Position numbers and translations under genes: made by a program | The notes under the pieces: model-generated | The model's input: the letters and a program-made list of their open reading frames with translations, nothing else | Told to the model about the DNA's origin: nothing | Database searches by the model: none | Shown here: piece after piece, positions 1 to 32,000 of the stretch | How positions within the stretch are numbered: the first letter of the stretch is position 1 | Layout of the letters: every line of letters begins with the position of its first letter | Assembly (NCBI RefSeq): GCF_018398935.1 | Contig: NZ_CP074694.1 | Coordinates: 3,870,001 to 3,902,000, forward strand | Source of the DNA: Telmatocola sphagniphila | GTDB taxonomy: Bacteria; Planctomycetota; Planctomycetia; Gemmatales; Gemmataceae | Length of the DNA: 32,000 nt | Direction: 5' to 3'

Positions 1-960
1 AGAAATATTGCTAGCGGCACGGACATTGTTTGTGGGAATTAACGAAATTACTGCTGTATTTTGGCCAATTCCAAAGGAAATGGTCCCTTGGGCCCCATTA
101 TTGCTGAGGGTTGCGCCGGAGGCCGCAATCGTGAAATCTTTGCCAATTGATGCGGACCCACCCAACTGGAATGCAATACTTCCGGATTGGCTGGGATCAC
201 CGTCTCGCCAAACCAGAATTGTAGCGGGATTGCTTGCGTTCGATGCATTCCCGTTTATGGTTGCGACATGGAATCCAGGAGTAGGTAAATTCGGGAGATT
301 TTGATAAACGGACGAAGGGACCGAAGTGCTGGATGAGCCAGAACCTAAACCGGAATTGCCAGTCGGCGTATTCAATGAGGCGTTAGAAATCGGGGAACTT
401 TGCAAAGGGGCGACACTCGGCGTGGCGCTGAGAGAGGGATTTTGTAACCCAGTCGCTTGCGCTGGAATTGAATTTGCCGATTGATGTAAAGGTCCGCTGC
501 TGAAAAGAGTGGGAGTCGCAGTCGAATATAGATCCCCAGACCACTGAAAAGGCGTGCTGGAAAGCGGATCAAAGGCTGCACTGGTTCCTGTCGAGTTTTC
601 CGCTCGAGTGCCAGCGTATGCATTTGCGGTCAGTTCCCAATTTCCAAAGCCGGATTCGCGGAAAAGTTCAACTGAAGAGAAGGTTTGACCTCGATCTGAC
701 AGTGTAAAGGTGTCCTTCAGGTCCACTGAACTATCAAAACCCAAATCAAAATGCTGCTCCAAACCGCCACTCAGCGGACCATACGCAAAATTACCCAGCA
801 GCGCTGCTGCAGGGCCACCCACAAAGGCGCTGACCGAATTTCGATCTTCCATCGAACCCAAGCTGGGCTTTAGAATTGGAAATATGAACCGTCGCTTGCG
901 AGACTGGGGGAAAAATTTGCGTAAGGGTGCTGTCAAAAGCAGAGCAATCAAACGCTTCAT
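1..960 (-). CDS. N-terminal 320 codons of a large secreted/surface repeat protein; continues past the left window edge and is absent from the supplied ORF track
   Basis: Plus-strand frame-1 triplets from 1 to 987 contain no tta/cta/tca, so the minus frame is open from the in-frame stop at 988-990 down to position 1. First ATG is at 960 (MKRLIALLLTAP...). The product is S/T/G/N-rich and ends with ...GSIAFQLGGSASIGKDFTIAASGATLSNNGAQGTISFGIGQNTAVISLIPTNN, a Calx-beta/adhesin-like strand pattern. The three listed ORFs here (98, 83, 110 aa) are shorter and have implausible composition. Confidence 0.55.
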   Translation of the reverse strand, partial: MKRLIALLLTAPLRKFFPQSRKRRFIFPILKPSLGSMEDRNSVSAFVGGPAAALLGNFAYGPLSGGLEQHFDLGFDSSVDLKDTFTLSDRGQTFSSVELFRESGFGNWELTANAYAGTRAENSTGTSAAFDPLSSTPFQWSGDLYSTATPTLFSSGPLHQSANSIPAQATGLQNPSLSATPSVAPLQSSPISNASLNTPTGNSGLGSGSSSTSVPSSVYQNLPNLPTPGFHVATINGNASNASNPATILVWRDGDPSQSGSIAFQLGGSASIGKDFTIAASGATLSNNGAQGTISFGIGQNTAVISLIPTNNVRAASNIS

Positions 961-1120
961 GGACGGGGCTCCGGGACCGGGGGCCGATCAAGATGCTCAA
1001 AGAATATCTTTTGCTATCGCATGCTGTCAATTGAATTTCTGAAATTTAATTTGGCAGACTAACACACTTCGGCTAAGTTGTTGAGGTGGAATTTGGAACA
1101 TTTTTTTCGGAACTCAAATC

Positions 1121-3874
1121 ATGCCCGCTAGCTCTTTCTGGATCATCGGAATTAATCGTGAATTTGCACCAGTGGGATCTGTTTTACCTTGGGATACTTT
1201 TGCACAACTGGGTTATCGAGTGCGAGTAGCGGAGGCTTGCGATGCTCCTGCAAATTGGAATCGTATTCTTACCGAAGCGTTGGACGAAAAGATCGAAGCT
1301 GTTTTCTGGATGGATGCGAGATTGCGATTTGAGCCCCCAGCGCTCGAACGACTTTTCAATACCGGCCACGATTTTATTTCAGGAGTATATCCCAACGAAG
1401 AAAGTAGTGGTTTTAATTGCGAAATTCCATTATCTGCCTATCCCTTGCAACTTGGACAAGGCGGAGGAGTTATCGAGGCACGTTTTGCGGAATTAGGATT
1501 CACCCTGATGCGTCGCGCACTTTTGGAATCTTTACGTGACCGTCAACGATTGCCCCGGTGTAGCGATCTTCGAGGTAGGGCCATCATCCCTTTCTTTGCC
1601 CCCCTGGCAATCATGGAGAACGGAATTCATCGGTATCTCGACGAGCAAAGAGCATTCTGTGAGAGAGCAAGATTGTGCGGATTTCCATTGCGAGTCGATA
1701 CTTCTCTGCGGATTTGGAGAATGGGTTTCAGTTCCCTTAGTTGGGAAGACGTTCAGTCCTCGCGTCCCCGCCAATCCTCGGCTCAGTTCCACCTGCGGCC
1801 TGGAACCACGTCGGCTAAATTTCACACAGTATCAAGCCTAGCTGATAGCAAGAATTCGGTTACGGCAAATAGTTTTGATTACGAGAAAGTCAATGAATCA
1901 GAATTGGACGATCCGCGATTCGACCAACCCGCACTGGTAGAGGGCAAGAGACGGCGGAAGTATTTTATTTGTTCAACTCCTTGTTCCGGCTCATCCATCT
2001 TAACAAGGCAATTATTCAACGCGGGTATTGGAATCCCGCATCTGTATTTTAATCCTACCCATTTGAATAAGCTGAGCGAGCACTGGGGGCTCGGAAAAGA
2101 CGACCCCGCAAGATTTATTCAAGACCTCCTGGATAGAAGGACCACTTCGAATGGAGCATGGGGAGCACGGCTTTACTGGGCGCAAGTGGAAATTTTCAGA
2201 GAAGAACTTGAAACACTTTTTCGAGATAGCCTGTTTCTTTATTTTTACCGCGAAGATATTAATGCCCAGTCTCTTTCCTACCATTTGAGCCGTTCCTCAG
2301 GTATTTGGAGTTTAGACGGGAGTCGGACGACTCGGCCAGATTCTGAAGATAGATTGGCCGACCTCCAAGCAGTCAGAGAGGCGGAGACGCTGATTCGTTC
2401 AGAGAATAGGTGTTGGGAACAATTTTTTCGAGATCTCAAGATCGAGCCTCTCAAAATTCGATATGAACATTACACTACAAACCAGCATACACCCGTTATC
2501 AAGATCGCTGAGAAATTGGGTCTTACTAGAAACGAATTTCGGATCCCTCCTGCGGAACCGTTCGTAGCACACCTCTCTTCTGAAATGTCTGAAGCAAAAG
2601 CTCAACTCAGGGAAGCGTTAAAAATGCCTCCGGAGCCGGTTCGGCGAATATCACCTATACCAGCATCAAGAAAATTTCCGCGAAACTCCATGCGGACGGT
2701 AGCCACGAAACTAGCGGAGAGTTTTCCTCGCATTAAAGCGTATGCTTTGACTTATCCTGCAAATATCGAAAGTCTCAATTTGACGCTCGATGATTTTCGA
2801 AAGTCGGATTGGGGCGAGGAACCGGAAGTATTCGTTCAGCCTTCTGACTGGCCCAAAGGAAAAGATTCCGCTTCAAACAACTATAAAAGAGCGTTACTAA
2901 AAGCTTTGGAAGATGACTGTGATTTTGCACTCATCCTAGAGGACGATATTCGCGTCACCCAAGCACTCCGTCACAATCTGATCACGAATCCGTTAATCCA
3001 TCGAGACCAGTGCGATTACTTCAGTTTGTTCATGCCCGATTTGATCAATTCCCCGTGGGAACGCAGCGAAAATCATTTGGGCTATCGATTAGCCAAACCA
3101 CTATACGCCGGCCCCAATCGAATGTGGGAAAAACATCGCATCTGGGGCAGTCAGGCCTACTTGTTATCACGCCGCTTTCTTAAAGCAGCTGTGGATTTGT
3201 GGGATCAGCTGACAGAAGGTCAGGATGCACGGGTCATCACTGTGTGTTCCCGTTTTCAATTGCCTTTGTGGTACCCAAGTCCCTGTCTGATCGAACATGT
3301 ACCCTTGACGACTGCCTTTGGAACCCCTTCCGCTTACGCACCTGACTTCGACCGGGATCACCGTTTGGAAATCTTAAGCGGTTTCCAGCCTCCCGAAGAA
3401 GTGCCCGGCTGGCTGACTTATCCGGAAGCAAAGCTTTTATGGGAATTGGCAGCAGGAAAGAATGTTCTCGAATTGGGTACTGCGGGGGGTAAATCGACCG
3501 TTTGTCTGGGACAACAGGCGAAAAGGGTTCTCACGGTCGACATCGAAGATCAATTGGAAGCTACGGAGTGGGTGCGACGATACGGTTTGACGGAGAAGGT
3601 GGAGTTTCGTCAGGGGGATGCGGGCAAAGTTTGTCGAGAACTTGAAGAAAAATTTGATTTGGTTTTCATAGACACCGAGCATGATGCTGCAAGTGTTTCT
3701 CGAGATATTGAATCGAGTCTACCCCTTTTAAAGTCTAATGGAATAATCGCATTCCACGATTACCCAGATCCCGGGTGGCCGGAAGTACGAAAAACGGTCG
3801 ATCACTATGCCCGAAAGAATAATTGGCGCCGATTTGCCCAAGCAGAGTATCTCGGTGCATTTCGACTAAGTTAA
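1121..3874 (+). CDS. Four-domain glycan-tailoring fusion protein: GT-A-like / Stf0-type sulfotransferase / GT25-like glycosyltransferase / class I SAM methyltransferase
   Basis: Uninterrupted 917-aa ORF. aa ~1-215 look GT-A-like. aa ~285-500 carry KYFICSTPCSGSSILTRQLF, a PAPS 5'-phosphosulfate-binding loop of the Stf0 type. aa ~540-745 carry DFALILEDDIRV (GT25-like). aa ~760-917 carry VLELGTAGGKST (SAM motif I) and FIDTEHD...GIIAFHDY (Methyltransf_24-like). Confidence 0.75.
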   Translation: MPASSFWIIGINREFAPVGSVLPWDTFAQLGYRVRVAEACDAPANWNRILTEALDEKIEAVFWMDARLRFEPPALERLFNTGHDFISGVYPNEESSGFNCEIPLSAYPLQLGQGGGVIEARFAELGFTLMRRALLESLRDRQRLPRCSDLRGRAIIPFFAPLAIMENGIHRYLDEQRAFCERARLCGFPLRVDTSLRIWRMGFSSLSWEDVQSSRPRQSSAQFHLRPGTTSAKFHTVSSLADSKNSVTANSFDYEKVNESELDDPRFDQPALVEGKRRRKYFICSTPCSGSSILTRQLFNAGIGIPHLYFNPTHLNKLSEHWGLGKDDPARFIQDLLDRRTTSNGAWGARLYWAQVEIFREELETLFRDSLFLYFYREDINAQSLSYHLSRSSGIWSLDGSRTTRPDSEDRLADLQAVREAETLIRSENRCWEQFFRDLKIEPLKIRYEHYTTNQHTPVIKIAEKLGLTRNEFRIPPAEPFVAHLSSEMSEAKAQLREALKMPPEPVRRISPIPASRKFPRNSMRTVATKLAESFPRIKAYALTYPANIESLNLTLDDFRKSDWGEEPEVFVQPSDWPKGKDSASNNYKRALLKALEDDCDFALILEDDIRVTQALRHNLITNPLIHRDQCDYFSLFMPDLINSPWERSENHLGYRLAKPLYAGPNRMWEKHRIWGSQAYLLSRRFLKAAVDLWDQLTEGQDARVITVCSRFQLPLWYPSPCLIEHVPLTTAFGTPSAYAPDFDRDHRLEILSGFQPPEEVPGWLTYPEAKLLWELAAGKNVLELGTAGGKSTVCLGQQAKRVLTVDIEDQLEATEWVRRYGLTEKVEFRQGDAGKVCRELEEKFDLVFIDTEHDAASVSRDIESSLPLLKSNGIIAFHDYPDPGWPEVRKTVDHYARKNNWRRFAQAEYLGAFRLS

Positions 3875-3928
3875 GCTATCCGCAGATAGTTCAGATTGAA
3901 GAAATTAAACTGAGATCGCCTTCGTAAA

Positions 3929-4594
3929 GTGATTTTCTTTGGAGAAGCCCAAGTGGCTGCTAATCGAGTCGCCATTTTAGGTCTTTATCGATCGGGATCT
4001 TCTGCTTTGGCAGGGGCCCTCCACCAGATTGGAATTGATATGGTAAGTCCATTCTGGATGACTCATTTCGAATCGGACTGGCTTTCGAAGCAATTGCGGA
4101 GTTGGTGGAACGAGCCCTATCTTCGGGAAATGTTACCCCAAAATCAAAGAATCAAAATTTTACAGGCTTGGATGGCCGAGCAAGAGTCTCGAGGGGGCAC
4201 TTGGATAGGCATGAAACATCCGTTACTTAGTCTTTGTGGACCAGACATTCTTGCCGCTTGGGGGAAACAGACACATTTCATTTGGACTCAAAGGCCGTTA
4301 ACGAAATCGATTGAATCACTGATCAAAAAGTCTTGGTGGAAATCCTCTGAGGATGGGCTTCGAAGGTTGACGGAACTCGAGATACGGACACTCTATACCG
4401 CTATTCAAAAAAGGCTTTGGGATAAATTAGAAGAATTCTTTCGATCGCAACCCCATCTAGGAGTCGACTACTCATTAATGATGAATGATTCTCCCAGACA
4501 ATTGCTACGGGTTTGCGATTACCTGGGATACAAACCGACAAATGCTCAGTTTTCTGAGGCCGTCCGACATATAATGCCTACATCACGGGAATAA
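3929..4594 (+). CDS. Sulfotransferase family protein
   Basis: 221-aa ORF with a GTG start. VAILGLYRSGSSALAGAL matches the sulfotransferase PAPS-binding loop, which forces a start upstream of aa 16. A hairpin tttgcgc-ttttt-gcgcaaa lies downstream at 4615-4633. Confidence 0.7.
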   Translation: MIFFGEAQVAANRVAILGLYRSGSSALAGALHQIGIDMVSPFWMTHFESDWLSKQLRSWWNEPYLREMLPQNQRIKILQAWMAEQESRGGTWIGMKHPLLSLCGPDILAAWGKQTHFIWTQRPLTKSIESLIKKSWWKSSEDGLRRLTELEIRTLYTAIQKRLWDKLEEFFRSQPHLGVDYSLMMNDSPRQLLRVCDYLGYKPTNAQFSEAVRHIMPTSRE

Positions 4595-4807
4595 TAGAGT
4601 CTTTCTTCTTATCTTTTGCGCTTTTTGCGCAAACGTAAGATTTCACCTCGTTGAACTGAAACTTTCTATTTTGCCTATTTAGCGACTCAATCTCGCTATT
4701 TTATCTGGCAGTTGTCAGTCTGGAATAGATAGGTAATGGACTCCGCGGAATAGTTAAGGTCAGTTCAACGGGGTGAACAATTACGCGCAAACTTTTTGTG
4801 TATTTTA

Positions 4808-6355
4808 TTAAATCGCGGTTTTGAGTTCTTTCGGGAACTCTTTGATGCGGATACGAACGGCCGCCGCCATCACCGCATTGCCTTTATCCGTCACGTGATA
4901 GCGATGCGCCCGCGGGACTTTCCGAATCAATCCATGAGCGCGCAACCTTCCCAATTGTCGCGAGACTCGTTGCGTTTGCCGACGCCGTTCAGCGGCATCC
5001 CGGGCGGGCTCGTTCAACGCTTTCAGGATGTCGTGGTTGCGAAACCCATTGATGCGATTATCGCCGCATAAGACAGCCAGGAATAGCTTCTGTTCTTCGG
5101 CGTGCATCAAGTTCAAGCCGCGTCGCTTCCGGTTACCCAGAGAGACGGGTTGACTCAGTTGGTCGAGTTGACGCACGGTGACCGAAGGAGCGTCCACAAC
5201 GGCCAAAGCCTCGAGATAGCGTCGATTCGAAGCGCGGGCGACTTCGAGGTAGCGATAGAAATTAGACACGCCTTTGTTCATGGGGCACCAGGCCATTTTT
5301 TCGACCCCTTTGCGGATGCATCGACGGCGGACGTGGAACTCGCCTGGCTGGTTGATTACTGTTTCAATGCGGAGAATCCGTTCGAATTTGTCGTACATTT
5401 TCAGCCAATTGCCTTTCATGCGGTGCTTGACGCGTGTGCCCGGTGCCCGTTTCTTGCGGCCCAGAGTAAGAATTTCTCCGTCGAATTGAGGATAGAGCTT
5501 GCGTCCCAGGAATTTCATAAGGTCGTCGGCAGAGAACTGTTGAATCGAGTGATCGACCAGACGCGGGTAAAGAGCTTGTAAGTCTTCACGACTTCGGAAC
5601 AAAACGTCCGTGCTGTACTCGGCTCGATCGATCACCCAGTAGTATTGGCAGCGGTTCAGCCAGTCTTTTTTCAATAGCGGATTGGCCCGGCGGACCCAAC
5701 GGTCGAGAATTTTGATCCAATTCAAATGGGCAAAGCGATCGGCCAGACGTTGAGCGGCTTCGGGATTGTCGAGTTGAACGAAGGCATTATCGCTTTGAAG
5801 GAAGCCGATCTGCTTTTCGTTCATCTGGCGGGCCAGCCAGTCGTGACCGTTGACGTAGACTTGGACGCTGTAAGGAAAGAAGGTTTGGATGCGGACATGG
5901 ATCAGTCCGAACTCGGGATCGAGAGAATAGAAATAGACGACGCGTTGCGGGCGAGACGTGAAGTACAATTCCGGTCGATCCTTGCCGGGACGCAGCTTGA
6001 CGCCGCGACAGGTTTCCATGCAGCACAGCACGGCGACCAGTCCTTCCTTTAGACTGCGTTTGGCAATCTCCTCGCGGATGATCTGCTCTTTGGTGTGCTC
6101 CCCTTGGAGAAACTGATAAGGAGCACCGGCTTCGGCGGCGACTCGTTTGCCATGTTCCACCAGTTCTTCGGACAGACCTTCCAGGAAGGGAACGAAGTCT
6201 TTGCGACGCATGCCCAGTCCGCTATCGCAGAGACGGTGGAGATCTCCATTCTTGAAAAAGGGAAGATATCCTTTGAAAATCACGCGGTCGTGACATTCCA
6301 GAACGGATAGAATGGAATCGGCGAACTTCTTCGTAAATGAGTTGATCGTCGGCAT
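4808..6355 (-). CDS. Conserved hypothetical protein with C-terminal MarR-like winged helix; family not identified
   Basis: 515-aa ORF, co-directional with the kinase-cyclase gene and 60 bp downstream of it. The C-terminus RVSRQLGRLRAHGLIRKVPRAHRYHVTDKGNAV looks like a wHTH wing. Central motifs are LIHVRIQTFFPYSVQVYVNGHDWLARQ and LKMYDKFERILRIETVINQP. I recognise these as a recurrent uncharacterised family but cannot name it. Confidence 0.7.
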   Translation of the reverse strand: MPTINSFTKKFADSILSVLECHDRVIFKGYLPFFKNGDLHRLCDSGLGMRRKDFVPFLEGLSEELVEHGKRVAAEAGAPYQFLQGEHTKEQIIREEIAKRSLKEGLVAVLCCMETCRGVKLRPGKDRPELYFTSRPQRVVYFYSLDPEFGLIHVRIQTFFPYSVQVYVNGHDWLARQMNEKQIGFLQSDNAFVQLDNPEAAQRLADRFAHLNWIKILDRWVRRANPLLKKDWLNRCQYYWVIDRAEYSTDVLFRSREDLQALYPRLVDHSIQQFSADDLMKFLGRKLYPQFDGEILTLGRKKRAPGTRVKHRMKGNWLKMYDKFERILRIETVINQPGEFHVRRRCIRKGVEKMAWCPMNKGVSNFYRYLEVARASNRRYLEALAVVDAPSVTVRQLDQLSQPVSLGNRKRRGLNLMHAEEQKLFLAVLCGDNRINGFRNHDILKALNEPARDAAERRRQTQRVSRQLGRLRAHGLIRKVPRAHRYHVTDKGNAVMAAAVRIRIKEFPKELKTAI

Positions 6356-6415
6356 GGCGTCGAGTCTCCAACGGTTGTGTGGTTACTTCCATTGGATAAA
6401 CCGACGCCATGTTCG

Positions 6416-8089
6416 TTAATACCTAGGGTTGCGGGCATTGCCCGCGTTAAGCACGATCTTTAAAAGCTGGCTATCCGACCTGGGTCCAGAACTGGGAACG
6501 GTCTTGGAACTCGGTGAAATCGTTGATCCGATTCCCGGGTCTAAAGCGGGTAGCGGAACTAATTGGTCGCCAAACGCCGTTCTATAAACATCGTAACTTT
6601 TAGCATGTTTGTCTCGAATGACTTCAGGGGGGCCAAATTGTTTCTGGATCTCAAGCGGTAGCTCATTGAAGGTTGAGCGATCAATAACGAAATCGCCCCC
6701 CATCGAGGCCGACTGGAGTCGTGAAGCCGTGTTGACGACATGGCCCACCGGTTTACCTCCGTCCCAGGCAGCTTCCCCTGTTGAGGCTCCGGTACGGAAT
6801 TTGTGTTCGGCGAGATTATCCGCCACATCCGAATTGTGATCGCCAGTGATTCGATTCAGAGATTCGGCAATTCGATAGGCATCCAGAGCGATCCGGAAAT
6901 GGTAGAAGAAGCCATCCCCAGCCGTATCGATAAGTGAATAGTTGGCAGGATCGATGTGGTTTTTTAAGCGATCGAAGGCCCCCTCAATATACGAGGCTAC
7001 TTTGCGTTTCATCTCCGCAGCGGCTTGAGGACCAGCCGTCTTTTCCAGAATTCGAACTCGTTCGGTGAATCCTTTGAAATCGGCGAAGAAATAAGTGCCT
7101 CGAACGACTTTGGAACGTAGATCGCTCGATTCTAAAGGCTGAGAAGTTTTCCCCCCAGGCGAGGGAACTGGATTGGCGATTTCTACTTTCGGTAATACCT
7201 CAGAATCTAAATTTCCCAGGAAATGGCGTAAATCTTCGGCCATGTCTTTGGCCGTGGTGTAGCGATCCGATGCCCGTTTTGATAAAGCCTTCAGACAAAT
7301 TCGTTCCAATTCTTTGGGAATCCCATCATCAACTTGCCTGGGTGGCCGCGGTTCAAAGTTGGTGATTTGCTCCAAAAGTTCGGCTTGGGTATCGGCTTTA
7401 AACGGACGGCGGCCTAGCAGCATCTCATAGAAGACGATACCCAGACTGAAGATGTCGGATCTACCATCGACTCGGTGTCCTTCACCTCTGGCCTGCTCGG
7501 GACTCATGTAAGCCGGTGTCCCAGCAAATTTTTGCCCCTTACCGAGATTCTCTTCCTTGAGAGCCAGACCAAAGTCCACCACGAAGGGCTTGTTGGTTTC
7601 ATCAATCAGAATGTTGCTAGGCTTGATGTCCCGGTGAACTAAATTCTTGCGATGGGCATAGTGAATGGCTTCGGCAATCGTGGCGATCAGTTCCGCCGAA
7701 TCCTGAAAGGTCGGTCGAGAACTCTCAAGCTTTTGGGAAAGGGTTGCCCCTTGAATGTATTTGGAAACGATGAAACAGGGATATTCCGCAGTGTTCCCCA
7801 CATCGTGGACGGGAACGATATTCGGATGATCGAGATTGGCTACCGTTCGAGCTTCCGCCAAATAGGCAGCAGCGTCATCGGAACTGCTGATCCGCTCTTT
7901 GTGCGGAACCTTGATCGCAACGGACCGTTGAAGCTGCTCGTCCATGGCCAAGTAGACGACGCCGAAGCCTCCTTTACCTAGGATTCTTCGAACGTGGTAA
8001 CGCCCGATCAGAAGCGGCAACTGTTCATTATCGTCGAGTTGCTCGGGAGTTTTTCCAGGATAATGAGCGGTTTCGTCGGTGTCAGCCAT
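6416..8089 (-). CDS. Ser/Thr protein kinase fused to a class III nucleotidyl cyclase (CHD) domain
   Basis: The Hanks kinase motifs are LGKGGFGVVYLA, VAIK, HRDIKPSNIL, DFG and TPAYMSPEQ (nt ~7220-7999). The C-terminal cyclase motifs are FFADFKGFT, IDTAGDGFF, FRTGASTGEA and VNTASRL (nt ~6575-7108). Confidence 0.9.
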   Translation of the reverse strand: MADTDETAHYPGKTPEQLDDNEQLPLLIGRYHVRRILGKGGFGVVYLAMDEQLQRSVAIKVPHKERISSSDDAAAYLAEARTVANLDHPNIVPVHDVGNTAEYPCFIVSKYIQGATLSQKLESSRPTFQDSAELIATIAEAIHYAHRKNLVHRDIKPSNILIDETNKPFVVDFGLALKEENLGKGQKFAGTPAYMSPEQARGEGHRVDGRSDIFSLGIVFYEMLLGRRPFKADTQAELLEQITNFEPRPPRQVDDGIPKELERICLKALSKRASDRYTTAKDMAEDLRHFLGNLDSEVLPKVEIANPVPSPGGKTSQPLESSDLRSKVVRGTYFFADFKGFTERVRILEKTAGPQAAAEMKRKVASYIEGAFDRLKNHIDPANYSLIDTAGDGFFYHFRIALDAYRIAESLNRITGDHNSDVADNLAEHKFRTGASTGEAAWDGGKPVGHVVNTASRLQSASMGGDFVIDRSTFNELPLEIQKQFGPPEVIRDKHAKSYDVYRTAFGDQLVPLPALDPGIGSTISPSSKTVPSSGPRSDSQLLKIVLNAGNARNPRY

Positions 8090-8372
8090 ATAGCGAATCG
8101 TCCATCGATTGTGGGTGGTGTTCGACTGGGAAATTGTAACGAATTCGAAGGACGTAGGCTAATGGGAAGAATTGGGTTCTGGATCAGTCGAGATCATTGC
8201 AAATCAGTTTTCAGAAAGAACCTAAACAACCAATCAGAATGTCCAAATGAGTTTTGCTTCAGTTTTCTTTTCGTTCTATGCTTTATATTCCTGTAATAAT
8301 TTTGCATCCGGCAGACTTGGTTTGCGGAGAATGCTCGAATCCTAAATGCTTTCGAAATTTGGAGCGTTTTCG

Positions 8373-8708
8373 ATGAGTTCAAATGAAGACGATGGCTATT
8401 ATGAGATTGCCGGCCAAGAGATCGCCACAAAAGAACTTGTTCCAGCTATTTGGACCAAGGCATTCGCGTACGCTAACGGGAACACCACGACTGCATTCTC
8501 AATGTACATCAAGTTTCGAGTCGAGCAGTTAAAAAATACGGAAATGGAAAGAAGAGCTAGAAATCGAAAATTGTTTCTTCAGAGAAAGCTAGGCGAGGGC
8601 AAAGAGAAAGTTTTGGATGCTAGTTATCGTATTTTCCAATTATTTTCACTTTGTTTACTGACAATTTTGATAGTATATTTCATTCTCACTTTTTTACTCC
8701 GTCTTTAG
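8373..8708 (+). CDS. Small C-terminally membrane-anchored hypothetical protein (111 aa)
   Basis: GGAG at 8361-8364 lies 8 nt before ATG 8373, which is in frame with the listed 8346 ORF. The N-part is soluble (DDGYYEIAGQEIATKELVPAIWTKAFAYANGN...YIKFRVEQL). A single hydrophobic helix IFQLFSLCLLTILIVYFILTFLL sits at the C-terminus. Confidence 0.45.
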   Translation: MSSNEDDGYYEIAGQEIATKELVPAIWTKAFAYANGNTTTAFSMYIKFRVEQLKNTEMERRARNRKLFLQRKLGEGKEKVLDASYRIFQLFSLCLLTILIVYFILTFLLRL

Positions 8709-8773
8709 TATCACAGAATGGTATCTATAACCTACACTATTGCATCTGCTACATTTAAAGCACGCCGGATAAG

Positions 8774-9571
8774 TTACCCCTTAAAAATCTTTTGGTTATG
8801 ATAATCCAGGTATTTTTGATTCAGGCTATGCCCTTCAGCAGTCTCCAGTTTCTCCAAATCTAACTCGATAGCTCCAAAATCACACATGGCATGATGGTTC
8901 GGGCAAACGCAGAGGATATTATCGATCACGTCTGGCCCGTTATGAGGGGATCCCAGTGGCTTGATATGATGACCTTCCGCATAGCCCGAGCCGTCTGCAA
9001 GCTTGATACTTACGCCACAGATTTGACATTTGTAGTTGTGAGCCTTCTTAGTCCAATCTGCTAGCCTGGTGTCGCGTACGATCCGATAAGTAGTTGTTGC
9101 TATACGGGCAGGAGGTTCGCCGAGATCCACAGCCAGGGGTGCGTCGGTTAGCTGTTCACGTTGACCGTTGCTTTCGCTTCCAGATGATCGTGCCACATTC
9201 CGCTGGGAAGTCTTACTGTTTTCAATTTCCGTTTTTACCTTATTTGATTGTGCGAGCAGAGTCTTCGCACGTGCAGTCAATTGCCATTTACCTCTTGAAA
9301 CGAGTTCGGCAAAACCGCGACCGGGTTTGTCCCGCATAGAAACAAGATGGCTGCGTGTCGTACTCGCTGAGAAAGTCTCGTCATTTAAAGGGAAATGTTC
9401 TTTTTCCGCTATTTTTCTTGCTGTTTCACCAATGTTCTTTGCCGATTCTGGCTTATTCAGCATCGCCATCGCGCGATGTATAATATGCGTCCGTTTACCT
9501 ATTTCGCCAAAGAGGATATCAAATCTTTTGTTATCGGGATGCATCGGCACGTTAAGTTCATTCTCGGCCAT
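8774..9571 (-). CDS. wHTH (Mrr_N-like) + HNH endonuclease, Type IV restriction-like
   Basis: HNH motif CQICG...GHHIKPL...NILCVCPNHHAMCD lies at nt ~8873-9028, preceded by YRIVRDTRLADW. The N-terminal ...GFAELVSRGKWQLTARAK resembles the end of an Mrr_N winged helix. I moved the start from the TTG at 9592 to ATG 9571 because AAGGAG sits at 9580-9585, 8 nt upstream. Confidence 0.85.
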   Translation of the reverse strand: MAENELNVPMHPDNKRFDILFGEIGKRTHIIHRAMAMLNKPESAKNIGETARKIAEKEHFPLNDETFSASTTRSHLVSMRDKPGRGFAELVSRGKWQLTARAKTLLAQSNKVKTEIENSKTSQRNVARSSGSESNGQREQLTDAPLAVDLGEPPARIATTTYRIVRDTRLADWTKKAHNYKCQICGVSIKLADGSGYAEGHHIKPLGSPHNGPDVIDNILCVCPNHHAMCDFGAIELDLEKLETAEGHSLNQKYLDYHNQKIFKG

Positions 9572-9619
9572 CAGAAGTACTCCTTTTAGCAAGAATTAAT
9601 TTTCGAATTAGATTGTAGC

Positions 9620-10483
9620 CTACCCCAGATACTCCCTCAACTCATTGAACGGATAGAACCAGGCCGGTTGCGGTGCATTGACCGGCTCCTTCAGCTTCTC
9701 GAATCGTATCGGTTTTCGGAGATACCACTCGCCCCCCTGGCGCGTCCTTTTGCTGTCATACAAATCGACTGAACCGATCAGGACCCCTCGTGGCAAATCA
9801 TCGACGAGTATATCCCGAATACCGTAGTCTGCCATATCCATCATTTCGTGTTCAAAGGGACTTCTGCCTTTGGCGGCATAAATCATAACTCTGCCCCGGA
9901 CCTTGGTTTCTTTCGAGCGATACTCGATATCCTTAATCCCGCGCATGATCGCCTCCGCATGCGGCTGGCGAATGCTCAACGCGTGCACCGGCGTGTAATG
10001 CTCGAGAATTTTTCTCAGTTGTTTGTGTTCTCTGGGATCTATCTCCTCGAGCTTCAGTAGGGTTTTGATGATTTCCTTTGGATCTCCGGGTGGCTTGTGC
10101 GATCGGGCCAGCTCAAGCAGTGTCTCGGTATAACGAAGATCGGAAATATCGCGGAAACCCACCAAATTTCCGCAACTGACTTTGAACTTTTCGAAAGCGG
10201 CCCCTTTTAATTCTTGCGGTGGAGCCAGTTGCCAGCCTTTACCTCCCAATTCGAAATCATCGTGGGCTTTTCTGCGCTTACCAGACTGAATTCGAAAGGT
10301 TTCCCAGAGAAAATACCGGCGTGGCCGCCCGATACCCACAATGAGAAAAACCTGACCAGTGGCCTCGAGCGCATTGGGAACTTTCGTATGAATTGTTAGT
10401 TCGGTAGCGTCAAACGGAGTTTCAGAATTTTCAAACGGCAGCAAGGTCGAAGTGGAATTGTGGTACTGGACGTAGTAGTTCAT
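9620..10483 (-). CDS. ASCH (PUA-like) domain protein with an unknown ~165-aa N-terminal domain
   Basis: 287-aa ORF ending 27-48 bp upstream of the HNH gene on the same strand. The C-terminal half ALSIRQPHAEAIMRGIKDIEYRSKETKVRGRVMIYAAK...GVLIGSVDLYD has the ASCH pattern (nt ~9659-9991). The N-terminal MNYYVQYHN... domain was not recognised. Confidence 0.8.
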   Translation of the reverse strand: MNYYVQYHNSTSTLLPFENSETPFDATELTIHTKVPNALEATGQVFLIVGIGRPRRYFLWETFRIQSGKRRKAHDDFELGGKGWQLAPPQELKGAAFEKFKVSCGNLVGFRDISDLRYTETLLELARSHKPPGDPKEIIKTLLKLEEIDPREHKQLRKILEHYTPVHALSIRQPHAEAIMRGIKDIEYRSKETKVRGRVMIYAAKGRSPFEHEMMDMADYGIRDILVDDLPRGVLIGSVDLYDSKRTRQGGEWYLRKPIRFEKLKEPVNAPQPAWFYPFNELREYLG

Positions 10484-10645
10484 CTGATTCGATCCTCTAT
10501 TTGATTGACGAAAATTATGCCTGAATTTTCAAACTTTGTTGCATTTTTCGGAGTCTGCAATTGCTGGAACTTTTCCTCATCGCATAATAGCCACTCTGGG
10601 TAGGACTTTTTGCTTACGCCGCCGATAGATCCCTCAGGGCCCGCG

Positions 10646-13600
10646 ATGAACAACCCTTTCTTTGATCAGCCTATACTGAATTCTCCTTACGAGTACCCCA
10701 CCCGTCACTGGGAACTCGATTCCGAAGGTCAGCCGACCCAGAAAATTCTGGAAACTCGACGCCGGGCAAGTTTCATCACGCCGATACCAAAGCCCAAAAA
10801 ACGAAAAGCGAAAACCGCACAACAGGAGATGATCTTCGATGAGGGGCTGGGGCTCTCAAATGAAAAGCAGCAATACGATCAGACTTCAATGATCAATGAG
10901 GTCCGGTCCTTCGTCGATCAGTGGCGACGGCTATCGGACAACAGCAGCTGGGGCGTTACGCCGCAGACCGCCCGGCTCCTAAAACACTGGCGGCATCACC
11001 GGTTCAGCGCTATTCGACCCTTCTTTTGCCAGATCGAAGCTGTGGAAACGGCGATCTGGCTCAGCGAAGTGGCTCCCAGCTTCGCAGCCGGTCGCAAAGT
11101 CCTCGAAAATCTTCAAGCGGCCAATCAGGATGCCAACCCCGAACTGTTTCGCATCGCTCTCAAGCTGGCTACCGGGGCCGGCAAGACGACCGTCATGGCC
11201 ATGCTGATCGCCTGGCAAACGGTCAACGCCGTTCATCATGAAAATAGCAAGCTGTTCACCCGAGGCTTCCTGATTGTCGCGCCGGGTCTCACAATCAAGG
11301 AGCGGTTGGGCGTTTTACTTCCCAACGACGCCAACAGCTATTACTCGAATTTTGAACTCGTCCCCGCTGACATGCTCGAAGACATCAAACGAGCAAAAAT
11401 AGTCATCACCAATTATCACGCTTTCCGGCTACGGGAAAGAACCGACGTTTCTAAAGGAACCCGAGCTGCGCTCGAAGGCTGGCGAAAGGAAGAACTCAAG
11501 ACGCTGGAAACCGAAGGCCAGATGATCCAGCGGGTCATGCCCGACCTGATGAATATGAAAAACGTTTTGGTCATCAACGATGAAGCTCATCACTGCTATC
11601 GGGCGAAGGTCCAAGATTCCGATGAAGAAGAACTGACCGGCGAAGAAAAAGATGAAGCGACTAAGAATAACGCCAAAGCGCGCCTCTGGATTTCCGGACT
11701 GGAAACGGTTAAGCGTCAACTGGGCGTCAACCGCGTTTACGACCTTTCCGCCACACCATTCTTCCTGAGAGGTTCCAACTACGCCGAGGGCACCCTATTC
11801 ACCTGGACGGTCAGCGATTTTTCTCTGATGGATGCCATCGAAAGCGGCATCGTCAAACTCCCACGCGTTCCTGTCACCGACAATATCCCCGGTCAGGAAA
11901 TGCCGATGTTCCGGAATCTCTGGGAGAATATCCGAAAAGATATGCCCAAAAAAGGTCGGGGTAAGAATGCGGAGCTAGATCCGCTGAAGCTGCCCACGCG
12001 ACTCAAAACGGCGCTCGAAGCCCTGTACGGCCACTACGAAAAGACTTTCAAACTTTGGGAAGACGCCGGCATCAAAGTCCCGCCCTGTTTCATCATCGTT
12101 TGCCAGAATACCGCCATCTCTAAACTGGTCTTCGATTACGTTTCCGGTTTCCAGCGAACCAATCCCGATGGCACGACGAGCCTGGAGAATGGCCGACTCG
12201 CCCTGTTTCGCAACTTCGATGAAACCACTGGTAACCCCTTGCCTCGGCCGAATACATTGCTGATTGACAGCGAGCAACTCGAAGCCGGCGATGCGCTCGA
12301 TACCAACTTCCGTGCCATGGCTTCGGATGAAATCGAACGCTTCCGCCGGGAGTTGATCGAGCGAACAGGCGATCAGCACGCCGCGGACAGCATCACCGAT
12401 CAGGCACTGCTGCGCGGGGTCATGAATACCGTCGGCAAACCGGGTCGGCTCGGCGGCAGTATTCGTTGCGTGGTTTCGGTCGCCATGCTCACCGAAGGCT
12501 GGGACACCAACACCGTTACTCACGTGCTCGGCGTGCGGGCCTTCGGCACACAACTTCTCTGCGAACAGGTGATCGGTCGAGCACTCCGCCGCCAATCTTA
12601 CGAAATCAACGAAGACGGCCCGAACCAAGGGCTCTTCAATGTGGAATATGCGGACATCTTCGGCATTCCGTTCGATTTTGCGAGCAAACCGACGATAGCA
12701 GCCCCTCAGCCTCCGCGAGAGATTATCCAAGTCAAAGCCATGCGGCCCGAACGCAATGCGTTGGAAATTCGCTTCCCTCGCGTCGAAGGCTATCGCGTTG
12801 AATTGCCCGAAGAGCGATTGGAAGCGGTGTTCAACGACGATTCAAAGTTTGAGCTCACACCGGAAATCGTCGGCGCTTCCAAAACGCAAAACGCTGGTAT
12901 CATCGGCCAAGTCGCGGAAATGAGTCTCGAACACTTGCAAGACTACCGACCTTCCACCATCGTCTATAAGGTCACCGAACGGCTGCTCTACACCAAATTC
13001 CGCGATCCGGGACAGGATCCCCCCTTGAATCTGTTCGGCCAATTGAAACGCATTGTTAAACAATGGCTCGATACCTGTCTGGACTGCAAAGGGGGCACCT
13101 ACCCAGCCCAGTTAATAGATCCGGCCCTGGCCGACATTGCCTGCAATCGCATCATCTCAGCGATCACTCGGAAACATCAGGACAAGAATCCGATCAAAGC
13201 CATGCTGGATCCTTACAATCCGGCCGGTTCGACGATGTTCGTCCGCTTCAACACTTCCAAACCCGATCGCTGGGAAACGGCGGCCCACAAATGTCATGTG
13301 AATTGGGTCATTCTGGATAGCGATTGGGAAGCGGAGTTCTGCCGGGTGGCGGAAGCTCATCCCAAAGTGTTTTCCTATGTCAAGAACCACGGCCTGGGAT
13401 TCGAAGTCCCCTACCAGTTCGGCTCGGAAAATCGCAAGTACCGGCCCGATTTCATTGTTTTGATCGACGATGGGCGTGGGCCAACGGACCTCTTGCATTT
13501 AGTTGTGGAAATCAAAGGATTTCGGCGGGAAGACGCCAAGGAGAAGAAATCGACGATGGACACCTATTGGATTCCAGGCGTTAACCAGCTGGGCAGCTTC

Positions 13601-13729
13601 GGTCGCTGGGCCTTTGCCGAGTTTCGCGATGTCTACACGATCGAAAGCGATTTCGAAAAGAAACTCAAAGCCGAATTTGAGAAGTTGATCGACTCGGCGG
13701 TCAGTCTGCGAGTGGGGGCAAAGAGATAA
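10646..13729 (+). CDS. res: Type III-like restriction enzyme Res subunit (SF2 helicase + C-terminal PD-(D/E)xK nuclease)
   Basis: Walker A ATGAGKT is at 11168-11188 and DEAH at 11579-11590. Further helicase motifs are DLSATPF and MLTEGWDTNTVTHVLG...GRALRR. The C-terminal nuclease motif is PDF...VVEIKG at 13448-13516. ATG 10646 (MNNPFFDQPILNSPYEYP) is preferred over the TTG at 10610. Confidence 0.9.
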   Translation: MNNPFFDQPILNSPYEYPTRHWELDSEGQPTQKILETRRRASFITPIPKPKKRKAKTAQQEMIFDEGLGLSNEKQQYDQTSMINEVRSFVDQWRRLSDNSSWGVTPQTARLLKHWRHHRFSAIRPFFCQIEAVETAIWLSEVAPSFAAGRKVLENLQAANQDANPELFRIALKLATGAGKTTVMAMLIAWQTVNAVHHENSKLFTRGFLIVAPGLTIKERLGVLLPNDANSYYSNFELVPADMLEDIKRAKIVITNYHAFRLRERTDVSKGTRAALEGWRKEELKTLETEGQMIQRVMPDLMNMKNVLVINDEAHHCYRAKVQDSDEEELTGEEKDEATKNNAKARLWISGLETVKRQLGVNRVYDLSATPFFLRGSNYAEGTLFTWTVSDFSLMDAIESGIVKLPRVPVTDNIPGQEMPMFRNLWENIRKDMPKKGRGKNAELDPLKLPTRLKTALEALYGHYEKTFKLWEDAGIKVPPCFIIVCQNTAISKLVFDYVSGFQRTNPDGTTSLENGRLALFRNFDETTGNPLPRPNTLLIDSEQLEAGDALDTNFRAMASDEIERFRRELIERTGDQHAADSITDQALLRGVMNTVGKPGRLGGSIRCVVSVAMLTEGWDTNTVTHVLGVRAFGTQLLCEQVIGRALRRQSYEINEDGPNQGLFNVEYADIFGIPFDFASKPTIAAPQPPREIIQVKAMRPERNALEIRFPRVEGYRVELPEERLEAVFNDDSKFELTPEIVGASKTQNAGIIGQVAEMSLEHLQDYRPSTIVYKVTERLLYTKFRDPGQDPPLNLFGQLKRIVKQWLDTCLDCKGGTYPAQLIDPALADIACNRIISAITRKHQDKNPIKAMLDPYNPAGSTMFVRFNTSKPDRWETAAHKCHVNWVILDSDWEAEFCRVAEAHPKVFSYVKNHGLGFEVPYQFGSENRKYRPDFIVLIDDGRGPTDLLHLVVEIKGFRREDAKEKKSTMDTYWIPGVNQLGSFGRWAFAEFRDVYTIESDFEKKLKAEFEKLIDSAVSLRVGAKR

Positions 13730-13731
13730 TC

Positions 13732-16515
13732 ATGGCCAAGAAACCTACCCCGAAAATGTCGGTCGAAACGATCTCGCATAAAGACGACAAGCGGAAGAAC
13801 ATCCCGACGGCCGAATTTCAGTCCGTGTTGAAGCAGGAGCAACAATCGCCCATGAAAGTCCATTACGAACGCCGCAACCGGGATCTTGATCCCCAGCTGG
13901 TCTGGCGCGGTAAAGACGAGCAGGATTGGAGCGATCTGATCGCTCCCGCACCGCCCATCTACATCCAGGAAAAAGTTCATCCCAAATCTCTCATTGACGA
14001 TCTCCTGAGACAAACGGAAGAGTCTGGGAAAAAAGACAAAAGCCAAGGACCCGATCTCTTCAGCGACTTCAACGGCATACCAGAAGGCGCTGACAAAACC
14101 GACTTCTACCATCACGACGGCCACTGGTCGAACAGGATGATCCTGGGCGACTCGCTCCAGGTGATGGCCAGCTTGGCGGAACGCGAAGGATTACGAGGAA
14201 AAGTGCAGTGCATATATTTCGATCCGCCTTACGGCATCAAGTTCAACTCGAATTTTCAGTGGTCGACGACCAGCCGCGATGTGAAGGATGGCAAGGCGGA
14301 CAACATCACTCGCGAGCCGGAACAGGTGAAAGCCTTCCGCGATACCTGGCGCGATGGGATTCACAGTTACCTGACCTACTTGCGGGATCGATTGACGGTG
14401 GCTCGGGATTTGCTGACGGAATCAGGCTCGATCTTCGTACAGATCGGGGATGAAAATGTGCACCGCGTCCGGGCGGTAATGGATGAAGTTTTTGGAGAGC
14501 AGAACTTCATCAGCCAAATCACAATTCAGACAACAACTGGGTTTGAGGCGACCTATCTCGGAAACATGTCGGATCACGTGCTTTGGTATGGCAAGAGGAA
14601 GGAAATTGGTCGCGCAAACCCGCCGTTGTTTCGGAAGAATTTTGAACTTGGCGAAGGGAATGCGCGTTGGCTACTTTTTGACGACTTTTCCTACCGTGGA
14701 GTCAGCGCTGAAGAGAAGCGTGGAGAAAAGTCCATACCAATCGGCGCGAAACCGTACAAGCCAGACAACATTCTCTCGCAAGGACGAGCTAAGGAACCTC
14801 AACCGTTCGAGTTTAGAGGTCGGACGTATGACAGTTGGGGAAAGAACTCCCATTGGAAAGCAAATTATCCTGTTGGCATGTTGCGTCTCGCGAAGGCCAG
14901 CAGAATCCACGTTGCGGAGAATTCAATTCAGTACGTGCGACTGCATACCGATTTCGAAGCTAGCGTTCATGGCAACATGTGGTTTGATACCGGCTCCGGC
15001 AATTTCACAGACGAAAAACTCTATGTCGTACAGACGAATGCTAAGGTTATAGAACGTTGCATTCTCATGGCGACGAACCCCGGCGATCTTGTTCTCGATC
15101 CCACCTGCGGATCAGGAACTACAGCCACGGTGGCCGAGCAATGGGGTCGGCGCTGGATAACGATTGACACTTCGCGAGTCGCCTTGGCGCTGGCCCGAGC
15201 CCGAATCATGGGCGCACGCTACCCCTACTACATTCTTGCCGATTCCCGTGAAGGTCAGTTTAAGGAAGCAGAACTCTCCGGTCGAATCGCCTCATCGCAG
15301 CCGGTTCATGGCAGTATTCGACAAGGGTTTGTTTACGAGCGAGTGCCGCATATCAGCTTAAAATCGATTGCCAAAAATGCAGAAATCGATGTCATCTGGG
15401 AAACGTGGCAGCAAGAACTGGAACCGCTGCGGGAAGCTCTCAATAAAGCCTTGAAGCAGAAGTGGGAAGAGTGGGAGATTCCTCGAGAAGCCGATGCGAA
15501 ATGGCCGGAAAAAGCGAAGGGGTTCCATAAGGATTGGTGGCAGGCACGAATTTCCCGACAGAAGGAAATCGACGCCTCGATTGCCGCTAAGGCGGAATTT
15601 GAAAAACTCTACGACAAGCCCTATGAGGACAAAAAGAAGGTTCGTGTGGCCGGGCCGTTTACGGTGGAGAGCCTGAGCCCCCATCGTATGCTAGGCGTCG
15701 ATGAAAACGATGAATTGATCGATCCGAAAAAGAATCTGCATGTGGAGCACCAGAGCTTCGAGCAGATGATTCTGGAAAATCTTCGAACTGCCGGCGTGCA
15801 ACAGGCCCACAAGGAAGACAAGATTTCTTTCACTTCGCTCGCTCCTTGGCCGGGAAAGTACATCTGTGCCGAAGGCCGTTATCTCGAAGCAGAGAAGGAG
15901 AAGCGAGCGGGCGTTTTCATTGGTCCCGAATTCGGCACCGTTCAAAGGCAGGATCTCGTGGTGGCGGCTCGGGAAGCTGGAGATGCCGGTTTCGATGTGC
16001 TGATTAGCTGCGCGTTCAACTACGAGGCCCATACCACCGAGTTCTCCAGTTTGGGCCGAATACCCGTTCTGAAAGCCCGCATGAATGCCGACCTGCACAT
16101 GTCGGACGAACTGAAGAACACAGGCAAGGGCAACCTGTTTGTGATCTTCGGGGAACCGGACATTGAGCTGATACCTGAGAAAAACGGTCAGCTCCGAATC
16201 AAAGTGAAAGGCGTGGATGTGTTCAAGCCTCAGACCGGCGAAGTGGTCAGTTCGAACACGGACGAGATCGCCTGCTGGTTCATCGATACCGACTACAACG
16301 AGGAGAGTTTCTTCGTCCGTCACGCCTACTTTCTCGGAGCAAGCGATCCTTACAAGAGCCTGAAAACAACCTTGAAGGCAGAGATCAACGAGGAAGCCTG
16401 GGAATCTCTGCATAGCGATATTTCCCGGCCATTTGACAAGCCGAAATCGGGCCGGATCGCCGTGAAGGTGATCAATCATCTGGGGGATGAGGTCATGAAG
16501 GTGTTCGGGGTGTAA
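13732..16515 (+). CDS. mod: Type III-like Mod subunit, beta-class N6A/N4C DNA methyltransferase (927 aa)
   Basis: DPPY (motif IV) lies at 14221-14232, upstream of motif I VLDPTCGSGTT at ~15091-15123; this order defines the beta class. The start is 2 nt after the res stop. The long C-terminal region ends ...GRIAVKVINHLGDEVMKVF, which I recall as typical of this long MTase family. Confidence 0.9.
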   Translation: MAKKPTPKMSVETISHKDDKRKNIPTAEFQSVLKQEQQSPMKVHYERRNRDLDPQLVWRGKDEQDWSDLIAPAPPIYIQEKVHPKSLIDDLLRQTEESGKKDKSQGPDLFSDFNGIPEGADKTDFYHHDGHWSNRMILGDSLQVMASLAEREGLRGKVQCIYFDPPYGIKFNSNFQWSTTSRDVKDGKADNITREPEQVKAFRDTWRDGIHSYLTYLRDRLTVARDLLTESGSIFVQIGDENVHRVRAVMDEVFGEQNFISQITIQTTTGFEATYLGNMSDHVLWYGKRKEIGRANPPLFRKNFELGEGNARWLLFDDFSYRGVSAEEKRGEKSIPIGAKPYKPDNILSQGRAKEPQPFEFRGRTYDSWGKNSHWKANYPVGMLRLAKASRIHVAENSIQYVRLHTDFEASVHGNMWFDTGSGNFTDEKLYVVQTNAKVIERCILMATNPGDLVLDPTCGSGTTATVAEQWGRRWITIDTSRVALALARARIMGARYPYYILADSREGQFKEAELSGRIASSQPVHGSIRQGFVYERVPHISLKSIAKNAEIDVIWETWQQELEPLREALNKALKQKWEEWEIPREADAKWPEKAKGFHKDWWQARISRQKEIDASIAAKAEFEKLYDKPYEDKKKVRVAGPFTVESLSPHRMLGVDENDELIDPKKNLHVEHQSFEQMILENLRTAGVQQAHKEDKISFTSLAPWPGKYICAEGRYLEAEKEKRAGVFIGPEFGTVQRQDLVVAAREAGDAGFDVLISCAFNYEAHTTEFSSLGRIPVLKARMNADLHMSDELKNTGKGNLFVIFGEPDIELIPEKNGQLRIKVKGVDVFKPQTGEVVSSNTDEIACWFIDTDYNEESFFVRHAYFLGASDPYKSLKTTLKAEINEEAWESLHSDISRPFDKPKSGRIAVKVINHLGDEVMKVFGV

Positions 16516-16522
16516 GGGCAAC

Positions 16523-16586
16523 TTTATACCAAATTATTGCCATTTATAGCAAAAATCAGATATAAATAGATATAAACGGATATAAA
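16523..16586. promoter_or_regulatory. Helically phased TATAAA/TTTATA repeat array directly upstream of the AAA+ ATPase gene
   Basis: GATATAAA occurs three times at exactly 10-bp spacing (16559-16566, 16569-16576, 16579-16586), ending 6 nt before ATG 16593. Two inverted copies (TTTATA) lie at 16523-16528 and 16543-16548, 20 bp apart. All of this sits inside the 77-bp mod-ATPase gap. Confidence 0.5.
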
Positions 16587-16592
16587 GCCACA

Positions 16593-17780
16593 ATGGACGC
16601 ACTCAAAAACCCCTTTTCTCCTGGTGCCGGATCCCCGCCTCCGGAGTTGGTAGGTCGGGATCCTATTCTAAAGGAAGCAAGAATTTTATTAGGACGGGTG
16701 AAGCAAAAAAAACCTGAAAAAAGCTTACTTTTGACCGGTCTTCGCGGCGTAGGTAAGACAGTCCTGCTGAACGAGATCGAACGAGATGCGAAGGAAGAGG
16801 GCTATCTGACGATCAATATTGAGGCGCATGAAGATAAAGCGTTAGGGCCTCTGATCGCACCTTACTTAAGAAGTTTGCTCTTCGAATTAAATAGAATGGC
16901 GGGGGCCATTGAGAAAGTTAAGCGTGCCTTCGCAGTGTTAAGCAGCTTCGTAAAAAGCCTGAAGGTCAAGATGGGGGACTTTTCATTAGGGCTAGATATA
17001 GAACCTGAAAAAGGCACTGCTGACAGTGGGGATTTGGAGCTGGATCTACCAAGTCTATTCGTGGCGGTCGGGGAAGCGGCAGAGGACCGCAAAAAAGCGG
17101 TCGCGATATTCGTTGATGAAGTACAATATTTTAGTTCCAAAGAACTTGGTGCATTGATAATGGCAATGCACAAGGTTCAACAGCTTCAGCTTCCTTTGGT
17201 ACTTGTAGGGGCTGGCCTCCCAATTTTACCCGGACTCGCCGGAGAATCCAAATCGTATGCTGAGAGGCTTTTCAGCTTTCCAGAGATCGGGGCACTCTCC
17301 AAAGAAGATTCAGCAAAAGCACTCCGAGATCCAGCTAAAGCTTCTGGAGTGATCATTGAGCCAAGTGCGCTTGAGAAAGTTTTTCTTCTAACGAAAGGTT
17401 ATCCTTATTTCGTACAAGAATGGGGCTATCAAGTATGGAATCTTGCTGAATCCAGTCCTATCGGCGTTCGAGTGGTTCAGAAAGCAACTGAGCTGGTAAT
17501 CCCTCGTTTGGATAAGAATTTTTTTCGTGTTCGATACGATCGATTGACACCGAGTGAAAAAAATTTTCTGAGAGCTATGGCGAGCTTGGGAAATAATTCT
17601 CAAAGAATTGGCGATATCGCGGACAAACTCCAAGTGAAAGTAACGAGCCTAAGCCCCGTTAGGGCTAAGCTGATCCACAAAGGAATGATCTATAGCCCAG
17701 CTCATGGAGAAATGGCTTTTACGGTTCCCCTTTTTGATGAATTTATGATCCGATCTATTCCGGTATTAAAATCTAAATAG
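16593..17780 (+). CDS. ORC/Cdc6-like AAA+ ATPase (ATPase_2/AAA_16 type) with C-terminal winged helix
   Basis: ELVGRD...LLLTGLRGVGKTVLL carries the Walker A at 16737-16760. AIFVDEVQYF is the Walker B. The C-terminal LTPSEKNFLRAMASLGNNSQRIGDIADKLQVKVTSLSPVRAKLIHKGMIY is wHTH-like. Confidence 0.85.
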   Translation: MDALKNPFSPGAGSPPPELVGRDPILKEARILLGRVKQKKPEKSLLLTGLRGVGKTVLLNEIERDAKEEGYLTINIEAHEDKALGPLIAPYLRSLLFELNRMAGAIEKVKRAFAVLSSFVKSLKVKMGDFSLGLDIEPEKGTADSGDLELDLPSLFVAVGEAAEDRKKAVAIFVDEVQYFSSKELGALIMAMHKVQQLQLPLVLVGAGLPILPGLAGESKSYAERLFSFPEIGALSKEDSAKALRDPAKASGVIIEPSALEKVFLLTKGYPYFVQEWGYQVWNLAESSPIGVRVVQKATELVIPRLDKNFFRVRYDRLTPSEKNFLRAMASLGNNSQRIGDIADKLQVKVTSLSPVRAKLIHKGMIYSPAHGEMAFTVPLFDEFMIRSIPVLKSK

Positions 17781-17790
17781 CGAGATCATT

Positions 17791-19869
17791 ATGGAATTTC
17801 GGATCGCCGACACATTTTCCAATAGCCTAGCCAAACTCACGGGTGAGGAGCAAAAGGCGGTCAAAACTACCGCCTTCGATCTTCAACTGAATCCCTCCAA
17901 TCCCGGGATGTCATTTCACAAATTGGACCGGGCTAAAGATAAAAACTTCTGGTCTGTACGCGTCAACAAAGACATACGCGTAATTGTTCACAAAACAACC
18001 GGCAGTTTGCTCCTTTGCTATGTCGATCATCACGATAAAGCTTACGACTGGGCCTCCCGAAGGAAGCTGGAAACGCATCCCAAGACCGGGGCCGCCCAAC
18101 TCGTTGAGATTCGCGAGACCGTTCAGGAAATACGCATTCCGAGTTATGTCCAGGAGCCCAAATCCAAGGCGAAATCCAGTAAGAAATCCCTTTTCGATCA
18201 GCTTCCCGATGAGGAGTTACTCGGATTTGGAGTTCCCCAGGAATGGCTAGCCGATGTCAAATCGGCCACGGAAGACAACTATCTCGCGGTTGCCGACCAT
18301 CTTCCGGCCGAAGCCGCGGAAGCCTTGCTGGAGATTGCCACCGGCGGTAAACCGAGAATTTCGAAACCCACTCCGGCGACGGCAAATCCCTTCGAGCATC
18401 CGGATGCCCTCCGACGCTTCCGCGTCATGGGCAATGTCGCAGAGCTGGAACGAGCGCTCGATTATCCCTGGGAGAAATGGACGGTCTTTCTGCACCCGGA
18501 GCAGAGAGAACTCGTCGAGAAGAATAATTCCGGTCCGGCAAGAGTGACCGGTTCGGCCGGAACCGGCAAAACCATTGTGGCTTTGCACAGGGCAGCACAT
18601 TTGGCCCGCACGAATCCCACTAGCCGGGTGTTGTTAGCGACTTTTTCCAATGCTCTGGCGCATGCCCTTCAAACTAAGTTGCGTCGATTGCTAGGTAATG
18701 AACCCCGCCTGGGAGATCGTATCGATGTCTATTCGCTGGAGGCACTCGGCTTGCGACTCCACGAACTGCATCTCGGCAAAGCCAAGCTGGCGAGCCGAAG
18801 CGAAGTCGTTGAACTGATGAAACGTGCATCGCAGGAAGCCGATAAACATAAGTTCAATATGCAGTTCTTGCTGTCGGAATGGGATCAGGTGGTGGATGCC
18901 CGACAGGTGAATAGTTGGGAAGCTTACAGAGACGTGACGCGACTGGGCCGCAAGACTCGCTTGAATGAAGCACAGCGCCAGCTGCTTTGGTCGATTTTTC
19001 AAAAAGTCATCGAAGCTTTGAGTCGCCAGAAGTTGACGACTAGCGCGGGAATCTTCACTCGACTTGCAGATGCGATCGCCAAAGTTCCGAACAAACCGTT
19101 CGATTTCGCCGTGATTGACGAGGCCCAGGATCTCACCGAATCGCAGATTCGATTCTTTGCGGCCCTGGCCGGCAATAAGCCGAACGGACTGTTCTTCGCC
19201 GGAGATAGTGGACAGCGGATCTTTCAACTGCCGTTCTCCTGGCAAAAATTGGGAGTTGATATTCGAGGTCGCTCCAAGAATTTGCGAATCAATTACCGCA
19301 CCTCCCACCAGATCCGGAGCCAGGCCGATCGTTTGCTGGAAGTCGAAGTTCGGGATGTCGACGGAAATGTCGAGCAAAGAAACGACACCATTTCCGTGTT
19401 CAATGGACCTCCGCCGGCGATCAAAACTGCAGCGGATGAAAAAGAGGAAATCAAGATTGTCGGGAGTTGGCTATCGGAGTTAATCGCGACGGGAATTCAA
19501 CCCCATGAATGCGGCGTGTTCGTTCGATCTCCTGAACAGATTGATCGGGCAAAAAATGCAGTCCAACATGCCAAGTTAACGGTAAAAATTCTCGATGAGA
19601 ATGTGGAAACGGTAGCCGGCCAGGTTTCGATCTGCACGATGCATCTGGCTAAGGGTTTGGAGTTCCGGGCCGTAGCGGTTATGGCCTGTGATGATGAGGT
19701 GATTCCGCTGCAGTCTCGAATCGAAGCAGTTGGTGAGGATTCCGATCTGAAGGAAGTCTATGAGACGGAACGACAACTCTTGTACGTGGCGTGCACCCGA
19801 GCTCGAGACTCCTTGTTGATTACGGGAGTGGATCCCGCTTCCGAGTATCTGGATGATATGAAACAGTGA
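17791..19869 (+). CDS. UvrD/Rep-type SF1 helicase with N-terminal RelE/ParE-fold-like domain
   Basis: The start is 10 nt after the ATPase stop. Helicase motifs are GSAGTGKT (18550-18573), FAVIDEAQDL, NYRTSHQI, TMHLAKGLEFRAV and LLYVACTRARDSL. N-terminal aa 1-~95 (FSNSLAKLTGEEQKAV...LNPSNPG...FWSVRVNKDIRVIVHKTTGSLLLCYVDHHDKAY) follow the RelE/ParE toxin pattern. Confidence 0.9.
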   Translation: MEFRIADTFSNSLAKLTGEEQKAVKTTAFDLQLNPSNPGMSFHKLDRAKDKNFWSVRVNKDIRVIVHKTTGSLLLCYVDHHDKAYDWASRRKLETHPKTGAAQLVEIRETVQEIRIPSYVQEPKSKAKSSKKSLFDQLPDEELLGFGVPQEWLADVKSATEDNYLAVADHLPAEAAEALLEIATGGKPRISKPTPATANPFEHPDALRRFRVMGNVAELERALDYPWEKWTVFLHPEQRELVEKNNSGPARVTGSAGTGKTIVALHRAAHLARTNPTSRVLLATFSNALAHALQTKLRRLLGNEPRLGDRIDVYSLEALGLRLHELHLGKAKLASRSEVVELMKRASQEADKHKFNMQFLLSEWDQVVDARQVNSWEAYRDVTRLGRKTRLNEAQRQLLWSIFQKVIEALSRQKLTTSAGIFTRLADAIAKVPNKPFDFAVIDEAQDLTESQIRFFAALAGNKPNGLFFAGDSGQRIFQLPFSWQKLGVDIRGRSKNLRINYRTSHQIRSQADRLLEVEVRDVDGNVEQRNDTISVFNGPPPAIKTAADEKEEIKIVGSWLSELIATGIQPHECGVFVRSPEQIDRAKNAVQHAKLTVKILDENVETVAGQVSICTMHLAKGLEFRAVAVMACDDEVIPLQSRIEAVGEDSDLKEVYETERQLLYVACTRARDSLLITGVDPASEYLDDMKQ

Positions 19870-19953
19870 AAGCCGACTTGAAGATTTCGGAAATGATCGA
19901 TCCGCATAATGACCGACTCTTTCGGCTTTAAACCGTCGCCGCAGGAACATGTC

Positions 19954-20685
19954 ATGCGAATCGCCACTTACAATCTGCTCAAAGGAGGCACAAAACGGAC
20001 TCATTGGAAAGAGATGATCGAAAGTCATCTTGTCGATCTTCTACTTACACAGGAATCCGCCAGGCCTGATCTGCACCTTACGCCGGATATGTTCCCTGAC
20101 TTTCAGAAGCAATTCGTCTGGGAGATGTCTGAAAACAAAGGCTGGGGAAGTGCGATATTCTCTCGGGATGGAAGGCTGGAAGCCATACAGGTGCCAGGCT
20201 TCTCGGGCTGGGCGGTCGGGGCGAAAATCACGAATGCTACGTGGCAGCGGGATTTATGCGAATCGATCTTTGTGTTTAGCCTGCATGCTCCAGAGCTAAT
20301 GGGCGGGTATGCAAAGGCCGTGAACAAATTTCTGGATGAAGTGAAAATGATCGCCGGTCAGAATGAGGTCATCATCGGAGGCGATTTCAACCTGACTGTA
20401 AGCCGTTGGTTGAGTCCGGAAAAAAAGATCAGCAAACATGATCTGGCTATCCAAGCCCGACTTGCCGATGAATTTGCATTGATGAACTGCTGGCAGGAGG
20501 CGAATCCCGGCCAGGAGCTCCATCAGACACTTCGTTGGACAAACAACCGGGAAACGGTTTACCACTGTGACGGGATCTTCGTTCCGAAAAGCTGGAAGTC
20601 TCGGCTGCAATCTTGCAGAGTGCTTTCGGGAGAAGAATGGGATCGACTAAGTGATCACAACCCGGTGGTGGCAACGTTTGGGTAA
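19954..20685 (+). CDS. Endonuclease/exonuclease/phosphatase (EEP) family protein
   Basis: The ORF starts MRIATYNLLKGG and contains IIGGDFN and LSDHNPVVATF (~20649-20675). ATG 19954 is preferred because EEP proteins usually start at this strand. ATG 19909 is an in-frame alternative. Confidence 0.85.
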   Translation: MRIATYNLLKGGTKRTHWKEMIESHLVDLLLTQESARPDLHLTPDMFPDFQKQFVWEMSENKGWGSAIFSRDGRLEAIQVPGFSGWAVGAKITNATWQRDLCESIFVFSLHAPELMGGYAKAVNKFLDEVKMIAGQNEVIIGGDFNLTVSRWLSPEKKISKHDLAIQARLADEFALMNCWQEANPGQELHQTLRWTNNRETVYHCDGIFVPKSWKSRLQSCRVLSGEEWDRLSDHNPVVATFG

Positions 20686-20810
20686 AAAGACTCTTCAATG
20701 TGGAAAGCTCACCTGCCAAAGCCTTGTCTCTGAAAGTTCCCTCGGGCACTGACTCAAAGTCGATTTCAATGCCCGGGGGTGAGAATGAGAGCTGGACACA
20801 ATACTCCATC

Positions 20811-22163
20811 TTAATTTGTTGCCTGGATTCTCAGCCACTCCCTAGCCACTTTGATCGCCTCGCGCCGCTGCATTGCTTCGGTCAATTGTTCCCGAATCGT
20901 GCCGGCCTGGGTATGCGTATACACAGCCGTCATCCCTAATCCGTGACTCGAATTGCGATCTGAAGAGATCGAGTGCCCCATTAAGAGATTTCGGATGATC
21001 GGATCCACGCGGCCTTCCTGCAGGGTAGTGGCGAACATATGACGAAGAACTTTCGGTGCGGACTGGTGACTGAGGCCTATGGCCTGTGTCACATGCGTGA
21101 ATTCAATACGCAGTCGATCTTCCTGAAGGGCCCCCATCTCGTTCCAGAGTGCTCGAGCGATTCTGAGCTTTTCTATTCTTTCCAAGGCCCTTTTAGCTCG
21201 CAGCTCTTCTCGCACCATTCGTAGGTTTAGTTCCCTTTCGATCATCGCTTGGGAAGCGGTAACCAAGTTCCTCGGCCCTGAATTCCAAGTGCTTCGCCGG
21301 AACAGGGGACCTGAAGGGTAGCGGGAAACATGCAATTTCAGCACTTCCACTAATTCCGGAACCAGTGGGATATCGCGTTCGTTCCTTGTCTTGATCTGCC
21401 AACCGAGCCGCGGCTTATTTCGAATTCTCAAGCTGCCTTTTTCGAGATCGATATCTTCCGGAACCAAGAGGTGGCACATCTCTCCTGGTCGCATACCCGT
21501 GAGCATAAGAGTCAGAAAAATCGGAAATTGCCATTCGTCGCACTGCTGCAAAAAGACTCGCTCTTCTTCCGGTTTGAATAATTCAATCGGTCGGAATTCT
21601 TCGATAGGAATTCGATCGATATTGAGCACTTGAAACGGATTTTCTGCATAGGGGCTCAAATAGCGTCGTTTTTTGGCGTAGCTAAAAAGAGTTCGGCAGG
21701 TTTCCAGGACGTAAATCAAACCGCCGTCCAGAAGTGGACGCTTGATCGTCCGTTCATGTCCATTCGGTGAGACGCGGATGGAACGTAGATAGGCGACGAA
21801 TTCCGCAGCGTGAGATGGAGTAAATTGGGCGATCGTCCTCACCGGTTTTAGGTCGAGGAATCTCAGCAAATGATCCGTTGCAGTGCGGTAACGATGGATC
21901 GTATTGATCGAGGATCGGGAAACCTGTTCGTGATGTTCGAGCCATTGCTGTCTGGCTTTTTCGATCGTGATACTTTCGAAGCTCAACGCGGCGGGTGCTC
22001 CGACATCCAACTGCGAGTTGATTTGCGAAGCGAGTTGGCGGGCGGCATTCCGGTCGGGACCTACCCGAGGGCGGTGCCGTCGCCCTTGTTCGTTGTAACA
22101 GAGATACCAAATTTTGCCGCGACGATACCCTCGAACTTTACCAATGCGGAACTCATTCGACAT
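20811..22163 (-). CDS. int: Tyrosine recombinase / phage-type integrase
   Basis: The N-terminal SAM-like region is followed by a catalytic domain: LTGMRPGEMCHL (Arg), VLRHMFATTL (H-x-x-R), LMGHS and GMTAVYTHT (Tyr). ATG 22163 (MSNEFRIGKVRGYRRGKIWYL) has GAGG 5 nt upstream. The listed 22214 start adds an implausible MWQFLWHF leader. Confidence 0.9.
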   Translation of the reverse strand: MSNEFRIGKVRGYRRGKIWYLCYNEQGRRHRPRVGPDRNAARQLASQINSQLDVGAPAALSFESITIEKARQQWLEHHEQVSRSSINTIHRYRTATDHLLRFLDLKPVRTIAQFTPSHAAEFVAYLRSIRVSPNGHERTIKRPLLDGGLIYVLETCRTLFSYAKKRRYLSPYAENPFQVLNIDRIPIEEFRPIELFKPEEERVFLQQCDEWQFPIFLTLMLTGMRPGEMCHLLVPEDIDLEKGSLRIRNKPRLGWQIKTRNERDIPLVPELVEVLKLHVSRYPSGPLFRRSTWNSGPRNLVTASQAMIERELNLRMVREELRAKRALERIEKLRIARALWNEMGALQEDRLRIEFTHVTQAIGLSHQSAPKVLRHMFATTLQEGRVDPIIRNLLMGHSISSDRNSSHGLGMTAVYTHTQAGTIREQLTEAMQRREAIKVAREWLRIQATN

Positions 22164-22221
22164 GCGTGCCTCAGAGATTTCTCCCGCCACAAAATGCCAC
22201 AAAAACTGCCACAAACGGGAT

Positions 22222-22272
22222 TTTTTGAAGACGCTTCAAAAACGTAAGTTTTTATTGGATATTGACTTACGT
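22222..22272. repeat. Two abutting perfect hairpins in the divergent recombinase intergenic region
   Basis: The first is tttttgaag-acg-cttcaaaaa (9-bp stem, 22222-22242). The second is acgtaagt-N15-acttacgt (8-bp stem, 22242-22272). They lie 60-110 nt upstream of the integrase start on its strand. Confidence 0.45.
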
Positions 22273-22443
22273 CAACCAAAGAAATGAAAAAACGGAGAGG
22301 GGGGGATTCCATTTTGGCGTCTCTCTAACTCCCTGTCATTTCGGTACTTGTGGCGATAAAGCTATATGCGACTTGTAGTTGCAGGATGTCAGGAATAGTC
22401 AGCGATACTCAGGGATTCTCACGATTTTCAGCCTGATTGGCAC

Positions 22444-22466
22444 ACTGTGCCAATCATTTTTCGCTG
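22444..22466. promoter_or_regulatory. 23-bp perfect palindrome (candidate operator or recombinase binding site)
   Basis: The sequence is TGATTGGCACA-C-TGTGCCAATCA, with 11-bp arms and no mismatch. It ends 27 nt upstream of the likely serine-recombinase ATG at 22493. Confidence 0.5.
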
Positions 22467-22492
22467 CAATCTCCCTTGTGGAGTTGTTGCTC

Positions 22493-24430
22493 ATGAGTTT
22501 CCATAGATCGTCGATTCCATTGACACCAAGACGAGGTACCGTCTTGAAGGTGCTGGCCATCACTCGGATCAGTACCGAACACCAGGACGTTCGTAGCCTG
22601 GATGAACAAGCCCTACTCATCAGACAGTTCATGGAGCGTTCCTACTCGGGTCCCTTCAACTTAGAAGAGATACGCTCTCAGGGAAGTGGCGAACGACTGG
22701 ATAGAGCTGAATTTCTCGAAGCTCAAGAAAGAGTAAGGAGCAGACAATTTGATGTGGTTTGTTCCGAAGACCTCGCACGAATCTGCCGGCGTGCAGATGC
22801 CTTCCGGTTTGCCGAATTGTGCGAGGATTTTGGTGTCCGGCTCATAACCATAAACGATCGCCTGGACACGGCAACAGATGGCTGGCGAGACAGTGCCTTT
22901 CTGTCGACTTGGCACCACGAACGAAGCAATCTCGAAACATCCCAACGCATAAAGCGTACTTTACGGGGCAGATTTCAGACAGGTGGCGTTGTTCCGTGCC
23001 TCATCGCCGGATATCGTCGCGTGCCGGGTGTCGAGGGTGAAGCTGGCCTACAAAAAATAGCGGAATGGGAGCCTATTTATGATCAATGGTTTCGGATTTT
23101 GGAAGAAGGGGGCAGTTTTGCGGAAGTCGCTGACTGGTTGAATGAACGTCATATATCAGTCGGACCCGCATCCCGGGGAACTAGCTGGACCGGGACGATG
23201 GTGGGGAGAATAACCAGAAACCCTTTATTGAAAGGCATCCGGCAACGAAATGTCCGAGAGAGCCGTCGCATTAATTCAACGGGCCAGCATCGAAGTGTCC
23301 GTGCTGATCCCTCGCAGTTGCTGGTACGGAATTGCCCTCATCTAGTGTTCATCGCCCCAGATCGTTTTGATCGCTTGATGAGGCGAATCGACGAAATTAA
23401 TGCAATGTATCGGCGTCAGGGCACCGATGGTCGTGATTCTCGTGAGGGGTTACCGCGTTCAAGGACACCCTGGCCAGCTCAACATGCAAAATGTGGAATC
23501 TGCGGGCGAATCCTCTATAGAACTCAAAGTAAATCGATTCCCATGCTGCAGTGCTCCGGCGCTCAAGCCTACAAATGCTGGAACGCTGTCACTGTAAACG
23601 CGAATGTTGCCGCCCGAAAAATTCTGGAAGCCATTCTCCGAAAACTTCGAGAACTTCCTGAATTCGACTCGCTACTTCTTCAAAATATTCGGCAACAGCT
23701 TCAGGCCAGCTCTGAGGCGGATCATTCGCGCGTTCCCACTCTGGTTTCTGAAATCGAAGACCTGCGACGGCGAATGCGCAATCTTTCACTGGAAGTTGCC
23801 GAGAACGGTGGGAATGAGACCTATCGGGCGACGCTCAGAGAATTACAAGGGATACTCGACCTAAAAACCGAGGAGCTTAGTCACCGTTCAGCACCCCCGC
23901 GGGAAGTTTTGTTCCCTACTTTAAGGTCGCTGGAACATCATTTGCAGAATCTTCTAGCTGACCCGGAACTTGATGACCCCGAGTTAGCCCGAATTCTTCA
24001 CCGGTTCGTTAACAGATTGGAATTCTATCCTATTCAAGCTTGTAATGGTGGCGCGATAGAGTTACGAGCGCATCTTGAGATTCGATTGGATCAGTTGCAG
24101 CTCGATTCGGATCTGCATCAACTGCCCGCAGAAATTACCACGCACTCAATGGAAGTAGATCTGTTCGATTACCCGGCTCAAATCCGAATTCGATCTGAGG
24201 CTTTGCGCTTGACAGCGGAACGATGGAAGCAAAGAGATATAGCCAGGCATCTGGGTACTCACCAAGCCACAGTGCAACGGGCAATCAGCTTGGAGAGAGC
24301 CATGCAAAATCTGGGATTATCCGATCCCTATATTCGATTAACGCAAGCCCCACAAAACGACAGCAAGATAAGGCGGCACTTGCATCCGAGATATTCGTTT
24401 GAACCACTTGCAGAACGCACTGCGGCCTAG
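22493..24430 (+). CDS. Large serine recombinase
   Basis: The resolvase-type catalytic N-domain is VLAITRISTEHQDVRSLDEQ (Ser nucleophile in RIS). A recombinase domain and a zinc ribbon (CGICGRILYRT...LQCSG...YKCWN) follow, then a coiled-coil region. ATG 22493 is preferred; the listed 22379 start would run through the palindrome. Confidence 0.9.
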   Translation: MSFHRSSIPLTPRRGTVLKVLAITRISTEHQDVRSLDEQALLIRQFMERSYSGPFNLEEIRSQGSGERLDRAEFLEAQERVRSRQFDVVCSEDLARICRRADAFRFAELCEDFGVRLITINDRLDTATDGWRDSAFLSTWHHERSNLETSQRIKRTLRGRFQTGGVVPCLIAGYRRVPGVEGEAGLQKIAEWEPIYDQWFRILEEGGSFAEVADWLNERHISVGPASRGTSWTGTMVGRITRNPLLKGIRQRNVRESRRINSTGQHRSVRADPSQLLVRNCPHLVFIAPDRFDRLMRRIDEINAMYRRQGTDGRDSREGLPRSRTPWPAQHAKCGICGRILYRTQSKSIPMLQCSGAQAYKCWNAVTVNANVAARKILEAILRKLRELPEFDSLLLQNIRQQLQASSEADHSRVPTLVSEIEDLRRRMRNLSLEVAENGGNETYRATLRELQGILDLKTEELSHRSAPPREVLFPTLRSLEHHLQNLLADPELDDPELARILHRFVNRLEFYPIQACNGGAIELRAHLEIRLDQLQLDSDLHQLPAEITTHSMEVDLFDYPAQIRIRSEALRLTAERWKQRDIARHLGTHQATVQRAISLERAMQNLGLSDPYIRLTQAPQNDSKIRRHLHPRYSFEPLAERTAA

Positions 24431-24459
24431 TCCGTAGAACTTTACATCTCATAATTCGT

Positions 24460-24497
24460 TGGCTGGCTATTCGGAAGAATGGCCAGCCATTTTTTTT
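24460..24497 (+). terminator. Rho-independent terminator after the serine recombinase gene
   Basis: tggctggc (24460-24467) pairs with gccagcca (24482-24489). Three further pairs extend the stem, leaving the 8-nt loop tcggaaga. A T8 run follows at 24490-24497. Confidence 0.7.
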
Positions 24498-24503
24498 GGA
24501 GAA

Positions 24504-24707
24504 ATGATGAAGAAAAGAAAATTGACTTCAATCAATACGGAACGTGAGACTCCCACTCACCAGCTATTGAAGTGGCTTGCTAAACATATTGCCCTTCGAA
24601 TTCAAGAAGAACGGCCTATTTTTCCGTCTGTTTCAGATTCGAGCAAATCCAACCCATCGGATGATCCGAAGCCAAGACCCCTCCAAGAAAGTAAGTCCGA
24701 AGAATAA
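24504..24707 (+). CDS. Small hypothetical protein (67 aa)
   Basis: GGAGAA at 24498-24503 directly precedes ATG 24504 (MMKKRKLTSINTERE...). The listed start at 24459 lies inside the terminator hairpin. No recognisable domain. Confidence 0.35.
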   Translation: MMKKRKLTSINTERETPTHQLLKWLAKHIALRIQEERPIFPSVSDSSKSNPSDDPKPRPLQESKSEE

Positions 24708-24901
24708 GCTTCTCATCGACCGTTATAATTTTATTTGACTAAATTTCCGCCTTTTTTGCGTCAATATAGATGAGTGAGTAATAGTGTTTTTTGGGTAGCT
24801 ATTACCGCTTTCTGCATTCACTTTCGCCCGAAGTAACCATTCTTTTTTTCCTTGTTCCCGCCGCCGCAACCCGGCGGTGGTTTCGTTTCTGGAGATTTCT
24901 C

Positions 24902-25183
24902 ATGCTGATTCCGATGACCGTTCCTGTTTCTATTCCCGTGCTGTCGCTCGAAGATCGCCAGCAGGCGTTTGTGACTATCCTGCCCCTGCTGGAGACGAAG
25001 GCCCGCTTCGCTTTTCGCGATCTGGCCTCTCGGCACGATCGCGAAGATGCGGTGGCCGAAGTGGTCGCCCTGGCCTGGGAGCATTTCAGGTACTCCCGGC
25101 CCCTGCCCGCCTCACTCTTCATTAAGCAGATTCCGCTGCTCATCGCCACCGTCCGGCAACAGTTGAACAATCGCCCGGTTTAA
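24902..25183 (+). CDS. Small protein with sigma-70 region-2-like segment (93 aa)
   Basis: The protein starts at ATG 24902 (MLIPMTVPVS...). The segment RHDREDAVAEVVALAWEHF resembles the ECF sigma region 2 pattern (AEDxxQExFLxAW). The listed 24791 start adds a hydrophobic, Arg/Trp-rich leader that looks spurious. Confidence 0.4.
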   Translation: MLIPMTVPVSIPVLSLEDRQQAFVTILPLLETKARFAFRDLASRHDREDAVAEVVALAWEHFRYSRPLPASLFIKQIPLLIATVRQQLNNRPV

Positions 25184-25215
25184 ATCTTCTCTTCTCTTCC
25201 AAAAAGGACTTTCTT

Positions 25216-25410
25216 ATGTCGCGACGTGTTTTGCTCGAAGAGTTTCATCTGTCGTTTCTGATTCTCGCCGATACGGCCGAGGCCGAAGTGCAACGAATCC
25301 GCCATCAGCTGAATCGCACCCGCTTTCAAGCTCTGCTCCGAAGAACCCTGCTCCATTTCTTCCGGAAATACCGGGCTCTCGACTCGGTCGTTTTCAAACT
25401 GTCCCGGTAG
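25216..25410 (+). CDS. Small Arg-rich hypothetical protein (64 aa)
   Basis: The ORF fits cleanly into a co-directional array, 32 nt after the previous stop. No recognisable motif. Confidence 0.35.
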   Translation: MSRRVLLEEFHLSFLILADTAEAEVQRIRHQLNRTRFQALLRRTLLHFFRKYRALDSVVFKLSR

Positions 25411-25482
25411 AACCCTATCGCGGTGTCTGCCAATTGCCTTTCTCTTTTCGCCTAATTTCCAACTTCACCCAGGAGTACTCTC

Positions 25483-26613
25483 ATGAAAACCCTCGTTCCC
25501 GACTGCGCGGCCCTGCAGGCCCATTTCGCTTTGCTCCGTTCCGAACTGGCTTCCGGCCTGATCGAACGCGACGAAGAGATCGATCTCTGCCTCACCGCTC
25601 TGATCGCCCAAGAGCATCTGCTCTTGGTCTCGCCTCCGGGCTGTGCCAAATCGCTGCTGCTCGATTCCCTCCTGAAAGCCACCGGCGGCTCCAAGTTCTC
25701 GATCCTGCTCACCAAGTTCACCGTCCCCGAAGAGGTCTTTGGCCCTATCTCGATTCAGGGGCTCAAGGAAGACCGCTTCCAGAGGATCACCACCGCTAAA
25801 CTGCCCGAAGCCGACTTCGCGTTCGTCGATGAAGTCTTCAAAGCTTCTTCAGCGATCCTGAATACCTTGTTGAAGATTCTCAATGAACGAACCTTCGATG
25901 CCGGCGAAGGTTCCTTGCGCAAAGTCCCCCTGAAGCTCTGCGTGGCGGCATCCAATGAATGGCCGGCCCCGGAGAGCGCTCAGGAACTGGCGGCCCTGTT
26001 CGATCGCTTCACTCTGCGCAAGAGTTTATCCCCGATTCGCTCGCAGTCGGGTCGGAAGAAATTGCTCTGGAATCGGGATCATACCCCGAAGATCTCGGTG
26101 CACCTGAAGCCGACCGATCTCGAAGCGGCCCGCCGCTATGCCCGGGAGTTACCCTGGTCGATCACGGCCCAGGAAGCTTTTGAGACGATTCTCAAAGATC
26201 TGGCCAAGGAAGGCGTTCAACCGGGGGATCGCCGCCAATTCAAAGCGGTCGGCATCGTCCAGGCTTATGCCTTCCTGCAAGGGGCTGAGCAGGTCGAACC
26301 GGAGCATCTGGAAGTGGCCGCCCATGTACTCTGGGACGATCCCCGGGAACAGCCCCAGAAGGTCGCCCAGGTGATTGCCCGAATCGCCAACCCCATCGGC
26401 ATGCGGCTGAATCAGCTGCTTTTGGAAGTGGAACAGGTTCTGTCGACGACCGATGTCCGCAAGCTGCCCGAGACCGCCAAGGCGGCAGCCAAGCTCGGCG
26501 AAATCGACAAGCAACTCAGTGATTTAAAGTCCAGTGATCGGGTCACCCGGACCCGGAACTACGTGCGCGAACAGCTCCGTCAACTCAAACTCGCCTCCTT
26601 GGAGGCGATCTAA
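25483..26613 (+). CDS. RavA-like MoxR-family AAA+ ATPase
   Basis: AGGAG lies 7 nt before ATG 25483. The Walker A is LLVSPPGCAKS (25630-25653). KFTVPEEVFGPISIQGLKEDRF, FAFVDEVFKASSAILNTLLKILNERTF and LCVAASNEWP are colinear with E. coli RavA as I remember it ([60 protein letters not shown]). Confidence 0.9.
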   Translation: MKTLVPDCAALQAHFALLRSELASGLIERDEEIDLCLTALIAQEHLLLVSPPGCAKSLLLDSLLKATGGSKFSILLTKFTVPEEVFGPISIQGLKEDRFQRITTAKLPEADFAFVDEVFKASSAILNTLLKILNERTFDAGEGSLRKVPLKLCVAASNEWPAPESAQELAALFDRFTLRKSLSPIRSQSGRKKLLWNRDHTPKISVHLKPTDLEAARRYARELPWSITAQEAFETILKDLAKEGVQPGDRRQFKAVGIVQAYAFLQGAEQVEPEHLEVAAHVLWDDPREQPQKVAQVIARIANPIGMRLNQLLLEVEQVLSTTDVRKLPETAKAAAKLGEIDKQLSDLKSSDRVTRTRNYVREQLRQLKLASLEAI

Positions 26614-26629
26614 CCCCAGGGAAAAAACC

Positions 26630-28006
26630 ATGAATGCCGAAGAACTCCGTAAACTCTTCGATCTCGATCGCCCGCTCTCGCCCAGTCCCTCCTCCGCCGA
26701 AGACTCTACAACCTCCCCTTTTTCTTCCCCTTCGCCTTCAACAACTCCATCTGGGAATCCAACGGCCCTGCAGGTCGATTCCTGGGGGCTGCGTCGGGGC
26801 GACGATCTGCTGCGGGATTCTCCGCGTTTGCAATCGTTCGCTTTGGACGAGTATGCCATCGCCGATTTTCATACGGCGGCTTTTGAACCGGAACCGCAGC
26901 TGCTGGACGATTGCCAGGACCCGGCCCGCCGGGCCTTCCTGGTCGAGCTGTTCCAGACTCCGGAGTATCAGGCGTTGCATGCCGGGACTCGACTGGATGA
27001 GGTCTCCTCCGAGATTACCACCCTGCACTTCGCCGAACAGTTCGCTGCTCTGCGGAATGCCTCTGCCACGGCCGAACCTGAGATCGCCACATTAAAAGCG
27101 GTCAGCCGGGCGGTGCTGGCCGCTCGCGAAGAGGTCGACCAGTGCCGGGAAGCGATTACTGCTCTCGGCGGCGGGCTCGGTCCGGGAACGCCGGGCTCGG
27201 TCGATCCTAAAGCGATCGCTCAACTGTTCCAGCGGGTCCGCCAGGACCCGACGTTGCGACGGATCTGCGAACTGGCCGGACGGTATCGGCGATTGGCCCA
27301 GTCGAGCCAGCGTCGCAAATGCGCCCATGGTCAGGACGATCTGGTCGGAGTGACTACCTCGGGAGATCTGGCCCAACTGCTGCCGCACGAGTTGGTCCGC
27401 TTGGGAATTCCCGAACTGGAACTGGATACCCTGCGGCGTCTGGCCGAACGGCAGTGCCTGGCTCGGGACTACCAGTCTCTGGAACCGGTGGGCAAAGGTC
27501 CGATCGTGGTGGTCATCGATGAATCGGGCTCGATGGCTGGGGATAAAGTGCAAACAGCCAAGGCTCTGGCCTTGGCCTTGGCCTGGATCGCCCGGCAGCA
27601 GCGTCGCTGGTGTGGCCTGATTGCCTACTCGGGTGACACCGGCGAACGGCTCTTGTCTTTGCCGCCGACTCGCTGGGAAGAATCGGAAGTGCTGGACTGG
27701 CTGGGAGCTTTCCTGGGGGGCGGTTCGACCTTGGATGTTCCGATTGTGGAACTGCCCTGGATGGTGGAACAGCTCTGGGCCCCGCCGGGGATTACCGATG
27801 TCTTGATCCTGACCGATGCCATCTGCTCGATTCCGCCGGAGTTGCAGCAGAATTTCCTGGCCTGGAAGAGCTTGGTTTCGGCGCGGGTGATCTCGTTGGT
27901 CTTAGCCGATACAGCAGGAGACCTCGCGACGTTGTGCGATGAAGTCCATCTGGTCCAATCGCTCGAAGTCACCGAGACCGCCCTCGGTTCCGTGCTGTCG
28001 ATCTAG
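26630..28006 (+). CDS. ViaA-like VWA-domain protein (MoxR partner)
   Basis: ATG 26630 lies 16 nt after the ATPase stop; the listed 26534 start overlaps that gene. The MIDAS motif VVVIDESGSMAG is at 27518-27535. LLPHELVRLGIPELELDTLRRLAERQCL is colinear with remembered E. coli ViaA [28 protein letters not shown]. A P/S-rich tract lies near the N-terminus. Confidence 0.85.
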   Translation: MNAEELRKLFDLDRPLSPSPSSAEDSTTSPFSSPSPSTTPSGNPTALQVDSWGLRRGDDLLRDSPRLQSFALDEYAIADFHTAAFEPEPQLLDDCQDPARRAFLVELFQTPEYQALHAGTRLDEVSSEITTLHFAEQFAALRNASATAEPEIATLKAVSRAVLAAREEVDQCREAITALGGGLGPGTPGSVDPKAIAQLFQRVRQDPTLRRICELAGRYRRLAQSSQRRKCAHGQDDLVGVTTSGDLAQLLPHELVRLGIPELELDTLRRLAERQCLARDYQSLEPVGKGPIVVVIDESGSMAGDKVQTAKALALALAWIARQQRRWCGLIAYSGDTGERLLSLPPTRWEESEVLDWLGAFLGGGSTLDVPIVELPWMVEQLWAPPGITDVLILTDAICSIPPELQQNFLAWKSLVSARVISLVLADTAGDLATLCDEVHLVQSLEVTETALGSVLSI

Positions 28007-28029
28007 TCTCCCTTTTTTCCATCGTGGTG

Positions 28030-28074
28030 AAAGCTCGCAGATCTTCTTATTCAGAAGGTTCCGCGAGCTTTTTT
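28030..28074 (+). terminator. Rho-independent terminator-like structure after the VWA gene
   Basis: aaagctcgc (28030-28038) pairs with gcgagcttt (28063-28071). An inner stem cttct/agaag sits within the loop. A T6 run lies at 28069-28074. Confidence 0.6.
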
Positions 28075-28115
28075 CATTTCTGTTTTTATCCTTCTTGAAC
28101 TGAAAGGAACTCTCT

Positions 28116-28994
28116 ATGAGTGCATTTATCAAAACCAACCACTTGCCTAAGGTGACCCCAGGTGCTCGCCTATTGGGTGAGATCATCACCTGGACCGCTT
28201 CGGGAGCCAGCGTCCGACACAGCGATTTGATCCGGGCGCTGAAAGAAGTCGGCTTGGATGAAAGCGTGGCCCGGGAGTTAGCACCCCGGCACGCCTTTGC
28301 CCGGGCCTGTCGCAAGCTGTCGGAAGCTCGGATCATCCGACAGATCGCCGAAGATGAAGTCTCGATTCAATTCCAGTTCACCCAGGAATCGAAACAGGGG
28401 GACCGCTTCAGCTACGACTTCGAAACCCTGCTCACTCTGACCAAGAAAACCGGGCAGGTGCACTGCGATAAAGGAGAATTAGCTCTATTGGCTCAGGAAG
28501 AACTGGATCGCTGCATCGCCGTGCGGACCGGCAGCGACATCACCCGGATCGTGCAGAAGCTCTTCGAACGGGAAGCCGATCTTTTCCCGATTCGGCCGCA
28601 AGGCGGCGCTTACTTCGTGCCGCAGCTGCACGCCGGCTTCATCGATCGGGTGCAGAGCTTGTTGAAGCAACTCAATGGTCAGATGCTGCGCTTCCCGGTG
28701 CCGGAAGGAACCGCGAGTGGAGACGTCTCGGTGAAGGAAGCGGTGGCTGCGGGGCTATCGGCTCTGATTGCCGAGCATGAGGAAGCGATCGATTCGTTCG
28801 GTGAAGACACCCGGCCCGATACGGTGGAACGGGCCGCCGAGCGGATTCGCAACACCAAGTTCAAAGTCGAAGCCTACGCCGCTCTCTTGGCCGACCAGAA
28901 GCATCAGCTGGAGCTTTCCCTGGCCACGGCTTCCCGAAAGCTCCGTCAGAAAGTCGAAAGTCTGGCTGCTGAGCGGGAAGCGGTGCTGGTCTAG
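28116..28994 (+). CDS. Hypothetical protein, 292 aa; possible N-terminal wHTH and C-terminal coiled coil
   Basis: Clean ORF with AAAGGAA upstream. N-part: SVRHSDLIRALKEVGLDESVARELAPRHAFARACRKL. Middle: IRPQGGAYFVP. The C-terminal ~60 aa are helical and heptad-like (KFKVEAYAALLADQKHQLELSLATASRKLRQKVESLAAE). Family not recognised. Confidence 0.7.
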   Translation: MSAFIKTNHLPKVTPGARLLGEIITWTASGASVRHSDLIRALKEVGLDESVARELAPRHAFARACRKLSEARIIRQIAEDEVSIQFQFTQESKQGDRFSYDFETLLTLTKKTGQVHCDKGELALLAQEELDRCIAVRTGSDITRIVQKLFEREADLFPIRPQGGAYFVPQLHAGFIDRVQSLLKQLNGQMLRFPVPEGTASGDVSVKEAVAAGLSALIAEHEEAIDSFGEDTRPDTVERAAERIRNTKFKVEAYAALLADQKHQLELSLATASRKLRQKVESLAAEREAVLV

Positions 28995-29090
28995 TTCGGT
29001 CCACCTCTCATTCGATTCGCAGTTTTGCTTTTTAGCTCTTCGCCCGCCTTCTCGCCCTTTCATTCCAACACGATTTACCGGGAGAAAACC

Positions 29091-30425
29091 ATGATTCATT
29101 TGCAGCGTCGGCAAGTCCGGCAGTTACGCAGCTTGTTCAAAAAATTGGGTGCAGCCCGCTGCCCAGCTCCGACTAGCCTCTTGCTGAAGACTGATTCATC
29201 CGGGCTCTCGATTCAGGGCTCGATTGGCGAAGTCACGGCGATTTACCGGCTGCCGGGCTCCTTTGCCGAGGAGCAGATGACCATTCCTTTTGCCGTTTTC
29301 AATGATACCGCCGGTTCGGACGACAGCATTGTCGAGATTGTCGCCCTGGTCCATCAGAAGTTGCGCGTCGCCTGGAGTTCGGGTTCGATGCCGCAGGTTC
29401 GGGAGTACGAGATTCCCTCCAGTGTCGAAAGCCTGCTTTTACCGGAGGTCTGGACACCGATGGATCTCCGACTTCGGGACGCTCTCGCCGAAGCGATGCG
29501 ATCGGCAGCGGCTGAAGCCACTCGCTACGCGGTGAACTATGTGCAGTTACGGGGGAGAACCGGCGAAGTCATCGGTACCGATACCCGGCAGCTCTTCATC
29601 GAATCAGGATTTCCGTTCCCCTGGGAAGATGATCTGTTGATACCGCGCTGTGGACTCCTCGGAGCTGAGGAACTAAAAGGCGATTCTTTGGAGATCGGCC
29701 GAACCGCCTCGCATCTGTGGTTACGACTGGGAGCCTGGTCGATCGCCCTGCAAACCGCCCAGGAGAAAAGTTATCCGGATGTTTATCGGGCGATCCCCAA
29801 TCAGACCGACGCCACGCTTTGGAAAGTCGACGGCCAGGAGGCTGGGGCTTTGCTGAATTGCCTGAAAGAGATGCCGGGCGAAAAGGATCCGCATCGGCCG
29901 GTAACGCTGGATCTCAATGGACACGTCGCTCTGCGTTCGCGAGGAACCGAAAGCACTCAACCGATGGAAGTGCACCTGAGACAGTCGCGGGTCGAAGGTA
30001 GTCCGATAAAGCTTGCTTTGGATCGAGGTCACCTGCGACGGGCTCTGAGTCTCGGGCTTACCGAGTTCCAGATTGCCCATCCCGATAAGCCAATTCTCTG
30101 CACAGACGGACCGCGCCGCTATGTCTGTATGCCCCTGGGTAAAGCCTCGGTGATTGCGGCTTCCCCAGAAGCCGTGCAGGTAGAGTTGGGGGAGACTGCG
30201 ATTCCCGGTTCGAGAAACGCGAGATCCGAAGCTGCTATTCCGGTAAGGATCCGGAAGGCCACCTCACCAGTTCTAACTGGCCTGGTTTCGGAAGCGGCGG
30301 CAATCCGGTCAAGCCTTCAAGATCTACTCGAGCGACTGAGATCTTTCAGTCAACAGTTCCAGCGCTTGCTTCCTGAACAGCACAAATGGCAGGAATGTTT
30401 GAAGAATCTGCCTCAAGCGAGCTAG
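29091..30425 (+). CDS. Highly divergent DnaN-like sliding clamp (three-domain beta-clamp fold) with ~75-aa C-terminal extension
   Basis: GGGAGA lies 5 nt before ATG 29091. The protein is colinear with remembered E. coli DnaN along its whole length. [26 protein letters not shown] (29523-29600) matches [41 protein letters not shown] matches [28 protein letters not shown]...RRYVCMPL matches IGFNVSYVLDVLNAL...AAYVVMPMRL. Confidence 0.8.
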   Translation: [444 protein letters not shown]

Positions 30426-30492
30426 CAAATTTGCGCAGTGCGTAGTTCCCAAATTCTGAATTTAAATCTCAACTCTTTCGGAGAAAATAGAC

Positions 30493-30648
30493 ATGGGTGC
30501 TAAACAAAAATTGAATGCGGCTCATCTGACGGGCACAGCTTTGGTGGCCATTCTAATCGGGGTGATCTTCCATTCAACAGCGATTGCCTTGGGAGCGTTC
30601 GCGTTTTTGCTCGTTGTGGATTACGTTTCGGGGAATATTCGACGGTAG
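30493..30648 (+). CDS. Small two-TM membrane protein (51 aa), not in ORF track
   Basis: GGAG at 30480-30483 lies 9 nt before ATG 30493. The product is MGAKQKLNAAHLTGTALVAILIGVIFHSTAIALGAFAFLLVVDYVSGNIRR, with two hydrophobic segments. It is followed by a 10-bp-stem hairpin. Confidence 0.45.
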   Translation: MGAKQKLNAAHLTGTALVAILIGVIFHSTAIALGAFAFLLVVDYVSGNIRR

Positions 30649-30656
30649 TCTTTGCA

Positions 30657-30690
30657 TCTCCCGATCGTAACTTCGCTTATGATCGGGAGA
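30657..30690 (+). terminator. Perfect 10-bp-stem hairpin after the last gene of the module (terminator-like, no T tail)
   Basis: tctcccgatc (30657-30666) pairs with gatcgggaga (30681-30690) around a 14-nt loop. No U-tract follows, so intrinsic-terminator status is uncertain. Confidence 0.4.
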
Positions 30691-30982
30691 GTTGAATTAA
30701 TTCTGGAGTTACCAAGCGAGCTTCTCTTTAGCTATCGGCGGCCTTCAGCAAAATGGATTGTCCATCAGGGAGAGCTTTAACACGGTAAAGGCGCGTTTAT
30801 ATTGGTGGTTCGTGTGAGTTCAAATCGAAATAAATCTTCAGGATCATAGGTCGTTTTTTTGCAAATTCGGGTAGCGGAAATAGACGAGAAATCTTTATGG
30901 AAATGCGGTTTGTTTCAGGATAAGATCAGTTCTGTAATACCTCTCTTCCTCAATCTTCAAGGCTTAAAAAGAGATATTCGTG

Positions 30983-31942
30983 ATGTCGGAGCCTAGCCTC
31001 AAAGAACTTCCTTCAGCGAACGGTCACGTTTCGAATTTCCCGGAACTCTCCAGGGAGCTTATTCCCGCTTATTCAGAGCCAGTGCCCGCCTCGCCAAGCG
31101 AAACTCGCTATCTTCTAGTCAAAGCCCATGTTGGCTTTGGCGACCGTCTGCAGTGTCTCAGCCAAGCGATTGAGCATGCCAAAAAATACAACCGAACACT
31201 TTCCGTCGACTGGTCGGATTCGATCTGGTCTGATGGCACAGTCGATTTCGATACGTTTTTCCATATTTGCGGAGTTCAGACCGTACCTCCCGCGGAGATT
31301 TACCAGAGGAATTTTTCCACGGTAGAACCCATCGGCTGGATGAACCAGTACGATCGCAAGGCATCCTGCGATTTTATTTTTAAAACCGAGTACGAACTGA
31401 CTCTCAAGGATGAAGATCTGCCTTCGCAGCTGGTGGTTTATCCCAGCGTTGGGTTGCGAACCTATTACGTGGCCAACTTATGCATGCTCCGAGTCAAGAA
31501 GCCCTGGCGAGATAGTATCGTTCAGGAGTTAAAACGGTACTCTAAGTTCAAGACGCTGGTCCACCTGCGCGGCACGGACAAGCATGCTTCCGAAAAAATC
31601 CCGGAGTACATGGAGAAGATCAAAGCGAAGATGGCAGATATTCCAAAAACCGAACCTGTTTTGATCGTGTCCGACAGTCTGCCGCTCTACCAGGAACTTC
31701 GGGAATCTTTTCCCAATGCAGTGCTGCGAACGCCCAATTTAGATCGATTCCGAACGGATCAAGGAACGCACTTTCAGCTGCAGATCCCGAAGTCTGAGTT
31801 CAACCTGAACACTCTCATCGATTTCTTTTTAATAGCTTATTCGAGCAATTGTATCGCGGAAGGCGAATCGATGTTCTACACGATGGCGCGTTTTCTAGAT
31901 TGCGGTCCAAAGAAGGACATTCTGGGTTATGACGGGGACTGA
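30983..31942 (+). CDS. Putative glycosyltransferase, fucosyltransferase-like (GT11/GT23/NodZ-like motifs)
   Basis: 319-aa ORF. HVGFGDRLQCLSQAIEHAKKYNRTL resembles the N-terminal GxGxQ motif of bacterial fucosyltransferases. VHLRGTDK resembles the H-x-R-R/G-D donor-binding motif. The functional call is tentative. Confidence 0.55.
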   Translation: MSEPSLKELPSANGHVSNFPELSRELIPAYSEPVPASPSETRYLLVKAHVGFGDRLQCLSQAIEHAKKYNRTLSVDWSDSIWSDGTVDFDTFFHICGVQTVPPAEIYQRNFSTVEPIGWMNQYDRKASCDFIFKTEYELTLKDEDLPSQLVVYPSVGLRTYYVANLCMLRVKKPWRDSIVQELKRYSKFKTLVHLRGTDKHASEKIPEYMEKIKAKMADIPKTEPVLIVSDSLPLYQELRESFPNAVLRTPNLDRFRTDQGTHFQLQIPKSEFNLNTLIDFFLIAYSSNCIAEGESMFYTMARFLDCGPKKDILGYDGD

Positions 31943-32000
31943 AAAACAATCGCTCACGCGCAGAGCGATCCTTAGAGACTATACTTAACGGACTTCGTTT

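Follow-up and report, generated by a model that had tools for sequence, protein, structure and literature searches.

Gene content of the locus

The window, the whole 32,000-nucleotide stretch of Telmatocola sphagniphila DNA analyzed here, contains the five plus-strand open reading frames at the predicted positions, with catalytic motifs intact throughout (Table 1). From Res to the gene for the EEP-fold protein, the successive intergenic gaps measure 2, 77, 10, and 84 nt, the last shrinking to 39 nt if the alternative EEP start is used. By a consensus scan, all four gaps are free of terminator-like sites; the plus-strand matches of the scan (14466, 19137, and 19236) are all intragenic. The original prediction had described five tightly packed, co-directional genes with no convincing terminator between them, and this layout is borne out; its domain assignments for all five products also proved correct by profile searches and motif inspection. 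Both AlphaFold models built for the locus were of poor quality (pLDDT 62 and 57).

Table 1. Features of the locus in window coordinates, with the part assigned to each here.
Feature	Position	Strand	Remark
HNH protein	8774-9592	-	HNH_2; divergent from Res
ASCH-domain protein	9620-10483	-	ASCH 23.2 bits; divergent from Res
Res	10646-13729	+	core gene 1
Mod	13732-16515	+	core gene 2; start 2 nt past Res stop codon
ATPase leader	16524-16592	+	presumed own promoter/operator
AAA+ ATPase	16593-17780	+	cargo in Mod-helicase slot; non-core
ArmD-like RelE::UvrD helicase	17791-19869	+	core gene 3
EEP-fold protein	19954-20685 (alternative start 19909)	+	outside conserved system
Tyrosine integrase	20811-22214	-	PF00589
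Large serine recombinase	22379-24430	+	PF00239 + PF07508

Res and Mod resemble a Type III pair

The ATG start of Res agrees with its homologues; an upstream TTG at 10610 is unsupported. The protein matches PF04851 and, weakly, PF19778, and scores 1351.8 bits against NCBIfam NF046055, the BPTD_3080 family of restriction endonucleases (cutoff 800). It carries SF2 ATPase motifs (GAGKT at residue 177, DEAH at 312, and QxxGRxxR at 641) followed by a C-terminal PD-(D/E)xK nuclease motif (D935...E-I-K), and in related loci the gene preceding Mod encodes a homologue 64 to 76% identical to it. We predict Res to be the restriction subunit of a Type III-like enzyme, of the BPTD_3080 family. Mod, at 927 residues, matches PF01555 (113 bits) and the PADLOC MTase_III model PDLC03632 (1378.6 bits), with DPPY at residue 164 preceding the SAM motif CGSG at 459, and is likewise assigned by its motifs as a beta-class amino-methyltransferase. 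When Mod homologues are aligned, the ends are conserved, with the final ~80 residues almost invariant, and the center, presumed to be the target-recognition region, is variable.

The pair thus resembles Type III systems such as EcoP15I and EcoPI, and specifically the BPTD_3080 family with its long Mod, in having a Res that joins an SF2 ATPase to a C-terminal PD-(D/E)xK nuclease, a beta-class Mod whose DPPY precedes its SAM motif and whose center is variable, and adjacent genes. As points of difference, res here precedes mod, the 927-residue Mod has a long conserved C-terminal part, both gene junctions take cargo, and the subclade (Res at least ~52% identical) is almost always accompanied by an SF1 helicase bearing a toxin-like domain.

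A RelE-like::UvrD helicase related to ArmD

This helicase matches PF00580 (UvrD) and PF13361 (UvrD_C). Its residues ~1-95 form a RelE/YoeB/HigB-like domain, which is joined by a linker to a UvrD/SF1 core (residues 234-692) with a GSAGTGKT Walker A motif containing K260 and a DEAQD motif at 443. Scanned alone, the N-terminal domain reaches 27.1 bits against HigB-like_toxin (cutoff 27), a model also matched by 15 of 18 diverse relatives; its best PDB profile match is RelE3 (E=0.026), and hhalign aligns it to YoeB with E=1.8e-4. Residues S55, R57, R63, H81, D82, Y85, and W87 of this domain are conserved.

The closest named relative is ArmD of ARMADA type II. The helicase is 30 to 37% identical over its full length to the helicases of ARMADA-II-type loci, and sequence divergence between its own clade, 61 to 72% identical over ~18 phyla, and the ARMADA-linked clade exceeds 60%. 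Like ArmD, it combines an N-terminal RelE-like domain with a GajB-like UvrD helicase in ~700 residues (PMC12458937; PMC13463889), is encoded by the final gene of an operon of methylase and helicase/nuclease genes, and conserves the Walker A lysine. ArmD is essential for ARMADA II defense, and protection is lost when its Walker A lysine is mutated (K266A; PMC12458937; PMC13463889); the window helicase retains both the Walker A lysine and the conserved RelE-type residues. The partners differ: the ArmD-type relatives follow DruE/YprA-like, SNF2, and PglX/IIG-like genes, whereas here a Type III-like Res and Mod take the place of ArmA (SNF2), ArmB (PglX-like), and ArmC (YprA-like with DUF1998), all three of which are absent from the window system. 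A PADLOC search of the window genes returned no system-level match, in keeping with the initial prediction, which had recognized no named system in the component set; that prediction did not know of ArmD as a named relative of the helicase.

Linkage of Res, Mod, and helicase across genomes

The helicase family occurs in at least 590 loci of a one-genome-per-species collection. We compared 165 related loci from ~18 phyla, and across these the order and strand of Res, Mod, and helicase are constant. Where 10 kb upstream was available for loci seeded with the helicase (n=40), Mod lay upstream on the same strand in 39, and in the 40th a Res fragment is fused beside the helicase. An independent scan seeded with Mod gave 57 informative loci, 50 with the helicase downstream and seven in which the downstream 10 kb lacked it. 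Mod and helicase are separated by 40 nt or less in 30 of 112 loci, the helicase starting 2 to 17 nt past Mod in 30 loci, and a plasmid of Pseudomonas avellanae has them overlapping by 1 nt. Distance matrices from 55 loci correlate most strongly for Res and helicase (r=0.75; Res-Mod 0.47, Mod-helicase 0.49; Mantel p<=0.001). By this comparison, Res, Mod, and helicase are a conserved unit inherited jointly in fixed order, an operon whose unloaded form has 2-nt spacers. The searched literature did not describe such a system; it is a conserved and very widespread restriction system of three genes, apparently undescribed. The expectation of a functional tie between the RM pair and a downstream partner was right.

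The helicase could instead be common cargo, or a stand-alone defense gene of the GajB or toxin type, sitting at the 3' edge of a two-gene RM carrier and independent of Res and Mod. The protein is modular, since distant relatives of it work in another system, ARMADA II; it scores up to 97 bits against PADLOC GajB models, the match covering only the helicase core; and the seven Mod loci lacking it, together with distant BPTD_3080-family systems that are plain Res-Mod pairs (Rhodococcus, 38% Res identity), indicate that the RM pair can exist without it. A further caution comes from the BspHIV/Eco86II group, in which, across hundreds of genomes, a helicase-like ATPase is found in addition to the Type III Mod/Res pair (Murray et al. 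2021, PMC8259958). That third ATPase was not needed for methylation and did not turn up in the partially purified enzyme (PMC8259958); it was dispensable in vitro, so guilt by association may overstate the coupling. The parallel lies in the consistent pairing of a Type III pair with an additional ATPase of helicase type; the ATPase of that group, however, is SF2-like and encoded 5' of mod, without a toxin-like domain, whereas the extra protein here is of the SF1/UvrD type with a RelE-like domain and is encoded 3' of mod. Against independence, the helicase always comes last and on the same strand, and when the slot is empty it is translationally close to Mod; in this clade, RM genes or RM remnants accompany it in 40 of 40 loci; its divergence tracks that of Res more closely than the divergence of Mod does; and ArmD alone cannot defend in ARMADA II (PMC12458937). 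We consider an independent helicase unlikely, if still worth keeping in mind.

Insertion slots, the ATPase cassette, and the EEP gene

The spacing between the three conserved genes is often far larger than in the unloaded form. The Mod-helicase gap exceeds 250 nt in 81 of 112 loci (72%), with a median of 1.8 kb and a maximum of 7.9 kb, and the Res-Mod gap does so in 40 of 103 (39%). Cargo reading frames of at least 100 residues are co-directional in 201 of 213 cases, and the cargo is diverse, with 130 clusters among 231 ORFs. Among those identified are IetA/IetS, SIR2 with HerA, DUF1016/PDC-S02, SoFic, an RT-PrimPol DRT (reverse transcriptase), HEC-06/DUF262, a DpdB-like protein, HamB of Hachiman (815 bits), Dsr1 (1647 bits), a DrmD-like SNF2 protein, PDC-S05, and PDC-S13. 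The comparison thus shows both junctions to be recurrent insertion slots, with known defense systems making up much of the cargo. Duplicated 5' fragments of the helicase adjoin cargo in two loci (L145 and L108); together with the Mod and helicase remnants described below, they look like recombination scars.

Several cargo families belong to the PADLOC PDC-S classes (S02 DUF1016, S05 ORF6N, S13 Bro-N) or to Fic, which are typically embedded in Type I loci. The placement of variable genes between conserved RM subunit genes likewise recalls PrrC within the Type IC EcoprrI locus (PMC12707154). Unlike in such loci, the carrier operon here is Type III-like, with three genes and two defined slots, loaded at the high frequencies given above, and the cargo includes complete multi-gene systems, Hachiman, IetAS, SIR2-HerA, and Dsr1 among them.

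In the window, the Mod-helicase slot holds the AAA+ ATPase. This protein matches AAA_16 (57.6 bits), has Walker A (GLRGVGKT) and Walker B (FVDEVQ) motifs and a weak C-terminal MarR-type wHTH, and in a low-confidence model finds Cdc6/Orc1 as its top Foldseek match. Its leader contains TTTATAcc...ATTATT and then three GATATAAA boxes at 10-nt spacing, the last ending 6 nt before the ATG, and is kept before homologues inside or outside RM loci, for example on Protochlamydia, Legionella, and Polaromonas plasmids. The ATPase occupies the slot in only ~5 of 112 loci (the window, L012, L020, L033, and L039), and dozens of unrelated gene sets can take its place there; its family is found on 94 plasmids, and it also occurs alone on plasmids and in toxin-antitoxin islands. 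Seven independent contexts lack an intact RM-helicase set: in L089, L093, L200, L201, and L202 the gene is solitary and no trace of RM accompanies it, and the other two retain remnants, in the order Mod remnant, ATPase, helicase remnant in L186-195 and ATPase followed by helicase remnants in L090-92. The ATPase may hence be tied more closely to the three-gene system than ordinary cargo. Judged by its distribution, it is nevertheless best regarded as a movable, autonomous cargo gene and not a core component, probably a separate defense or addiction-type module.

The EEP protein (PF03372, 37.3 bits) most likely starts at 19954, because members of its family have ~243 residues. No EEP homologue is present in the 165 Res-Mod-helicase loci, and none follows the helicase there. 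Homologues of ~60% identity occur in six other contexts, and in three of these, L096 and L197 among them, the gene is the 3'-terminal member of a Type III-like RM string. A loose functional link to RM may exist, but the synteny places the EEP gene outside the conserved system, and it probably belongs to the island or element around it.

These distributions bear on the two forms in which the locus had been predicted to work, neither of which fits the conserved Res-Mod-helicase unit. The first was a single composite methylation-linked defense system of the BREX or DISARM kind, in which ATPase, helicase, and EEP would be obligatory. The common strand, short gaps, and absence of terminator-like sites agree with it, as do the EEP domain carried by ArmC of ARMADA II (PMC13463889), the EEP genes ending RM strings in L096 and L197, and the remnants beside the ATPase in L186-195 and L090-92. 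Yet the ATPase is rare in the slot, has its own leader, and is solitary on plasmids without an RM trace; 30 loci lack any cargo; and EEP is missing throughout. The BREX/DISARM analogy was not upheld either, as the PADLOC search matched no PglZ, BrxC, DrmA/B, or YprA-like protein. The synteny counts largely refute this composite, and we regard it as very improbable. The second form, a two-gene RM system stacked beside an independent ATPase-helicase-EEP system, gains from the AT-rich 77-nt gap between Mod and ATPase, with its promoter-like TATAAA boxes, and from the gap of only 10 nt between ATPase and helicase. However, the helicase directly follows Mod, with neither ATPase nor EEP, in 30 loci, and follows other cargo in ~76 more; the trio never recurs (165 + 30 loci); and Res and helicase distances correlate as given above. 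This arrangement is extremely improbable.

Proposed mechanism and genomic setting

We therefore favor, with a probability of roughly two-thirds, a Type III-like Res-Mod-helicase system on an island, with an ATPase cassette in its Mod-helicase junction and an unrelated EEP gene outside; in these terms it is a Type III-like RM system whose third subunit is ArmD-like and whose internal slots take defense cargo. Mod would methylate a single strand of an asymmetric site, giving m6A or m4C, and so mark self, and a Mod-Res complex would cut unmethylated invading DNA through its SF2 ATPase and PD-(D/E)xK nuclease, by analogy with Type III enzymes. The helicase would act with or downstream of Res. GajB and UvrD act at DNA termini, and the helicase most probably loads onto nicks or ends made by Res and unwinds the target in a similar way. 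Gabija, with its UvrD-type, end-sensing partner of a nuclease, serves here as a working analogy, alongside the GajB match of the helicase core; unlike Gabija, the window lacks GajA (an OLD-family ATPase-TOPRIM protein), and GajB has no RelE-like domain. That domain may add translation arrest at the RNA level when restriction fails or is inhibited.

A different division of labor would make the helicase a PrrC-like guard, silenced by Res and Mod and freed by a phage anti-restriction protein, whose RelE-like domain cleaves mRNA and aborts infection with no role in DNA cleavage. The conserved catalytic-type RelE/YoeB-like residues and the tight co-evolution with Res are compatible with this, and PrrC in the EcoprrI locus provides a precedent (PMC12707154). 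RNase activity is, however, putative for this domain and for ArmD alike, and the intact helicase core, together with the requirement of ArmD for its ATPase, suggests an active role on DNA. We judge a pure guard function quite unlikely.

[quoted passage not shown] The tyrosine integrase and the serine recombinase likely mark the right edge of this mobile island. On the opposite side, the HNH protein matches PADLOC mREase_IV (E=3.5e-7) and scores 47.9 bits, under the model cutoff, against the NCBIfam PT-DNA restriction endonuclease; it and the ASCH-domain protein may be further defense genes.

A conserved Res-Mod-helicase unit within the five-gene run

The window carries five open reading frames on the + strand at the positions claimed by the original prediction, and profile matches for all five proteins bear out its domain calls: a restriction subunit (Res), a methylase (Mod), an ATPase, a helicase with a RelE-like domain joined to UvrD domains, and an EEP-fold protein. 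The gaps between them are 2, 77, 10 and 84 nt, the last counted from a start at 19954, which is the most likely EEP start because EEP relatives are about 243 aa long. A consensus scan of the four gaps found no terminator-like site in any of them. The Walker A/B, DEAH, PD-(D/E)xK, DPPY and SAM motifs of the window proteins are all intact.

Features of the window discussed in the text (window positions)
Feature	Position	Strand	Remarks
Res	10646-13729	+	
Mod	13732-16515	+	
ATPase leader	16524-16592		directly 5' of the ATPase gene
ATPase	16593-17780	+	AAA_16; weak MarR-type winged helix
Helicase	17791-19869	+	UvrD N- and C-terminal domains
EEP gene	19954-20685	+	PF03372; most likely start
HNH protein and ASCH-domain protein	8774-10483	-	divergent from Res
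MoxR-type AAA ATPase and overlapping weak-vWA gene	25483-28006	+	PF20030 bpMoxR, PF13519

Helicase homologues 61-72% identical to that of the window occur across phyla (Planctomycetota, Verrucomicrobiota, Nitrospirota, Acidobacteriota, Pseudomonadota, Chloroflexota, Bacillota, Armatimonadota, Spirochaetota and others), at no fewer than 590 loci in a scan of one genome per species. The five window proteins were compared by tblastn with 85 helicase-seeded loci. Where upstream DNA was present, Mod (62-70% identical) lay upstream on the same strand, preceded by Res (64-76% identical); among the 40 loci that extend a full 10 kb in that direction, 39 have Mod, and the remaining one has an N-terminal piece of Res fused beside the helicase. 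In the reverse test, a metagenome scan seeded with the Mod alignment, the helicase lay downstream of Mod in 50 loci and was missing from seven with 10 kb of downstream sequence, three of which have post-Mod genes on the opposite strand; a further 23 loci were too short to judge. Past the helicase no gene family is found repeatedly, which marks the helicase as the 3' end of the unit. The conserved unit is thus neither the five genes as one composite nor an RM pair beside a separate three-gene system, the two options considered originally; it is Res-Mod-helicase.

The junctions and the divergence of the three genes add to this picture. In 30 of 112 loci at most 40 nt separate the end of the Mod match from the helicase, whose start typically lies 2-17 nt past the stop codon; in one case, on a plasmid of Pseudomonas avellanae, Mod and helicase share a single base. 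A bare operon of the three genes is found at 18967-27027 of P. avellanae plasmid p1NCPPB4222 (NZ_CP091148). Across 55 complete loci, distance matrices correlate at r=0.75 for Res and helicase, compared with 0.47 for Res and Mod and 0.49 for Mod and helicase (Mantel p<=0.001 throughout). The variable central region of Mod probably lowers both of the latter values, and the higher Res-helicase correlation hints at direct co-adaptation, at swapping of the Mod recognition domain, or at both.

The unit is hereby redefined as a restriction system found in hundreds of species and about 18 phyla, whose third gene encodes a toxin-domain helicase. Many members of the helicase family are labeled "3'-5' exonuclease" by NCBI and "mRNA-degrading endonuclease RelE" by JGI; since neither label reflects a role as an RM-linked helicase, the third gene will probably escape automated defence surveys. 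Decayed copies were also observed: a helicase joined directly to an N-terminal piece of Res (L019, 9362-12109), a helicase cut short after 114 codons beside a variant of the ATPase (L136, 14723-15064), and a Res alone followed by a Tn3 transposase on Methylibium pT29A (L102). An enterobacterial copy (L026) has no match in complete E. coli genomes, and phages hold no close helicase homologue, the best match being partial and 26% identical.

Res and Mod form a Type III-like pair of the BPTD_3080 family

Type III enzymes cleave DNA in an ATP-dependent reaction that requires two inversely oriented unmethylated sites, and hemimethylation is protective. Res matches the NCBIfam model NF046055 ("BPTD_3080 family restriction endonuclease") over residues 6-1006 with 1351.8 bits (cutoff 800), and carries the SF2 motifs GAGKT (177), DEAH (312), SAT (368) and QxxGRxxR (641), followed by a C-terminal PD-(D/E)xK motif (D935..EIK); its Pfam matches are PF04851 at 36 bits and PF19778 at 19.2 bits, the latter below cutoff. 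In Mod, DPPY at 164 precedes CGSG at 459, the order of a beta-class amino-methyltransferase, and the protein scores 113 bits against PF01555 and 1379 bits against MTase_III, the PADLOC Type III Mod model. Its center, the presumed recognition region, is variable in the family alignment, and its last ~80 residues are the most conserved part. The sequence features of a Type III RM system of the BPTD_3080 family (a score above the NF046055 cutoff, SF2 plus PD-(D/E)xK motifs, and a beta-class Mod) are all present here.

On complete plasmids the helicase co-occurs only with the Res subclade that is at least ~52% identical to the window Res. A Rhodococcus system whose Res is 38% identical is a plain Res-Mod pair, and in Sphingobium sp. 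CAP-1 plasmid p1 (L105, 7980-16707) a giant DUF3320 helicase of 1937 aa stands where the ArmD-like one would be, after a distant Res of the BPTD_3080 family (32% identical). This other branch of the family has therefore taken on a large helicase of another kind.

The helicase carries a predicted RelE-like domain and resembles ArmD

Residues 1-95 of the helicase are, as judged from sequence, a member of the RelE/ParE superfamily. Searched alone, the N-terminal domain reaches 27.1 bits against HigB-like_toxin PF05015 (cutoff 27); among diverse relatives, HigB-like_toxin is matched in 15 of 18 and ParE_like in 8 of 18. Its best PDB profile match is RelE3 (E=0.026), and an hhalign comparison with a YoeB sequence gave E=1.8e-4 and paired FWSVRV..DIRVIV of the helicase with FWSRRI..EHRLVY of that sequence. 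A single-sequence PDB search with the N-terminus returned nothing useful. The first ~110 residues are the most conserved part of the protein, and S55, R57, R63, H81, D82, Y85 and W87 are kept even in relatives 25-36% identical. No small antitoxin-like ORF lies beside the helicase. An AlphaFold2 model built from 20 near-identical homologues (pLDDT 61.6, N-terminus below 50) is too poor for fold arguments.

Over its full length the helicase is 30-37% identical to helicases of ARMADA-type loci, and on this basis it is classed as ArmD-like, after the RelE-like::UvrD subunit of ARMADA type II. Distant relatives on plasmids of Thermus, E. coli, Cylindrospermopsis and Haematobacter come after DruE/YprA-like giant helicases, SNF2 helicases or PglX/IIG-like methylases. 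ArmD-like helicases appear portable, in that at least two methylation-based systems with no relation to each other, ARMADA II and the Type III-like RM described here, have one as a partner, so their role, once found, would explain both.

Two junctions of the operon accept cargo genes

Both junctions of the unit act as slots in which further genes are found. At the Mod-helicase junction, 30 of 112 loci are tight (<=40 nt) and 81 are loaded (>250 nt; median 1.8 kb, maximum 7.9 kb), and at the Res-Mod junction, 60 of 103 are tight (<=120 nt) and 40 loaded (>250 nt; median 1.1 kb, maximum 4.6 kb). Of the 213 cargo ORFs that reach 100 aa, 201 run in the same direction as the operon. The cargo ORFs (n=231) fall into 130 clusters, most of them unannotated; the annotated ones include many known defence genes as well as Schlafen-AlbA2 and winged-helix proteins.

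Cargo families recognized in the two slots, with profile scores
Cargo	Score (bits)
IetA and IetS	252 and 115
SIR2 and HerA	521 and 883
DUF1016 / PDC-S02	428
Fic / SoFic	131
OLD/ABC-type ATPase (NsnB, AriA)	up to 85
PrimPol-reverse transcriptase (DRT), 1710 aa	171
DUF262 / HEC-06	257
DpdB-like protein	44.5
Hachiman HamB	815
Dsr1	1647
DrmD-like SNF2 helicase	580
PDC-S05 (ORF6N)	185.5
PDC-S13 (Bro-N)	388.8

The commonest cargo is a set of three genes of ~254, ~180 and ~140 aa, present in the Mod-helicase slot of 10-12 loci (L014, L022, L024, L047, L050, L055, L071 and others; for example L024, 8282-9979). Its first gene belongs to the TIGR04255 family (113 bits), and the other two have no family match except a weak one to PDC-M32A; we consider the set a candidate undescribed defence cassette. 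Duplicated 5' fragments of the helicase lie beside cargo in two loci (L145, L108) as apparent scars of exchange, and we infer that the conserved 3' end of Mod and 5' end of the helicase may serve as homology arms for cassette exchange. The slots offer a clean natural experiment in guilt by embedding, and because unannotated clusters adjoin Hachiman, Dsr1, SIR2-HerA, IetAS, SoFic and reverse-transcriptase systems, they are a focused place to seek new defence genes.

The ATPase gene is a self-contained cassette

The window ATPase lies between core genes and is replaced elsewhere by unrelated genes or by nothing, a comparison that makes it cargo. Besides the window, the gap between Mod and helicase holds homologues in L012, L020, L033 (each 68-76% identical) and L039 (52%), about 5 of 112 such gaps in all; a 52% variant also stands after the helicase of L145 and after the truncated one of L136. 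Family members 75-80% identical are very abundant across many metagenomes, and the gene often adjoins toxin-antitoxin pairs. Copies with no trace of RM occur in a Nitronereus genome, in another chromosome, and on Protochlamydia, Legionella and Polaromonas plasmids; 94 plasmids carry the family, and among the best 20 of these none has the RM genes plus helicase.

An ATPase wholly unrelated to the system was considered as well. This view had to be revised, as remnants of Mod or helicase flank some of the apparently stand-alone copies. The copies in question looked stand-alone in toxin-antitoxin islands. In L186-195 (for example L186, 4330-6298) a Mod remnant (aa 727-927, 82-85% identical) is followed by the ATPase and a helicase remnant (aa 1-35), and in L090-92 (8001-9517) the ATPase is followed by 5' and 3' fragments of the helicase. 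These are decayed systems around an intact ATPase rather than stand-alone copies. The ATPase thus outlives the surrounding system, but the Mod-helicase slot is clearly one of its usual homes.

Every copy, across phyla, has the same leader of ~70 nt 5' of the gene (window, L012, L020, L033, L089, L091, L093, L200-202). Its first part is TTTATAGC...ATTAT, in consensus TTTATA(G/C)C..ATTAT.., and its second part a row of (G/T)TATAAA boxes, three or four in number and spaced 10 nt apart, that stops a few bases short of the ATG. Given this shared leader, the ATPase gene is a self-contained cassette. The leader with its GATATAAA boxes has no Rfam match and may be a promoter, or else an operator bound by the winged helix of the ATPase itself. 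The protein scores 57.6 bits against AAA_16 and gives weak matches to TIGR02928 orc1/cdc6 (E=1e-3) and MarR (E=8e-3). The AlphaFold2 model, from 27 near-identical homologues, has a pLDDT of 56.8 and is too poor for fold arguments; the top Foldseek match of this poor model is Cdc6/Orc1 (2qby_A, TM 0.35). A predicted ORC/Cdc6-like AAA+ fold with a winged helix is consistent with these data. The window ATPase is a candidate stand-alone module with a recognizable regulatory leader.

Relation to known systems and a proposed mechanism

No system-level match for the window was found with PADLOC, in which the EEP protein matches nothing and the ATPase matches PDC-S01, PDC-S20 and mad8 through its P-loop only (P-loop matches to PtuA and PDC-S01 at E>1e-5). 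A resemblance to the logic of BREX or DISARM, suggested in the original prediction, did not hold up: PglZ, BrxC, PglX, DrmA, DrmB (DUF1998) and DrmC are unmatched by the nine window proteins compared, among which Gabija GajA (OLD-family ATPase-TOPRIM) likewise has no match. In ARMADA II all four genes are needed for defence, and ArmD K266A abolishes it (PMC12458937; PMC13463889). The combination of RelE-like domain and helicase is common to ArmD and the window helicase. For the other subunits, no SNF2 gene corresponding to ArmA (BrxHII-like SNF2) lies in 10646-20685, Mod matches Type III models and not PglX, which ArmB resembles, and no window protein matches the DruE, DrmA or DpdJ models expected of ArmC (YprA-like DEAD/DEAH, DUF1998), Res being of the BPTD_3080 family. 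We therefore rejected an assignment to ARMADA. Neither a BPTD_3080-type Res-Mod pair joined to an ArmD-like helicase nor the cargo slots are described in the literature searched; "BPTD_3080" yielded no paper, and the combination of RelE, UvrD, Type III and methyltransferase yielded the ARMADA paper only.

Co-inheritance, operon structure, intact motifs and cargo slots are documented here, and a mechanism can be proposed. Mod would mark self, Mod and Res would cleave DNA that lacks methylation in the manner of Type III enzymes, the helicase would work with or after Res on DNA ends or nicks, and its RelE-like domain may add translational arrest. Precedents are known for each ingredient (Type III RM, third ATPases, ArmD in ARMADA II, and accessory genes in Type I RM loci such as PrrC), and a PrrC-like guard role for the helicase is a live alternative. 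In another subgroup of Type III systems, more than 500 genomes encode a helicase-like ATPase as a third component (Murray et al. 2021, PMC8259958); that protein is dispensable for methylation and absent from the partially purified enzyme (PMC8259958), which calls for caution about the mechanism proposed here.

The fuller reading is that Res, Mod and the RelE::UvrD helicase constitute a distinct, widespread immune system of three components. The helicase would be an obligatory subunit coupling restriction to a second, RNA-directed arrest via its RelE/YoeB-like domain, and the operon would be a dedicated defence carrier, whose junctions, with their ultra-conserved coding ends, capture and exchange defence systems. 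We give this reading as a whole roughly one chance in three (0.35). If true, the many unannotated slot genes, including the window ATPase and the TIGR04255-led three-gene set, would be new defence genes.

The EEP gene and the island setting

No EEP homologue is present in the 165 related Res-Mod-helicase loci. Relatives of the EEP protein (family PF03372) ~60% identical occur in six other contexts, three with no RM nearby (L094/95, where the string starts with an SF1 helicase, L097 and L196). In the other three, which are the window, L096 and L197, the EEP gene comes late or last, toward the 3' end, in a run of co-directional genes headed by a Type III-like RM, of a different kind each time: a distant BPTD-like Mod-Res pair in L096 (1-8732) and an SNF2-Mod-Res set in L197 (1-13012), where a RecD2-like helicase follows the EEP gene. 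According to PMC13463889, ArmC of ARMADA II includes an EEP domain. Such a domain and the recurrent position may be coincidence or reflect a loose functional theme. We also considered whether the EEP gene belongs to the backbone of one specific mobile element that the window shares, and rejected this, as the EEP-bearing loci hold homologues of none of the other window genes. We read it as a defence-island or mobile-element gene outside the unit.

The EEP gene is followed in the window by a tyrosine integrase and then a large serine recombinase, which makes it probable that the entire cluster is part of an integrated island; the island edges show no tRNA, no Rfam family and no direct repeat of any meaning. 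The divergent HNH protein matches a Type IV methyl-directed REase model (E=3.5e-7) and, below cutoff, the NCBIfam phosphorothioate-DNA restriction endonuclease model (47.9 bits); together with the ASCH protein it may form a further defence pair on the same island. Just beyond the recombinases lies the MoxR-type ATPase (172 bits against bpMoxR PF20030), overlapped by the vWA gene (PF13519, 20.6 bits, below cutoff), a pairing that is the signature of MoxR-vWA ternary conflict systems.

Follow-up and report, generated by a model that had tools for sequence, protein, structure and literature searches.

A conserved MoxR-vWA-DUF6744 triad adjoins a divergent beta sliding-clamp homologue at mobile-element loci of Planctomycetota

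Introduction

The closest described relatives of the locus reported here are gene pairs that couple an AAA+ ATPase to a VWA protein. In the RavA-ViaA pair of Escherichia coli, a MoxR-clade AAA+ gene has a VWA/MIDAS gene directly 3' of it, while MoxR-vWA pairs accompanied by a third conserved protein have been described as predicted conflict systems with planctomycetes among their hosts (Kaur, Burroughs, Iyer, Aravind 2020, PMC7159879), their third component being VMAP, an inactive STAND, an FtsH or a beta-propeller/TPR protein. AAA-vWA pairs are also encoded by archaeal viruses, namely ATV (p618/p892), HVTV-1 and Hardycor1; in the latter two, which infect haloarchaea, the pair belongs to the replication/accessory region and has no known function (PMC7911831), and in the work that PMC7911831 cites on this point the ATV pair is tied to tail development rather than to DNA. 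For ring clamps, the nearest references are the DnaN proteins of phages and plasmids (phrog_947; dnaN of the Brevibacillus marinus plasmid NZ_CP034542), which are three-domain clamps on mobile elements, as well as the AAA+ clamp loaders (DnaX complex / RFC). Here we analyse a stretch of the Telmatocola sphagniphila chromosome, hereafter the window (32,000 nucleotides in full), in which a MoxR-type ATPase, a VWA protein and a clamp homologue are encoded together, and we compare the locus with these systems.

Results

Gene content and surroundings of the locus

Positions 25483-30648 hold five open reading frames on the + strand, all present as the initial annotation had it, in the order MoxR-type AAA+ ATPase, VWA/MIDAS protein, DUF6744 protein, three-domain beta-clamp homologue and 51-aa two-TM protein (genes A to E, Table 1), co-directional and separated by short gaps. 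The module is also GC-richer than its surroundings, as had been noticed from the start, with values of 0.56-0.63 between 25.0 and 30.5 kb against 0.46-0.52 in both flanks. The open frame of gene B opens with GTG at 26534, with ATG 26630 as the likely start, and the same RBS-like string, GGGA[A/G]AAAACCATGA, stands in front of both this codon and the clamp ATG at 29091.

Table 1. Features of the module and its immediate surroundings in the window
Feature	Position	Strand	Evidence or remark
Tyrosine recombinase (phage-integrase family)	20811..22214	-	PF00589 1.3e-11; SAM-like N-terminal domains
Large serine recombinase	22379..24430	+	Pfam: Resolvase, Recombinase, Zn-ribbon and C-terminal HTH domains
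Terminator-like hairpin, 13-bp stem and T-run	24460..24489	+	Closes recombinase unit
Small basic protein, 130 aa, pI 10.8	24791..25183	+	No significant Pfam match
Small basic protein, 64 aa, pI 11.6	25216..25410	+	Family recurrent in related loci
MoxR-clade AAA+ ATPase, 376 aa (gene A)	25483..26613	+	PF20030 bpMoxR 1.1e-50
VWA/MIDAS protein, 458 aa from ATG 26630 (gene B)	26630..28006	+	Partial ViaA model match; MIDAS residues
DUF6744 protein, 292 aa (gene C)	28116..28994	+	PF20529, 40.5 bits (cut-off 27)
Divergent three-domain beta sliding-clamp homologue, 444 aa (gene D)	29091..30425	+	phrog_947; profile and structure matches
51-aa protein, two hydrophobic segments (gene E)	30493..30648	+	Minority partner of clamp
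Inverted repeat, 14-nt arms, 6-nt loop	30657..30690	+	Directly 3' of last gene; GC drops here

Both recombinase genes lie directly upstream of the module, in line with the recombinase-bearing element first proposed, and the tyrosine recombinase gene is placed at the left edge of this putative element. Tyrosine recombinase homologues are found 5' of the module at loci L093, L107 and L131, and homologues of the large serine recombinase at L012, L089, L107, L108, L109, L121 and L131; besides the window, L089, L093, L107, L108, L109, L121 and L131 were scored as having a recombinase 5' of the module, and of the 16 loci whose upstream sequence spans 8 kb or more, 5 have one. An 82-aa open reading frame downstream of the recombinases is doubtful because its start overlaps the terminator-like hairpin. 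The gene for the 130-aa basic protein is probably the first of the module operon and may encode a regulator, its family occurring 5' of both module types described below in at least 14 loci, while matches to the 64-aa protein family were obtained at 16 loci in variable positions. The inverted repeat probably marks the end of the operon. Neither attachment-site repeats or element ends nor a tRNA gene that could serve as integration site was found in the window. The window also holds a defence-like run of R-M-like, STAND and UvrD genes.

The ATPase and VWA proteins resemble RavA and ViaA at the superfamily level

Gene A encodes a member of the MoxR clade of AAA+ ATPases, with matches to PF20030 (1.1e-50), PF07728 (AAA_5, 3.4e-21) and PF17868 (AAA_lid_8, 3.7e-8), which rules out its assignment to the clamp-loader clade (DnaX/RFC). 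The Walker A GK[S] and Walker B DE motifs are invariant in 26 of 26 homologues, and the C-terminus, ending in ...QLKKLKLASIEAV, is conserved. Judging by its sequence, gene B would encode a VWA/MIDAS protein, laid out as a short N-terminal motif, a Pro/Ser-rich linker, an unassigned middle part and a VWA domain at the C-terminus. A partial match at 1.1e-20 covers the VWA region of the ViaA model, the Pfam VWA_2 match stays below its cut-off (20.8 against 27 bits), and the MIDAS elements (DxSGS...T..D), here DESGSM, the later T/S position and TD, are kept in 35-37 of 37 homologues. The N-terminal motif is likewise conserved, with the consensus MDPxELLKLLDL and MNAEELRKLFDL as its version in the window.

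The best NCBIfam matches of the two proteins are the RavA and ViaA models, but both scores fall far short of the equivalog cut-offs: gene A reaches 190 bits against 681 for RavA (NF010054; model positions 7-326 of 498), and gene B 74 bits against 500 for ViaA (NF008230; residues 226-383 aligned with positions 244-415 of 487). Gene A matches the AAA+ part of RavA only, its 376-aa product lacking the RavA-type C-terminal LARA domain, the N-terminal two-thirds of gene B have no ViaA match, and, unlike in RavA-ViaA, conserved DUF6744 and clamp genes lie downstream of the pair. On these scores the RavA-ViaA likeness put forward in the initial annotation holds at the level of the superfamily and not beyond it.

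A DUF6744 protein completes the triad

The product of gene C, as well as all 25 of its aligned homologues, matches PF20529 (DUF6744), and it is the third conserved subunit of a MoxR-VWA triad. Its AlphaFold2 model (pLDDT 81) combines an N-terminal half of alpha/beta structure with three long helices in the C-terminal part; the PDB returned no match to the protein by fold or by sequence. More than 914 homologues exist, and among the matches listed identities are 61-71%, with one at 98%. Tailed viruses encode fold relatives of DUF6744.

Outside Planctomycetota, the DUF6744-MoxR-VWA triad is found on plasmids and in mobile regions of Bacillota without an adjacent clamp. Brevibacillus plasmids carry it, one of them with a dnaN gene 5.5 kb away; other Bacillota mobile regions combine it with a PriCT primase, RadC or a zeta toxin, and GmrSD genes also occur around it. 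In evolutionary terms, the ancient core is DUF6744-MoxR-VWA.

Gene D encodes a divergent three-domain beta-clamp homologue

No Pfam or NCBIfam model, including DNA_pol3_beta and dnaN, matches the product of gene D at E values up to 0.1. It nevertheless matches phrog_947 ('DNA polymerase processivity factor') over its full length (1.9e-8), a profile of its family picks up beta clamps of solved structure (8e-8, covering positions 24-329 of a 367-residue chain), and its AlphaFold2 model (pLDDT 86) has Pol III beta clamps as best Foldseek matches in the PDB (E 2.5e-21, target-normalised TM 0.72, about 375 aligned columns, 16-20% identity). Identity to canonical clamps overall is 16-21%. Model, Foldseek and profile together describe a three-domain beta-clamp half-ring, and the complete DnaN-like clamp initially proposed is borne out. 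The DnaN motifs T-D-G-[RK]-x-L and [FY]-P-D-x4-[IV]-P are retained and align to those of a canonical plasmid DnaN; in E. coli DnaN, the T-D-G and [FY]-P-D motifs border the partner-binding cleft. A family-specific C-terminal extension of about 80 aa is added, comprising a low-confidence linker (369-391) and a long helix (393-438).

The initial annotation had called this clamp an orphan, a description at odds with the size of its family, which comprises at least 1,437 clusters at 50% identity. Named loci of the family all belong to Planctomycetota except for one probably misbinned contig. Among the three clamp paralogues of the T. sphagniphila genome, identity is 71-74%, and several MAGs each contain two clamp loci. 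The canonical clamp-binding consensus is QL[SD]LF/QLxLxL. No such motif is conserved in the partner proteins, where only a non-conserved QLELSL occurs in the DUF6744 protein, and both the VWA N-terminal motif and the MoxR C-terminus were rejected as candidates since neither fits the consensus. The two-TM protein, initially taken as a part of the module, is an accessory instead: about 14 of 66 clamp loci, representing both module types, contain a member of its family.

The four-gene unit recurs, and its parts are exchanged

Synteny was counted in a DUF6744-seeded census of metagenomic loci. The clamp gene lies downstream of DUF6744 in 41 of 45 loci, the VWA gene upstream in 47 of 50 and the MoxR gene upstream in 20 of 20, so that the four genes proposed as a unit do recur together in other genomes; its repetition at dozens of independent loci puts the arrangement far beyond chance. 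A clamp-seeded genome scan, which used the peptide pattern [VIA][AS]TDG[RC]QLL, found the MoxR triad in 2 of 40 loci only and returned mostly another clamp clade, because the window clamp (GTDTRQLF) does not match the search pattern. In a family clustering of long loci, performed on non-overlapping ORFs since overlapping ORFs in GC-rich DNA merge families, the only families common to most loci are the four module genes and a gene of about 100 aa that is usual 5' of the clamp and missing from the window; the flanks are variable.

Within this constant frame, variable genes are inserted in the gap between DUF6744 and clamp and in that between MoxR and VWA, and about 4 of 45 planctomycete triad loci have DUF6573/DUF6166/REase-ARP downstream in place of the clamp. 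The triad is hence not strictly clamp-dependent, given these loci and those of Bacillota. In the same loci the clamp evolves faster than the triad, with mean pairwise identities of 47% and 67-72%, respectively. Furthermore, the window clamp shares just 27% identity with the main triad-linked clamp clade, against 55-64% for the window triad, indicating that the parts are exchanged independently, and in the hybrid locus L056 a MoxR triad is combined with a clamp from the other clade. Neighbours with a link to DNA metabolism include an ExoX/RNase_T exonuclease just 5' of MoxR, a PD-(D/E)XK nuclease 3' of the clamp, the GP88 phage-protein family and DnaJ-domain proteins; defence-like neighbours, namely Type I HsdR and a helicase with a PLD nuclease, are frequent, and no conjugation or virion genes were seen within 10 kb.

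An unrelated Cdc48-like module can precede the clamp

Many clamp homologues are preceded by an unrelated Cdc48-like AAA module rather than by MoxR-VWA-DUF6744, and an AAA+ gene is present 5' of the clamp in 17 of the 25 loci of the genome set. This alternative upstream ATPase was rejected as a clamp loader, being closest to Cdc48/VCP/AFG2. By hhalign, the alternative module's protein of about 330 aa shows no relation to DUF6744, nor do its small proteins to the protein of about 100 aa. That two unrelated AAA+ modules precede the clamp family fits the loader or remodeller relationship suggested at the outset.

Discussion

With the MoxR-vWA ternary systems (PMC7159879) the locus shares the MoxR and vWA core as well as a conserved third protein, and gene A matches PF20030, a model built from such systems. 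The third component is here DUF6744 rather than one of theirs: neither B nor C has a beta-propeller, STAND or FtsH domain by Pfam, and the window VWA protein carries neither beta-propeller nor effector domain. A variable effector is likewise missing, as Pfam, NCBIfam and PADLOC recognise no effector-type domain in A-E and both B and C are highly conserved, and a clamp is linked here whereas PMC7159879 makes no mention of one. The archaeal virus pairs are similar in placing an AAA+ and a vWA-MIDAS gene on a mobile element, and HVTV-1 even encodes a DUF6744-like protein, but its AAA-vWA genes are not adjacent to that gene and the viral AAA has no match to the MoxR profile. Compared with phage and plasmid DnaN, with which it shares the three-domain fold, the DnaN motifs and the mobile-element setting, the window clamp differs by its low identity to canonical clamps, its C-terminal extension, the lack of a DnaN model match and the systematic linkage of its family to AAA+ remodeller modules. 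An AAA+ ATPase encoded beside a ring clamp also recalls the clamp loaders and suggests ATP-driven ring handling, but the ATPases here belong to MoxR and Cdc48-like clades, normally hexameric protein remodellers, and no delta- or delta-prime-like subunits were seen. A known phage or plasmid replication cassette was rejected, as DUF6744 is absent from phage records and the clamp from plasmid records and from IMG/VR, where 2 related loci were found via DUF6744 only. No defence model of PADLOC-DB 2.0.0 matches any of the five proteins at E values up to 0.1, and no description of the MoxR-VWA, DUF6744 and clamp combination was found in the literature or in the databases searched, in keeping with the initial view that no clamp-bearing system of this kind is known.

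We propose, with a probability of roughly 0.4, that integrative elements use this module to handle DNA, with an AAA+ machine remodelling a clamp/DUF6744 complex. The region would then form the core conserved across a family of planctomycete integrative mobile elements and have two parts, one a three-protein MoxR-vWA chaperone-type system with the VWA protein as MIDAS-bearing adaptor and DUF6744 as third subunit or client, the other a fast-evolving beta sliding clamp that is specific to the element and bears an additional tail at its C-terminus. The clamp would act on the element's own DNA, either in replication or in processing after excision or entry, and the ATPase/VWA pair may drive assembly, opening or removal of the clamp/DUF6744 complex, most likely by way of a flexible handle, for instance the clamp C-terminal tail or the VWA N-terminal motif. 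Whereas gene content, folds, intact ATPase and MIDAS motifs, synteny and mobile-element context are observed, we infer all physical contacts, the action on DNA and a role in replication or maintenance. The module lacks a conserved initiator, helicase, primase or polymerase gene, so that replication is no more than a candidate role. We further count against DNA handling the position of the ATPases outside the clamp-loader clade, the triad without clamp elsewhere and the defence-like neighbours, as well as the lack of a clamp-binding motif, of conjugation or virion genes and of attachment-site repeats or element ends, and the near-empty IMG/VR result. A more specific form of the proposal, which we regard as unlikely, would have an orthogonal clamp of planctomycete elements loaded, opened or stripped via its C-terminal tail by MoxR-VWA-DUF6744 or the Cdc48-like ATPase and not by a DnaX/RFC-type loader; remodellers gripping the clamp tail would, if real, represent a new mode of DNA clamp handling. 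In a variant of this form, the clamp would track DNA as a sensor, or serve as a decoy, within an immune or counter-immune system of a new kind.

It is possible on circumstantial evidence, though we rather doubt it, that the module is instead a conflict system carried by mobile elements for phage or plasmid defence or anti-defence, where the clamp would be a DNA-tracking sensor or host-clamp decoy, DUF6744 a switch and MoxR-VWA the activator or resetter of the complex, with the associated nucleases (ExoX-like, PD-(D/E)XK) or the small membrane protein as effectors. The precedent of MoxR-vWA pairs with a third protein as predicted conflict systems, together with the match of gene A to their MoxR model (PMC7159879), points in this direction, but the third component is none of the four published ternary types and the VWA protein lacks their effector or beta-propeller domains. 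Nucleases and the two-TM protein are recurrent accessories, defence genes are frequent in the flanks and the Bacillota triad keeps company with RadC, GmrSD and zeta-toxin genes; yet the core has no recognisable effector domain, candidate effectors occur in a minority of loci, and the five proteins draw a blank in PADLOC. The fast divergence of the clamp relative to the triad could mean an arms race, although the triad itself is highly conserved and not diversifying, and a constant module between variable flanks fits an element backbone better than cargo.

The exchange of parts bears on a further alternative, in which triad and clamp are independent units occupying adjacent backbone slots of one element lineage with no biochemical link between ATPase and clamp. 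The triad without adjacent clamp in Bacillota and some planctomycete loci, the clamp without triad in most loci of the genome scan, the variable genes within both gaps and the separate swapping of parts evident from the window identities are all consistent with it. We nonetheless hold it to be improbable, since the adjacency outlasts this shuffling (in 41 of 45 loci, in the hybrid L056 and in the window with its different clamp lineage), another AAA+ module fills the upstream position when the triad is absent, and the genes are co-directional with short gaps, those for VWA protein and clamp sharing the RBS-like string.

Overall, the clamp family is large, confined to Planctomycetota among named loci and, as far as our searches went, undescribed, and it is tied to AAA+ remodellers of two unrelated clades, at every suitable triad locus and, for the other type, at about two-thirds of the loci. 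Should these ATPases act on the clamp, clamps would be loaded or removed here in a non-canonical way; even if not, the module remains a marker of a hitherto uncharted integrative-element family, within a phylum about whose mobile elements little is known. The DUF6744-MoxR-VWA triad extends the reach of these observations to Bacillota plasmids and tailed viruses. Finally, MoxR-vWA pairs are widespread and few of their clients are known, and the gene context here names DUF6744 and a sliding clamp as candidates, which makes a chaperone role directly testable.

Organization of the gene run in the window

On the 6.59-Mb chromosome of the Gemmataceae planctomycete Telmatocola sphagniphila, ORF calls reveal a co-directional gene run at 24.8-30.7 kb of the window, in which two small basic proteins precede a MoxR-clade AAA+ ATPase (A), a VWA protein (B), a DUF6744 protein (C), a beta-clamp homologue (D) and a 51-aa protein (E). 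Given this shared orientation, the identical string GGGA[A/G]AAAACCATGA found 5' of the ATGs of both B and D, a terminator-like hairpin before the run and an inverted repeat after it, the genes look like a single operon. GC content is 0.56-0.63 within the module region and 0.46-0.52 outside, which bears out the initial annotation of a module GC-richer than its surroundings. An 82-aa ORF that opens inside the upstream hairpin is probably not a gene, and a 320-aa protein that begins right past the GC drop, with a weak, sub-threshold NodZ-type fucosyltransferase match (27.8 bits vs a 28.3 cut-off), probably lies outside the element. To the left of the recombinases we observe a defence-island-like run (8774-19869); the sulphotransferase and kinase genes at 1121-8089 appear unrelated to the module.

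Coordinates of features in the window and in compared loci
Feature	Sequence	Positions	Strand	Remark
917-aa fusion	window	1121-3874		Stf0-type sulphotransferase + methyltransferase domains
Second sulphotransferase	window	3929-4594
Ser/Thr protein kinase	window	6416-8089	-
HNH endonuclease	window	8774-9592	-
ASCH-domain protein	window	9620-10483	-
ResIII helicase	window	10610-13729		1039 aa
N6/N4 DNA methylase	window	13732-16515		927 aa; beside ResIII helicase
AAA_16/STAND-like ATPase	window	16593-17780
UvrD-type helicase	window	17791-19869		HigB-like N-terminal region
Tyrosine integrase	window	20811-22214	-	immediately upstream of module
Large serine recombinase	window	22379-24430	+	immediately upstream of module
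82-aa ORF	window	24459-24707		probably not a gene
Terminator-like hairpin	window	24460-24489		strong; 13-bp stem + T-run; ends serine-recombinase gene
Small basic protein	window	24791-25183	+	pI 10.8
Second small basic protein	window	25216-25410	+	pI 11.6
A, MoxR-clade AAA+ ATPase	window	25483-26613	+	PF20030
B, VWA protein	window	26630 (probable ATG)-28006	+	VWA region matches ViaA model
C, DUF6744 protein	window	28116-28994	+	DUF6744 match
D, beta-clamp homologue	window	29091 (probable ATG)-30425	+	fold + profile
E, 51-aa protein	window	30493-30648	+	two hydrophobic segments
Inverted repeat	window	30657-30690		directly 3' of E
320-aa NodZ-like protein	window	30980-31942		probably outside element
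Maturase and truncated Cdc48-like AAA	L001	5822-8333
Maturase and truncated Cdc48-like AAA	L002	3775-6286
Alternative module	L004	2509-9458
Alternative module	L007	4402-13117
Intein-split SNF2-family helicase	L132	17629-20049		downstream of triad
Positions of interest	HVTV-1 (L136)	9815-10966, 25607-27838, 28126-29463

Protein families of the module

The ATPase A matches PF20030 (bpMoxR) at 1.1e-50, as well as the Pfam families AAA_5 and AAA_lid_8. The proposed likeness of A and B to RavA and ViaA holds only at superfamily level: the RavA model covers the AAA+ part of A alone (positions 7-326 of 498) and the ViaA match is confined to the VWA region of B, and the scores of 190 and 74 bits stay far below the respective cut-offs of 681 and 500. 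The Walker A and Walker B residues of A are invariant across 26 homologues and the MIDAS residues of B are kept in 35-37 of 37, and judging from sequence both the ATPase and MIDAS sites look active. In the N-terminus of B a short motif, MDPxELLKLLDL, is conserved, and a Pro-rich linker comes next. C belongs to DUF6744 (40.5 bits vs a cut-off of 27), and its AlphaFold2 model (pLDDT 81) combines an alpha/beta N-terminal half with three long helices; neither fold nor sequence searches returned a significant relative in the PDB, the fold is common to four tailed-virus proteins, one from the haloarchaeal virus HVTV-1 among them (E 5e-14 to 8e-12).

D, identical to protein KIH39_15505, has no match in Pfam or NCBIfam. 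Along its entire length it matches phrog_947 ('DNA polymerase processivity factor'), its family profile reaches solved beta clamps at 8e-8, and its structural model (pLDDT 86) aligns to Pol III beta clamps with E 2.5e-21, TM 0.72 and 16-20% identity. The family also retains the motifs T-D-G-[RK]-x-L and [FY]-P-D-x4-[IV]-P, which align with ATDAHRL and YPDISRIIP of canonical plasmid DnaN. Because these four lines agree, D is a clamp, with a true clamp fold in the predicted structure, in keeping with its initial reading as DnaN-like. It is no 'orphan', however, since the family comprises at least 1,437 clusters (50% identity) at E <= 1e-30 and 4,435 at E <= 1e-3. T. sphagniphila itself encodes three clamp paralogues. 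All family members carry an extra C-terminal region, modelled by AlphaFold2 in D as a linker of low confidence (369-391) that leads into a long helix (393-438).

Conservation of the gene order and exchange of parts

A first census, seeded with a clamp pattern, returned 40 loci, 39 of them labelled Planctomycetota and one a short contig whose binning as an archaeon is probably wrong; it is biased because the pattern missed, and so excluded, the window's own clamp type. A second, seeded with DUF6744, gathered 80 metagenomic loci, in which MoxR lies upstream of DUF6744 in 20/20 and VWA in 47/50, and the clamp follows in 41 of the 45 that continue for 1 kb or more downstream. The four genes are therefore syntenic in other genomes, and the objection that they are not falls away. 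The commonest order is MoxR, a variable gene, VWA, DUF6744, a ~100-aa protein, a variable gene and the clamp; the window module is without the ~100-aa gene, and beyond these five named proteins long loci have little in common. Protein E, with its two hydrophobic segments, turned up in about 14 of the 66 clamp loci, of both module types; with such a minority carrying it, E is an accessory of the clamp. In a clamp-less planctomycete variant (L046-L048, L063, L077), an REase-ARP protein (428 aa in L046) comes after MoxR-VWA-DUF6744 and the ~100-aa protein, separated from them by DUF6573 and DUF6166 in all but L063; L046 and L048 also have large helicase or methylase genes upstream.

Most of the 40 clamp-seeded loci carry another upstream set instead of the MoxR-VWA-DUF6744 triad. 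This alternative module, seen across L004-L043, is ordered DUF1257, DUF2997, a classic AAA ATPase closest to Cdc48/VCP, ~330-aa, 81-aa and ~80-aa proteins, the clamp, a ~170-aa protein and a PD-(D/E)XK nuclease. We detected no relation between its partner proteins and the MoxR triad, and found no published description of such a module. In two loci (L001 and L002; Gimesia, marine metagenomes) the Cdc48-like AAA gene is truncated to 236 aa and has a gene for a group II intron reverse transcriptase/maturase directly in front of it, which suggests that an intron inserted into the AAA gene.

Among eight loci that carry complete copies of all four genes, pairwise identity averages 72% for MoxR, 67% for VWA and 70% for DUF6744, but 47% for the clamp. 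The window triad is 55-64% identical to other loci and its clamp just 27%; in a neighbour-joining tree this clamp falls near the clade tied to the Cdc48-like module, and in one locus, L056, a MoxR triad is combined with a clamp, ~170-aa protein and nuclease of that other clade. Module parts are thus swapped between elements, with the order of AAA+ module then clamp retained. Of the 25 genome-set loci whose upstream sequence reaches 7 kb or more, 17 have an AAA+ gene upstream of the clamp.

The window and seven further loci (L089, L093, L107, L108, L109, L121, L131) have recombinases 5' of the module, which amounts to 5 of the 16 loci whose upstream sequence is 8 kb or longer. Recurrent neighbours are an ExoX/RNase_T exonuclease just 5' of MoxR, a GP88 phage-family protein 5' of the clamp and DnaJ-domain proteins near the module. 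Defence-type genes are present in the flanks as well, among them Type I HsdR and a helicase accompanied by a PLD nuclease, and neither conjugation nor virion genes were seen within 10 kb. What emerges is a conserved module borne by integrative elements, with DNA-metabolism neighbours.

The triad beyond Planctomycetota

The combination of DUF6744, a bpMoxR-type ATPase and VWA extends to Bacillota, where the genes run DUF6744-MoxR-VWA on plasmids or in mobile regions (L049, L050, L133, L134, L135). Two Brevibacillus plasmids carry DUF6573 after the VWA gene, and one of them a canonical dnaN 5.5 kb upstream of the triad along with a DEAD helicase and DUF6094; an SOS-response-associated peptidase is also near the triad there. 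In Paenibacillus, Bacillus and Virgibacillus mobile regions, the triad is next to IS elements or to genes for a PriCT primase-type protein, RadC, GmrSD or zeta toxin. This order also appears on an IMG/VR contig of 84 kb whose small genes are phage-like (L132), and downstream of its triad an SNF2-family helicase is split by a LAGLIDADG/Hint intein. HVTV-1 (KC117377) has a DUF6744-like gene (gene 25) and, not adjacent to it, an AAA/vWA pair in its replication region, genes 59 and 57; the gene 25 product (383 aa, annotated hypothetical) scores 28 bits against the DUF6744 family profile, with a Foldseek E of 5.5e-14 to UniProt L7TK87. The ancient cross-phylum unit is therefore the DUF6744-MoxR-VWA triad, and the clamp is a frequent planctomycete addition.

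Discussion

Four kinds of third component are listed in the paper that defined MoxR-vWA ternary systems (PMC7159879); DUF6744 is not among them, and the paper nowhere speaks of a clamp. AAA-vWA pairs are documented in halovirus replication/accessory regions (PMC7911831), and passages of the citing literature tie the MoxR-vWA pair of ATV to tail development. PADLOC models matched none of the five proteins A-E, phage records returned no match for C and plasmid records none for the clamp. Our literature search found no mention of DUF6744, DUF6573 or bpMoxR and never MoxR, sliding clamp and mobile elements combined, in line with the initial remark on the lack of a known MoxR-vWA system with a clamp. 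The module is a variation on the MoxR-vWA ternary theme, in which both the third subunit and the very large clamp family are undescribed.

The initial observation is confirmed, and its interpretation is partly supported. We tentatively favour, at a probability of roughly 0.4, a DNA-handling role of the module for its element, in which the AAA+ machine would assemble, open or remove a clamp/DUF6744 complex; candidate handles are the clamp's flexible tail and the N-terminal motif of the VWA protein. The fast-evolving clamp and defence-rich flanks would be accounted for by a role in defence or anti-defence, a reading we hold somewhat less likely, but no effector can be recognised in the core and no known system matches it. 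Still less probable is mere co-residence of triad and clamp with no biochemical link, which would explain the Bacillota triad lacking an adjacent clamp, yet agrees less well with an adjacency that outlasts the swapping of modules, or with the fact that the same position is filled by either of two unrelated AAA+ modules. The MoxR-vWA system here gains candidate clients that are directly testable, and a possible non-canonical handling of DNA clamps is indicated.
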